Assembly: GCA_963755025.1 (NCBI GenBank)
Contig: CAVWIH010000034.1
Span: 1 to 64,000, forward strand
Source: an uncultured Actinomycetes bacterium
GTDB taxonomy: Bacteria; Actinomycetota; Thermoleophilia; UBA2241
Direction: 5' to 3'
Length of the DNA: 64,000 bases
Positions within the stretch are counted from its first letter, which is position 1. The number at the start of each line of letters is the position of its first letter. The notes under the pieces are model-generated. The model worked only from the letters and a program-made list of their open reading frames with translations. It was not told the origin of the DNA and did no database searches. Made by a program: the position numbers and the translations under genes. Below are positions 1 to 64,000 of this stretch, piece by piece.

Positions 1-172
1 GATAGGAGATAGAGGCCGGCGAAACGCGCCTTGCCGTGACACGTCATTGGCCCGTCTAGGTTGAGGATGTGGGGTTCGGAGGGTACCAGGCTTGTCCTGC
101 CGCCAGGGGGGCGAAGCGCAAACAGTCTTCGCCATCTACTATCGGCTGCAGGAACGCGGTACGTCCTGTCCG

Positions 173-1580
173 CTAGGACGCCTTGAGCCGACTGAGCGTG
201 TCTTGGTCAGCGGGGTCACTCGACTCGCTCAGCTCAGTCAAGCGACCGTCAAACAAGGTCTTGGCATGACTGCGCCGATTCCTGGCCAATGCGCGTGCAG
301 CCGAGAGAACGCTCACTCGGACGTTGACATCGGGCTGCGTGCGATCAGCATAGATCAGGCTCGAAACTAGCTTCTCGCGCTGAGCGGAAGTGAGATCGGC
401 GAGTTGCCGCGCTGCGTCGACTAGGAAAACATGGTAACCCGGGTTCTCCCTGAAGCGGTCGCTGATGTACTCGACGAGGTTCTCGACCTGCGCCGGGGCG
501 AGGAGCTTGTGAGAGGAGGCGATAAACCCGAGCAAGGGCACTTGGTTCGGATTCGGCACAGGGGATTGGTGGACGAGATCGTGGAATAGACCGCGCGTCA
601 GAGCTTCCGCGAGTCCGTGCAAAGCGGGAACGGCTTCCAACCTTTCCGCCACGGCTCGCGCCACGTCCCCGTCCTGCCCAGAACGACGAAATCTGTCTCT
701 TAGCCCTTCGCAAAACTCGACGCCTGCCTCATCCGTAAGATCGTTGGCCCTAGCCAGGACAGCATCGCCGTTCGCGACCACCATATCCGTGGAGACGCCG
801 CGCAGGCGTCTTACGAGCTGCATGACCACGCGCTCGAGCTGCTCCTTGGCTAGGCTCGACCTTGAGGCCCGAAGAACCTGGGTGACGCAGTCGAACCGGT
901 CGGAGTTGATGGCCTCCGACAGGCTGTCAATCAGAACTGAGGATAGGTCGTCAGCGTCGAAAACCCCCGACGATGTCTTCACCCAGTACATCGACGGTGA
1001 GGAGAGGCACTTTGCTGCGCGAACAGCCTTATCAATCCCCACATCTCCACGAACGATGGTCCGGAGCCCGTTCACAAGAGGACCGCGAATCGCAACGGGA
1101 GGCTCCGAACGGAGGCCCTCCGCGTAACGCAAGCCTGCATCCTGTTCTCCGGCAAAAATGTCTTCAGCGAACCAGTCGAGCAGAGATCTAACTCGGTCTG
1201 TGGCGGACTTCTCGAAGAGCGCCAAAACCAGTTCGACCCCGCGCACCTTCTGCTCGTCGTCGAGAATTGAGAATAGCGACTTCAGAGCCTCGCCTACCGC
1301 CACTGCACTGTCCTCAGCGATCACCGAAAGAAGGGAGACAACGTGCTCGATGTCACGGAACCAAGCGCCTAGAGCTGCTACATCTGCTTCGACAGCTATC
1401 TGTGAAGAACCGGCCGCGAGCATGAGCACTTCGTCGCCGTGGTTGAGATTCTCGCCTTGGGACATGCTGAGGACGAGCACTTGGAAGGCAGCTGATGTTG
1501 TCTCGAAACCGCTCTTGATGCTCTCGAAAGCCGCCTCCCCGCAGACGGGTGGCACAACTCCTGCATCAGCTCGCATGATG
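173..1580 (-). pseudogene. 5'-truncated gene for a large alpha-helical (HEAT/ARM-like) hypothetical protein
   Basis: ORF 173..1684 looks protein-like (amphipathic, Leu/Ala/Glu-rich) only below ~1580. Its apparent N-terminus is the antisense of the Ig-domain ORF. GC is lower than the rest of the window by eye. Confidence 0.5.
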
Positions 1581-2749
1581 TGACGGCAAGCGGCTCTGGG
1601 CTTACCGGTTCTCCCGTGACTTTCAGTGCCACCCCGACTGTCGGCACCCCCGCCCAGATCGTAGCTAACAGCGCCCAGACCCAATTAGCCACTGCCGGGG
1701 GTCCCGTCGGCGTGCTGCCGAGTGTCATCGTTGAGGATGCAAACGGCAATCCGGTGTCTGACGTAAGCGTTGCCTTCACCGTGTCTCCCGGAAGCGGCCT
1801 TGTCAGCGGGACACCGGTTTCGACCGACCCGTCGGGCATCGCCACCGTTGGCATCTGGACACTAGGCGCAAGCGCTGGCACCAACACCTTGACGGCAACG
1901 GTTGCCGGTGTCTCCGCCTCTGTAACTTTCACTGCCACCGGCACCATCACCGTGACCACGGTCGACAGCATCGCAGACATCTCCGTAGCCAACGGAACGC
2001 CCCTGAGCAGCGTCGCACTGCCGTCCACGGTGGGCGTCACCTTGAGCAACAGTGGCACGGGGAGCGCCGACGTCACCTGGGACGGGGGCTCGCCGACCTA
2101 CGATGGCAGCACCGCCGGGAGCTACGTCTTTACCGGCACGCTGAGCGATGCGTCTGAGGGTGCGACCATCCCCTCGGATCTGACCGCCACGGTGACCGTG
2201 AAGGTGGGTGCGCCGACCGTGACCACGGTCGACAGCATCGCAGACATCTCCGTAGCCAACGGAACGCCCCTGAGCAGCGTCGCACTGCCGTCCACGGTGG
2301 GCGTCACCTTGAGCAACAGTGACACGGGGAGCGCCGACGTCACCTGGGACGGGGGCTCGCCGACCTACGATGGCAGCACCGCCGGGAGCTACGTCTTTAC
2401 CGGCACGCTGAGCGATGCGTCTGAGGGTGCGACCATCCCCTCGGATCTGACCGCCACGGTGACCGTGAAGGTGGGTGCGCCGACCGTGACCACGGTCGAC
2501 AGCATCGCAGACATCTCCGTAGCCAACGGAACGCCCCTGAGCAGCGTCGCACTGCCGTCCACGGTGGGCGTCACCTTGAGCAACAGTGACACGGGGAGCG
2601 CCGACGTCGCCTGGGACGGGGGCTCGCCGACCTACGATGGCAGCACCGCCGGGAGCTACGTCTTTACCGGCACGCTGAGCGATGCGTCTGAGGGTGCGAC
2701 CATCCCCTCGGATCTGACCGCCACGGTGACCGTGAAGGTGCAATCGTGA
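1580..2749 (+). CDS. N-terminally truncated Ig-like surface protein (Big_1-like domain + 3 Big_4-like repeats)
   Basis: PSVIVEDANGNPVSDVSVAFTV...GIATVGIWTLG (Big_1-like) and LPSTVGVTLSN...ADVTW...YDG...GSYVFTGTL x3 (Big_4-like). It starts mid-domain with no signal peptide or RBS. Confidence 0.7.
   Translation: MTASGSGLTGSPVTFSATPTVGTPAQIVANSAQTQLATAGGPVGVLPSVIVEDANGNPVSDVSVAFTVSPGSGLVSGTPVSTDPSGIATVGIWTLGASAGTNTLTATVAGVSASVTFTATGTITVTTVDSIADISVANGTPLSSVALPSTVGVTLSNSGTGSADVTWDGGSPTYDGSTAGSYVFTGTLSDASEGATIPSDLTATVTVKVGAPTVTTVDSIADISVANGTPLSSVALPSTVGVTLSNSDTGSADVTWDGGSPTYDGSTAGSYVFTGTLSDASEGATIPSDLTATVTVKVGAPTVTTVDSIADISVANGTPLSSVALPSTVGVTLSNSDTGSADVAWDGGSPTYDGSTAGSYVFTGTLSDASEGATIPSDLTATVTVKVQS
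1949..2740 (+). repeat. Three tandem 267-bp (89-codon) near-identical repeats
   Basis: Units start at 1949, 2216 and 2483 (accgtgaccacggtcgacagc...). Only two substitutions were seen (ggc/gac in unit 1; acc/gcc in unit 3). Confidence 0.95.
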
Positions 2750-3360
2750 TGTACTCAAAGCCCACCTCGGGCAGGCACTCGCACCTCGGCAGACAATCTG
2801 TGCTCTCCTCACTGTCGATCCCGTCGAGCCAGGCTGGTACCGCCTCAACCTGAGTGGGCGCGGGCGAGTCTCGATGCTGATTGTGGACTACCGGTGAGAG
2901 TGACGCCCGACAAGCGTGTCAACGTGAATCGATCAGCGTAGAGGTCCCGCAAAGTCACGCCTCCAGGCTTCCATCGTCAAGCGACGGCCCCCGACCCCGC
3001 CCACAGCCGGCACCGAGGGCGACGTCGCCGGGGGAGCCGGGCGGCGACCCCTTCCACTGGTCACACTGACGACGTCTCTCCGGCAGGACCTCCGACACTG
3101 CCGGCAACCTTGCCGGCAGTGAGGTCAGTGAGATCCCGTGACAACGTCGAACGCAGTCCTGTCCCCCTGCCTAGCTCACAGCCGGCGCCCGGGCGACGGT
3201 CAGCATGGCGGCGGACGGTCTGGCCCGGCGAATGTCACTCTAGCGACGGCCCTCGCAAAGGGACCATCCGCGCCGCCGAAGCCGGACAACTTCACGCCGA
3301 ATTGCAGGAGATGTCACAGCTGGGCGCGTTTCACCGGTCCCTAGCCCCTATCCCCTCACC

Positions 3361-6033
3361 GTGCGCGCCCCGCGGGGCACGGGCACCGTGAACGTGCGCG
3401 TGGTGACCAAGGGCGGCACCAGCGCCGCGGCGAAGGCCGACCGCTTCGTCTTTAAAGGCGCCATGCCGGTGGTCACCGGCGTGAGCCCGGCCTACGGGCC
3501 CACCACCGGCGGCACGGTCGTGACCATCACCGGCAGCGGGTTCAAGGGCGCCACGTCGGTCACCGTCGGCGGCGTCGCCGCGACGAAGCTCGCCGTGGCG
3601 GCCGGTGGCGGCACCATCACCGCGACCACGCCGGCGCACATAGAGGTCGGCGATCCGTTCCACGTGCGGGTGACGACGCCCACGGGCGTCAGCGCGCCCG
3701 TCAACGCCGACAGGTTCTACTTCTACGCGCCGGCGACGGTGACCAGCGTCAGCCCGGCTAACGGCCCCCGAGACGGCGGCACGGCCGTGACGATCACGGG
3801 CATTAACCTCTCCACCGCGAAGAACATCAGCCAGGCGGTCAAGTTCGGCGGCGTGCCGGCGACCGTTGTCGGCCAGCCCAACAACAGCACGATCGTGGCG
3901 ACCGTGCCGCCCGCCGCGGCCGGCGCGGGCACGGTCGACGTCACGGTCACGACACGGGCCGGCACGACTGCCGCGTCGACGGGCGACGAGTTCTCGTATG
4001 CGGACACGATCGCCGTCGCTCCGGCCGGCCTGCAGGACCAGTCGCAGGTGGTGGGCGTCGCGGTTGGCACGCCGCCCAGCGTCGTAGTCAAAGACGCGCT
4101 CGGCCAGCCCGTGAAAGGCGTGACCGTGACCTTTGCGGTGACTACGGGCGGCGGCTCGGTCACCAGCGCCACCGCTACCACCCCGACCACCACGGCCACC
4201 GCCATCACGGACGTTTCGGGCGTCGCCACGTTGAGATCATGGGTTCTCGGCCCTCTGGCCGGCGCCAATGCCCTCACGGCGACCGCCGACGTCCCGGGCT
4301 TGCCGGTGACCTTCACGGCGACCGGCCTCGCCGACGTGAACACTGCCTACATGACAGCAGTCCCCGGCAGCGACGGACAGTCGGCGACCGCCGGCGCGGC
4401 GGTCGCCATCTCGCCCAGCGTCCGCGTGCTCGACTCGGGCGGCAACGGCGTGCCGAACGTGAGCGTCACCTTCACTGTCACGTCGGGCGGCGGCTCTGCG
4501 ACCGGTACCACGGTCTCGACCAACGCCTCGGGCATCGCCACGGTCGGCAAGTGGGTCCTCGGGCCGGCCGTAGGCGCCAACACGCTCCAAGCCGCCGCGA
4601 GCGTCACCGGCTCGCCGGTAACCTTCACCGTGCACGGCACGGTCGGCGCCGCCACGCAGATCCTGGCTGTCAGCGACACCGACCAGTCGGGCATCGCCGG
4701 GGGACAGGCTCCCATACCTCCGAGCGTCGTCGTCGAGGACGCCAACAACAACCCGGTCCCCGGCGTGAGCGTCACCTTCGCCGTGGACTCGGGAGGCGGC
4801 ACGGTCGGCGGGTCACCGGCCGTCACCAATTCGTCGGGCATCGCCACAGTCGGATCTTGGACGCTGGGGTCCGGTGCCAATGAGTTGACGGCGACGGCGG
4901 CCGGCGTATCCGGCTCGGTGGCGTTCACCGCCAGCGCCGCCCTCATCGTGACCGGAGCCGACACCGTCGCCGACCTCCACATCGCCAACGGCACGTCGCT
5001 TGGCGCAGCCGAGGCCGCGCTGCCGGCCACGGTGGGGATCAGCCTGAGCGACGGCACCTCGGCGACCGCGAACGTGACCTGGAACGAGGGCTCTCCCCCC
5101 TACGACGGCGACACGGCCGGCTCGTACCCGTTCGTCGGCACGCTGAGCCCGCCGGACGGGGTCTCGAACCCGAACGCCGTCACCGCCGCGGTCACGGTCG
5201 ACGTGGGCGCGCCGACCGTGACGAGCGCCGACAGCATCACCGACGTATCGGTCGACAACGGTACCTCGCTGGGTGCGGCCAAGGCCGCGCTGCCGGCCAC
5301 GGTCGGGGTGACTCTGAGCAACGGCGACTCGGCGACCGTCGACGTCACCTGGGCCCAGGGCTCGCCGCCCTACAGCGGCGGCACGGCCGGCTCGTACCCG
5401 TTCATCGGCACGCTGAGCAGCCTGCCCGCCGGCGTGACCAACCCCTCGGACGTCACCGCCGCGGTGAACGTCGACGTGGGTGCGCCGATCGTTACCGCGG
5501 CTCACAGCATCGCCGACGTCGCGGTCGACAACGGCACGTCGCTGGGCGACGCCGAAGCCGCGCTGCCGGCCACCGTGGGCATCACCCTGAGCAACGGCGA
5601 CTCGGCGACTGCCGACGTCACCTGGAACCCGGGCTCGCCGTCCTACGACGGCGGCACTCAAGGCTCGTACCCGTTCGTCGGCACGCTGAGCGGCCTACCG
5701 GACGGCGTGACCAACCCCTCGGGTGTCACCGCCGCGGTGACGGTCGACGTGGGGGCGCCGACCGTCGTCGGCGCCGACAGCATCGCAGACGTCGCGGTCG
5801 ACAACGGCACGTCGCTGGGCGACGCCGAGGCCGCGCTGCCTGTCACCGTGGGCGTCAGTCTGAGCAACGGCGGCTCGGCCATCGTCGACGTCACCTGGGC
5901 CGAAGGGTCGTCGGGCTACGACGGCGGCACCGCCGGCTCGTACCCGTTCGTGGGCACGCTGAGCGGCCTGCCGGCCGGCGTCACAAACCCGTCGGGCGTC
6001 ACCGCTGCAGTGAACGTCGACGTGGGCGCCTGA
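3361..6033 (+). CDS. N-terminally truncated surface protein/adhesin: partial + 2 IPT/TIG, 3 Big_1-like, 4 Big_4-like domains
   Basis: PVVTGVSPAYGPTTGGTVVTITGSGF (IPT/TIG), PPSVVVKDALGQPV (Big_1-like), four diverged LPATVG...W...YPFVGTL units. It begins in the last strands of an IPT domain with no signal peptide. Confidence 0.8.
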   Translation: MRAPRGTGTVNVRVVTKGGTSAAAKADRFVFKGAMPVVTGVSPAYGPTTGGTVVTITGSGFKGATSVTVGGVAATKLAVAAGGGTITATTPAHIEVGDPFHVRVTTPTGVSAPVNADRFYFYAPATVTSVSPANGPRDGGTAVTITGINLSTAKNISQAVKFGGVPATVVGQPNNSTIVATVPPAAAGAGTVDVTVTTRAGTTAASTGDEFSYADTIAVAPAGLQDQSQVVGVAVGTPPSVVVKDALGQPVKGVTVTFAVTTGGGSVTSATATTPTTTATAITDVSGVATLRSWVLGPLAGANALTATADVPGLPVTFTATGLADVNTAYMTAVPGSDGQSATAGAAVAISPSVRVLDSGGNGVPNVSVTFTVTSGGGSATGTTVSTNASGIATVGKWVLGPAVGANTLQAAASVTGSPVTFTVHGTVGAATQILAVSDTDQSGIAGGQAPIPPSVVVEDANNNPVPGVSVTFAVDSGGGTVGGSPAVTNSSGIATVGSWTLGSGANELTATAAGVSGSVAFTASAALIVTGADTVADLHIANGTSLGAAEAALPATVGISLSDGTSATANVTWNEGSPPYDGDTAGSYPFVGTLSPPDGVSNPNAVTAAVTVDVGAPTVTSADSITDVSVDNGTSLGAAKAALPATVGVTLSNGDSATVDVTWAQGSPPYSGGTAGSYPFIGTLSSLPAGVTNPSDVTAAVNVDVGAPIVTAAHSIADVAVDNGTSLGDAEAALPATVGITLSNGDSATADVTWNPGSPSYDGGTQGSYPFVGTLSGLPDGVTNPSGVTAAVTVDVGAPTVVGADSIADVAVDNGTSLGDAEAALPVTVGVSLSNGGSAIVDVTWAEGSSGYDGGTAGSYPFVGTLSGLPAGVTNPSGVTAAVNVDVGA

Positions 6034-6120
6034 CTCGGGACAGAGCTTTCGGTATGGTGGCGCGCCGGCGACGATCGCGGGTGCGATTGGACCCCCTGAA
6101 CCGCCCGACCAGGGGTCGGG

Positions 6121-7787
6121 CTACCTGACCGTCACGTGGATCAGCGGGCTGTTGGCCGCCAGGTAGGCTCCGCTGGCCGGCAGGCGCACCTGCAGATCGT
6201 AGCTCTCCCTGAGCGGCGTGCCGAACTGCCGGGTGGTGAACGTCAAGCCGCGCGACAGCGTGAAGACGGCGCCGTTTGAGACCTTGTGCCAGCCGCCGCC
6301 GCGATTGGTCCAGATGGTGACGCTGCGGCCGTGCTCGACCGGCGAGACGCGTCCGTGCAGCCGGTAGGCGGTCCCTTTGCGCACCTGCAGCGATGTGCTC
6401 GTCACGGTGATGATGGGCCGCACCCGCACGGTGTACGAGGCGCTCGTGGCGGCGCTGTGCCCCGCGTAGACAAAGCGCAGGCGGTACTGACTGGTGGCCG
6501 GCGGGGCGTGGTCGATCTGGCCCGCCGTGGTCGAGTCGACCGACCAGGGCCAGGAGTGGAGCGCCCTCCAGGCGCCGCCGGCGCGCCGTTCGTCGAGGAT
6601 CAACGAGCCGGGCGCGCGGATCGTCGACGAGGCGGTGAACTGTACGGCGGTGCTGCCCGACACGGTCGTCGCCGAGACCTTGAGGGCCAGCGGCACGGCG
6701 CCGTACGACAGGGTACGCGCGACGCGGCCGCTCGACGAGAGGGCGTAGGCGACGCCCCCGGGTCCGGCGGCGCACGAGACGACGGTGCCGGTGAGCGGCG
6801 ACCGGTCGACCACCCAGTCGCCGTTGGTCAAGTCGAAGCTCGCGAGCAGGCCCGACGCGCCGCCGACCAGGAGCTGCGGGTCGGGGCCGTCGAGGTAGGC
6901 GGCCGACGCGAGGGGCGGCGTCGCGGCCGGCAACGCCGGCAGGGCCTGGAACGAGCCGCCCGCGTCGCCGCTGCCCTGCACGTCTTTGGCCCCGACGGCA
7001 AAGAGCTGGGGCGTACCGGTGCCCCACACCGGCGCGGGCGCCAGCGCGAGCACGACCGGCTCCCCAAGGCTCGCCTGGGCGGTCCACGAACCGTCGGCGT
7101 TCCTGGTGATCAGGCTGCCGCCGGCGCCGCTGGCTGCGGCGAAGCCGTCCTGGAGGTCGACGCCGTCGGGGCCGGCGACGATCGAGGTCGGCGCGGCGGG
7201 CAGCGTGAGGGTGGTCGCTTCGGGCGTCCACGATGGCACGGCGACGTTAGTGGTGGTGAGCAGCGACGTCGCCCCCAGAGCGCAGACGAGCTGGGCGTCG
7301 GTGGCGGCCGCGACGGCGGTGAACGTGCCGCTCACGGTCGCCGCCTTCCAGGTGGCGCCGCCGTTGGTCGTGACGTCGATCTGCCCGGCGGCCCCCACCG
7401 CCCATCCGTGCCGGGCGTCGCTGAAGGCGACCGCCCGCACGGCCTTGGCGGCGCCCCCGGGCAGCGCGCGCCGCGTCCAGGTGGCGCCGCCGTTGGTGCT
7501 CACTGCGATCGTGCCGGCGCTGCCGACCACGACGACGCCGTCTGTGCCGAACGTGGCGATCTGGCGCTCGCCCGTGGCGCCCGGGAACGGGTCGGCGATC
7601 GTCGCCCACGCGGCGCCGCCGGCGGGCGTGGCGGCCGCGGCCGCAGTAGCACCGGCCGGGGTGGCGGCGACGGCCGCAGCAGCGCGGGGCCGGCGAGGGT
7701 CGCCGCGCCGGCGAGCAGCGCCAGCAGCCCGAGCGCGAGCGCCGCCGCGCCGGCGTGTCGCCGGGCCGGGTGTCGCGCGCCGCTCAT
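6121..7787 (-). CDS. Secreted YCF48/BNR-repeat beta-propeller protein with C-terminal Ig-like region (frameshift ~7685)
   Basis: STNGGATW/TTNGGATW Asp-box repeats. A signal peptide (MSGARHPARRHAGAAALALGLLALL) in ORF 7500..7787 joins ORF 6121..7530 via one missing base. Its ATG overlaps the upstream stop. Confidence 0.75.
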
Positions 7788-8830
7788 GGCGGCGGCGGCG
7801 TCGGCTTCGTGGCCGGCGCCGGGGGCGTGGTGGTCGTGGTCGAGGTGCTCGCGTTGGCGAGCCTCGCCGCTGCGGCCGCGGCCGCGGCCGCCGCTCTCTT
7901 CGTGGCCAGGGCCTTGTTATGCGCGATGGCGGCGTCGATGCGCGCGAGCAGCGCCGCCGCTCCCGGGTAGGCGGGGTCGATCAGCAGGGCGCGGCGCACG
8001 GCGGCGCGGGCGGCCGTCCAGCGGCCGGCCGCGGCCAGCGAGGCGGCCTGCAGGGCGATGGGCGCGGCGCGGCCGCGCCGGCCGGCCTCGGCGGCCAGCG
8101 CCGCCGCGACGCCGCAGCGCGGGTACGAGACGAGCACGTCGGCCGCGGAGCTGCCGGCTACGCCCCACTCGCGGGCGGCGAACGCCTGCTCGGCTCCGGC
8201 CAAGAGCAGCAGCGCGGCGACGGCGCCGTTGCTGCGCGCCGTCAGGGCGCGAGCCACGACGGGCGGCACCCGGCTGCTCGACAGGCCGCGCACCTGGGTG
8301 AGGGCCGCGTTGTAGCGCCCGGCCTGAAAGAGAGCCGCGGCGCGGCGCAGGTCGCGCGTGGCTGCGGTCGGCGTGACGGTGAGATAGGTGTCGTACTGGG
8401 CCTGGCCGTTGGCCAGCGCGACGGCCTGGGCGAGAAGGCCGTGAGCGTTCGGGTAGGGAAAGCCCGCGATCTTGGCGCTGTCGAGGCTGCGGATGGCGAG
8501 GTCGTAGTCGCCGGCGGCAAGGGCCCGCTGGCCGTCGAGGTAGTCGCCACGCGCGTTCAGCACAAGGAAGGCGGCCGCGACGACGACAAGCAGCGCCAGC
8601 ACGACGGCGCCGGATACCAGCAGACGATGGCGCCGGCGACGGCGCTCGTACAGGTAATACGGTTCGATCTGCTCGGGTCGCGGCCACAGCGGTGGCGGCG
8701 ACGGCGCCCTGAATGACTGATCGACCAAAATGACCCCCCACCTGCGCCCTGGGCCGATCGTGGCTCGAACAACGATGATACCCCAAAGATGGCGTCCGCC
8801 GACTGTCAGACGTGCTGTCTGCGCAGGCAA
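7784..8830 (-). CDS. Membrane-anchored TPR-like protein (true start probably nearer 8730)
   Basis: Arg cluster + TM helix, TPR-like helices (GQRALAAGDYDLAI; ALLIDPAYPGAAALL), Thr/Pro-rich tail. Confidence 0.6.
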   Translation of the reverse strand: MPAQTARLTVGGRHLWGIIVVRATIGPGRRWGVILVDQSFRAPSPPPLWPRPEQIEPYYLYERRRRRHRLLVSGAVVLALLVVVAAAFLVLNARGDYLDGQRALAAGDYDLAIRSLDSAKIAGFPYPNAHGLLAQAVALANGQAQYDTYLTVTPTAATRDLRRAAALFQAGRYNAALTQVRGLSSSRVPPVVARALTARSNGAVAALLLLAGAEQAFAAREWGVAGSSAADVLVSYPRCGVAAALAAEAGRRGRAAPIALQAASLAAAGRWTAARAAVRRALLIDPAYPGAAALLARIDAAIAHNKALATKRAAAAAAAAAARLANASTSTTTTTPPAPATKPTPPPP

Positions 8831-8920
8831 CGCGGGGGCCCGTGCGGCGCGTTCGCGCGGGCGGGACGGCCTCGTGCCTCGACGGTCTCGCGCCTCGCCG
8901 GCGGCCGGCGCGACGGCGCG

Positions 8921-9244
8921 TCAGCCGGGCGGCTCCACCATGGAGTCGCGCAGGCGCCGGTACCAGGCGCCCGAGGCCAGAGCCAGGGTGACCGCCGGGT
9001 TGCCGAGGTAGGAGACCTCGACGCCGGGCAGCCGCAGGTAGCGCCGCGGCCGCGCCCGGCGCAGCACGCGCGGCGCCTTGTCGAGGCTCACGATGCGCTC
9101 GGTGTCGGTGCGCTCGCTGCCATACCACACGAACAGGCGGCTCGGCCTGACGTCGATCCCCACGATCGGACCGACCTGCAGCACGATCTGACGCTCGACG
9201 CCGCGCTCGAGCTCGGTGGACTGTCTCGTGATGGCCATGGTCAC
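8921..9244 (-). CDS. Hypothetical protein
   Basis: 107-aa ORF with GAAGG RBS, 9 nt downstream of the previous stop, coding-like codon usage. Confidence 0.55.
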   Translation of the reverse strand: MTMAITRQSTELERGVERQIVLQVGPIVGIDVRPSRLFVWYGSERTDTERIVSLDKAPRVLRRARPRRYLRLPGVEVSYLGNPAVTLALASGAWYRRLRDSMVEPPG

Positions 9245-9253
9245 CTTCCGTGC

Positions 9254-10018
9254 CTAGTTCGGAGGGAGTGTTCCCCGCTCGATGGAGTCGATGTACACGC
9301 TCAGCAGCACTACGTCCGCCAGGAAGTTTACGCTGCCCGAGACCAGCACGTGGATGATGACCGTCGGACCAAGGGCCAGCGCGTCGCCCGAACTGCCGGG
9401 GAGCAACCACCAGAGCAGCAGGTCGATCTCGAACAGGCCGAAGAGTACGAGCAGGCTGACGAAGCCGTTGGCGGCGAACGTCTGCACCGAGCGCACCAGC
9501 GCCCGGCCCACGCCCACGTTGCTGGCGACGATCGCGTACTCGGCGTAGAGCAGCGGCACCCAGGTCAGGGCCTGCACGGCGAGGACGAGCACGATCAGCG
9601 CGGTCTCGCCCAGGCGGCCCTGCCCCGCGTGGCCGGCGGCGGCCAGCCCCCACGAGACCGCGTCGACCAGCACGAGCAGGGCGAAGAGCCTGCCGAACTG
9701 CCGCCCGTCGCGCGGTCCCCAGTGCAGTTTGCCAAGAAGCGAGCGCAGGTAGCCGGCGGTGAAGAAGGCCGACACCAGCAGGTAGACGACGGCGACCGCC
9801 AGCACCGTGAGGCGGCGGCCGGCGGCGGCGTCGCCGAGCACGCTGTTGTCGAGGCCCAGCAGCGACGAGAGGGAGCGGTGACGGAACAGCCAGCCGGTGG
9901 CGAGGGGGGCCGCAAGATCGAGCGCGCCGAGGCCGATCGCGTAGAAGACCAGGGATTCCTTGGCATGCAGAAGTCGGCCGATGCGCGAGATCAGCGCGGA
10001 GCGGTCGTTCACCTGCAT
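9254..10018 (-). CDS. Integral membrane protein (about 5-6 TM helices)
   Basis: Hydrophobic ORF from MQVNDRSALISR. TATACT lies 8 nt upstream of the ATG (leaderless-type). Confidence 0.65.
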   Translation of the reverse strand: MQVNDRSALISRIGRLLHAKESLVFYAIGLGALDLAAPLATGWLFRHRSLSSLLGLDNSVLGDAAAGRRLTVLAVAVVYLLVSAFFTAGYLRSLLGKLHWGPRDGRQFGRLFALLVLVDAVSWGLAAAGHAGQGRLGETALIVLVLAVQALTWVPLLYAEYAIVASNVGVGRALVRSVQTFAANGFVSLLVLFGLFEIDLLLWWLLPGSSGDALALGPTVIIHVLVSGSVNFLADVVLLSVYIDSIERGTLPPN

Positions 10019-10046
10019 GGCCGGGGAGTATACACTACGAGGTGGC
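10019..10046. promoter_or_regulatory. Overlapping divergent -10 elements
   Basis: agtatacact gives TATACT on the - strand (10027-10032) and TACACT on the + strand (10031-10036), in a 28-bp gap between divergent ATGs. Confidence 0.5.
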
Positions 10047-11258
10047 ATGCACCGCTTCCCCCGCAGCTCCCCTCCACGCGCCGCGCGCCGCCTTGTGCGG
10101 TCGCTGCTCGTAGTCGCGGCGCTGCTCGCGCTGGCCGCGCTGGGGGCGGCGGGATGGCCGCGGCCGGCGGCCGCGGCCACGGCGCCGCCCCCGCCCACGG
10201 TGAGCGCCAAGGCCTTCGTCGTCATGGACCAGGACACCGGCGTGGTGCTCGCCGAAAAGAACCCCAACGAACGCCTGCCCATGGCCTCGACCACCAAGAT
10301 CATGACAGGGCTGCTGGTGCTCGAGCACTTCCATAACCTGGCCACGGTCATCAAGGCGCCGCGCGACGCCGTGGGCGTCGGCGAAGACGAGATCTACCTG
10401 GTCAAGGGCGAAAAGCTCACCGTCAACCAGCTCCTCGAGGCGCTGCTCATCCAGAGCGCCAACGACGCCGCCGCCGACCTCGCCGACGCCGTGGCCGGCA
10501 CCCAGGCGAAGTTCGTGGCCCTCATGAACGCCAAGGCCGTCGCGCTCGGCCTGACCAACACCCACTACGCCAACCCCCACGGCCTCACCGCGCCGGGCCA
10601 CTACACGAGCGCCCTCGACCTCACCCACCTGGCGCGCATCGCCATGCGCGACCCGCGGTTCGCCGGCTACGTCGACCACTACACGGCGACCATCCCCTGG
10701 GCGCATCACAGCTACCAGCGCGTGCTGGTGAGCCACAACGAGCTGCTCGAAGACTACCCCTGGGCCTACGGCGTGAAGACGGGCTGGACCGACCCCGCCG
10801 GCTACTGCATCGCGGCCGCCGGCAAGTGGCGCGGGCACCGTATCCTGGTCACCCTGCTGGGCGAGCCCGACGACGCCCAGAGGCTGACCGACGTCGTCAA
10901 GCTGTTCCACTGGTCGGCCAGCCAGTACGCGGTGCGCACGGTGTGGCCGACGGGCACCACGCTGGCCCAGGCCACCGTGCCGTGGCACGACGGCAAGCTC
11001 GACCTGGTGACGACGGCGCCCATCACCGCCTCGCTGCGCATCGGCGCGCGGGTCTCCAGCCACGTCGTCGCCCCCAGCCAGGTCGCGCTGCCGGTGACCC
11101 AGGGCGAGGCCCTGGGCCAGGCGCAGGCCTACGTCGACGGCCACAAGATCGGCGCCGTGCGCCTGGTGGCCGCCTCGTCGTTCGCGCGCGTCGGGCTGCT
11201 CGGCAAGATCACCCACCAGATCCACCACGCCTGGCACTGGCTCACGTCGCGCCTTTAG
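10047..11258 (+). CDS. dacA: D-alanyl-D-alanine carboxypeptidase (peptidase S11 with PBP5 C-terminal domain)
   Basis: Signal peptide; motifs PMASTTK (SxxK), QSANDAA (SxN), NPHGL and VKTG; amphipathic C-terminal helix. Confidence 0.9.
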   Translation: MHRFPRSSPPRAARRLVRSLLVVAALLALAALGAAGWPRPAAAATAPPPPTVSAKAFVVMDQDTGVVLAEKNPNERLPMASTTKIMTGLLVLEHFHNLATVIKAPRDAVGVGEDEIYLVKGEKLTVNQLLEALLIQSANDAAADLADAVAGTQAKFVALMNAKAVALGLTNTHYANPHGLTAPGHYTSALDLTHLARIAMRDPRFAGYVDHYTATIPWAHHSYQRVLVSHNELLEDYPWAYGVKTGWTDPAGYCIAAAGKWRGHRILVTLLGEPDDAQRLTDVVKLFHWSASQYAVRTVWPTGTTLAQATVPWHDGKLDLVTTAPITASLRIGARVSSHVVAPSQVALPVTQGEALGQAQAYVDGHKIGAVRLVAASSFARVGLLGKITHQIHHAWHWLTSRL

Positions 11259-11408
11259 CCGGCGCGCGACCCTGAGCAGGCCGGGCGTCCGACGGCAGCC
11301 CGCCGCCCGGGCGCTGCCTCACAACCGGCCGCCGCTCGCTCCACGCCACCGGTCTTGCGGCGCCCGGTTTGCGGCGTGTCGCGCGCCGGGGCGGGTACAC
11401 TGGACGAC

Positions 11409-12077
11409 ATGAGGATCTCGCGAAAGCTGCGCCTGCTGGCGGCGCTCGTGTTCTTTTTCTTCGTGCTCTACCCGAACCCGATGACGCTGGTGCGCAGCAT
11501 CGAGCACATCAGCCACCCCACCATCGACCCGGCCGCGGTCGCGCCGATCGCCCGCACGCTGCCCAACGACCCGCGGCTGATCGAGCAGGCCGTGCTCACC
11601 CGCATCGTGCCCTACGCCTACGACTGGCAGACGGCCGGGGTGCCCTGGTACTTTCCGACGACGCGCGAGGCGCTCGCCCAGAAGCGCGGCGACTGCGAGA
11701 GCCGCGCCGTCGTGCTGGCCAGCATCCTCGCCTACAAGCACATCCCCTACTCGCTGCACATGTCGTTCGACCACATCTGGGTCGACTACCCGGGCCACGT
11801 GGCGACGGCGCTCGAGAACCCCGGCGTGCAGATCGCGGTGCGCGAGCACGGCCACTTCGTCTTTCACTGGCCCAAGGACTTTCACCTGGGCGCCGAGGTC
11901 AACGCCCAGATCGCCAACTACTGGACGCCGATGCCGATGGGCCGCCGCGTGCTGCTGATCGCCGGCCTGCTGGCCATCGTGTTCGCCAACGTGATCGTAC
12001 GCGGGGCGCGGCGGCTGGCCGGGGTGACATATCATGGGACGTCGGCCGAGCGGCCGGCGACCACGGAGGGGGACTGA
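11409..12077 (+). CDS. Membrane-anchored transglutaminase-like (papain-fold) protein
   Basis: RGDCESRAVVLASIL and DHIWVD motifs; TM helices at both ends; TACACT 7 nt before the ATG. Confidence 0.6.
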   Translation: MRISRKLRLLAALVFFFFVLYPNPMTLVRSIEHISHPTIDPAAVAPIARTLPNDPRLIEQAVLTRIVPYAYDWQTAGVPWYFPTTREALAQKRGDCESRAVVLASILAYKHIPYSLHMSFDHIWVDYPGHVATALENPGVQIAVREHGHFVFHWPKDFHLGAEVNAQIANYWTPMPMGRRVLLIAGLLAIVFANVIVRGARRLAGVTYHGTSAERPATTEGD

Positions 12078-12081
12078 AGCG

Positions 12082-13141
12082 ATGACTGACGACACACGGC
12101 CGATCGACCTGCGCAGCGACACCGTCACGCGCCCGTCGCCCGAGATGCGGCGCGCCATGGCCGAAGCCGCGGTCGGCGACGACGTGCTGGGCGACGACCC
12201 GACCGTCATCGCCCTGCAGGACTACGCCGCCGAGCTCTTCGGCAAAGAGGCCGGGCTCTACATACCGTCGGGCACCATGAGCAACCAGGTCGCGCTGCAC
12301 GCCCAGACCACGCCCGGCGACGAGATCTTCCTGCACGCCAAGGCCCACATCGTCGAGAACGAGCAGGGCGGCGCGGCGGTGCTCTCGGGCCTGCAGACGC
12401 GCACCTTCGATTCGCCCGACGGCACGCTCGACCTCGAGCTCCTCGAGCACTACTTCCACATCGACGACGACGTGCACCACCCGCGCACTACCCTGGTGGC
12501 CGTCGAGAACACGCACAACTACTGCGGCGGCGTGGTGTACCCGCTCGACAAGGTCGCCGCGCTGCGCGAGTTCTGCGACCGCCACGAGATGGTCCTGCAC
12601 CTGGACGGCGCCCGCGTGTGCAACGCGGCGGTCGCCTCGGGCGTGGCGCCTGCGCGACATCGTGGCGCCCTACGACTCGGTGAGCGTCTGCCTGTCGAAG
12701 GGCCTCGGCGCGCCGGTCGGCTCGGTGCTGCTCGGCAGCGCGGCCATGATCGCCCGTGCGCAGCGCGCCCGCAAGCTCTTCGGCGGCGGCATGCGCCAGG
12801 CGGGCATCATCGCCGCCGGCGGCCTCTACGCCCTGCAGCACAACGTCGAGCGCCTGGCCGACGACCATCGCCGCGCGCGCGGCCTCGGCGAGCGCCTGGC
12901 GCGCGTTCCCGGCCTCACCATCGACCGCGGCAAGCTGCAGACCAACATGGTCTTCGCCGACACCCACGGCGTGGGCCTGCCGGCCGCGCGAGTGGTCGAA
13001 CTGCTCGACGCCCGGGGCGTGCTGGCCCTGGACGAGGCGCCGTGGTCGGTGCGCTTCGTCACCCACCTCGACGTCGACGACGAAGCGGTCGAGCGCGCCG
13101 GCGAGATCGTGGCGAGCGTCATCGAGAAGGTCGTCGCCTAG
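12082..13141 (+). CDS. ltaE: Low-specificity L-threonine aldolase (frameshift ~12650)
   Basis: [17 protein letters not shown] and LHLDGAR in one frame; [12 protein letters not shown] and GGGMRQAG in the next. Confidence 0.9.
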
Positions 13142-13189
13142 AGCCCCACTCCGAGGGTCGCGACTCGTGGCGCGGTGCGGCGCAGGTCC

Positions 13190-14209
13190 TCAGCTCGCCT
13201 TGCGGCGCACCCACCACACGGTCGCGCCGGCCAACACCAGGCTGAGCGCCACCAGGCCTGACGCCTCGATGGCCTGGAACGCCCAGAAGCGGCTCGCCGG
13301 CTGGAAGGTCTCCCACAGCACGTAGTGGTGCGCGGCGAGCCACGACTGCGGGTCGCCCGTCGGCAGGCTGCGCACCAGGGCGTTGTAGGCGGCGCCGCTC
13401 AGGCGATGGCCGCGAGGGTCGACCCACCACTGGCTCAAGGTCCACTCGGTCGAGAACTTCGACGTCGTGTCGACCTGCGCAGTCAGCGGCGCTTCGAAAT
13501 GCGGGCGCAGGAAGAGTGCCGTCGGAAGGACTACGGCAAACCACAGCACCATCGCCACGGCGATCGCCGGGACGGTGCGACGCAACACGGCTCCCGCGAA
13601 GGCGCCCAGCGCGAAGCCGAGGAGCACGCGGGCCGCAAAGACGACGCCTTCGACCTCGGGAAGCGGGCCGATGAGCTGGCGGAAGGGCCGATACCACCAG
13701 GAGAAGAGCGCGCTGAAGGCCAGCGCCATGGCCGTTAGAGCAAGGCCGAGGATGGCGAGCTTGGCGATCGTCAGGCGCGTACGCCCGGCCGACTGGGTCC
13801 AGGCAAAGCGGAAGGTACCGTTCTCGAGCTCGCGGGCGATGAGCGGCCCGCCGAGAAACGTGCCGACGAAGAGCGGCAGGAACATGAGAAAGCGCGGCAC
13901 GTACATGCCGTAGCGCAGGTACTCGCTCTCGAAGGTCTCGGCCAGCGAGACCGCGCGAGCGGTGGTGGGCGGGTGGCTGAAGCTCAAGCCGAAGCTGCTG
14001 TAGACGTGGTGCATGCCCACGCCTTGGGCCACGAGTGCCGCTGCGAACGCGCCGAGGAGCATGGCGACGGCGATCAGGGCCAGGCGATGCTGCCGCCAGG
14101 TCACGCTCGCGAGGGCGGCAACGCCGACTCCTGAGCGCGCCGGGACGCCGGGACGGCCGGTAGCGCCGGAGCGGCCCTCGGCGCCGTGGTCGATGGTCGC
14201 CAGGCTCAC
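13190..14209 (-). CDS. ABC transporter permease
   Basis: GGPLIARELENGTFRFAWTQS motif, several TMs, FQPASRFWAFQAIE. GTGA overlap with the ATPase stop. Confidence 0.85.
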   Translation of the reverse strand: MSLATIDHGAEGRSGATGRPGVPARSGVGVAALASVTWRQHRLALIAVAMLLGAFAAALVAQGVGMHHVYSSFGLSFSHPPTTARAVSLAETFESEYLRYGMYVPRFLMFLPLFVGTFLGGPLIARELENGTFRFAWTQSAGRTRLTIAKLAILGLALTAMALAFSALFSWWYRPFRQLIGPLPEVEGVVFAARVLLGFALGAFAGAVLRRTVPAIAVAMVLWFAVVLPTALFLRPHFEAPLTAQVDTTSKFSTEWTLSQWWVDPRGHRLSGAAYNALVRSLPTGDPQSWLAAHHYVLWETFQPASRFWAFQAIEASGLVALSLVLAGATVWWVRRKAS

Positions 14210-15123
14210 AGCGCCACCTCGTTCCAGGGGTCGTCGCCGAGCGCGACCGGTCCCGGCAGGGCGCGGGCGCCGGGCTCGCGCAGGTAGGCCAGGACGAGCT
14301 CTTCGAGCCCGACGGGCTGCTCGACCCAACCGTGCGGCGGGTCGGGCAGGCGCCCGGCGACGCGCACCAGCACCTGTGCCTGGCGTTCGGCCACGCGTTC
14401 GCGCACCACCGGGTAACGGTCCTCGACCGCCTGCGTCGCGGCGGCCGGCCCGATGAGCAGCCGGTGGCCGGCGACGAGGTCGTCGACCTCGCCGGCCACC
14501 TGCACCTCACCGGCCGTCAGCACGATCAGGTAGTCGCAGACGCGTTCGAGCTCGGACACCACGTGCGACGAGAAGACGACCGACAGGCCGTCCTCGGCCA
14601 CCGCGGCCATGAGGGCCGCCATGAACTCGTGACGGGCCAGCGGGTCGAGCCGCGCCACCGGTTCGTCGAGCACCATCAGGTCGGGCCGTTTGGCGAGCGC
14701 AGCGACCAGCGCGACCTGGGCGTGCTGGCCGCCCGACAGCTTGCCGACCTTGCGGCCGAGGGGAATATCGAGCTCGGCCATGCGCCGTCGCGCCCAGACG
14801 TCGTCCCAGCGTCGGTTGAGGTCGCGGGCGAGACGCAGCGTGTCGTCGACCGTGAGGCCGGGGTAGAGCGCCGCGTCCTGCGCCACGAACCCGACGCGCT
14901 CCAGGGCGGCCGGCGACCCGGCAGGCAGGCCGTCGAGCACGGCGACGCGGCCCGCTGTGGGGGAGACCAGGCCGACCGCGAGGTGCAACAGGGTCGTCTT
15001 GCCGGCGCCGTTAGGGCCGACCAGCGCGACGACGTGGCCGGCGGGCACAGCCAGGCCACAGTCGCGCAGCGCCCACGTGCGCCCGTAGCGTTTGCCGACG
15101 CCTGTGGCGACGATCGCGTTCAC
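14206..15123 (-). CDS. ABC transporter ATP-binding protein
   Basis: Walker A GPNGAGKTT, signature LSGGQ, Walker B MVLDEP, H-loop SSH. Confidence 0.92.
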   Translation of the reverse strand: MNAIVATGVGKRYGRTWALRDCGLAVPAGHVVALVGPNGAGKTTLLHLAVGLVSPTAGRVAVLDGLPAGSPAALERVGFVAQDAALYPGLTVDDTLRLARDLNRRWDDVWARRRMAELDIPLGRKVGKLSGGQHAQVALVAALAKRPDLMVLDEPVARLDPLARHEFMAALMAAVAEDGLSVVFSSHVVSELERVCDYLIVLTAGEVQVAGEVDDLVAGHRLLIGPAAATQAVEDRYPVVRERVAERQAQVLVRVAGRLPDPPHGWVEQPVGLEELVLAYLREPGARALPGPVALGDDPWNEVAL

Positions 15124-15530
15124 GACACGGCGAGGCGCTCGTCGGCGTCGCGCACCTCGGTCAGCGCGCTCGAGAACAGCGCGACGATGTCGTCGTCGTC
15201 AAGGCCCGCCTGGCGCGCTTCGACGATCCAGGCCAGCACGAGGCGGCGCAACGCGGCGAACCCGTCGGGCGGCAGGCTGCCGAGCGTGCCCTCGATGAAG
15301 GTGCCGAGCCCCGGCCGGCCCGCCGCCAGGCCGCGGTGCTCGAGCTCGCGATAGGCCTTGAGCACGGTGTTGGGGTTGATGGCGAGGCCCGCGACCACGT
15401 CTTTGACGCGCGGCAGCTGGTCACCGGCTTTGAGGTGGCCCAGGCGCAGCGCCTGTTCGACCTGCTGCACGAGCTGCAGGTAGGTCGGTACGCCCGACGC
15501 GGGGTCCAGACGGAACTCGATCGCTGACAC
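15120..15530 (-). CDS. GntR-family regulator, YtrA subfamily
   Basis: PTYLQLVQQV...GDQLPRVKD...INPNTVLKAYRELE; short C-terminal domain; heads an ABC operon. Confidence 0.9.
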   Translation of the reverse strand: MSAIEFRLDPASGVPTYLQLVQQVEQALRLGHLKAGDQLPRVKDVVAGLAINPNTVLKAYRELEHRGLAAGRPGLGTFIEGTLGSLPPDGFAALRRLVLAWIVEARQAGLDDDDIVALFSSALTEVRDADERLAVS

Positions 15531-15547
15531 AGGGAGCCTCCTCGCTG

Positions 15548-15587
15548 CTTTACTGCTTTATCTACCATAATAGGTAAAAGAGTAAAG
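15548..15587. promoter_or_regulatory. Long AT-rich inverted repeat, putative YtrA-type operator/promoter
   Basis: ctttact-gc-tttatcta-ccataa-taggtaaa-ag-agtaaag directly upstream of the GntR RBS. Confidence 0.65.
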
Positions 15588-15650
15588 AACGAAACGTCGC
15601 GGGTCCAGCGATGTTGAACAGCAAGACGAAAGGGGGCGCAGAGGCGAACG

Positions 15651-15696
15651 GGGCGGGGGTGAGGCCGGCAATGCCGGCCTCACCCCGCCCCGTTTG
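15651..15696. terminator. Strong hairpin downstream of the Fe-ADH gene
   Basis: ggggcggggtgaggccggca-a-tgccggcctcaccccgcccc. Confidence 0.7.
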
Positions 15697-15719
15697 GCGG
15701 ATGGCGTTTGGCGAACGTG

Positions 15720-16951
15720 TTACTTGACGGCCTTCGCCTTGGGCTTGGGGGCCGTCTTTTTGCCGTTGCTCGCGGGCTGCGAGCCGGGGCGCACGGCGCC
15801 GTTCTTATAGATCTGGATGATGTCGTCGCGGGTGAGGCGGCGCGGGTTGTTGACCAGCAGGCGAGCCTGGGTCATGGCGCCGTCGGCGAGCTCTTCGATG
15901 GCCGACTCGGGAATGCCGACGTCGGACAGGTACTGCGGCACCTGGATGTCGATGGCGAGCTGCTTCATGGCCTGTACGGCGGCCGAGGCGGCTTCGCGCG
16001 TGGAGAGGCCGCTGATGTTCTCGCCCATGGCCACGGCGATCTCGGCGAAGTAGTCGAGGCAGGCCAGCATGTTGAACTCCATGACCCACGGCAGCATGAG
16101 CGTGTTGGCCACGCCGTGCGGCACGTGGAAGCTGCCGCCGATCGGGTACGACAGGGCGTGCACGGCGGTCACGCCGGCGTTGCCGAACGAGATGCCGCCC
16201 ATCATCGAGCCGATCGCCATGCCGGCGCGCGCCTCGACGTTGTTGCCGTCGAAGACGGCCGTGCGGATGCTCTTGGAGATCAGCTCGATGCCCTCGCGGG
16301 CGAGCGGGTCGGTGTGCATGGTGGCGTTGACCGAGGTGTAGGCCTCGACGCAGTGGATGAAGGCGTCCATGCCCGAGGCGGCCGTGACGTGCGCCGGGCA
16401 GCTCAGGGTGAGCATGGGGTCGACCAGGGCGATGTTGGGGATGAGAAAGCCCGACACGATGCCCTGCTTGACGTTCAGCTTTTCGTTGGCGAAGACGGCG
16501 ATCGCCGTGACTTCGGAACCGGTGCCGGCCGTGGTCGGGATGGCCACCAGGGGCAGGCCCTTGGCGGGCACCTGGTCGACGCCGACCATGGTCTCGACCG
16601 AGTCGTCTTTGTCCACCAGGACGGCGGTGATCTTGGCTACGTCGATGGCCGAGCCGCCGCCGAAGCCGATGATGCAGTCGTAGCCGCCCTGCTCGCAGAA
16701 CCTGACGCCCTCTTCGAGGCTGCTGAGCGGCGGTTCGGGCACGCACTTGCTGTACACGCCGACCTCGATGCCGGCGTCGATGAGGGGCCGCTCGACGGTC
16801 TCGACCATGCCGCTCTGGCCACGCCGGGGTCGGTCATGATGAGGGCCTTGCGGGCGCGCAGCTTGGAGACCTCGGCGCCGACCTGCGAGACCGAATCGAC
16901 GCCGGTGATCAGCGTCTTCGGCGAACGGTGCACCCGGATCTTCATGTCCAT
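15720..16951 (-). CDS. Iron-containing alcohol dehydrogenase, putative 4-hydroxybutyrate dehydrogenase (frameshift ~16815)
   Basis: GFGGGSAIDVAK, PTTAGTGSE, GMDAFIHCVE and VHALSYPIGGSFHVPHG. The N-terminus lies in ORF 16637..16951 with a GAAGGAG RBS. Specificity is inferred from the operon. Confidence 0.85.
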
Positions 16952-17044
16952 GACGTCTCTCCTTCGGTATGTGAGCTTGGATCTACACGCCGTGCCGTGC
17001 TTGGGCGGGGCGTCGATCTGACGGTGCTACCGGGCGGCTGCCGG

Positions 17045-18378
17045 TCAGGCCTCGCGCAGCGCTGCGTGGCGACGGTGCAGCCAGGCCTCTCCCTTGAGGT
17101 CCTTGAGGTCGTCGATGATCTGGTCGCGGAACCGGGGGTCGGCGATGTCGAGCAGCGCGAAGGCGCGCTCGCGCAGGCTGCGGCCCTTGAGCTTGGCGAT
17201 GCCGAACTCGGTGATGACGTAGTCGACGTCGGCGCGCATGGTGGTGATCGCCGCGCCGTCGGAGATCTGCGCGGCGATGCGCGAGACCTCGCCGCGCTTG
17301 GCCGTCGCCGGCAGGGCGATGATCGACTTGCCGCCCTTGCTGCGCGCCGCGCCCCGCACGAAGTCGACCTGGCCGCCGATGCCCGAGAACTGCACGGGGC
17401 CCATGGAGTCGGCCACGACCTGGCCCATGAGGTCGACCTGGATGGCCGAGTTGATGGCCACCACGTCGTCGTTCTCGCCGATGATGTAGGGGTCGTTGAC
17501 GTAGCTCACCGGGAACATGTTGACGGCGGGGTTGTCGTCGACGAAGTCGTACAGGCGGCGCGTGCCCATGAGGAAGCTCGCTACCATCTTGTCGGTGTGC
17601 AGGCGCTTGCGGGCGTTGGTGATGACGCCCTCTTCGTAGAGGTCGACCACGCCCTCGCTGAACATCTCGGTGTGAATGCCGAGGTCGTGCTTTTCGTGCA
17701 GGAACAGCAGCACGGCGTCGGGGATGCCGCCGATGCCGAGCTGCAGGCAGGAGCCGTCGTCGACGAGGCTGGCGATGTGCTTGCCGATGGCCTCTTCGAC
17801 CGGGCCGATCTTGGGCGGCTGCAGCTCGACGACGGGGCCGTGCTCTCGACCACGATGTCGAGGTCGCTCACGTGGATGAACGAGTCGCCGTGGGTGCGCG
17901 GCATGTTGGGGTTGACCAGGGCGACGACGGTCTTGGCGACCGTGCAGGCCGGCTTGGTGTAGTCGACCGAGATGCCGAACGAACAGAAGCCGTGGCGGTC
18001 GGGCGGCGAGACCTGGCAGAGCACCACGTCGGGTGGCAGGTAGCCGTCGGTGAACAGCGCCGGGATGTCGCTGAAGAAGACCGGTGTGTAGTCGCCGCGC
18101 CCCATGGCCACGGCGTCGCGCGTGGCGCCGCCCACGAACAGCGAGTTGTGGTAGAAGCTCTCGGAGTACTCGGGTTTGGCGTACTCGCCCTTGCCCATCG
18201 CCACCATGTGGACGATCTCGACGTCGCGCAGCTCGGGGGCGCGCGCCACGAGGGCGTCGACCAGCTCCTGCGGCTCGCCGCACGCGTGGGCAAAGACCAC
18301 CCGATCGCCCGAGCGCACGACCTTGAGCGCTTCGCTCGCGGTCGTCACCTTCTTGGCGTAGTCGGCCTTCCAGTCCAT
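17045..18378 (-). CDS. 4-hydroxybutyrate CoA-transferase (acetyl-CoA hydrolase/transferase family; frameshift ~17840)
   Basis: MDWKADYAKKVTTASEAL; LQLGIGGIPDAV; DLGIHTEM (catalytic Glu); SGIGGQVDFVRGA. Confidence 0.88.
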
Positions 18379-18383
18379 GTCGG

Positions 18384-18650
18384 TCACTCCTTGGGAGTAG
18401 AGAGCTTGCGCCTGACGGCAGCCACGATGTCGGCGGGCTCGACGAGCCCGCCGTCTAGGGTGCGGCCCGCGACGATCACGACGTCGGGCCGCTCTGAGAC
18501 GAGCAGCTGCTCGGTCGCGCACGAGCGCGAGCAGCCCGAGATGTCGATCTCGACGTCGAGGTCGACGAGCTCGGGGTCGGCGCGCAGCTCGTCGGCCAGC
18601 GCGACCCGGTCGATCACCGGGTTGCAACCTCCGCAGAACACGATCCGCAC
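18384..18650 (-). CDS. Small Cys-rich protein (CGGCNP...GCxxxC), putative metal/Fe-S binding
   Basis: MRIVFCGGCNPVIDR...ISGCSRSCAT; sits between abfD and the CoA transferase and carries the transferase RBS at its 3' end. Confidence 0.7.
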   Translation of the reverse strand: MRIVFCGGCNPVIDRVALADELRADPELVDLDVEIDISGCSRSCATEQLLVSERPDVVIVAGRTLDGGLVEPADIVAAVRRKLSTPKE

Positions 18651-18682
18651 CGCCGCCGCCTAGAGCTGTGAGCGGCGGCCGC

Positions 18683-20182
18683 TCACTTCACCGTGGTGGG
18701 CGTGCGCAGCTTGGCCTTCTGGGCGTCGACGGGCGTGCCCACACCGGCCAGCTCGCGGGCGAGCTGCTTTTTGTGCTCGAGGTTGGACTGGCGGGCGATC
18801 ATGATGCGCTGCGCCTGCGGCGAGCCGGCGCCGTGCATGGACTCGGTGCGGTAGCCGACGGCGGCGGAGCCCAGCGTGAGGTTCTCGACGAGACGCAGGA
18901 CGCGCATGCGGTCGACGGTCGGCGAGCCGCACTGGGCGCGCAGCAGCTTCTCGACCCAGGGGCCGGTCTTCTCGGAGAAGAGGTCCTGGGCGGAAGGCAT
19001 GGTGACCATGAGGCCGCCGGCGATGTCTTCGGCGAGGCGCGCGATCTCGTAGGGGAAGCGGGTCACGTTCTGCTTGCAGACGTTGGCCAGCAGCATGTCG
19101 ATCTGGTAGTTGCCCGACGGCAGCTTGGTGCCCTCGGCCGAGCAGGCGATGCCGCACGAGTACAGGGTCTCGTTCAGGTGCGTCATCTCGATCAGCTTGT
19201 CTTTGATGTGGCTCACCTTGGGCACGCCGTTCATGTCGGCGGCCAGCGCGGCGGCGCCGATCAGCACGTCGCCCACGCCGACCTTGCAGCCGCCGTAGCT
19301 CTGGCGGTGGAAGCCCGCGAAGCGCTCGACCAGGGCGCCCGAGAACTCGACCTCGCCGGCCATGAAGACGCGCTCCCAGGGCACGAACACGTTGTCGAAG
19401 ATCATGAGGGCTTCCTGGCCGCCGAACTGCGGGTTGCCCACGTCGAGCTCGTTCTGCTCGAGCTTGCGGGTGTCGGAAGCCTGGCGACCGTACACGTAGA
19501 AGATGCCGGGCGCGTTGGACGGCGTGGTGAAGCAGACGGCGTAGTCTTCGTCGCCCTCGCGCATGGCGACCGTGGGCATGACGATGATCTCGTGCGAGTT
19601 GCAGGCGCCGGTCTGGTGGGCCTTGGCGCCGCGCACCACGATGCCGTCGTCGCGACGCTCGACGATGTGCAGGTAGAGGTCGGGGTCGGCCTGCTGGTGG
19701 GGCGCCAGGGAGCGGTCGCCCTTGACGTCGGTCATGGCGCCGTCGGCCACGATGTCGTCGTCCTGCATGTGCTGCACGTAGGCGCGGAAGCGCTCGTGGT
19801 AGTCGGTACCGTTGGCCTGGTCCATCTCCCAGGTGACGGACCAGAGGGAGTTGATGGCGTCCATGCCGACGCAGCGCTGGAAGCACGAGCCGGTCTTCTG
19901 GCCCAGCAGGCGCTGCATCTTGACCTTCTTGATGAGGTCGTCGACGCCCTGGTGGATGTGGGCGAAGCGGTTGACCTTGTTGCCGGTGAGGTGGCTGGTG
20001 GCGGTCATCAGGTCGGCGTACTCAGGCTTGGCCGCCAGCTCGTAGGTCATGGCGACGCAGTTGAGCGAGGGCCTGATCATGGGGTGATTGACGTAGTCGT
20101 CGACCTTCTCGCCGAACAGGTAGATCTCAAGGTGCAGGTCGGCGATGCTCTGGATGTAGTCGTCTTTGCTGCGTAAGGCCAT
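18683..20182 (-). CDS. abfD: 4-hydroxybutyryl-CoA dehydratase/vinylacetyl-CoA isomerase
   Basis: TGSCFQRCVGMDA and HRQSYGGCK (Cys/His [4Fe-4S] ligands), GAMTDVKGDRS, TESMHGAGSPQAQR; GGAAGGAG RBS. Confidence 0.93.
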   Translation of the reverse strand: MALRSKDDYIQSIADLHLEIYLFGEKVDDYVNHPMIRPSLNCVAMTYELAAKPEYADLMTATSHLTGNKVNRFAHIHQGVDDLIKKVKMQRLLGQKTGSCFQRCVGMDAINSLWSVTWEMDQANGTDYHERFRAYVQHMQDDDIVADGAMTDVKGDRSLAPHQQADPDLYLHIVERRDDGIVVRGAKAHQTGACNSHEIIVMPTVAMREGDEDYAVCFTTPSNAPGIFYVYGRQASDTRKLEQNELDVGNPQFGGQEALMIFDNVFVPWERVFMAGEVEFSGALVERFAGFHRQSYGGCKVGVGDVLIGAAALAADMNGVPKVSHIKDKLIEMTHLNETLYSCGIACSAEGTKLPSGNYQIDMLLANVCKQNVTRFPYEIARLAEDIAGGLMVTMPSAQDLFSEKTGPWVEKLLRAQCGSPTVDRMRVLRLVENLTLGSAAVGYRTESMHGAGSPQAQRIMIARQSNLEHKKQLARELAGVGTPVDAQKAKLRTPTTVK

Positions 20183-20710
20183 GATGATTGCTCCTTCCTG
20201 GCGCAAGCTCGGGTGCGCGGGTCTTTAAGGAAAACGGTGACCCGCGGGCCCCGGCGCTGCGCGCCGGGCACGGGCAGATGGCTGAACGTGTGAGATCATC
20301 GTAGCTTCTCGACCACTATAGGCGAGCGCGGGCGCGGCGGCTGGGCGCTTTGGGCGAAAAAGCGGCGCGCGTGGCAGGCACGGATTGGCCATGCTGAACA
20401 AAGGGCAGGCCCGCGCGAGCCTTCACCTTTTGTACGAACCCGCTTGGCGGAGCGCTCGCCGTCTTGTCCGCGCGGGCCAGCCCCTCCCGGCCAAGTTTGT
20501 AAGCTTTGGCACATGCGCGGCCCTTTTGACTACCACCGCCCGTCGTATACTCGCGACGTCATGTACCCTACTGCGGGCCACGAGCGGAGCTCGTTGGGAG
20601 GTTGGTACAGCCGCACTACCTCGTCACCGGGGCGTCGCCCCACCATGTCAAGCTGCGCACCCGTTTCGATCAAGCGTATCCATCCCTAGTTTCCGTATGG
20701 AGGGCACTGA

Positions 20711-22093
20711 ATGAGCGTGATAACGGCACCCAAGACCGATTACGTCAAGAACCTCATGGCCGACGTCGTGGCCAAGAACCAGGGTGAGGTCGAGTTCCAC
20801 CAGGCCGTACAAGAAGTGGCCGAGTCGCTCGAGCCCGTTCTGGCGCGCAACCCCAAGTATCGCGAGCACAAGATCCTCGAGCGCATCCTCGAGCCCGAGC
20901 GCATCATCATGTTCCGCGTGCCCTGGGTCGACGACAAGGGCGAGATCCAGATCAACAAGGGTTACCGCGTCGAGATGAACAGCGCCATCGGCCCCTACAA
21001 GGGCGGCCTGCGCTTCCATCCGAGCGTCTACCTCGGCATGCTCAAGTTCCTCGCCTTCGAGCAGGTCTTCAAGAACGCCCTCACCACGCTCCCCATGGGC
21101 GGCGGCAAGGGCGGCTCGAACTTCGACCCCAAGGGCAAGAGCGACGGCGAAGTCATGCGTTTCTGCCAGAGCTTCATGACCGAGCTCTCCCGCCACATCG
21201 GCCAGTTCACCGACTGCCCCGCCGGCGACATCGGCGTCGGCGGCCGTGAGATCGGCTTCATGTTCGGCCAGTACAAGCGCCTGCGCAACGAGTTCGTCGG
21301 CACGCTGACCGGCAAGGGCATCAACTGGGGCGGCTCGCTCATCCGTCCCGAGGCCACCGGCTACGGCGCCGTCTACTTCGCCGAAGAGATGCTCAACACG
21401 CGCGACGACTCGCTCGAAGGCAAGACCTGCCTCGTGTCGGGCTCGGGCAACGTCGCCCAGTACACCGTCGAGAAGATCATCGACCTCGGCGGCAAGGCCG
21501 TCACGCTGTCCGACTCGTCGGGCGTCATCTACGACCCCGAGGGCATCGACCGCGACAAGCTCGCCTTCGTGCTCGAGCTCAAGAACGTCAAGCGTGGCCG
21601 CATCGACGAGTACGCCGCCAAGTTCAAGGGCGCCAAGTTCGTCGCCCTCGACAAGACGGCCGACCACAACCCGCTGTGGGACATCAAGGCCGACGCCGCC
21701 TTCCCGAGCGCGGTCCAGAACGAGATCAACGCAAAAGACGCCGCCAACCTGCTCAAGAACGGCGTGTACGTGGTCTCCGAAGGCGCCAACATGCCGACGG
21801 TCCCCGCGGGCGTCGAGCAGTTCATCGAGGCCGGTATCCTCTACGGTCCCGGTAAAGCCGCCAACGCCGGTGGCGTGGCCACCTCGGGCCTCGAGATGTC
21901 GCAGAACAGCCTGCGCCTCAGCTGGACCCGCGAAGAAGTCGACACCCGCCTGCACGGCATCATGAAGGCCATCCACAAGCAGTGCGTCGACGCCGCCGCC
22001 GAGTACGAGACCCCCGGCAACTACGTGAACGGCGCCAACATCGCCGGCTTCGTCAAGGTCGCCGACAGCATGCTCGACCAGGGCCTCGTCTAA
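20711..22093 (+). CDS. gdhA: NADP-specific glutamate dehydrogenase
   Basis: GPYKGGLRFHPSV, LPMGGGKGG, PAGDIGVG, RPEATGYG, GSGNVAQY and EGANMP. Confidence 0.96.
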   Translation: MSVITAPKTDYVKNLMADVVAKNQGEVEFHQAVQEVAESLEPVLARNPKYREHKILERILEPERIIMFRVPWVDDKGEIQINKGYRVEMNSAIGPYKGGLRFHPSVYLGMLKFLAFEQVFKNALTTLPMGGGKGGSNFDPKGKSDGEVMRFCQSFMTELSRHIGQFTDCPAGDIGVGGREIGFMFGQYKRLRNEFVGTLTGKGINWGGSLIRPEATGYGAVYFAEEMLNTRDDSLEGKTCLVSGSGNVAQYTVEKIIDLGGKAVTLSDSSGVIYDPEGIDRDKLAFVLELKNVKRGRIDEYAAKFKGAKFVALDKTADHNPLWDIKADAAFPSAVQNEINAKDAANLLKNGVYVVSEGANMPTVPAGVEQFIEAGILYGPGKAANAGGVATSGLEMSQNSLRLSWTREEVDTRLHGIMKAIHKQCVDAAAEYETPGNYVNGANIAGFVKVADSMLDQGLV

Positions 22094-22156
22094 GCCAGAC
22101 CAGACTCACACGCGGACACGGCCCCAGGGCCGTCTCCGGTAGAGCCCACGCCTGCA

Positions 22157-22202
22157 GCGGCGGGGCGGGCTCCCTTCACGGGAGCCCGCCCCGCCGCTTT
22201 TG
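22157..22202 (+). terminator. Intrinsic terminator of gdhA
   Basis: gcggcggggcgggctccc-ttcac-gggagcccgccccgccgc followed by tttt. Confidence 0.85.
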
Positions 22203-22318
22203 CGTGGGGCGGCGTCGGGGCGCACCGGCGCATGAACGGGGCGGCTCGGCGTGGCCCCGCCGCTTTTGCGTGGGGCGCGCACCGGCGCGTGAAGGGGCGG
22301 TCCGGCGTGGCCCCGCCG
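22188..22318 (+). repeat. Degenerate tandem duplication downstream of the gdhA terminator
   Basis: gccccgccgcttttgcgtggggcg...cgcaccggcgcrtgaa...ggcgtg recurs at 22188 and 22254, with a partial copy at 22310. Confidence 0.7.
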
Positions 22319-22532
22319 GGGCGCGAAGGCCCGGCCCGGCGCGCGTCCTGCGGCGCACCAAGGGGCGACCGACGTGGCCGTTTCGGTCACGCGCGGGCCG
22401 CCGCGAGTCTCTTTCGGCCAAGCTACGGCCGCGCGGTTTAGTGCATTTTCGGCTCGGGGATGAACCGGAACGCGGTCGTGTCCTATGCGTCTAGTGTGCG
22501 GCCGACCCGGCGCCGACAAGAGGAGTCTCCCC

Positions 22533-22874
22533 ATGAAGAAGATCGAGTGCATCATCCAGCCCTACAACCTCGACGTGGTCGCCGAGAACCTGGCGGTCGA
22601 CGGCGTCGTTGGCATGACGGTCACCGAGTCCAAAGGCTTCGGCGTGCAGAAAGGCTTCACGCGCGGCGAGACCGGCGCTCCGGGCCAGTACCGTTTCCAC
22701 CCCAAGATGAAGGTCGAGATGGTGGTCTCCGACGACGACGTCGAGAAGGTCGTAGCGAGCCTGCGCAAGGCCCTCGAGAAGGGCCGCATAGGGCAGGGCA
22801 AGATCTTCGTGAGCGCCGTCGACGACGCCGTGCGCACGCGCACCGGCGAGCGCGGCGAGGCCGCCATCAGGTAG
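22533..22874 (+). CDS. P-II family nitrogen regulatory protein (divergent T-loop)
   Basis: MKKIECIIQP, GMTVTESKGFG.QKG, GRIGQGKIFVS and RTRTGERGEAAI; GAGGAG RBS. Confidence 0.9.
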   Translation: MKKIECIIQPYNLDVVAENLAVDGVVGMTVTESKGFGVQKGFTRGETGAPGQYRFHPKMKVEMVVSDDDVEKVVASLRKALEKGRIGQGKIFVSAVDDAVRTRTGERGEAAIR

Positions 22875-23003
22875 CACACCACCGGCGACGCCGCCGCGCC
22901 CCCGCGGCGGCGTCGCGCGCGTTCCGGCGAGGGCGCCGCCTGCGCGCGGCCGCGGTGCGGCGACGCGGCGTCGCCTCTGCCGGCGCCACGGACGCGGGGG
23001 CAC

Positions 23004-23054
23004 AAAAGAAAGGCGCGGGGCGGGGCCGGCTTGCAGCCGGCCCCGCCCCGCGCC
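23004..23054 (-). terminator. Intrinsic terminator of trxA
   Basis: ggcgcggggcggggccggc-ttgca-gccggccccgccccgcgcc, with an aaaagaaa tract that is a U-run on the - strand. Confidence 0.8.
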
Positions 23055-23091
23055 CGTGCTCCGGAGACGCTTGCGTCAGACGGTGGTGACG

Positions 23092-23415
23092 CTAGACGAG
23101 CTCGAACTCGCGCTCGAGATCGCCCTTGCTGCGCACGCCGATGATCTTCTTCACGGGCTTGCCGTCCTTGAAGAGGATGAGCGTCGGGATGCTCATGATG
23201 CCGAACTTGGCCGCCGTCGCCTGGTTGTCGTCGACGTTCAGCTTGCCGACCGTCACCTTGTCGGCGTGCGTGCTGGCAAGGTCTTCGACGATCGGTCCGA
23301 CCGTGCGGCACGGGCCGCACCAGGCCGCCCAGAAGTCGACGATGACCGGTGTCGTCGCCCCGTCGATCGTCTGCTGGAACGTCTCGTCGGTCAGTTCAGT
23401 GACCACGTCTGCCAC
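23092..23415 (-). CDS. trxA: Thioredoxin
   Basis: VDFWAAWCGPC and IMSIPTLILFKDG; GAGGAGG RBS before the GTG. Confidence 0.96.
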   Translation of the reverse strand: MADVVTELTDETFQQTIDGATTPVIVDFWAAWCGPCRTVGPIVEDLASTHADKVTVGKLNVDDNQATAAKFGIMSIPTLILFKDGKPVKKIIGVRSKGDLEREFELV

Positions 23416-23727
23416 GTTGCCCTCCTCTTGCTCATCGTTGGACTGCAGCTCTCAGAAAGTCGGCCCGGACACGAGGCATCCGGGGGTCGGTCGCGCCGCG
23501 ACGCCCGCACGACCTCATACCCTGTGGTCGGACGGCGCGAACCTGCGCGGCCGGGCCGCGGACCCGCGAGCGGCCGCGCCCCGACCGGCGCGCGGCTGGG
23601 CACGACCCGGCGTCAGGTATCATAATAGGCTCGCCGTCCGCCGTCGCGCGCGGCGGCGGCGCCGAGTCGCCGTCCCGGACCATCCGGCGACGACGCGGCG
23701 ACGTACTCTCCGTGCTCTAGAAAGGCG

Positions 23728-25394
23728 ATGGTGACCGTGAGAAGCGACGAGATCAAGCTCGGTGCCGCACGCGCCCCGCACCGCTCGCTTCTGCGGGCGC
23801 TGGGCGTGACCGACGCCGAGATGGAGCGCCCGTTCGTCGGCATCGCCAACTCCTTCAGCGAGGTCGTGCCCGGCCACATGCACCTCGACAAGGTGGTCGA
23901 AGCCGTCAAGGCGGGCGTGCGCGACGCCGGCGGCGTGCCCTTCGAGTTCGGCGTCATGGGCATCTGCGACGGCATCGCCATGAACCACGCCGGCATGAAC
24001 TACTCGCTGCCCAGCCGCGAGCTCATCGCCGACACCGTCGAGTCGATGGCCCTGGCGCACGCCTTCGACGCCCTGGTGCTGGTGCCGTGCTGCGACAAGA
24101 TCGTGCCCGGCATGCTCATGGCCGCGATGCGCGTGAACGTGCCCTCGATCATGGTGAGCGGCGGCCCCATGCTGGCCGGCCGCCTCGACGGACGCACGAT
24201 CGGCCTGACCGCCGTGTTCGAGGGCGTCGGGCAGTTCCAGGCGGGCGCCTTAGACGAAGCGGGCCTGAAGGCCCTCGAGTGCAGCGCCTGTCCCACCTGC
24301 GGCTCGTGCTCGGGCATGTTCACGGCCAACTCCATGAACTGCCTGGCCGAGGTCGTGGGCATGGCGCTGCCCGGCAACGGCACCATCCCGGCGCCCTACA
24401 GCGAGCGCCTGCGCTACGCCAAGTCGGCCGGCGTGAAGGTCATGGACGTGCTCGCCGCCGACCTGCGACCGCGCGATATCCTGACCGACGCCGCGGTGAG
24501 CAACGCCCTGGCCGCCGACGCCAGCCTGGGCTGCAGCACCAACACGGTGCTGCACCTCGCCGCCATCGCCACCGAGGCCGGCCTCGACTTTCCGCTGGAA
24601 CGCATCAACGAGGTCGCGGCCCGCGTGCCGCACCTCTGCCTGCTGGCCCCGGCCGGCCCGCACCACATGGAAGACCTCTACTTCGCCGGCGGCATCCAGG
24701 CGGTCATGAAGCGCCTGATCGACGCCGGCCTCATGGACGGCACGGCGCGCTCCGTGGCCGGCGGCACGGTCGCCGAGGCGGTGGCCGACGCGCGGGTGCA
24801 AGACGACGAGGTCATCCGCCCGCTGTCGCGGCCCTACCATGCCACCGGCGGCCTCGCCGTGCTGTTCGGCAACCTGGCGCCGTCGGGCGCGGTGGTCAAA
24901 GAGGGCGCCGTGGCCGACGAGATGCTGCGCCACAGCGGCCCCGCCCAGGTCTTCGAATCCGAAGCCGACGCCGTCACGGCCATCGCCGCCGGCGCCATCG
25001 TGTCGGGCTCGGTGATCGTCATTCGCAACGAAGGGCCCAAGGGCGCGCCCGGCATGCCCGAGATGCTCTCGGCCACCTCCATGCTCGCCGGCCAGGGCCG
25101 CGACAAAGACGTGGCGCTGATCACCGACGGACGCTTCAGCGGCGCCACGCGCGGCGCCGCCATAGGCCACGTCGCCCCCGAGGCGCAGGCCGGCGGCCTC
25201 ATCGGACTCATCGAAGACGGCGACACCATCGTCGTCGACATCCCCGACCGCAAGCTCACCCTGGACGTCGAGGTGGCGGTACTCGAGCGGCGCCGCGCCG
25301 CCAAGGCCGCCGCGCCGCCGCGCCCCGAGCTCACGGGCTGGCTCGCCCGTTACGTCAAACTCGTCTCCGGTGCGGAGAAGGGGGCAGTCCTTCG

Positions 25395-25398
<4 letters not shown>
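23728..25398 (+). CDS. ilvD: Dihydroxy-acid dehydratase
   Basis: ICDGIAM, YSLPSRELIAD, CCDKIVPG, GPKGAPGMPEM and TDGRFSG. Confidence 0.96.
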
Positions 25399-27130
<1,732 letters not shown>

Positions 27131-27134
<4 letters not shown>

Positions 27135-27610
27135 AGCACACGCTGTCGGTGCTCGTCGAGAACAAGCCCGGCGTGCTCACCCGCGTGGCCGGGCTGTTCG
27201 CGCGGCGCGGCTTCAATATCCAGAGCCTCGCCGTCGGCGCCAGCGAAGACCCCAACCTCTCGCGCATGACGATCACCATCGACGGGGCCGAGCACCCCAT
27301 CGACCAGGTGACCAAGCAGCTCCACAAGCTCATCAACGTGGTCAAGATCCGCGACCTCGACCCGCACAGCCTGGTCGCCTCCGAGCTCATGCTCGTCAAG
27401 GTCGCGGCCGAGGGCGAGAAGCGCACCGACGTGCTGCAGATCGCCGAGATCTTCAAGGCCAAGATCGTCGACGTCGAGCGCCGCAGCCTGGTGCTGCGCG
27501 CGGTCGGCGCCACCGACAAGCTCGAAGCCCTGCTCGAGATGCTGCAGCCGATCGGCGTGCTCGAAGTCACGCGCACCGGCATCGTGGCGATAGGGCGCGG
27601 GCGGGGCTAG
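27131..27610 (+). CDS. ilvN: Acetolactate synthase small (regulatory) subunit
   Basis: [33 protein letters not shown]; ATGA overlap with ilvB. Confidence 0.95.
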
Positions 27611-27616
27611 GCAGAC

Positions 27617-28174
27617 GTGAGCCGCGGCGGCGTCACCCAGGTGGCGCTGCTGCGCGGCGTCAATGTGGGCGCCGCCAAGCGCGTGGCGATGGCCGACCTG
27701 CGGGCGCTCGTCGAGGGCCTCGGCTACGGCGGCGTGCGCACCCTGCTGAACAGCGGCAACGTGGTCTACGACGCACCCGGCGTCGCGCCGGCCGCCGCCG
27801 CCGCCCGCATCGAGCGGGCGCTGGCCGCCGACCTGGGCGTGCGCGCCCGGGTCGTGGCGCTCACGGCCGCCGAGCTCGGCGCCGCGGTCGCGGCGAACCC
27901 CCTGGCGGCGGTCGCCGGCAACCCTTCGCGCCTGCTGGTCGCGGTGCCCGCCGACCGGCAGGCGCGCACGGCGCTCGAGCCGCTCGCCGCGCAGGACTGG
28001 GCGCCCGAGGCGTTCGCTCTGGGCGCGCGCGTCGCCTACCTGTGGTGTCCCGACGGCGTCATCGCGAGCACTCTGGCGGCCGCCGTCGGGCGCCTGCTGG
28101 GCGACGCGGTGACCAGCCGCAACTGGACGACCATGGTCAAGCTCGAGGCGCTGGCGACGAGCGAGCGCCCGTAG
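27617..28174 (+). CDS. DUF1697-family protein
   Basis: VALLRGVNVG...MADLR...VRTLLNSGNVV...TSRNWTT. Confidence 0.85.
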   Translation: MSRGGVTQVALLRGVNVGAAKRVAMADLRALVEGLGYGGVRTLLNSGNVVYDAPGVAPAAAAARIERALAADLGVRARVVALTAAELGAAVAANPLAAVAGNPSRLLVAVPADRQARTALEPLAAQDWAPEAFALGARVAYLWCPDGVIASTLAAAVGRLLGDAVTSRNWTTMVKLEALATSERP

Positions 28175-28269
28175 TCCGAGCGTCGCGGCCCCACCTAGCG
28201 CGCGGTGAGGCGAGTAGCCCGCCAACGCCCGCGCCCGGGCCGCCCGGCCGCCGTGGGTACCATGCCTGC

Positions 28270-28314
28270 ATGACCGACGACCAGGCGCGGGTCGTGAGGG
28301 ACGGGGCGGCATGA
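28270..28314 (+). CDS. Putative leaderless 14-aa uORF (MTDDQARVVRDGAA) coupled to the TMEM175 gene
   Basis: TACCAT at 28258-28263, 6 nt before the ATG; its TGA overlaps ATG 28311 (ATGA). Confidence 0.4.
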   Translation: MTDDQARVVRDGAA

Positions 28315-28892
28315 GCAAGAACCGCCTCGAGGCCTTCAGCGACGGCGTGCTCGCCATCATCATCACCATCGCGGTGCTGGGGCTGCGGCCCCCGGCCGGC
28401 GCGAGCCTCTCGGCCCTGCGGCCGCAGCTGCCGCTCTTTCTGAGCTACATCCTGAGCTTCGCCAACCTCGGCATCTACTGGAACAACCACCACCACATGC
28501 TGGCCACCGTGGAGCGCGTCACCGGCGGCATGCTGTGGGCCAACCTGCACCTGCTGTTCTGGCTCTCGCTCGTGCCGTTCACGACCGCCTGGATGGGCCG
28601 CAGCAGCTTCGCCGCCGCCCCGACGGCGGTCTACGGCTGCGTGCTGCTGGCCTCGGGGGTCGCCTACTTCATCCTGCAGCGCCTGATCATCGCCAGCCAG
28701 GGCGAGGAATCGCTGCTGGCGCACGCCATCGGTCGCGACCTCAAGGGCAAGTCGTCGCCGATGCTCTACGCGGTCGCCATCCCCCTGGCCTTCGTGGCGC
28801 CGTGGCTGGCCGGCGCGCTCTACGTGCTGGTCGCCTTGATCTGGCTGATCCCCGACCGGCGCATCGAGCGCGCCTTCTCGCAGCGCGACTGA
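28311..28892 (+). CDS. TMEM175-family (DUF1211) potassium channel
   Basis: RLEAFSDGVLAIIIT, YWNNHHH and LSLVPFTT. Confidence 0.92.
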   Translation: MSKNRLEAFSDGVLAIIITIAVLGLRPPAGASLSALRPQLPLFLSYILSFANLGIYWNNHHHMLATVERVTGGMLWANLHLLFWLSLVPFTTAWMGRSSFAAAPTAVYGCVLLASGVAYFILQRLIIASQGEESLLAHAIGRDLKGKSSPMLYAVAIPLAFVAPWLAGALYVLVALIWLIPDRRIERAFSQRD

Positions 28893-29061
28893 GGGCACGG
28901 GCGGCGGCGCGCCGGCGGGCCGCCGCCCGGAAGCGTAGCGCCGTCGCGCGCCCCCGGTGGCCCTCCCGCGTTGCCGCCGGCGGCGCAACACAGTAAAGTT
29001 CAACGTTCCGAGTGCAGTCGCCCGCGCGCCATCGCCGGGCGTCACAAGAAGGAGACACCGC

Positions 29062-30066
29062 ATGTACTACGACTCAGACGCCGACCTCAGCCTGATCAAA
29101 GGCAAGACCGTCGCCGTGATCGGCTTCGGCAGCCAGGGACACGCCCACGCCCAGAACCTGCGCGACTCCGGCATCGACGTGGTCGTCTCCGATCTGCCCG
29201 GCACGCCCAACGGCGAGCGCGCCGCCAAGGCGGGCTTCGAGGTCCTCACCGCCGCCGAGGCGGCCAAGCGCGGCGACATGATCATCATGCTGGTGCCCGA
29301 CGAGACGCAGGCGCGCCTCTACAAGAGCGACGTGGCCGCCCAGCTCACCGCCGGCAAGGTCCTCATGTTCGCCCACGGCTTCAACATCCACTTCAGCCAG
29401 ATCGTGCCGCCCAAAGACGTCGACGTGATCATGGCGGCCCCCAAGGGCCCCGGCCACCTCGTGCGCCGTCAGTACGAAGAGGGCAAAGGCGTGCCCGCGC
29501 TGATCGCCGTCTACCAGGACGCCAGCGGCCACGCCAAAGAGCTCGCCCTCGCCTACGCCAAGGGCATCGGCGCCACGCGCGCCGGCGTGATCGAGACCAC
29601 CTTCTCCGAAGAGACCGAGACCGACCTGTTCGGCGAGCAGGCCGTGCTGTGCGGCGGCGTCACCGAGCTCATCATGGCGGGCTTCGACACGCTCACCGAG
29701 GCCGGCTACCAGCCCGAGGTCGCCTACTTCGAGTGCCTCCACGAGCTCAAGCTCATCGTCGACCTGATCTGGGAGAAGGGCATCAGCGGCATGCGCTACT
29801 CGATCAGCGACACCGCCGAGTACGGCGACCTCACCCGTGGTCCCGTGGTGATCGACGAAGCCACGCGCGATCGCCTGCGCCGCATGCTCGCCGATATCCG
29901 CAGCGGCGCCTTCGCCCGCGAGTGGATCCTCGAAAACCAGGCCGGCCGCCCCGTGTTCAACGCGCTGCAGCGGCAGGGCAAGGAGCATCAGATCGAGGTC
30001 GTCGGCAAGAAGCTGCGCGGCATGATGAGCTGGATCAGCGAGGGCGGCCTCGACATCGAGGTCTGA
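29062..30066 (+). CDS. ilvC: Ketol-acid reductoisomerase
   Basis: [44 protein letters not shown] and SISDTAEYG; AAGGAG RBS. Confidence 0.97.
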
Positions 30067-30352
30067 GGCGCGCCAACGGCGCCGCTCGACACTCGACTTC
30101 AACGTCGCATAGACTGACCGACATGGACTTGCCGATTCATCGCCCGTCGTAACGGCTGGGGCGGGCGGGTAGCGCCACACCCGCCCGCCTCAGCCGACTT
30201 CGCTTGCCGCACTCGCGCACACCTTGCGCTGCGGCGCGCCCGCTTGCTGCCCCGCGTCACGATCGCCCGATCGTGTCCGTCGACCCGTTCCCGCCCCCCT
30301 TCGCGCCCGCCCGTGAGCGAGGGCGCCCGAGACCACGAAAGGACCTAACGAG

Positions 30353-31507
30353 ATGCTGAAGCGCTTTCTCATCACCCCCGGACCCACGCCGGTGCCCCCC
30401 GAGGTACTGCTGGCCGGCGCCGAGCCCATCGTCCACCATCGCGCCCCGCGTTTTGTCGAGATCTTCAACGAGACGATCGAGGGCCTCAAGTACGTCTATC
30501 AGACGAGCAACGATATCATCGTGTTCGCCGCCTCCGGCACGGGCGCCATGGAGGCCGCCGTCGTCAACGTCGTGAACCCCGGCGACACCGTCATCGTCGC
30601 CTCGGTCGGTAACTTCGGCGAGCGCTGGGTGAAGCTCGCCGGCAAGTGGGGCGCCGAGGTCGTGGCGCTCGACTTCGAGTGGGGCACCAGGGCCGACCCG
30701 GCGGCGATCGCCAAGGCGCTCGCCGACCACCCCGAGGCCAAGGCCGTCTACGTGCAGTTCTCCGAGACCTCCACGGGCGTCGTCAACGACATCAAGGCGA
30801 TCGGCGAGATCGTCGCCAAGACCCCCGCCATCCTCGTGGTCGACGCCATCTCGGGCCTCGGCGCGACCGACCTGCCCACCGACGCGTGGCAGGTCGACGT
30901 CTGCGTCGCCGGTTCGCAGAAGGCCCTCATGATCCCGCCCGGCCTGGCCATGGTGGCCGTGAGCGAGAAGGCCTGGAAGGTGGTCGAGGCCTGCACGACG
31001 CCGCGCTTCTACTTCGACTGGGTCTCCGCCCGCGCCAAGGCCAAAGAAGGCCAGACGGCGTTCACTCCGGCGGTCTCGCTGTTCGTCATGCTGAACAAGG
31101 CCATCGAGATGATCCGCGACGAGGGCCTCGCCAACGTCTTCGAGCGCCACGCCGTGCTCAGCCGCGGCTGCAAAGAGGGCGTCAAGGCGCTCGGCCTCGA
31201 GCTCTTCGGCCCCGACGACCCGCAGGCCAACTCGGTGACCGCCGTCAAGGTGCCGGCCGGCGTCGACGGCGGCAAGATCGGCAAGCTGGCGCGCGACCGC
31301 TACGGCGTGTGGCTGGCCGGCGGCCAGGGCCGCCTCAAGGGCCAGATCTTCCGCTTCGGCCACTGCGGCTACTTCGGCGCCTCCGACATCGTCGTCGGCC
31401 TCTCGGTCGTCGAGATGGTGCTCGCCGAGCTCGGCTACGACGTCAAGTGGGGCGCCTCTGTGGGCGCCGCCGAACAGGTCTTCCTCGACAGCAAGGTGGC
31501 GCTGTGA
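30353..31507 (+). CDS. Class V PLP aminotransferase (serine-pyruvate type; probable phosphoserine aminotransferase given coupling to serA)
   Basis: ITPGPTPVP, ASGTGAMEAA, SETSTG, VDAISG and GSQKALMIPPG. Confidence 0.88.
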   Translation: MLKRFLITPGPTPVPPEVLLAGAEPIVHHRAPRFVEIFNETIEGLKYVYQTSNDIIVFAASGTGAMEAAVVNVVNPGDTVIVASVGNFGERWVKLAGKWGAEVVALDFEWGTRADPAAIAKALADHPEAKAVYVQFSETSTGVVNDIKAIGEIVAKTPAILVVDAISGLGATDLPTDAWQVDVCVAGSQKALMIPPGLAMVAVSEKAWKVVEACTTPRFYFDWVSARAKAKEGQTAFTPAVSLFVMLNKAIEMIRDEGLANVFERHAVLSRGCKEGVKALGLELFGPDDPQANSVTAVKVPAGVDGGKIGKLARDRYGVWLAGGQGRLKGQIFRFGHCGYFGASDIVVGLSVVEMVLAELGYDVKWGASVGAAEQVFLDSKVAL

Positions 31508-33106
31508 ACGACTCTGCCAAAAAGAGGGTGCTCGTCAAAGAGAAGCTCGCCCCCGAGGGCCTCTCGTACCTGAAGGACCAGGGCTTCGAGGTCGACACCG
31601 GCCTCGACTGGACGCCCGAGGAGTTCCTGGCCAGGGTCGGCGACTACGACGCGCTGCTCATCCGCTCGGCCACCAAGGTCACCGCCGAGGTCATCGACGC
31701 GGCCACCAACCTGAAGGTCGTGGGTCGCGCCGGGGTGGGCGTCGACAACGTCGACGTCGCCGCCGCCACCAAGCGCGGCATCATCGTGGTCAACGCGCCG
31801 GCCAGCAACGTGCTGTCGGCCGCCGAGCACACGATCGCCATGATCATGGCCTGCGCGCGCAACATCCCGCAGGCCCACGGCGCCCTCAAAGAGGGTCGCT
31901 GGGACCGCTCCAAGTACGGCGGCGTCGAGCTCGCCGGCAAGACGCTCGGCATCGTCGGCCTCGGCCGCATCGGCTTTCTCGTGGCCGAGCGGGCGCGCGG
32001 CCTGAAGATGCGGGTCGTCGCCTACGACCCGTTCGTGCCGGCCGAGCGCTTTCACGAACTGGCGCTCGAGCGCGCCGAGGCGGTCGAGACGATCTACGCC
32101 GAGGCCGACTTCATCACGGTCCACCTGCCCAAGAACGCCCAGACGCTGGGCTTCATCTCCGACGACGCCTTCGCCGCCATGAAAGACGGCGTGCGCGTGA
32201 TCAACGTGGCCCGCGGCGGCATCATCGACGAAGAGGCGCTCGCCCGCGCGCTCGACTCCGGCAAGGTGGCCGCGGCGGCGATCGACGTGTGGCCGGTCGA
32301 GCCGACCACCGACGACCTCCTCATCAAGTACGACCAGGTCGTCACCACGCCGCACCTCGGCGCTTCCACTAAAGAGGCCCAGCTGCGGGCCGGCACCCAG
32401 GTGGCCGAGCAGGTCGCCCTGGCGCTCAAGGGCCAGTTCGCCCCCAACGCCGTCAACGTGCCGCTCGTGCTCGGCGAAGAGGCCGATGAGCTCATGCCCT
32501 ACCTCCACGTCTGCGAGCTGCTGGGCAAGCTCATCGTGCAGATCGCCGACGGCCCGGTCGACGCCTTCGAGATCACCTACGAAGGGCGTCATCAGCCGCT
32601 ACGACACGCGCATCCTCACGCTCAGCGTGCTCTCGGGCCTGCTGGCCAACGTGGTCGAGGGCGAGGTCAACTTCGTCAACGTCACCTCGATCGCCGAAGA
32701 GCGCGGCATCGTCGTCAAAGAGAACCACCAGCCGGCGGTGATCGACTTTCTCAACCTGATCACCGTGACCACGCGCGACCGCCAGGGCGAGCTCTCCGTG
32801 TCGGGCACCACGCTCGGGCCCAAGCACAAGCCGCGCCTCGTCCAGGTCTACCGGCAGGACGTCGACATCGAGCCGGCCGAGCACATGGCCTTCCTGCGCT
32901 ACGAAGACGTGCCCGGCATGATCGGCAAGATCGGCACCAAGATGGGCCTGCTCGGCATCAATATCGCCCAGATGTCGGTGGGGCGCACGGTCGTCGAGCG
33001 CAAGGCCGTCATGGGCCTCACCCTCGACTCGCCGATCTCCGAAGAAGACCTCAAGAGCCTGATCGCCGACGCCGGCCTGCACGGCGGCAAGCGCGTCGAG
33101 CTCTAG
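31504..33106 (+). CDS. serA: D-3-phosphoglycerate dehydrogenase with ASB and ACT domains (frameshift ~32585)
   Basis: GRAGVGVDNVD, GLGRIG, NVARGG and TPHLGAST. The C-terminal DVPGMIGKIG...INIAQMSVGR follows an extra G in gaagggcgtc. Confidence 0.93.
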
Positions 33107-33118
33107 CACACACGCGCG

Positions 33119-33169
33119 GGCGGCGGCGCGGCGAGGCTCACGCCTCGCCGCGCCGCCGCCTTTCGCTTT
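33119..33169 (+). terminator. Intrinsic terminator after serA
   Basis: ggcggcggcgcggcgagg-ctcacg-cctcgccgcgccgccgcc then tttcgcttt. Confidence 0.8.
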
Positions 33170-33262
33170 GCCAGGCGGCGGCGCTACCGACGGCGCCTCG
33201 TCCAGCGCCGCGCCGGCGCCCGCCGTCACGCTCGTTTGTTGCGCCCCCCGCGGCTCTCGGCA

Positions 33263-33487
33263 TAGAATCTCAAGAACTATGCGTCGCAGGGCGACAAGCG
33301 AACGACCTCAGGAGGGCCCCATTCATGTGCGGCCCCGCTGCTACGCTCTCGGCCTGCTCCTCCTCCCCCCGCGGGGGGATGCGTAACACCTGCGGCCGCC
33401 CGGCCACCTTTTTTCTCTCTCATGCAGAGCAGACATCCGGGTCTTGTGGCGCCCTCGCGCCCCTGGATCCGTGGAGGAGTGAGCGAC
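33263..33487 (+). promoter_or_regulatory. Leu-rich leader peptide / LEU-element-like attenuator of leuA
   Basis: TAGAAT -10. Leader ORF (ATG 33279, or GTG 33327 after AGGAGG, to TAA 33386) reads ...YALGLLLLPPRGDA. The Leu codons gctcctcc complement the leuA SD ggaggagt. Confidence 0.7.
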
Positions 33488-35083
<1,596 letters not shown>

Positions 35084-36403
35084 ATGGGACACACGATCGT
35101 AGAGAAGATACTGGCGCGCGCCGCGGGGCGCGACGCCGTGAGTCCGGGAGACATCGTCGAAGCGCGGGTCGACCTGGCCCTGGCCAACGACGTCACCGCG
35201 CCGATCGGCATCGCCGAGTTCGAGAAGGCGGGCTTCACCAAGGTCTTCGACCCGTCGAAGATCGCCCTCGTGCCCGACCACTTCACGCCCAACAAAGACA
35301 TCAAGGCGGCCGCCCAGGCCAAGCTCATCCGCGAGTTCGCCAGGCGCCAGGGCATCAAGAACTTCTGGGAGGTCGGGCGCGTCGGCATCGAGCACGTGCT
35401 GCTGCCCGAGCAGGGCCTCGTGGCGCCCGGCGACGTCATCATCGGCGCCGACTCCCACACCTGCACCTACGGCGCCCTCGCCGCCTTCTCGACGGGCGTG
35501 GGCTCGACCGACTTCGCGGCGGCCATGGCCTGGGGGCGCGTCTGGCTGCGCGTGCCCGACACCATCCGCTTCGTCTACCACGGCCGCCCCTCGCGCTACG
35601 TGGGCGGCAAAGACCTCATGCTGCACACGATCGGCCTGATCGGCGTCGACGGCGCCCTGTACCAGGCGATGGAGTTCACCGGCCCGGCGATCAAGCGCAT
35701 GAGCGTCGACGGGCGCTTCACCATGTGCAACATGGCCATCGAGGCCGGCGCCAAGTGCGGCCTCGTGGGCTACGACGAGACCACGGCCGCCTACCTGCAC
35801 GGCCGCCCCGCCGGCAGCCGCGGGCGCGACGGCGGCGTCGAACTGAACAGCGACCCCGACGCCGCCTATGCGCGCGAGATCGACATCGACGCGTCGGCCA
35901 TAGAGCCCACCGTCGCCATGCCGCACCTGCCCTCCAACACCGCACCGGCGGCCAGCCTGGCCGACGTGCGCATCGACCAGGTCGTGATCGGTTCGTGCAC
36001 CAACGGCCGCCTCGAAGACTTGCGGCAGGCGGCCGAGCTGCTGCGCGGCCGCACCGTGCACCCCGACGTGCGCCTCATCATCCTGCCGGGCACCCAGCAG
36101 GTCTGCCTGGACGCAGCCGCCGACGGCACCATGCAGGCCCTGATCGAGGCCGGCGGCGCCTTCAGCACGCCGACCTGCGGCCCCTGCCTGGGCGGCCACA
36201 TGGGCGTCCTCGCCGAAGGCGAGCGCAGCGTGTCGACCACCAACCGCAACTTCGTGGGGCGCATGGGCCACCCCGGCAGCGAGGTCTACCTGGCGAGCCC
36301 CTACGTGGCCGCCGCCTCGGCGATCGCCGGCCACATCGCCACGCCCGACATGATCGGCGCGAGCGGCGCCCGAAGCGGCTCCGACGCGGGAGGCAGGTCA
36401 TGA
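35084..36403 (+). CDS. leuC: 3-isopropylmalate dehydratase large subunit (homoaconitase-like type)
   Basis: [29 protein letters not shown] and [12 protein letters not shown]. Confidence 0.95.
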
Positions 36404-36908
36404 TCTTCGAGGGCACCGTGCACGCCTACGGACGCGACGTCGACACCGACGTCATCATCCCGGCGCGCTACCTGAACTCGAGCGACCCGGCCGAGCTGGG
36501 CGCGCACTGCATGGAAGACATCGACCGCGACTTCGTGGCCCGGGTGCGGCCCGGCGACATCATCGTCGCCGGCGAGAACTTCGGCTGCGGCAGCTCGCGC
36601 GAGCACGCCCCCGTCGCCATCCAGCGCGGCCGGCGTGTCGTGCGTCGTGGCGGCCTCGTTTGCCCGCATCTTCTACCGCAACGCCATCAACACCGGCCTG
36701 CCCATCGTCGATCTGCCCGGCCGCCGCGGCCGAGGCGCGCACCGGCGACAAGCTGCGCGTCGACGTCGTCGCCGGTGTGGTCGCCAACCTCACGCAGGGC
36801 ACGAGCCACCAGGCCGACGCCTTCCCCGAGTTCATGCAGGAGCTGATCGCCCAGGGCGGCCTGCTGCCTTACGTCAAGGCGCGCCTGGCCGCCGAGGGCA
36901 CGGCGTGA
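36400..36908 (+). CDS. leuD: 3-isopropylmalate dehydratase small subunit (frameshifts ~36625, ~36712)
   Basis: [41 protein letters not shown] and [14 protein letters not shown] fall in three successive frames. Confidence 0.9.
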
Positions 36909-37972
36909 GCGCCGCTTACCGCGTCATGGTCCTGGCCGGCGACGGCGTGGGCCCCGAGATCGTGGCCGCCGCGCAGCGCGTGCTGGCGGCCGCCGGCGAG
37001 CGCTTCGACTTCAGCCTGAGCTACGAGCAGGGGCTGATCGGCGGCATCGCCATCGACGAGACGCGGCCTGCCCATGGAGGCCGGCCTGGCCGACCGCTGC
37101 CGCGGCTGCGACGCCGTGCTGCTGGGCGCCGTCGGCGGTCCCAAGTGGGACACCACCGACCCCGCCAAGCCGCGCCCCGAGCAGGGCCTGCTCGGCATGC
37201 GCAAAGAGCTCGAGCTGTTCGCCAACCTGCGCCCGGTCAAGAGCTTCGCCGCCCTGGCCGGCAACAGCACGATCCGCCCCGAGGTCATCGCCGGGGTCGA
37301 CATCGTCGTGGTGCGCGAGCTCACCGGCGGCGTCTACTTCGGCAAGAGCGAGCGCGTGGGCGACACCGCCTACGACACCATGCTCTACACCGCGGCCGAG
37401 TGCGACCGGCTGCTCGACTACGCCTGCGGCCTGGCCGCCAAGCGCCGCGGCCTGCTGCACTCCGTCGACAAGGCCAACGTGCTCGAGAGCTCGCGGCTGT
37501 GGCGCGCGGCGGCGCAGCGCGCCGCCGCCGACTGGCCCGGCGTCGAGCTGCGCCACATGCTGGTCGACAACTGCGCCATGCAGCTCATCCGCGAGCCCCG
37601 CCAGTTCGACGTGATCGCCACCGAGAACCTGTTCGGCGACATCCTCTCCGACGAGGCCGCCATGCTCACCGGCAGCATCGGCATGCTGCCCAGCGCCAGC
37701 GTGGGGGCCGAGGGCGTGTCGCTCTACGAACCCATCCACGGCTCGGCGCCCGACATCGCCGGTCGCGGAGTGGTGAACCCGTGCGCTACCATTCTCTCAA
37801 CGGCCATGATGCTCGACGCTGAGCCTTGACCAGACCGACCGCGGCGCGCGCCATCGAGGCGGCCGTCGAGGCCGCCCTCGCGGGCGGCGCCCGTACCGCC
37901 GACATCGCCGCCGCCGGCGAGCACGTGCTGACCACCGACGAAATGACCGACCGCGTGATCGCGGCGCTCTAG
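36905..37972 (+). CDS. leuB: 3-isopropylmalate dehydrogenase (frameshifts ~37062, ~37825)
   Basis: [50 protein letters not shown], then RTADIA...[13 protein letters not shown]. Confidence 0.92.
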
Positions 37973-37983
37973 AGGAGGATCGC

Positions 37984-38918
37984 ATGCCCATCCCCGAAGT
38001 CGACAAGATCTGGATGAACGGCGAGCTCGTGGACTGGCAGAACGCCCAGGTGCACGTGCTCACCCACGGCTTGCACTACGGCTCCGGGGTCTTCGAGGGC
38101 ATCCGCGCCTACAAGACCGACCGCGGCCCGGCCGTCTTTCGCCTGACCGCCCACCTCGCGCGCCTGCGGCGCTCCGCCAAGCTCTACTACATGGACGTGC
38201 CCTACACCGACGAGGCGCTCGCCCAGGCGACCAAGGAGCTCATCCACGCCAACGGCCTCGAGCACTGCTACATCAGGCCGATCGTCTACCGCGGCTACGG
38301 CGAGATGGGCCTGTTCCCGCTCGACGCCACGATCGACTGCTCGATCGCCGCGTGGGCCTGGGGCAGCTACCTGGGCGACGAGGGCATCAAGCACGGCGTG
38401 CGCGTGAAGGTCTCGTCGATCAAGAGCCTCGACAGCAACGCCATGACCCCGGCGGCCAAGAGCTGCGGCCAGTACCTGAACAGCCAGCTCGCCAAGATCG
38501 AGGTCGTCAAGGCCGGCTACGAAGAGGCCATCATGCTGAACAACGCCGGCTTCGTCACCCAGGGCACCGGCGAGAACATCTTCATGGTGCGCAACGATCG
38601 CATCTTCACGCCGCCGGTCTCCAGCGGGCTGCTCGAAGGCATCACGCGCGACACCGTCATAGCCATCGCGCCTCGCTCGGCTACCTGGTCGATAGAGCAC
38701 GACTTCACGCGCTCCGACATGGTCGTCGCCGACGAGGCCTTCTTCACCGGCACCGCCGCCGAGATCGTGCCCATCCGCGAGCTCGACGACCACCCGATCG
38801 GCGAGCCCGGCCCGCATCACCCGCGAGATGCAGCGCATCTTCCACGAGATCACCTCGGGCAAGCAGCACCGAGTTCGGCGACTACCTCGAGTACGTCGAC
38901 GAGGCCGTCACGGTCTGA
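37984..38918 (+). CDS. ilvE: Branched-chain amino acid aminotransferase (several frameshifts ~38670-38870)
   Basis: HVLTHGLHYGSGVFEGIRAY, LEGITRDTV and EAFFTGTAAEI; C-terminus EFGDYLEYVDEAVTV*; GAGGAGG RBS. Confidence 0.92.
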
Positions 38919-39033
38919 CGCCGGGCCGGGCCGGGGCTTCGCGCCCCGGCCCGCACCGACCGTCGCCTCGCCCCGGCCCGCAACCACCCGCCGCGCTGTG
39001 CGGTGGCCACGACGATCGAAAGGGACCCGCGCC

Positions 39034-40718
39034 ATGACCGCCGCCGGCGTCACGATCTACGACACCACCCTGCGCGACGGCATGCAGCAGGAGGGGCTGT
39101 CGGTCTCGGTCGACGAAAAGGTGCGCATAGCGCTCAAGCTCGACGAGCTCGGCGTGCACTTCATCGAGGGCGGGTTCCCGGCCTCCAACCCCAAAGAGAC
39201 GGCCTTCTTCGCCCGCATGGAGCGCGAGACGCTGCGCCACGCGGTGCTCGCCGCCTTCGGCATGACGCGCCGCAAGGGCGTGGCCGCCGCCGCCGACCCC
39301 AGCCTGCGCGTGCTGGCCGACGCCTCCACGCCGGTGGTCACCATCGTGGGCAAGACCTGGGGACTGCACCTGCGCGCCGTGCTGCACGTGAGCCCCGACG
39401 AGAACCTGCGCATGATCGCCGACTCGGTCGCCTTTCTCGTGGCCCAGGGCAAGCGCGTGCTCTACGACGCCGAGCACTTCTTCGACGCCTGGGCCGACGA
39501 CCCCGCACTACGCCCTGCAGACGCTGCGCGCGGCGCGCGAGCTCGGGCGCCGAGCTGCTCTGCCTGTGCGACACCAACGGCGCCACGCTGCCGCCCACCA
39601 TCGGGGCGCGTCGTCGCCGAGGTCGCGGCCGACGTGGGCGTGCCGCTCGGCGTGCACTGCCACAACGACGCCGACTGCGCCGTGGCCAACTCGCTCGTCG
39701 CGGTGAGCGCCGGCGCCGTGCAGGTGCAGGGCACCGTGAACGGCTACGGCGAGCGCTGCGGCAACGCCAACCTCACCTCGATCATCCCCGCGCTCAAGCT
39801 CAAGATGGGCCTGCCGGTGGTGACCGACGAGCAGCTCGAGCTCCTCGCCGAGACGGCCCACTTCGTGGCCGAGGTCGTCAACGTCACGCCCTGGGCCCAC
39901 CAGCCCTACGTGGGGCGCAGCGCCTTCACCCACAAGGGCGGGCTGCACGTGGCCGCGGTCGAGGCCGCGCCCGAGACCTTCGAGCACATCGACCCGGCGC
40001 TGGTCGGCAACGAGCAGCGCGTGCTCATCTCGGAGCTCTCGGGCAAGGGCGCCGTGCTGCGCAAGGCGCACGAGCTCGGCTTACGAGCTCGACGGCGACG
40101 ACGAGCGCGTGGGGCGCATTCTGCGGCGCCTCAAGCAAAAGGAGCACGAGGGCTTTCACTACGAGGCCGCCGACGCCTCGTTCGACCTCTTCCTGCACGA
40201 CCAGCTCGAGGGCCGTCAGCCGCTCTTTCGCCTCGAGAGCTTTCGCGTGATCGTCGAAAAGCGCGAGGACGGCCGCGTCGTCACCGAGGCCACGGTCAAG
40301 GTGCACGTGGGCGGCGAGCGCATCATCGCCACCGGCGAGGGCAACGGCCCGGTGAACGCCTTGGACACGGCGCTGCGCCAGGCGATCGTGCGCAAGTACC
40401 CGCACCTCGGCGACATCGACCTGGTGAACTACAAGGTCCGCATTCTCGACGAGAACAAGGGCACCGGCGCGGTCACGCGCGTCCTGCTCGACGCCAGCGA
40501 CGGCGCGCGGCACCTGGGGCGCCATCGGCGTCTCCGAGAACATCATCGAGGCGAGCTGGCAGGCGCTGGTCGACGCCATCGAGTACGGCATGCTGCGCGG
40601 CGGCGCGCCGGCGGCGGCCGGCGCAGATGCGCCGGGCGACGAGCCCGACGCCACGGCTGCGGGCGGCAAACCGGCGGGCCATACCGCGAGCGCCGCGCCG
40701 GCGGCCGACGAGGCGTGA
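39034..40718 (+). CDS. cimA: (R)-citramalate synthase (several frameshifts ~39505-40510)
   Basis: [60 protein letters not shown] and [12 protein letters not shown]. Confidence 0.9.
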
Positions 40719-41502
40719 GCGCCGCCGCCGCACGAACGGCTGCCGTCCGGCCGCGCGCTGGTCGACGGAGCGCCGCGCTTCTGCCTGCTCGACGGCGACA
40801 CGCTGCGCCTGCTCGACCGGCCCGCCTACGAGCCCGAGCGCCCGCGAGGTCGGCCGCGCCGCGGCTGCCGAGGCCCAGGTCCTGGCGCCGGTGCTGCCCA
40901 CGAAGATCGTGGCCGTCGGGCTCAACTACCGCGCCCACGCCGCCGAGCTCGCCATGGCGACCCACGCCGAGCCCATCCTCTTTCTCAAGCCGCCGAGCGC
41001 GCTCGTGGGCCCGCACGACGCCATCGAGCTGCCGGCGGCCTCAGCCCAGGTCGACTACGAGGCCGAGCTTGCGCTGGTGGTGGGGCGGCGCTGCCGGGCC
41101 GCAGGCCCGGCCGACGCCGCCTCCTTTGTGGCCGGCTACACCTGCGCCAACGACGTCACGGCGCGCGACCTGCAGAAGGTCGACGGCCAGTGGACGCGCG
41201 GCAAGAGCTTCGACACCTTCTGCCCCCTGGGTCCCTGGGTGGTGCGCGACGCGCCGCCGCCCGGCGCCGCCGTCACGGCGGCGCTCGACGGCGTGGTGGT
41301 GCAGCAGGGGAGGGTGGGCGACATGATCGTCTCGGCGCTCGACCTGCTCGTCTTCGTCTCGGCGATCATGACGCTCGAGCCCGGCGACATCATCCTTACC
41401 GGTACGCCGCCCGGCGTCGGGCCGCTCCGCGCCGGCCAGGTCGTGACCGTCGCAGTCGAGGGCGTGGGCAGGCTGTCGAACCCGGTGGTCGCCCCAGCCT
41501 GA
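40715..41502 (+). CDS. Fumarylacetoacetate hydrolase family protein (frameshifts in the 5' part)
   Basis: [42 protein letters not shown] and [10 protein letters not shown]. Confidence 0.88.
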
Positions 41503-41541
41503 GCTCGCGGGTCGCTCGAGCCATTGTGCGGCCTGCCTCGG

Positions 41542-42069
41542 CTACGCGAGGCGCGCGAGTATCTCCCGCTGGCACGCCGCGTCGGCGTCCCTCTGCGTGA
41601 CGACGAGGTTCACCTGCATGTTCGTCTCGGCCAGCGCTAGCAGCTCGTCGTCGATGGTGTAGTCCTTCTCGAGCCGAAGCCAGTGCAGCACCTTCGCCAG
41701 ATGCCAGATCGTGGGCCTGCCTTCGTGGATCGGCTTCGGGGCCGGGGCGTCTCGGCCAAAGATCAGCTTGCGCACGTTTTGCCGGGACACACTCAGCAGG
41801 TCCGCGACGTCGGTCAGGCCCACGAAATCGGGAGAAGCCTCGATGAGCTCGGCGTCGGGGAGCGCGCAACGGACATCGGTGATGCCGCTCAGGACAGCCT
41901 CTTCGGCCGAGTCGGCCTCGCGCAGGAAGCTGACGGCAAATCGCCCCTTTTGACCGACGCCGGCGATCGCATCGTCGCAGCCGCAAGCGGCGAGCAGCTC
42001 GAGCGAGTCGTCGACGTCGACACTCTCTGGGTTGAGCGCGAACTTGAGGGTGAACTCGAACTCCTTCAC
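41542..42069 (-). CDS. HicB-like/HTH DNA-binding protein, putative antitoxin
   Basis: N-terminal FLREADSAEEAVLSGITDV (HicB-like) and C-terminal VGLTDVADLLSVSRQNVRKL...W (AlpA-like HTH). Confidence 0.65.
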   Translation of the reverse strand: MKEFEFTLKFALNPESVDVDDSLELLAACGCDDAIAGVGQKGRFAVSFLREADSAEEAVLSGITDVRCALPDAELIEASPDFVGLTDVADLLSVSRQNVRKLIFGRDAPAPKPIHEGRPTIWHLAKVLHWLRLEKDYTIDDELLALAETNMQVNLVVTQRDADAACQREILARLA

Positions 42070-42072
42070 GGC

Positions 42073-42338
42073 CTACTCCTTGTCATCAGAAGCTGCTCTC
42101 GCACTGCAGCCGTCGACGACTCGCCTGATCTGTCGGGCGTGATTCTCGGGATTCCTCGGCGTGCCCCAAATGGACGTGATGCAGAATTCTCCACAGCGGC
42201 AGTCCGGGTCGTTGTGCGGGCAGAACATCTTGCCCCAGCATGAGCTCGCGGTCTGCCGGGCTCCACGAGCCAGCCGTGCTCCTCCGCGTACCTGAGCGCC
42301 TCTTCGATGGGGCCACTGGGGTGCCGCCTTCGCGTCAT
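42073..42338 (-). CDS. HicA-like small basic Cys-rich protein, putative toxin (frameshift ~42237)
   Basis: Repaired reading: MTRRRHPSGPIEEALRYAEEHGWLVEPGRPRAHA[W]GKMFCPHNDPDCRCGEFCITSIWGTPRNPENHARQIRRVVDGC...; GAGGAG RBS. Confidence 0.6.
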
Positions 42339-42356
42339 TCGCTCCTCTCGCGGGTC

Positions 42357-42394
42357 AGTATCGGCACGAGAGGGGCGGTTGTCAAGTGACAACC
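42357..42394 (-). promoter_or_regulatory. Sigma70-type promoter overlapped by an operator palindrome
   Basis: TTGACA-17 nt-GATACT on the - strand; inverted repeat ggttgtca-ag-tgacaacc (42377-42394) covers the -35. Confidence 0.7.
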
Positions 42395-42620
42395 TCCTCG
42401 TTCCCGGTCTGTCGGTGCGCATAACGTGACCCTTGCCGGACCGGAGGGTCGAGCGGTGGCCGCTTCCGCAAGTGCGCGACGCGGTTGGGTATGCGGCGAG
42501 AACAGCAGCGCGGACACGGTGATGATGGCCACCACCACCAAGCCTGATGCTCCGACGAGATCCGGCACCCGATCCGCCATAGACCCACGCCGTCACCGGC
42601 GGGTAGAATCAACGTCCCAG

Positions 42621-45600
42621 ATGGATTCAGGATTCGTCCACCTCCACGTTCACAGCGAGTACTCGCTCCTCGATGGCGCCTGCCGCCTGCGGCCGCTCGT
42701 CGAACGGGTGAAGGAGCTCGGCATGCCCGCGGTAGCGCTTACCGACCACGGGTCGCTGTCGGGCGCGGTGCAGTTCTACCGCGCCGCCAAAGAGGCGGGC
42801 GTCAAGCCCATCCTCGGCCTCGAGCTCTACGTGGTCTCCGACCGCCACGGCCGCGCTTCGGCCAAAGAGCGCTACTCCCACCTCACCATGCTGGCGCGCA
42901 CCAACCAGGGCTACGCCAACCTCATCAAGATCGGTACCGCCGCCTACCTCGAGGGCTACTACTACAAGCCGCGCGCCGACTGGGAGCTGCTCGAGCGCTA
43001 CAACGAGGGCCTGATCTGCCTGACCGGCTGCATGAGCGGGCGCGCCTCGATCATGCTGCGCGAGGGCAACGACGCCGCGGCGCTGGCCGAGCTCGAACGC
43101 CTGATCGGTCTCTTCGGCCGCGACAACGTCTACGTCGAACTGCAAGACGAGGGCATCGCCGAGCAGCGCGAGCTCGTCTCGAAGCTCGCCCTGCTGGCCC
43201 GCCAGGCCGGCTTAAAGACGGTGGCCACCAACGACGTGCACTACCTGCGCCACGAAGACGCCCGCGCCCAGGACGCCCTGGTCTGCATCCAGACGCAGTG
43301 CCAGTTAGACGAGCCCAAGGCCGCGCCGCGCATGAGCACCGAGGAGTTCTATCTCAAAGATGCCGACGAGATGCGCACGCTGTTCGCCGACTACCCCGAG
43401 GCCTGCGACACCACCCTCGAGATCGCCGAGCGCTGCAACGTCGAGCTCGAGTTCGGGCGCACCCTGCTGCCGCGCTACCCGGTGCCCGACGAGCGCAGCG
43501 AAGACGAGTACCTGCGCGACCTCTGCACCGAGGGCATCAGGCGCCGCTACGGCGCCGAGCCCCGCGCCGAGGTGCCCGAGCGCCTCGCCTTCGAGCTCGA
43601 CACCATCCGCGACATGGGTTTCAGCGCCTACTTTCTGATCGTCTGGGACTTCGTCAAGTTCGCCAAAGACTCGGGCATAGCGGTGGGGCCGGGGCGCGGC
43701 TCTGCGGCGGGCAGCATCGTGGCCTACTCGCTGGGCATCACCGACATCGACCCGCTCAAGTACGACCTGCTCTTCGAGCGCTTCCTCAACCCGGGCCGCA
43801 AGTCCATGCCCGACATCGACATGGACTTCTCGGTGGAGCGCCGCGACGAGGTCATCGAGTACGTCGCGCAAAAGTACGGGCGCGACCACGTCGCCCAGAT
43901 CATCACCTTCGGCACCATGGCGGCGCGCGCCGCCACGCGCGACGCCGCCCGCGTGCTGGGGCTGCCCTACGCGATCGGCGACCGCATCGCCAAGATGATC
44001 CCCGAGCAGGCGCCGCCGGCCACCTTCAAGCAGGCCATGGCCAACGGCAGCGAGCTCAAGGTCGCCTACGACAAAGACGAGCCCACCCGCCAGGTGGTCG
44101 ACCTCGCCATGGCGCTCGAGGGCCTCATCCGCAACGACTCCATCCACGCCGCCGGCGTCGTCATCTCCGACCTGCCGCTCACCGAGTACATCCCGCTGCA
44201 GCAAAAGGGCGAGGCCGAGGTGGTCACCCAGTTCGGCATGGACGACGTGGCGGCGCTCGGCCTGCTCAAGATGGACTTCCTGGGCCTGCGCAACCTCGAC
44301 ATCATCGAGGCCGCCCTCAAGCTGATCGAGAAGAGCCAGGGCGTCTGCGTCGACATGACGACCCTGCCGCTCGACGACGCCAAGACCTACGAGATGCTGG
44401 CCCGCGGCGACTCGACCGGCACGTTCCAGTTCGAGAGCAGCGGCATGAAAGAGGCCTTGCGCGAGATCGGTCCCACCGCGTTCGACGACCTCGTGGCCAT
44501 CGTCGCCCTCTACCGGCCGGGGCCCATGCAGTACATCTCGACCTACGCCCGCAACAAGAAGGACCCGGCCTCGGTGGTCTACGACCACGAGGCGCTGCGC
44601 CCCATCCTCGAGCCCACTCACGGGGTGACGATCTACCAGGAGCAGTACATGGCCATCGCCCGCCGGGTGGGCGGCTGCACGCCGGCCCAGGCCGACGACC
44701 TGCGCAAGGCCATCTCCAAGAAGAACAAGAAGCTCATGGCGAGCCTCAAAGACCCGCTCATGGAGGGCCTGCGCGCGAGCGGCCTGCCGCAGAACGTGTG
44801 CAACAAGCTGTGGAGCAACTTCGAGGCCACCGGCGACTACTCGTTCAACAAAAGCCACGCCGCCTGCTACGCGCTGATCAGCTACCGCACCGCGTTCCTC
44901 AAGGCCAACTACCCGGTCGAGTACATGGCGGCGGTCGTGTCGAGCGTCATGAACACCAAAGACAAGGTGCCCTTCTACGTGAACCAGTGTCACGAGATGG
45001 GCATCGACGTGCTGCCCCCCGACGTCAACGAGAGCGAAGTCGGCTTTACCGTGTCCGAGGGCAAGATCCGCTTCGGCCTGAACGCGGTCAAGGGCGTCGG
45101 GGTAGGCGCCATCGAGTCGATCGTCGCGGCGCGCGCCGACGGGCGCTTCAGCTCGATCTACGACTTCTGCGCGCGCGTCGACTCGTCGCTCGTCAACCGC
45201 CGCACGCTCGAGGCGCTCATCAAGAGCGGCGCCTTCGACTCGACCGGCGACACGCGCCGCGGCATGCTCGAAGCCCTGCCCGCCGCGTCGGCGTCGGGCG
45301 AGCGCCGGCGCCGCGACCGCGCCCAGGGCCAGGGTGGCCTGTTCGACGTGCTGGCCGCCGACACGAGCAACGAGATGGCCCACCACCCGGCGATCGGCGG
45401 CGAGGAGTTCGACTCCGACATCCTGCTGCGCTTCGAAAAAGAGGCGCTCGGCCTGTACCTGTCGTCGCACCCGCTCGAGGGCCTGCGCGCCCAGCTGCGC
45501 GACCAGATCGACGCCACCGTGAGCCAACTCGGCGACCTGCGCGACGGCCAGACCCTGTGGACCGGCGGTGTCATCTCGGGCCTCGCGCGCCGCCAGACGC

Positions 45601-46043
45601 GCAGCGGCTCGACCATGGCCGTCTTTCGCCTGGACGACGTCGACGGCGGCATCGAGGTGGTGGCCTTCGGCAGCATCTGCGAGCAGTTCCAGGACCTGCT
45701 CGTCGAAGACGCCATCGTGCTGGTGCGCGGCCGGCTCGACCGCAAAAGCGAAGACGACGTCAAACTGATCGCCCTCGAGCTGCGCCCCTTCGACGGCGTG
45801 AGCGCCAGCCGGCCCCTCACTCTCGTGCTGAACGCCGACCGCGTGCAGATGGACCTGCTCGACGAGCTCAAGTCGATCCTCGGCTCGTTCCCCGGCGAGG
45901 TGCCGGTCGTGCTGCAGCTCACCACGGCGCAGGGACGGCATCGCCTGAAGGTGGGCAACAAGTACCGGGTCGAACCGGTGAGCGGCCTCTACGCCGAGCT
46001 CAAGTGCCTGCTCGGCGAGAGCTGCGTGCGGGTCGGTCGCTAG
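42621..46043 (+). CDS. dnaE: DNA polymerase III alpha subunit
   Basis: FVHLHVHSEYSLLDG, GPGRGSAAGS, MPDIDMDF, FNKSHAACY and a C-terminal OB fold. TAGAAT precedes ATG 42621. Confidence 0.97.
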   Translation: MDSGFVHLHVHSEYSLLDGACRLRPLVERVKELGMPAVALTDHGSLSGAVQFYRAAKEAGVKPILGLELYVVSDRHGRASAKERYSHLTMLARTNQGYANLIKIGTAAYLEGYYYKPRADWELLERYNEGLICLTGCMSGRASIMLREGNDAAALAELERLIGLFGRDNVYVELQDEGIAEQRELVSKLALLARQAGLKTVATNDVHYLRHEDARAQDALVCIQTQCQLDEPKAAPRMSTEEFYLKDADEMRTLFADYPEACDTTLEIAERCNVELEFGRTLLPRYPVPDERSEDEYLRDLCTEGIRRRYGAEPRAEVPERLAFELDTIRDMGFSAYFLIVWDFVKFAKDSGIAVGPGRGSAAGSIVAYSLGITDIDPLKYDLLFERFLNPGRKSMPDIDMDFSVERRDEVIEYVAQKYGRDHVAQIITFGTMAARAATRDAARVLGLPYAIGDRIAKMIPEQAPPATFKQAMANGSELKVAYDKDEPTRQVVDLAMALEGLIRNDSIHAAGVVISDLPLTEYIPLQQKGEAEVVTQFGMDDVAALGLLKMDFLGLRNLDIIEAALKLIEKSQGVCVDMTTLPLDDAKTYEMLARGDSTGTFQFESSGMKEALREIGPTAFDDLVAIVALYRPGPMQYISTYARNKKDPASVVYDHEALRPILEPTHGVTIYQEQYMAIARRVGGCTPAQADDLRKAISKKNKKLMASLKDPLMEGLRASGLPQNVCNKLWSNFEATGDYSFNKSHAACYALISYRTAFLKANYPVEYMAAVVSSVMNTKDKVPFYVNQCHEMGIDVLPPDVNESEVGFTVSEGKIRFGLNAVKGVGVGAIESIVAARADGRFSSIYDFCARVDSSLVNRRTLEALIKSGAFDSTGDTRRGMLEALPAASASGERRRRDRAQGQGGLFDVLAADTSNEMAHHPAIGGEEFDSDILLRFEKEALGLYLSSHPLEGLRAQLRDQIDATVSQLGDLRDGQTLWTGGVISGLARRQTRSGSTMAVFRLDDVDGGIEVVAFGSICEQFQDLLVEDAIVLVRGRLDRKSEDDVKLIALELRPFDGVSASRPLTLVLNADRVQMDLLDELKSILGSFPGEVPVVLQLTTAQGRHRLKVGNKYRVEPVSGLYAELKCLLGESCVRVGR

Positions 46044-46231
46044 CCGGCTCGCGTGCGGCGCCGAGCGGCCCGGTGCCCCCGGCGCCGAGCGCCCCGGTGG
46101 CCCGGCGCCCGGCGCTCGTGGGCGGCGTAACGGCCGCGCCGCTGCACGGCCGGCCGGGTAGTAGCTAGACTGCTGTTCTTGAAGGGCGCCGCCTGGCGCG
46201 GCGCCGCGGTTTGATCGGAGGTCGGACTGCC

Positions 46232-47428
46232 GTGATTCCCGAAGGCATGCGCGACGTGCTGCCCGCCGAGGCGGCGGAGCTGCGCGCGATCGAGCAGATC
46301 GTGCTGGGCCGCTTCAACGCCTACGGCTACGGCGAGGTGCGCCCTCCGGCGCTCGAATACCCCGAGACCATGGAGCGCGCCGGCGTCGACCAGGCCTCGT
46401 CGGGCTTTCACCTCTACGACGAGCGCGGCCGCGCTCTCGTGCTGCGCACCGACCTGAGCACGGCCGTCGCCCGTCTGGCCGCCGACCGGCTGAGCGAGCG
46501 GCCGCTGCCCCTGCGCCTGGCCTACGAGGGGCCGGTCTACCGCACCGAGGCGACTCACAACCGCCGCGAGGGCGAGTTCTCGCAGCTCGGCGCCGAGCTG
46601 CTCGGCCTGGGCGCCGCGGCCGCCGACGCCGAGGTCGTCGTGCTGCTGTGCGACGCGCTCAGCGCGACCGGCCTGCGCGGTTTTCGCCTGGCGATCGGCA
46701 GCGTGGCGTTCCACCGCGAGCTGGTCGCCGCGCTGGGCCTGACGCCCGACGACAGCGACGACGTCTTCGACGCGCTGGCCGCCCGCGACTACGCCCTGCT
46801 CGAGACGATCGTCTCGCGGCGCGGCGTGAGCGACGAAGGCCGCAAGACCCTGCAGCGGGCGCTCGACCTGTCTCCGGGCAAAGGTGCGCTCACCGCGGCC
46901 CGCAAGCTGTCGAGCAGCGAGGGCATGGAAGACGTCGTCGACCGGCTCGTGCGGGTCCAGGAGCTGGCCGACGACGCCGGCTACGGCGACCTTGTCGGCT
47001 TCGACTTCGGCCTCATGCCCGAGCTCGGCTACTACACGGGCATCGTCTTCGAGGCCTGGGCTCCTGGCGTCGACTTTCCGGTCGCCATGGGCGGCCGCTA
47101 CGATCGCCTGCTGGCCGCTTTCGACTGGCCCATCCCGGCCGCCGGCTTCACGATCGACCTCGACCGGCTGCACCAGGCCCTGGTCGACGAGGGGGCCGGC
47201 GTGGCGCCGCTGTTCCCGCCGGCGCTGTCGTACGTGGGTGGGCTCGACGACCCCAAACGCGTCGACGACCTGCGCCGCCACGGCATCGCCGTCGCCGCCC
47301 TGCCCGGCGACGCCTCGGCGCGCATGCCGCGGCTGAGCGAGGAGCGCGGCGAGTTCGTCTTGGAGATGCCCGACGGTACCGCGCGAGGCTCGTGGCGCGA
47401 CGTGCTGCGCGCCCTCGGAGCCGGGTGA
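46232..47428 (+). CDS. hisZ: ATP phosphoribosyltransferase regulatory subunit
   Basis: PEGMRDVLP, EFSQLGAELLG, YYTGIVFE and GGRYDRL; HisRS-like without an anticodon domain; directly upstream of hisG. Confidence 0.88.
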   Translation: MIPEGMRDVLPAEAAELRAIEQIVLGRFNAYGYGEVRPPALEYPETMERAGVDQASSGFHLYDERGRALVLRTDLSTAVARLAADRLSERPLPLRLAYEGPVYRTEATHNRREGEFSQLGAELLGLGAAAADAEVVVLLCDALSATGLRGFRLAIGSVAFHRELVAALGLTPDDSDDVFDALAARDYALLETIVSRRGVSDEGRKTLQRALDLSPGKGALTAARKLSSSEGMEDVVDRLVRVQELADDAGYGDLVGFDFGLMPELGYYTGIVFEAWAPGVDFPVAMGGRYDRLLAAFDWPIPAAGFTIDLDRLHQALVDEGAGVAPLFPPALSYVGGLDDPKRVDDLRRHGIAVAALPGDASARMPRLSEERGEFVLEMPDGTARGSWRDVLRALGAG

Positions 47429-47444
47429 GCCGGTGAATCGGTGA
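47425..47444 (+). other. Two chained 3-codon ORFs bridging hisZ and hisG
   Basis: GTGA at 47425, 47433 and 47441 (8-nt period): GTG AGC CGG TGA / GTG AAT CGG TGA / GTG of hisG. Confidence 0.55.
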
Positions 47445-48163
47445 CCCTGCGCATCGTGGTTCCCGACGGCGCGCTGCGCGCGCCGTCGCTCGAGCTCTTC
47501 GCCGCCGCCGGCTTTGGCGGCGACGGCCGCGCGGCCCCAGACGGTCGCCCGGCCGAAGAGGGCGGTGCCCCGGCCGGCAAGGGACATCCGGCCGACGAGG
47601 GCCATCCGGCCGGCGAGGGCCGCCCGGCCAACGATCTCGACGTGCGCCTCGCGGTGGTGGCCGCCGCCGACGTGCCGGCCTACCTTTCGAGCGGCGCCGC
47701 CCACGCCGGGCTCGTCGCCAAAGACGCGCTGCTCGAGCGCGCCACCCGGCTCTGCGAGCTGCTCGACTTGCGCTTCGGCGCCGGGCAGCTCGTCTACGCC
47801 GTCGCGCCCGGCGCCGAGGTGCGCGCCGAGCGGCTCGGGCGCCTGCGCATCGCCACTCGCCACCCGGCCCTCACGCGCTCGTACTTTCGCGCGCGCGGCC
47901 TGCAGGTGAGCATCGTGCCGGTCGACGGCACGCTCGACCGGGCCGTCACCGACGGCCTCGCCGACGGCGTCGTGACGCTCGTCGAGACGACCCCGACGGG
48001 CAGCGCGCCGGCGGGCGTCGCGGGGCTCACTGTCGAGGGCGTCGTGGCCGAGACCAGCATCCGCCTGGTCGCCGGGCGCGGCGCCCGCGTGTTGCACGGC
48101 GCCGAGCTGGGGGTGGTTGTAGCGGGCCTGCGCGACCTGCTCGCCGGCAGGAGCGCGTCGTGA
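47441..48163 (+). CDS. hisG: Short-form ATP phosphoribosyltransferase homolog with degenerate active site
   Basis: Fold motifs are recognisable (DVPAYLSSGAAHAGLVAKDALLE, LDLRFG, RIATRHP, GLADG). PKGR is PDGA, GSVE is GTLD and DIVETGxTL is TLVETTPTG. Confidence 0.8.
   Translation: MTLRIVVPDGALRAPSLELFAAAGFGGDGRAAPDGRPAEEGGAPAGKGHPADEGHPAGEGRPANDLDVRLAVVAAADVPAYLSSGAAHAGLVAKDALLERATRLCELLDLRFGAGQLVYAVAPGAEVRAERLGRLRIATRHPALTRSYFRARGLQVSIVPVDGTLDRAVTDGLADGVVTLVETTPTGSAPAGVAGLTVEGVVAETSIRLVAGRGARVLHGAELGVVVAGLRDLLAGRSAS
47540..47632 (+). repeat. In-frame ~18-bp minisatellite inside hisG (5 degenerate units)
   Basis: gacggtcgcccggccgaa / gagggcggtgccccggccggc / aagggacatccggccgac / gagggccatccggccggc / gagggccgcccggccaac. 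Confidence 0.75.
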
Positions 48164-48274
48164 ACCGGTCGACCGTCGCCGGCAGGACGGCGTCGTGAGA
48201 CGGCCGGCGCCGGACGGTGGGGGAGAGGCATGAGGCGACAAAAGCTCGGCTACGAGGGAGAGCCATGAGACGGC
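48141..48274 (+). repeat. Degenerate 35-bp tandem repeat forming three chained 12-codon ORFs between hisG and hisD
   Basis: RTGA at 48160, 48195, 48230 and 48265. ORFs VNRSTVAGRTAS*, VRRPAPDGGGEA* and MRRQKLGYEGEP*. Confidence 0.8.
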
Positions 48275-49527
48275 TGACGCTGGGCGACGATCCGGCCGCC
48301 GTGGTGGCCGCGCTGCGCGACCCGCCGGCGGTCGAGCTCGCCGTCGAGCGCGTCGTGCGGGCGATCCTCGCCGACGTGGCGGCGCGCGGCGACGACGCCG
48401 TGCGCGACCAGGCGGCCCGCCTCGACCGGATCGAGCTGCCCGAGCGCTACGGCCTCGAGCCGGCCGTGCTGCGCGCCGCCCTCGCCGCCGCCGACCCCGA
48501 GCTGCGCGCCGCGCTCGAGCTGGCCGCCGCCAACATCCGCGCCTACCACACCCGCGAAAAGCCGGCGTCCTGGCGCGAGACCCTGGCCCAGGGCCAGGTC
48601 GTGGGCCAGGAGATCGTGCCGCTCGAGGTCGCCGGTCTCTACGTGCCCGGCGGCCTGGCCAACTACCCGTCGTCTGTGCTCATGACCGCCATCCCCGCGC
48701 AGGTCGCCGGCGTGCGGCGCGTCGTCGTGTGCTCGCCGCCGCGGCCCGGCGGCGGCGTCGCCGCGGGCGTGGCCGCCGCCTGCGAGCTGCTCGGCGTCAC
48801 CGATCTGTACCCCATCGGCGGCGCTCAGGCGGTCGCCGCCATGGCCTTCGGCACGGCTGTCGTGCCGCGCTGCGACGTCATCGTCGGGCCGGGGAACGCC
48901 TACGTCACCGAAGCCAAGCGCCAGGTCATGGGGCGGGTTCGCATCGACGGCCTGGCCGGACCGAGCGAGGTGCTGATCGTGGCCGACGCGGCCGGGCGGG
49001 TCGACTGGATCGCCGCCGACCTGCTCGCCCAGGCCGAGCACGGCGCGGGCGCCATGGCGGCGCTGCTCGACGTGGGCGGCGCGCTCGGCGACCGCGTCGC
49101 CGACGCGGTCGCGCGGCTTGCCGCCGACCTCGGCCTCTCCACCGAGCGCATCGCGCTCGTCGAGTGCCGCGACACGGCGGCGGCGGTCGGGCTGGTGAAC
49201 GCCTTTGCGCCCGAGCACCTCGAGCTCCACGTGGGCGACGCCGCGGCCCTCGTGCCCCAGGTGCGCAGCGCCGGGGCGATCTTCGTGGGCCCGCGCTCGG
49301 CGACCGCGTTCGGCGACTACGCGGCCGGCACCAACCACGTGCTGCCGACCGGCGGCTCCGCGCGTTTTGGCCAGGGCCTGTCGGTGAGCGACTTCGTCAA
49401 GCGCGTCGGGGTCGTCGAGCTCGACGCCGCCGCGGCCGCGGCGCTCGCCGCGCCGGTGGCGGCCATCGCCGGCGAAGAGGGCCTGCACGCCCACGCCCGC
49501 TCGGCCGTCCTGCGGGGAGCGCCGTGA
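48265..49527 (+). CDS. hisD: Histidinol dehydrogenase
   Basis: GLYVPGG, GGAQAVAA, GPGNAYV, AGPSE, AQAEH, APEHL, GDYAAGTNHVLPT and EGLHAH are all intact. Confidence 0.95.
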   Translation: MRRLTLGDDPAAVVAALRDPPAVELAVERVVRAILADVAARGDDAVRDQAARLDRIELPERYGLEPAVLRAALAAADPELRAALELAAANIRAYHTREKPASWRETLAQGQVVGQEIVPLEVAGLYVPGGLANYPSSVLMTAIPAQVAGVRRVVVCSPPRPGGGVAAGVAAACELLGVTDLYPIGGAQAVAAMAFGTAVVPRCDVIVGPGNAYVTEAKRQVMGRVRIDGLAGPSEVLIVADAAGRVDWIAADLLAQAEHGAGAMAALLDVGGALGDRVADAVARLAADLGLSTERIALVECRDTAAAVGLVNAFAPEHLELHVGDAAALVPQVRSAGAIFVGPRSATAFGDYAAGTNHVLPTGGSARFGQGLSVSDFVKRVGVVELDAAAAAALAAPVAAIAGEEGLHAHARSAVLRGAP

Positions 49528-50102
49528 GCGGCGCACGCGGGCGCCGGGCGGTCGCCGGCGACACGAGCTGCGGCGACCGCATAGCGGTCACCCTCGAGCT
49601 CGACGGCCATGGCCGCGCCGACGTGGCGACCGGCGACGAGTTCCTCGACCACCTGCTGCAGCTGGTCGCGCGGCACGCCCGCTTCGACCTGGCCATCGCC
49701 ATCGGCGACGCGCGCGAGGCCTGCGGCGACCGCGTCGTCGAGAGCATCGCGGGGGCGCTCGGCCGCGCCCTGCGCGACGCCCTGGGCGCCGAGCAGGGCA
49801 TCCGCCGCTCGGGCTCGGCGACCATGCCGGTCGACGAAGCGCTCGCCCTGGTCGCCCTCGATCTCTCCGGCCGGCCCTACCTGGCCTACGACATCGACCT
49901 GGCCGGCGTGCGCATCGAGGCCTTCGACGCCGACCTCGCCGGCCGGTTCCTGCGCGCCCTGGCCGATGCCGGCGGCATCACCCTGCACATCAGGCTGCTG
50001 TCGGGCAGCGATCCGCAGAACATCGTCGACGCCGTCTTCGAGGGCCTCGGCGAGGCCCTGCGCACGGCCTGCGAGTCGCTCGAGGTGAAGGCACAGCCGT
50101 GA
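49524..50102 (+). CDS. hisB: Imidazoleglycerol-phosphate dehydratase homolog lacking both HHxxE metal-binding motifs
   Basis: LELDGHG, TGDEFLDHLL, MPVDEAL, DLSGRPY and GITLHI are retained. DxHHxxED is CGDRVVES, NxHHxxE is DPQNIVD, and there is no C-terminal PSTKG. Confidence 0.82.
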   Translation: MSGARGRRAVAGDTSCGDRIAVTLELDGHGRADVATGDEFLDHLLQLVARHARFDLAIAIGDAREACGDRVVESIAGALGRALRDALGAEQGIRRSGSATMPVDEALALVALDLSGRPYLAYDIDLAGVRIEAFDADLAGRFLRALADAGGITLHIRLLSGSDPQNIVDAVFEGLGEALRTACESLEVKAQP

Positions 50103-50776
50103 GCCGCGCCGTCGACCTCGGCGACCTCGGCCCCGTCGCCGCCGCGAGGCTGGCCGACGACGTCGCCGCGGCCACCCTCATCTGCTTTCCGACCGACACC
50201 GTCTACGGCATCGGCGGCCTCGCCACGGTTGCGACGGCAGCCGCCATCGCCCACGTCAAGGGTCGCCCCCCCGACAAGCCGCTGCAGCTCGTCTACCCGA
50301 CGCTCGAGCTGCTGCTCGGCTCGATCCCGCTGGCGCCGGCCGTCGCGGCCGCCGCGCGCCGCCTTCTGCCGGGCCCGTTCACGCTGGTCGTGCCCTACCC
50401 CGAGGGCCTGCGGTTCCCGCCGCCGGGCGTGCTCGAAGCCCCCGGCGGCGAGCCCCTGAAGACGCTCGGCGTGCGCGTGCCCGACTGGCCGCTCGCCGCC
50501 CGGGCGCTGGCCGCCCTGCCGTTCCCGCTGCTGGCCTCGTCGGCCAACCTGAGCGGGGGCGACGACCCCGCCGAGCTCGCGGCCGTCGAGCCGGCCGTGC
50601 GCGCGGCGTGCGACCTTCTCCTCGACGCGGGACCGACCAGTGGCGTATCGTCAACAGTGCTCGATCTCAGCGGCCTGCCGGCCGGCCGGGGTTTTCGCGT
50701 GCTGCGGGCCGGCGTCGTCGGCGCCGCCGAGATCACCAGCATCCTCGCAAGCCACGAAGATCGGCTGCGCCACTAG
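50099..50776 (+). CDS. tsaC: L-threonylcarbamoyladenylate synthase (YrdC/Sua5 domain)
   Basis: FPTDTVYG, KGRPPDKPL, LPGPFTL, GVRVP, SSANLSG and SSTVLD. Confidence 0.9.
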   Translation: MSRAVDLGDLGPVAAARLADDVAAATLICFPTDTVYGIGGLATVATAAAIAHVKGRPPDKPLQLVYPTLELLLGSIPLAPAVAAAARRLLPGPFTLVVPYPEGLRFPPPGVLEAPGGEPLKTLGVRVPDWPLAARALAALPFPLLASSANLSGGDDPAELAAVEPAVRAACDLLLDAGPTSGVSSTVLDLSGLPAGRGFRVLRAGVVGAAEITSILASHEDRLRH

Positions 50777-50797
50777 CCAGGAAGGACCGGCTGCACT

Positions 50798-51685
50798 GTG
50801 AAGAGCCTGCGCATGATCCAGGTCGACGTCTTCAGCGAGCGGCCGCTCGCCGGCAATCCGCTGGCCGTCTTTCTCGACGCCGAGGGGTTGAGCGATCAGC
50901 AGATGCAGCAGATCGCGACCGAGATGAACCTCTCCGAGACGACGTTCGTCACTGCGCCCCAGGCAGGCGGCGACGCCCGCGTGCGCATCTTCACGCCCGC
51001 CGTCGAGCTGCCCTTCGCCGGCCACCCCAGCATCGGCACGGCCTGCACGCTGGTCTCCGAGGGCCGCGTCGCCCCGCAGGACCCGGTCACCGAGGTCACC
51101 CTCGAGCTGAACGTCGGGCCCACCGTGGTCGACGTCACCGTGCGCGGCGGCAAGGCCGTGGCCGGTGTCGTGCACCAGGGCGCCCCCGCGTTCGGCGAGG
51201 AGATCCCCCGCGACCAGGCGGCGGCGGTGCTGGGCCTGCAGGTCAGCGACTTAGACGAGGAGCTCGCGCCGCGCGTGGTCTCGACCGGCCTGAGCTACGC
51301 CATCATCCCGCTGCGCAACACGCGCACGCTGGCGAGCGCCTGGTTCAACTACGACCTGCTGGCCGACTTCGAACGCCGCTTCGCCGAGCTCTACCCGTTC
51401 GCCCTCACCGGCGACGAGGAACCCTTCGCCGAGGCGCGCTGCTTCGCGCCGCTGGCCGGCATCGTCGAAGACCCGGCGACCGGTAGCGCCGCCGGGCCGC
51501 TGGCCGCCTACCTGGCCCGCGAGGGCCTGCTCGGACCCGGTGTGGCGAGGGTGCTGGCCCAGGGCCAGCACGTGCGCCGCCCCAGCCGCCTCACGCTGTC
51601 GGTGACCACCGAGGGCGTACGCATCGTCGACGTGCTGGTCGGCGGGGGGGTCGTGCCCGTCATGACCGCCGAGCTTTCTCTCTGA
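50798..51685 (+). CDS. PhzF-family isomerase/epimerase
   Basis: [40 protein letters not shown] and EDPATGSA. Confidence 0.92.
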
Positions 51686-51740
51686 GCCACGGGCTCTTTG
51701 GTAGAATCCTTCTGGGTACGAACGCGACCGAAAGGGAGTC

Positions 51741-52196
51741 ATGGCTTGTAAGATCGCCGCCGGCGCCGACCACGCCGGGTATGCCTTGAAAGACCAGCTC
51801 GTGGCGCGCCTGCGCGCGGCCGGTCACGAGGTCACCGACCTCGGTACGGCGACGGCCGACTCCGTCGACTATCCCACCTTTGCCCACGCCGTCGCCGCCC
51901 AGGTCGCCGCCGGCGAGGCCGACCGCGGTCTGCTCGTGTGCGGCAGCGGCATCGGCATGTGCATCGCGGCCAATCGTCACCCCGGCGTGCGCGCCGCCGA
52001 CTGCCTCACGGTCGAGATGGCCGAGCTCTCGCGGCGCCACAACGACGCCAACGTGCTCTGCCTGGGCGCCCGCCTGCTGTCGTCCGACGAAGCCTGGGCC
52101 GTGACCGAGGCCTGGCTTGCGACCGCCTTCGAGGGCGGCCGTCACGAGCACCGCGTCGCCGAGATCGAACACGTTGCCGCGCAGGCCAAGAGCTGA
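51741..52196 (+). CDS. rpiB: Ribose-5-phosphate isomerase B
   Basis: [29 protein letters not shown] and FEGGRH. Confidence 0.95.
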
Positions 52197-52225
52197 CCGG
52201 CTCGCGCTGGTGCGCGCCGGGCGTC

Positions 52226-52708
52226 ATGACTGAGCTCCCCGGCGCCGGCGCGCCGCCGGCGCAGCGGCCGAGCTGGGACCTCTACTTTCTGCAGCTCGCC
52301 CGCCAGGCGGCCACGCGCTCGACCTGCCTGCGCCGTCAGGTCGGCGCCGTGCTGGTGCGCGACCGGCGCATCCTGGCCACCGGGTACAACGGCTCGCCGC
52401 GCGGCGTGGCGCACTGCCTCGACATCGGCTGCCTGCGCGACCAGCTCGGCATTCCCTCGGGCGAACGCCAGGAGCTCTGCCGCGCCATCCACGCCGAGCA
52501 GAACGCCATCATCCAGGCGGCCGTGCACGGCGTGGCCATCGAGGGCGCCACCTGCTACACCACGCTGCAGCCCTGCGTGCTGTGCGCCAAGATGCTCATC
52601 AACTGCGGCGTGCGCGAGATCCACTACGCCGAGGGGTACCCCGACGAGCTGTCGCGCGAGATGTTCGCCGAAGCCGGCGTCGTCGTGGTCAAGGAGGAGC
52701 TTCCATAA
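52226..52708 (+). CDS. dCMP deaminase (ComEB-like)
   Basis: [31 protein letters not shown] and PCVLC zinc motifs. Confidence 0.92.
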
Positions 52709-53913
52709 GCGACCTGCTGGAACTGCCCGGCGCGGTCCAGCTCGCCATACTCGGGTTCATCCTCGCGGCGAGCATCGTCATTCTCGCCACGCCCGCCATG
52801 GCCCGGCTGGCGCGCCGCACGGGGATCGTCGACCGTCCGAGCGACGCGCGCCGCATGCACGCTCGGGTCACGCCGCTGCTCGGCGGCCTCGCCATCTACC
52901 TGGGCGTGATGATCCCGACCCTGGTGCTCGTCAAGCACGACCCGGCGACCAAAGCCATCCTGATCGGCGGCACGATCGTCGCCGCCGTGGGCGTGATCGA
53001 CGACTTCGCCGAGATCAAGCCGCTGCTCAAGTTCGCCGGCCAGATCGCCGCTATCGTCGCCCTGCTGCTCTGCGGGCTGCGCATCGACCACCTCTCGGTG
53101 CCGCTCACCAGCATCACCGTCACCCTGCAGCCCATCATCTCGATACCGCTCACCGTGCTCTGGGTGGCGACCATCATCAACATGGTCAACTTCATCGACG
53201 GCCTCGACGGCCTGGCGGCCGGCGTGTGCGCCATCTCGGCGCTGACCTTCGCCGTCATCGCCCTGTCGCTCGACCGCGGCACCACCGGGGTGGCGGCCGC
53301 CATCTTGGCAGGGGCCGCCTTCGCCTTTTTGCGCTTCAACTTCTACCCGGCGAGCATCTTCATGGGCGACGCCGGAGCCATGCTGCTGGGCTACGTGCTC
53401 GCCGTGATCAGTATCCAGGGCGTGCTCAAGGGCGCCGCGACCGTCGCCCTGATCTTTCCGTTGCTCGTGCTGGGCGTGCCCTTCGCCGACCTCTTCCTGG
53501 TCGTCATCAGGCGCCTGCGCAAGGGGGTGCCCATCTACTCGCCGGGTCGCGACCACGTGCACCACGACCTCGTGCTCGTGGCCGGCTTCTCGCAACGCAC
53601 GTCGGTGCTCGTGCTCTACGGCTGGTGCCTGGTGCTGAACGGGCTGGCGCTGGCCATGCGCTTCCGCGCCACGGTGGCGATCGTCGTGCTGGGCATCGCA
53701 TCGCTGGCGGCGACCGCCTCGATGGCGCGCCTGCTGCTGCGCTACCGCGCGAGCGACGCGCCAGGCGGCGAAGGAGGCAGGCCCGCCTCCGGACGAGGCG
53801 GGCCGACGCGCGGGGGCGCTGTCGGCACCCTCGAGCTCCCCGCCGGGCGGCGGCCTTCTCACCGGCGCGGCAACCGCCACGCGCGCCGTTCCGGCGGCGC
53901 GAGCGGCCGTTAG
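52705..53913 (+). CDS. MraY-family GlcNAc-1-phosphate transferase (TagO/WecA-like); probable ATA start
   Basis: [40 protein letters not shown] and DHVHH. AAGGAGG lies 7 nt upstream of an in-frame ATA that overlaps the previous TAA. Confidence 0.88.
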
Positions 53914-54036
53914 AGTGGAGACCGTGCCCGCCCCGCGGCAGTCGACTGATTCCATCAACTTCCGCAGCGGCGGCGCGGCGGGCCGCGCCACGGGTGTGTG
54001 AGGCCGGTTGTCGGGGTAGGAAGGGGCCGATATACT

Positions 54037-54258
54037 ATGGCGCGCCAGACGGGTGATCATGGCCAAAATGGCCACAAGAGGGGTGACCTTACGTCGGCCC
54101 AATCGATCGCCTTCACGGTGTTGGCCGGTATCGTAGTGGGAATGCTGGTCGGCTACGGCCTCGACCGCCTGCTACACACGTCGCCGGCGTTCCTCGTGGT
54201 AGGGGTCTTTGCCGGCTTCGGCGCCGCCCTTTACGCCGTGTTTCTCAAGACGAAGTGA
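54037..54258 (+). CDS. atpZ: AtpZ/AtpI-family small membrane protein (start uncertain)
   Basis: GMLVGYGLDRLLHTSPAFLVVGVFAGFGAALY; first gene of the atp operon. Confidence 0.75.
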   Translation: MARQTGDHGQNGHKRGDLTSAQSIAFTVLAGIVVGMLVGYGLDRLLHTSPAFLVVGVFAGFGAALYAVFLKTK

Positions 54259-54299
54259 AGGAGCAGTCACCTGACGATCGTCAGGTCATTCGAGTATGA
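54255..54299 (+). other. 14-codon bridging ORF (VKEQSPDDRQVIRV*) containing a perfect 18-bp palindrome
   Basis: GTGA overlap with the atpZ stop and ATGA overlap with the atpI start; acctgacgatcgtcaggt at 54269-54286. Confidence 0.5.
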
Positions 54300-54721
54300 A
54301 CACGAACCCGATCGCCCTACTGCGTCGTGAACCCGTCCCCGCCTTGCTGCTCGCGCTCTCCTTGGGCTGCGCCGGCGTGGCGGCCGCCGCGGGGCGCGAC
54401 GTCGTCACGGCGCTCATCGGGGCGCTGCTCGTGGTCGTCTACTGGGCGGTCGAGCGCCTTGCGGCGCGCATCGGCGCGCACGGCACTATCCAGCTGGCCA
54501 TGGTGATCGGCGTCGTCGGCATGGTCGTGCGCCTCACGATCGTCGTTGGCGGCCTCGTGATCATCGGCCTCGTCGATCGCCCGGGCTTCCTCGATGCCAT
54601 CGTGTCGTTCGTGGTCGTGTACACCGTCTACCTGGGTGTGCGCCTCTGGCGCTTCCCCGTCCCGCACGCCGACGCATCCGCCGGCCGATTGCTCACCCAT
54701 CGTCACAGGAGCGCCCGATGA
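54296..54721 (+). CDS. atpI: ATP synthase protein I-like membrane protein
   Basis: Four TM helices, located before atpB with an ATGA overlap. Confidence 0.7.
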   Translation: MNTNPIALLRREPVPALLLALSLGCAGVAAAAGRDVVTALIGALLVVVYWAVERLAARIGAHGTIQLAMVIGVVGMVVRLTIVVGGLVIIGLVDRPGFLDAIVSFVVVYTVYLGVRLWRFPVPHADASAGRLLTHRHRSAR

Positions 54722-55581
54722 AGTTCCTCAAGCGCATCCCCGCCTGGGCGTGGCTGGTCATCGGGCTGGCCGTGCTCGTCGGGCTGGCTCTGCTGCCGGG
54801 CAGCAAGAAGGCGACCTTCGACGTCTCGGGCGAGTTCCTGCTTCATCCGATCATCAGGCTCCCCAAGGTCGGACCGATCGACCTGTCGATCACCAAGCCG
54901 GTCATCTACTTGTGGCTCACGGTCGTCGTGGTCTGCATCTTCGCGGCGCTCATCAACCGCGGCCTCAAGACCAAGCCCGGGCGCTTTCAGGCGGCGATGG
55001 AAGGACTCTACGACCTCGCTCGCGACGGCATCTCGGGCGCGGTCATGAAGGGCAGCGGCGCCACCACGTGGTTCCCCTATATCGGCGGAGCGTTCTTCTT
55101 CATCCTGGTGTGCAACCTGATCGGCCTGATCCCGCTGCCTTTCGGCGTGGGCCACCAACTCGCCTTCTACGCCGCGACGGGCAACATCAACGTCACCATC
55201 ACGCTGGCCGTGTTCACGTTCGTCTTCACCCACTACGCGGGCATTCGCAAGAAGGGCCCGATCGGCTACGTCAAGGGCTGGGTCGTTCCCGCTCCGCCGG
55301 TTCTTAAGCAGTTCATCTTCGTGTCCGACGTCATCAGCGAGGTCTTCCGTCTGGTCTCGCTGTCGGTCCGACTTTTCGCCAACATGATCGCCGGTCACTT
55401 CATCCTGGCCGTGTTCTTTGCGATGGTGCTCGTGTTCCAGAGCTACCTGCTCGGCACCGTCCTGCAAGTCGGTTCAGTGGCGGTCTTCATGTTCGAGATC
55501 TTCGTAGCGGCCATCCAGGCGTTCATCTTCTCCATCCTTTCGGCCGTCTATATCGGCACGGCGCTCGAACAGGAACATTGA
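54718..55581 (+). CDS. atpB: ATP synthase F0 subunit a
   Basis: PGRFQAAME, NLIGLIP, SLSVRLFANMIAGH and IQAFIFSILSAVY. Confidence 0.96.
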   Translation: MKFLKRIPAWAWLVIGLAVLVGLALLPGSKKATFDVSGEFLLHPIIRLPKVGPIDLSITKPVIYLWLTVVVVCIFAALINRGLKTKPGRFQAAMEGLYDLARDGISGAVMKGSGATTWFPYIGGAFFFILVCNLIGLIPLPFGVGHQLAFYAATGNINVTITLAVFTFVFTHYAGIRKKGPIGYVKGWVVPAPPVLKQFIFVSDVISEVFRLVSLSVRLFANMIAGHFILAVFFAMVLVFQSYLLGTVLQVGSVAVFMFEIFVAAIQAFIFSILSAVYIGTALEQEH

Positions 55582-55636
55582 GGCAGATGGCCGTGTTCAG
55601 CTCGCTGTGGTCTGGTAGATATCAAGGAGGAGTCAC

Positions 55637-55906
55637 ATGGATGTAAGCGCCGCTACGGTCGCCGCTGCGGCGACGACCGAGACCGGTCTCAGGTTGCTCG
55701 GGGCGGGACTCGCCGCCGGGTTGGGAGTCGTGGGTCCGGGCGTCGGTATGGGTGTCCTGTTCGGCAGCGCCATTGAGAGCATCGCCCGCCAGCCGGAGCT
55801 CCGTGGCGAGATCCGCCTGAACATGTTCATCGGCATCGGCATCATCGAGGCGCTGGCTCTGTATGCCCTCGTCGTCGCCCTGATCCTTCTGTTCGTGGTC
55901 AAGTAA
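55637..55906 (+). CDS. atpE: ATP synthase F0 subunit c (H+-type signature)
   Basis: GxGxGxG, ARQPE loop, IIEALALY; AAGGAGG RBS. Confidence 0.96.
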   Translation: MDVSAATVAAAATTETGLRLLGAGLAAGLGVVGPGVGMGVLFGSAIESIARQPELRGEIRLNMFIGIGIIEALALYALVVALILLFVVK

Positions 55907-55942
55907 GTTGCACCATCCCCGCGAACGAGGAGTGAGCAAGTC

Positions 55943-56455
55943 ATGCTGCTGAGCATCAATCCGGGGCTGATGGTGTGGACGGCTATCACGTTCGGCATCT
56001 CGGTCTTCGTCTTGTGGCGGTTCGCGTTCGGCCCGCTGCAGAAGGTCATCGACGAGCGTCGTTCGAAGATCACCGAGAGCATCGATACGGCCGAAGAGAC
56101 GCGCGCCGAAGCCGCCCGTCTGCTCTCCGAGTATCGCGAGACGCTCGCTTCGGTACGCGCTGAGGCCGAAGAGATCCTCGAGCGTTCGCGCAAGGCCGGC
56201 GACACGACCAAAGCCGAGATCCTCGCCGAAGCGCGGCATCAGGCACAGCGCACGGTCGAGAAGGCCCAGGAGCAACTCGAGCGCGACGTCCGCGTGGCGC
56301 TGCAGCAACTCAAGGGCGAGATCGCCGGCCTCACGCTCATGGCCACCGAACAGGTCGTGGGCAGGTCACTCAACGACGCCGATCACCGACGCCTGATCGA
56401 CGAGGCGCTGCGCACCGCCAATCTCGACGATCTCGAACTCGGGAACGGCCGGTGA
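55943..56455 (+). CDS. atpF: ATP synthase F0 subunit b
   Basis: N-terminal TM, PLQKVIDERRSKI, coiled coil. Confidence 0.93.
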   Translation: MLLSINPGLMVWTAITFGISVFVLWRFAFGPLQKVIDERRSKITESIDTAEETRAEAARLLSEYRETLASVRAEAEEILERSRKAGDTTKAEILAEARHQAQRTVEKAQEQLERDVRVALQQLKGEIAGLTLMATEQVVGRSLNDADHRRLIDEALRTANLDDLELGNGR

Positions 56456-57005
56456 GCGACAGCGGAATCGCGCGAGTGTACGCGGTCGCGCTGTTCGAGG
56501 CGGCGACCGCGGCCGGCACCGTTGGGCCCACCGGCGGCGACCTACGCGAGTTTGTCGACGCGCTCGATGAGTCGCAGGCGCTGGCCAACGTGGTCTACAA
56601 CCCGCAGATCGAGCCCGAGGTCAAGCTGCGCGTGCTCGCTGGTCTCACGGGCGACGCGAACCGCCTCGCTGCAGGGTTGTTGAACGTAATGCTCGAAAAG
56701 GGCCGCTTCACGCTGGTCGGCAAGGTCGCCGACGAGTACGAGCGCTACGTCGCGCGGGCGGCCAGGGTGATCGAGGTCGAAGTCACTACGGCCGTCCCGG
56801 TCGCACCCGAGGTCGAGAGCCTCATCGTAGAACGGGTGCGGCGCACGACCGGCGGCGAACCAAGACTGACGAAACGGGTCGATCCAGGCATCCTGGGCGG
56901 GCTCGTGCTGCGCGTCGACGATCTGCTGGTCGACGGTAGCCTGCGCGCGCGCATCCAGCAGCTCGACGACCGATTGAGAACGGCAGACGTGAGAGGTGGC
57001 GACAA

Positions 57006-57009
<4 letters not shown>
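56452..57009 (+). CDS. atpH: ATP synthase F1 delta subunit
   Basis: ARVYAVALF and [22 protein letters not shown]. Confidence 0.93.
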
Positions 57010-58541
<1,532 letters not shown>

Positions 58542-58542
58542 C

Positions 58543-59420
58543 ATGGCGACTCTGCAGGACATCCGGAGGCGCATCGCCTCCACAGAGAACACGCGCAAGA
58601 TCACCAAGGCGATGGAGCTGGTATCGGCGGCCAAGCTGCGGCGCGCGCAGGCACGCATGGAGGCGCTGCGGCCGTACGCCGGCGCCATGATCGAGATGAT
58701 GCGCGACCTGGCCACCTTCGCGGTCGCCAAGAGTTCGTTCGCACTGTTGCGTGAGCACGACTCCGCGAAGGCCGAAGCCCTGCTCGTCATCACCGGCGAC
58801 CGCGGCCTGGCCGGGGCGTTCAACGCCAACGTGCTGCGCGCCTGCCTTGCCGCCGACCGCGAACTCGAAAGCAAGGGTCTCGACCGCAAGCTGCTCGTGG
58901 TCGGCAAGAAGGGCATCGGCACGCTGCGCTTTCGCGGCGTGCCGCTCGAGCAGACCTGGTCGGGCAAGAGCGACCGGCCGACCTACGCCGACGCTCAGGC
59001 CATCGCCCACCACGTCATCGAGCTGTACACGAGCGAACAGGTCGACCGTGTGCGCCTGATCTACAACCACTTCAAGACCCCCATCGAGCAGACGCTGATG
59101 GACGTGCAGATCCTGCCCATCCTGCCGCAAGAGGTCTACTTGCAGGACCGCGAGCGTCAGCCGGTGTCGTACCTCTACGAACCGGGAGACGCCGAGGTCT
59201 TCGAGTCCCTGCTGCCGCGGTACGTCGAGATCGCGATCTACCGCGCGCTGCTCGAATCGAGCGCGAGCGAGCAGGGCGCCCGCATGAGCGCCATGCGCAA
59301 CGCAAGCGAGAGCGCCGACGACCTGATCGACGCCTACACGCTCTCCATGAACCGCGCGCGGCAAGCTTCGATCACCCAGGAGATCCTCGAGGTCGTGGCC
59401 GGAGCCGAAGCGCTCGGCTA

Positions 59421-59421
<1 letters not shown>
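58543..59421 (+). CDS. atpG: ATP synthase F1 gamma subunit
   Basis: KITKAMELVSAAK, DRGLAGAFN and RARQASITQEILEV. Confidence 0.97.
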
Positions 59422-60988
<1,567 letters not shown>

Positions 60989-60990
60989 CC

Positions 60991-61425
60991 ATGACCGACC
61001 CAGACGCGCACAGCCTGCAGGTCGAGATCGTCACGCCCGACGGCTCGGTGTACACCGGCGAAGCGAGCATGGTGATCGTGCCCGGCGTCGAAGGCGAGCT
61101 CGGCTTTCTGCCGCACCACGAGCCGCTGGTCTCGCTCGTGGCGATCGGCGAGGCCCGCGTGCAGCTGCCCGACGGCGTCTGGGAGCGCTTCGCCACCGGC
61201 ATCGGCTACGTGCAGGTGCTGTTCGACAAAGTGCTCCTGGTCGTCGACCAGGCCGAGCAGGCGGGCAAGATCGACGTGGCCCGCGCCGAGGCGGCCCGCA
61301 AGCGGGCCGACGAGCGGCTCGCCCTGCGCGGCGACCCGGGCGCCCACGCCGAGGTCGACTTCTACAAGGCCGAGCAGGCGCTGCGCCGCTCCGAGAACCG
61401 GCTGAAGGTCGCGGCTCGCGTATGA
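60991..61425 (+). CDS. atpC: ATP synthase F1 epsilon subunit
   Basis: VEIVTPDG, GELGFLPHHEP and IDVARAEAA. Confidence 0.95.
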   Translation: MTDPDAHSLQVEIVTPDGSVYTGEASMVIVPGVEGELGFLPHHEPLVSLVAIGEARVQLPDGVWERFATGIGYVQVLFDKVLLVVDQAEQAGKIDVARAEAARKRADERLALRGDPGAHAEVDFYKAEQALRRSENRLKVAARV

Positions 61426-61511
61426 GCGCGCCCCGGCGCGCCCTGCCGGGCGACGGCGAGGCTGGGTCGGGGCCGCGCCCCACGGCCGGCGCGTCGCGGG
61501 GCCGGCCGTGA
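61422..61511 (+). other. 29-codon bridging ORF between atpC and murA
   Basis: ATGA overlap with the atpC stop; MSAPRRALPGDGEAGSGPRPTAGASRGRP*; GTGA overlap with the murA start. Confidence 0.45.
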
Positions 61512-62809
61512 ACGAGCCCGATCACAAGCCGCGCTCGCTGCTCGTGCGCGGCGGCCACCGGCTCGAGGGCGAGATCGCCCTGGCCGGCGCCAAGAACTCC
61601 GCCCTCAAGCTCATGGCGGCCAGCCTGCTGGCCGCCGAGCCCTCGACCATTCGCCGCGTGCCGCGCATCGCCGACGTCTTCACCATGATCGACATGCTGC
61701 GCGCCCTCGGCGCCCAGGTGAGCTTCGACGACGGCGAGCTGCGTATCGACCCTTCGGGCCGGTTGAACGACCGCGCGCCCTACGACCTCGTGCGGCGCAT
61801 GCGGGCCAGCATCATCGTGATGGGCCCCATGGTCGCCCGCCTGGGCCGCGCCACCATCGCCATGCCCGGCGGCTGCAACATAGGCCCGCGGCGCATCGAC
61901 TTTCACATTCGCGGGCTCGAAAGGCTGGGCGCGCAGATCGAGATCGAGCACGGCTTCATCGAAGTCACAAGCGACGGTCTGCGCGGCGCCACGGTGCCGC
62001 TCGACTACCCGAGCGTGGGGGCGACCGAGAACCTCCTCATGGCCGCCACGGCGGCCGAGGGCACGACCGTCATCGACAACGCCGCGCGCGAGCCCGAGAT
62101 CGTCGACCTCGCCAAGTTCCTCATGTCGATGGGCGCGCACATCCACGGCGCCGGCACGAGCTCCATAGCCATCGAGGGCGGCCACGAGCTGCACGGCGCC
62201 ATCCACGAGGTCGTCGCCGACCGCATCGAGGCCGGCACCTACCTGCTGGCCGGCGTGGCCACCGGCGGCGACGTCACGGTGCGCGGCCTCAACCCGGCCT
62301 GCCTCGAGCTGTTCTGCAACAAGCTGCGCGCCATGGGCGTGCAGGTCGACGAAGGCGACCGCTCCATCCGCGCCCGGGCGCGCGGCGCGCTGCGTCCGGT
62401 CGACGTCTCGACGCTGCCGCATCCGGGCTTCGCCACCGACCTACAGGCCCAGTTCATGGTCGCGCTGTCGCTGGCCGAGGGCACCTCGATCGTCACCGAG
62501 AACGTCTTCGAGAACCGCTTCGCAGTGGTCGACGAGCTCAACCGTCTGGGCGCCGGCATCACCACGAGCGGCCATCACGCCGTGGTCACCGGGCCGCGCC
62601 AGCTCACCGGCAGCGTCGTCGAGTCGCCCGACCTGCGCGGCGGCGCCGCGCTCACCATCGCCGGCCTCGTGGCCGAGGGCCTGACCGAGGTGCGCGGCCT
62701 GCACCACATCGACCGCGGATACGAGGCCTTCGACACCAAGCTCGTGAGCCTGGGAGCCGACGTCGAGCGGGTCGAAGGCGACCGCCGTTCGGGGGCCGCG
62801 ACCGCCTGA
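61508..62809 (+). CDS. murA: UDP-N-acetylglucosamine 1-carboxyvinyltransferase (Cys-type)
   Basis: GAKNSAL, MRASI, PGGCNIGPR, SVGATEN, PGFATDLQ, FENRF and DLRGGA. Confidence 0.97.
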   Translation: MNEPDHKPRSLLVRGGHRLEGEIALAGAKNSALKLMAASLLAAEPSTIRRVPRIADVFTMIDMLRALGAQVSFDDGELRIDPSGRLNDRAPYDLVRRMRASIIVMGPMVARLGRATIAMPGGCNIGPRRIDFHIRGLERLGAQIEIEHGFIEVTSDGLRGATVPLDYPSVGATENLLMAATAAEGTTVIDNAAREPEIVDLAKFLMSMGAHIHGAGTSSIAIEGGHELHGAIHEVVADRIEAGTYLLAGVATGGDVTVRGLNPACLELFCNKLRAMGVQVDEGDRSIRARARGALRPVDVSTLPHPGFATDLQAQFMVALSLAEGTSIVTENVFENRFAVVDELNRLGAGITTSGHHAVVTGPRQLTGSVVESPDLRGGAALTIAGLVAEGLTEVRGLHHIDRGYEAFDTKLVSLGADVERVEGDRRSGAATA

Positions 62810-62918
62810 GCGAACGCCCGCACTGGCGCCTGCCGTGGCCTTGCGTCGCGACGGGTTGGCCGCGTGCGGTACAATCGTCTGACCGGGATGCAGCCGCCAT
62901 GCTCATCCGCGTCACGCC

Positions 62919-64000
62919 ATGGAGCCGCCACAGGTGCCGCAGTACACGCGCTACACCGTAACGCCCCGACGAACCGCCGCGCCCGCCTGGGTGCGCGTCC
63001 TCAAGTGGACCGTGCTGCTGCTCGTCGTCGTCTCGGCTCTCACCTTCGGCATGGCGTTCGGGTACCTGCAGAACACGCTGGCCCGGACCGGTGGCGGGAC
63101 CAAAGCGGAAAAGGCCACCGTCAAGGCGGTGCAAAAGCAGCTCACCGTTCAGCAGAGCAAGCACGCGCCGGTGAACATCCTGCTGCTGGGGAGCGACCGG
63201 CGCGAACACCTGGCCGGCGACACGGGGCGTTCCGACACCATCATGCTGCTGCGCATCGACCCCTCCACAAAGAGCATCTCGATGCTGTCGATCCCCCGCG
63301 ACCTGCGCGTCGAGATCCCCGGCTACGGCACCGACCGCATCAACGCGGCCTACTCCGACGGCGGGCCCGCCCTGTCGGTGGCGACCTTCAAGCTGCTCAC
63401 CGGCCTGCCGGTGAACCACTTCATCGACGTCAACTTCACCGGCTTCACCGACATGGTCAACTACCTGGGCGGCGTTTACCTCGACGTCGACCGCCAGTAC
63501 TACAACAATACTGCGGTCACCGGCTACTCTTCGATCGACCTGAACGCCGGCTACCAGCGCCTGAACGGCCGCGACGCCTTGAGCTTCGTGCGCTTCCGCC
63601 ACGACCAGCTCGGCGATTGGGGCCGCATGCAGCGCCAGCAGCTCTTCTTGCGCGAGCTCCGGCGCCAGGCGCTGCGCTGGCAGAACGTGTTCAAGCTGCC
63701 CAAGCTCATCGACACGATGACGAGCAACACCGTCTCCGACGTCTCGTCGATCAAGAAGCTGCTCGGCCTGGTCGAGCTGGCGCTGGGCGCCAACACGCAA
63801 CACATCTACCAGACCCATCTGGTCGGCACGCCCATCGTGATCAACGGCGCCGACGAACTCGAGGCCTCGCCGGCCGACGTCGCCGCGGTCGTCGACCAGT
63901 TCATGCACCCGCTCCACCCGCCGGTGACGCACGTCGCGGGCGAGACGCAATCCAAAAGCTCCTTCACCGTCACGGTGAGCAACGGCGGCGCCGCCGCCGG
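62919..64000 (+). CDS. LCP (LytR-CpsA-Psr) family phosphotransferase, runs off the window
   Basis: Read by hand: TM helix, NILLLGSDRR, RSDTIMLL, SIPRD, RINAAY, FVRFRH and DWGRMQRQQ. Confidence 0.92.
   Translation, partial: MEPPQVPQYTRYTVTPRRTAAPAWVRVLKWTVLLLVVVSALTFGMAFGYLQNTLARTGGGTKAEKATVKAVQKQLTVQQSKHAPVNILLLGSDRREHLAGDTGRSDTIMLLRIDPSTKSISMLSIPRDLRVEIPGYGTDRINAAYSDGGPALSVATFKLLTGLPVNHFIDVNFTGFTDMVNYLGGVYLDVDRQYYNNTAVTGYSSIDLNAGYQRLNGRDALSFVRFRHDQLGDWGRMQRQQLFLRELRRQALRWQNVFKLPKLIDTMTSNTVSDVSSIKKLLGLVELALGANTQHIYQTHLVGTPIVINGADELEASPADVAAVVDQFMHPLHPPVTHVAGETQSKSSFTVTVSNGGAAA

Follow-up and report, generated by a model that had tools for sequence, protein, structure and literature searches.

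The histidine locus and its relatives

The window analysed here, a 64-kb stretch of DNA from an uncultured soil actinobacterium, carries on its plus strand the gene order hisZ, hisG*, hisD, hisB* and tsaC, the asterisks marking two homologues that have lost catalytic motifs. The first gene, hisZ (46211..47428), encodes a HisRS-like regulatory subunit of 405 aa; the earlier note on this DNA had placed its start at 46232, which is the second possible start codon of the frame. After a gap of 12 nt comes hisG* (47441..48163), coding for a short-form ATP-PRT homologue of 240 aa, and then hisD (48265..49527), an apparently intact histidinol dehydrogenase gene encoding 420 aa from its ATG, with an upstream GTG at 48217 also open. 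The start codon of hisB* (49524..50102; 192 aa), a GTG, overlaps the hisD stop, and the hisB* stop overlaps the start of the tsaC/Sua5-family gene (50099..50776). The translational coupling suggested earlier is uneven: hisD/hisB* and hisB*/tsaC have these 4-nt overlaps, but hisG* and hisD lie 101 nt apart. As had been stated before, the window holds no hisC, hisH, hisA, hisF, hisI or hisE: none was found among its 27 further ORFs by Pfam scan, and HisH, HisA and HisF of a relative had no real match to the 64 kb by tblastn, a single hit at E=0.001 being rejected as antisense inside rpiB. Because the DNA is 75% G+C, stop-free frames say little here (on the antisense strand, too, an ORF of 733 aa covers 46040-48241), and the informative signs for hisG* and hisB* are the retained frame and end-to-end homology rather than the absence of stops.

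The locus resembles the Firmicutes-type hisZGDBHAF operon, the full form of which is found in other Thermoleophilia (L004-L014) at the same place, between dnaE and tsaC-phzF-rpiB. The hisZ-hisG-hisD-hisB order is shared, but the window lacks hisH, hisA and hisF, and its hisB and hisG no longer encode the catalytic residues. Ruminococcus gnavus has a hisZGDB(FIE) operon according to an excerpt of PMC9413887. The order hisB-hisH-hisA-hisF-tsaC is seen in 11/11 related Thermoleophilia loci with canonical HisB, with hisH, hisA and hisF filling 2.3-2.5 kb between hisB and tsaC in full-operon relatives, whereas hisHAF is absent from the window and from 3/3 close relatives with a HisB* locus (L001, L002 and L003). 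This distribution shows an in-place deletion, with its junction in the window at 50099..50102 on the plus strand, and confirms the earlier description of the operon as truncated. In one relative, L007, hisZ-hisG is missing and hisDBHAF is kept, and in all 15 loci (covering the 64-kb window and stretches of 9-20 kb from the relatives) hisC, hisI, hisE and the phosphatase gene lie outside the locus.

The tsaC product scores 100.5 bits with PF01300 and 88.1 bits with TIGR00057, under the cut-off of 123.2. Its gene directly follows hisF in 11/11 canonical loci and stands beside hisB* because the deletion brought the two together; it is a neighbour by inherited synteny, outside his function, and the tie to t6A synthesis that had been entertained is thereby left unsupported. 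The 4-nt hisD/hisB* overlap is kept in 4/4 genomes, whereas the hisB*-tsaC spacing is -4 nt in the window and 120, 28 and 73 nt in L001, L002 and L003, respectively.

Folds and active sites of the encoded proteins

HisZ reaches 280.2 bits with TIGR00443 (cut-off 271.65), matches Pfam tRNA-synt_His over residues 12-320 and has as its best PDB match 3od1, a HisZ (182 bits). HisD looks intact from its sequence: it scores 436.7 bits with TIGR00069 against a cut-off of 243.8, aligns over its whole length with solved histidinol dehydrogenases (337.7 bits) and keeps the QAEH, PEH, GDY, NHVLPT and HAH stretches in place, as reported previously.

HisG* scores 88 bits with PF01634 and 95.4 bits with TIGR00070, above the cut-off of 75.75, and shares its domain and adjacent hisZ with the short-form HisGS and HisZ of Psychrobacter arcticus (PDB 5M8H, 7Z6R). 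Alignment to P. arcticus HisGS, with residue roles taken from an excerpt of PMC9734150, upholds the claim that catalytic motifs are lost. The KGR motif reads D-G-A (K to D, R32 to A), neither R56/K57 nor the Arg before DVP remains, and the PRPP loop, a hot spot for low-complexity inserts, has given way to variable ones; the loop pattern D-x-V-x-[TS]-G-x-T is in register, as aligned, in 0 of the clade rows P0121-P0183 and in 11/11 outgroup rows. The description of HisG* as full-length and stop-free holds for its intact frame, but has to be amended for an in-frame tandem repeat (47546..47634, plus strand; period 18 with 3.3 copies and period 36 with 2.4 copies by TRF), a low-complexity insert that occupies the position of the Arg56 loop and differs in length among the window, L001, L002 and L003 with the frame unbroken. 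HisG of the relatives that have hisBHAF is equally degenerate, having no KGR motif, R56/K57 or PRPP loop and scoring 57-69 bits, under the TIGR00070 cut-off. HisG therefore died before the hisHAF deletion and separately from it. The same excerpt reports that HisZ rescues P. arcticus HisGS carrying R32A or R56A as its only mutation (PMC9734150), so that the arginine losses alone leave residual chemistry possible. A predicted HisZ-HisG* complex has an ipSAE of 0.51 against 0.00 for the best control, a result graded by the tool as weak support; 116/157 solved complexes and 2/215 mismatched pairs reach the pass mark, values up to 0.60 comprising only 18 of the 157 solved complexes and both passing mismatches. 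The partners have a pLDDT of 76 or more, and at least 93% of contacts recur from run to run, although complexes of this kind have already been solved and the pass may reflect mere likeness.

HisB* is 39-41% identical to IGPD (A. thaliana IGPD2, PDB 4MU0; M. tuberculosis HisB), and its AF2 model (pLDDT 92.4) superposes on IGPD structures with TM 0.87 and rmsd 1.9 A. Against A. thaliana IGPD2, whose residue roles and eight Mn ligands are taken from an excerpt of PMC4509728 that includes its Table 2, the changes are E21 to G, H73 to D, H74 to R, H145 to R, H169 to Q, H170 to N, E173 to D and K177 to E, while H47, H55, E77, R99 and R121 are kept. Five of the eight Mn ligands are thus lost, to non-His residues of which two are Arg. 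These residues agree with the former proposal of a kept fold with lost catalytic motifs; the accompanying claim that HisB is full-length stands for the open frame only, as the C-terminal loop with PSTKG of canonical IGPDs is missing. The protein scores 135 bits with PF00475 but stays under the cut-offs of 13/13 NCBIfam IGPD models (best 151.6 vs 231), HisB* proteins reaching 152-164 bits as against 267-272 for HisB of relatives. Judged by these residues, HisB* looks dead as an IGPD.

The HisB* clade is monophyletic, arising on one branch (SH-aLRT 100) with a stem of 0.77 changes per site. HisB* of the window and HisB of L012 share 54.5% identity where the DnaE proteins are 80.1% identical, whereas canonical HisB pairs retain 73-74% identity at a DnaE identity of 70%. 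Of the 28 proteins in the clade, 0/28 retain His at 73 and 74, position 145 is Arg in 28/28, E173 has become Asp in 28/28, Lys persists at 177 in 3/28 and Glu at 21 in 5/28, position 181 is E in 96%, and the ligand region varies in length; in 91 canonical IGPDs, by contrast, both of these histidines are present in 91/91 and 90 have H, E or D at position 145. At a divergence of about 61% identity the clade has kept 48 core positions that are likewise conserved in canonical IGPD, while 25 have lost constraint, clustered on the active-site motifs, 10 are conserved but different and only 4 have gained constraint.

Selection on the four his genes

Over the four genomes, dN/dS (NG86) is 0.18-0.25 for hisB* (bootstrap limits 0.11-0.40), 0.37-0.44 for hisG* (0.27-0.63), 0.25-0.28 for hisZ and 0.19-0.21 for hisD, values that represent essentially one deep comparison at about 93% GC3 with gapped codons left out. 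The figure for hisD equals that in full-operon relatives (0.15-0.21), and the relics, at 0.2-0.4, have two to four times the ratio of canonical hisB (0.05-0.13); the neighbours rpiB, wecA and dcd are also somewhat relaxed in the HisB* clade. No stops or frameshifts were found in the four genes of the window and 3/3 relatives, at dS 0.3-0.6. On these ratios all four his genes are shown to be under purifying selection, and simple decay, the outcome by which the earlier note's reading was to be refuted, is ruled out. The same note's idea that the dead genes serve as coupling spacers does not suffice as the whole story, as the hisB*-tsaC spacing varies and amino-acid sequence, not an open frame alone, is selected.

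Possible salvage or relocation, and the fate of the relics

The reading that we tentatively prefer is that of an operon stump in which HisD still serves to turn histidinol into histidine, accompanied by three folded relics without catalytic activity. The stump is what is left of the hisZ-hisG-hisD-hisB-hisH-hisA-hisF operon of an uncultured Thermoleophilia lineage; HisG had lost its PRPP loop and leaving-group arginines earlier, in a wider clade. The in-place deletion removed hisH-hisA-hisF, and HisB, in the same lineage and once, passed through a burst of change that cost it Glu21, H73/H74, H145 (Arg in every clade member), Lys177 and the C-loop; H169 and H170 were lost later, on the window's own branch. 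HisD would still act on histidinol, either imported from neighbours or made through genes in other parts of the genome, and HisZ, HisG* and HisB* would be expressed as folded, non-catalytic proteins. HisZ and HisG* probably still form a complex. The Mn site of IGPD normally bridges subunits; HisB* probably forms an oligomer too, and to judge by its sequence Arg141 (At 145), paired with the retained Glu73 (At 77) and Asp169 (At 173), may replace that site. What keeps the relics may be a function other than catalysis, or the need for any translated member of the operon to fold without doing harm. If so, genome annotation would wrongly count dead HisG* and HisB* as working histidine steps.

Histidinol salvage is plausible, but would look the same here as relocation of the pathway to another site in the genome. 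Excerpts of a study of E. coli cross-feeding present histidinol as a metabolite that can pass between cells and sustain hisD+ histidine auxotrophs, a cell with only the last step living on the histidinol of others (bioRxiv 10.64898/2026.10.08.757639); these were laboratory deletion strains, whereas histidinol uptake and auxotrophy are putative in the window's lineage. Under relocation, which we consider doubtful, the organism would be a prototroph by virtue of a second hisB, hisH, hisA and hisF and a working ATP-PRT elsewhere, native or acquired, with hisHAF deleted as redundant, hisD left as the sole copy and HisB* and HisG* free to change. The unaltered constraint on hisD, the off-locus genes in all 15 loci and the degenerate or absent hisG of relatives, including L007, fit this account, as the first step must be encoded elsewhere in those relatives if they make histidine. 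In the window's genome a long-form hisG or a second hisB/hisHAF set may likewise lie beyond the 64 kb. It leaves selection on HisB* alongside the deletion unexplained, however, and among the best 120 IGPD and best 120 HisF relatives of thousands none lies on a contig with the length of any of the large ones that carry HisB* or HisG* (201825, 1095153, 1015495, 530569, 79162 and 78137 bp), which counts very weakly against it.

It is unlikely that the relics are functionless filler, translated since hisD and essential downstream genes (tsaC, rpiB and others) share the transcript, with selection acting solely against frameshifts, polarity and toxic misfolding. Consistent with such filler, between 45800 and 54000 no sigma-70-like promoter was found by a scan that covers types other than the actinobacterial ones, and the sole terminator-like site is within shuffle expectation; the hisD/hisB* overlap is conserved, HisB* has mainly lost active-site constraint and kept its core, and the HisG* loops grow by in-frame repeats. 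Yet hisB* lies downstream of hisD, so that hisD expression is independent of it, coupling to tsaC is not conserved, the clean loss of hisHAF shows that deletion of operon members is tolerated, and the ten newly clade-fixed positions, such as R145, D173 and E181, lie at or near the active site. That both proteins are still canonical enzymes with unusual active sites, the missing steps being encoded elsewhere, is very improbable: purifying selection, the TIGR00070 score of HisG* and the retained H47, E77, R99 and R121 would suit it, but catalytic Glu21 is Gly, and a plant E21Q mutant is reported as inactive in the excerpt of PMC4509728, besides which the ligands, C-loop and PRPP loop are altered as described above. 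We give least credence of all to ordinary pseudogenes decaying after a recent loss of the pathway. The lost catalytic residues and deleted hisHAF would be expected of them, the first two codon positions are enriched in G+C (0.78-0.83 and 0.49-0.57, respectively, vs 0.67 and 0.43 in dnaE), and frameshift-like stretches occur in 3 of about 63 HisG* and 2 of 29 HisB* database proteins, whether as sequencing errors or sporadic decay. Against this stand dN/dS far under 1 even at the upper bootstrap limits, frames intact in 4/4 genomes and the 48 core positions.

HisZ is a textbook pseudo-aminoacyl-tRNA synthetase turned regulatory subunit, which activates HisGS and passes on histidine inhibition. 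Like HisG* and HisB*, it is a catalytically dead paralogue selected for within the histidine pathway; unlike HisZ, with its demonstrated role, HisG* and HisB* are putative relics, and the partner of HisZ is here itself dead. It is possible that HisZ-HisG* serves as a histidine sensor and HisB* as a scaffold.

Truncation of the histidine operon

ORF and profile calls place dnaE (42426-46043), hisZ (46211-47428), hisG* (47441-48163), hisD (48265-49527), hisB* (49524-50102) and tsaC (50099-50776) in succession on the forward strand, HisG* and HisB* being homologues of ATP phosphoribosyltransferase (ATP-PRT) and imidazoleglycerol-phosphate dehydratase (IGPD) without the catalytic residues. Downstream of tsaC come phzF, rpiB, a dCMP deaminase gene and a wecA-like gene, in that order, then a candidate ATP synthase operon (ORFs at 54296-61425, assigned from position and size alone) and, beyond these ORFs, murA, all on the same strand. 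The gene order described in the earlier note is correct according to the ORF, Pfam, NCBIfam and tblastn results on the window. Pfam identifies ilv, leu and ser genes among 27 further window ORFs and no other his genes among them, and HisH, HisA and HisF of a relative, used as tblastn queries, have no credible match in the 64 kb. The G+C content of the window is approximately 70% and climbs to 75-77% across 46-50 kb.

A single scan of species-representative genomes, queried with the aligned sequences of the closest HisB* relatives, gave 80 loci. In three of these (L001-L003, from MAGs titled Thermoleophilia or Actinomycetes; HisB* 83-94% identical) the order dnaE-hisZ-hisG*-hisD-hisB*-tsaC-phzF is the same as in the window. 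Eleven Thermoleophilia-type loci (L004-L014), which encode a canonical HisB, have the same flanks with 2.3-2.5 kb separating hisB from tsaC, and this interval is occupied by hisH, hisA and hisF (Pfam; tblastn in 11 of 11 loci). Since tblastn finds these three genes missing from the window and from all three HisB* loci, the truncation of the operon is a derived, in-place deletion, and the position of tsaC beside hisB* is its remnant. A possible link to t6A synthesis had been suggested, and it is rejected because tsaC comes after hisF in all 11 full operons. The hisB*-tsaC junction itself varies: the two genes overlap by 4 nt in the window and are separated by 120 nt in L001, 28 nt in L002 and 73 nt in L003. 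Within the L001 spacer (6908-7029), about 40 nt are directly duplicated, the tsaC start region included.

Some of the full-operon relatives depart from the common layout. In L007 (8395-8722) dnaE lies directly before hisD and hisZ-hisG are absent, and in L013 (2928-3106) hisZ-hisG-hisB-hisHAF are present and hisD is absent at the locus. In L009 (10611-12388) hisH and hisF match piecemeal, the hisH match being shortened (61% identity) and that of hisF lacking residues 77-151, which reflects either MAG error or beginning decay. No part of the window matches an Rfam family at its gathering score, so that no RNA leader or T-box was found upstream of hisZ, and a promoter and terminator scan, little informative for an actinobacterium, gave no site within the his cluster. 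The dnaE-hisZ spacer contains a G+C-rich tandem repeat (46056-46115; 24-nt period, 2.3 copies, 90% matches). Two long antisense frames, one of 733 aa over hisZ-hisG (46040-48241, reverse strand) and one of 428 aa over hisD (48250-49536, reverse strand), are artefacts of the 75% G+C and not genes, as judged by G+C per codon position.

HisB*: active site, fold and origin

HisB* covers the full Pfam IGPD profile (PF00475, positions 1-144; 135.3 bits) and aligns readily with plant IGPD2 (136 bits). It is under the cut-off in all 13 NCBIfam IGPD models (best 151.6 bits vs 231), and the canonical HisB proteins of L004 and L012 pass the NCBIfam IGPD model at 267-272 bits. Residues are given here in the numbering of Arabidopsis thaliana IGPD2, which is that of the window HisB* plus 4. 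In the plant enzyme, Mn1 is bound by H47, H74, H169 and E173 and Mn2 by H73, E77, H145 and H170 (Table 2 of Bisson et al., 2015; PMC4509728), and the same paper describes Q51, H55, K177 and R99 as phosphate contacts and E21 and E173 as putative catalytic residues, with E21Q inactive. Of the eight Mn ligands the window HisB* retains H47 and E77; E173 is replaced by Asp, and the other five positions are D73, R74, R145, Q169 and N170. Position 21 is Gly and position 177 is Glu, while H55, R99 and R121 are retained. The PSTKG C-terminal loop present in canonical proteins is missing, as the window HisB* and its clade stop short of it.

An AF2 model built on a 101-row alignment has a pLDDT of 92.4 and superposes on IGPD structures with a TM-score of 0.87 and an rmsd of 1.9 Å. 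The 28 clade sequences alone gave a poor model (pLDDT 58.1), which reflects alignment depth and not disorder, given the result with 101 rows. The lost residues and C-terminal loop, the scores beneath cut-off and the modelled fold together indicate that HisB* is an IGPD-fold protein that is most unlikely to act as an IGPD, and to judge from the sequences the HisB* and HisG* steps are very probably not catalysed. Because the IGPD active site lies between subunits, with metal ligands contributed by two chains (Bisson et al., 2015; PMC4509728), we infer that the invariant Arg at position 145 may, with the retained E77 and D173, replace the metal bridge.

A protein search recovered 29 HisB*-type clusters (90% identity), 62-92% identical to the window HisB*, beyond which come canonical IGPDs at no more than 61% identity. 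Residue counts were taken over 28 HisB* sequences (the window and 27 others, clusters P0006 and P0010 being dropped for frameshift-like stretches) and 91 canonical ones. His is found at positions 73 and 74 in none of the HisB* clade, compared with all 91 canonical proteins at each; position 145 is Arg in 28 of 28 and H, E or D in 90 of 91; and position 173 is Asp throughout the clade (28/28) and Glu throughout the canonical set (91/91). Lys177 persists in 3/28, His169 in 24/28 and His170 in 17/28, each being universal among canonical proteins (91/91), and position 21 is Glu in only five of the 28 and Gly in 20, against Glu in 87/91.

In a tree of 65 rows (P0001, P0002, P0006 and P0010 left out, canonical rows thinned), the HisB* clade is set apart by a single branch with SH-aLRT 100, and its stem is 0.77 changes per site long. 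The window HisB* is 54.5% identical to HisB of L012 where DnaE of the same pair is 80.1% identical, whereas canonical HisB pairs are 73-74% identical at a DnaE identity of 70%; these figures record the same burst of change as the stem. When the clade is compared per position with its canonical sister group, 48 conserved positions are common to both, and 25 have lost constraint in HisB*, clustering on the N-terminal R-x-T-x-E-T and the first D-x-H-H-x-x-E-D and including R121. Ten positions are conserved in both groups but differ (among them H145R, E173D and R181E), and four have gained constraint. The core has thus been kept and the active site freed, with a few former active-site positions fixed in new states, a pattern consistent either with a role outside catalysis or with an operon member that has to be translated and is selected to fold harmlessly. 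HisB* offers a single-origin, dated switch from an enzyme to a conserved non-enzyme, exactly at the deletion of its pathway neighbours.

HisG*, HisZ and HisD

HisG* scores 88.2 bits against PF01634 and 95.4 against TIGR00070 (cut-off 75.75). As it passes this NCBI hisG cut-off, an annotation pipeline would name it a working hisG, and the JGI name for HisB* relatives is "imidazoleglycerol-phosphate dehydratase"; the consequence is that pathway-completeness estimates for these soil Thermoleophilia MAGs would count two steps that very probably do not take place. HisG* was aligned to solved short-form enzymes in the numbering of the Psychrobacter arcticus enzyme, HisGS, fixed via PDB 7Z6R, which is the R56A variant. 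The KGR motif has become D-G-A, with R32 replaced by Ala; L003 has Ala-Ala in place of R56 and K57, which in the window give way to a tandem-repeat insert (47546-47634, forward strand, 18-nt period); the Arg ahead of DVP is Ala; and the PRPP loop is gone. In HisGS, according to Fisher et al. (2022; PMC9734150), the role of Arg56 and Arg32 is to stabilise the pyrophosphate as it leaves. The losses are common to about 63 clusters (alignment rows P0121-P0183), 46-97% identical to the HisG* of L001 used as the query. The D-x-V-x-[TS]-G-x-T loop is in register, as aligned, in none of these rows and in 11 of 11 outgroup rows; the loop region of the clade holds low-complexity inserts of variable length, and other stretches are strongly conserved.

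The HisG proteins of the L004-L014 relatives that have hisBHAF (e.g., L006, 8101-8721) are at least as degenerate, being without KGR and the PRPP loop, and score 57-69 bits with TIGR00070, under the cut-off, compared with 95-102 bits in the window clade. The loss of HisG chemistry is therefore older than, and independent of, the truncation of the operon, and these relatives, if they make histidine, must encode the first step elsewhere or by another kind of ATP-PRT. A HisG* profile run against 1.84 billion representatives matched 3641 proteins at E ≤ 0.001, 21 of them at E ≤ 1e-30. Among 60 short proteins aligned from these matches, about nine 50%-identity representatives are without both motifs, the others being canonical, from which the degenerate group appears small, with no link to another function seen. 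Many of the representatives (P0214, P0229, P0238, P0245 and others) are proteins of about 510-620 aa with the HisG domain at about 300-590 (mostly about 340-550), and these may be HisZ-HisG fusions.

HisZ is a classic pseudoenzyme and the regulatory partner of HisG. The window protein passes the hisZ model (TIGR00443, 280.2 vs 271.65) and fails the hisS model (TIGR00442, 160.6 vs 286.75), its Pfam match is confined to residues 12-320, a HisRS-like core without the anticodon-binding domain, its gene adjoins hisG*, and its closest solved structure is a HisZ. A predicted HisZ-HisG* pair gave a median ipSAE of 0.51 over three runs, graded by the tool as weak support, and the highest of three controls reached 0.00; partner pLDDT is at least 76 and contacts agree to at least 93% between runs. 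In the benchmark, 116 of 157 solved complexes and two of 215 mismatched pairs pass; only 18 of those complexes, and both of the mismatched pairs that pass, do so at 0.60 or under. As the fold was made from self-made alignments, these benchmark counts apply roughly, and the score may show only the likeness of the pair to already solved HisZ-HisG complexes. The locus sets a newly non-enzymatic HisB* beside an older dead enzyme, HisG*, whose regulatory partner is itself a pseudoenzyme. Within open-access full text, nothing pairs "pseudoenzyme" with IGPD or ATP phosphoribosyltransferase.

HisD scores 436.7 bits with TIGR00069 (cut-off 243.8) and 337.7 bits against solved HisD structures in the PDB, and conserves the QAEH, PEH, GDY, NHVLPT and HAH stretches, which we take to be its Zn ligands and catalytic residues.

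Selection and readings of the locus

Pairwise Nei-Gojobori dN/dS was computed on codon alignments (gapped codons excluded, 200 bootstraps) for the window, L001 and L002, each against L003 (dS 0.3-0.6), and for six pairs of full-operon relatives at similar dS. The window-clade values, which from four genomes amount to essentially one deep comparison by a method biased at 93% GC3, are 0.25-0.28 for hisZ (0.12-0.24 in full-operon relatives), 0.37-0.44 for hisG (bootstrap 0.27-0.63; relatives 0.20-0.31), 0.19-0.21 for hisD (relatives 0.15-0.21) and 0.18-0.25 for hisB (bootstrap 0.11-0.40; relatives 0.05-0.13), with 0.31-0.39 for tsaC and 0.11-0.14 for dnaE. Measured against the full-operon relatives, hisB* is thus relaxed by about two- to four-fold yet far from neutral, and the constraint on hisD is unchanged; rpiB, wecA and dcd of the window clade are also somewhat relaxed. 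Simple decay, which the earlier note had named as the refuting outcome and which would bring dN/dS near 1 and stops in relatives, was checked for and is absent. Ordinary pseudogenes are rejected on the same grounds, as all four genomes have intact reading frames and dN/dS for the relics is 0.18-0.44 with upper limits of no more than 0.63.

The reading that best combines these results, which we hold tentatively and at somewhat short of even confidence, is that this lineage truncated its histidine operon and retained the enzyme of the final step, the relics HisZ, HisG* and HisB* being selected as proteins. Such a lineage either imports histidinol or histidine, or has the missing steps moved elsewhere in the genome. 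For the second course, the degenerate HisG of prototroph-looking relatives implies, if these make histidine, that members of the group carry further his genes away from this locus; the 120 IGPD and 120 HisF matches listed include no additional hisB or hisF sharing a contig with hisB* or hisG*, a result too weak to argue either way. As to import, histidinol is reported in a 2026 preprint (bioRxiv 10.64898/2026.10.08.757639) to be the metabolite whose exchange sustains histidine auxotrophs, hisD mutants excepted, and exchange of histidinol, not of histidine alone, among microbes is in keeping with an intact hisD on a truncated pathway. In open-access full text, Thermoleophilia, histidine and auxotrophy come together in a single paper, on HisN phosphatases.

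A more elaborate and rather unlikely proposal is that the locus is a small salvage-and-sensing module and not debris. HisB* would then be the founder of a new, metal-independent IGPD-fold family that arose once at the pathway cut, with the invariant Arg occupying its former Mn site, and the trio of H47, H169 and D173 might, in most members, hold one ion or ligand. The much older pseudo-HisG and HisZ would form a histidine-binding complex working with HisB*, and the two together would have a regulatory or scaffolding role in the histidine or histidinol economy, for example by acting on HisD.

An error-ridden assembly is rejected as the source of the his features, because these recur in three independent MAGs and dozens of metagenomic proteins. 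Elsewhere in the window some genes are broken. serA (within 31500-33106) is split over two frames according to Pfam matches in extra frames, ORF 30646-33495 sharing its frame with the catalytic and NAD domains and ORF 32486-33106 containing ACT together with what is left of the intervening domain, and leuB (36635-37829) has profile positions 2-48 in one frame and 58-303 in another; both splits reflect either indels introduced in assembly or the decay of pathways for other amino acids. A single frame of 1172 aa (37984-41502, forward strand) contains Pfam aminotransferase class IV, HMGL-like/HCS_D2 and fumarylacetoacetate hydrolase domains, the second of which is isopropylmalate or citramalate synthase-like, and it is explained either by fusion of three genes or by the loss of stop codons. 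The ORF at 12662-13141 (forward strand) matches only the final third of a beta-eliminating lyase profile (188-286 of 288) and is a truncated or frameshifted gene.
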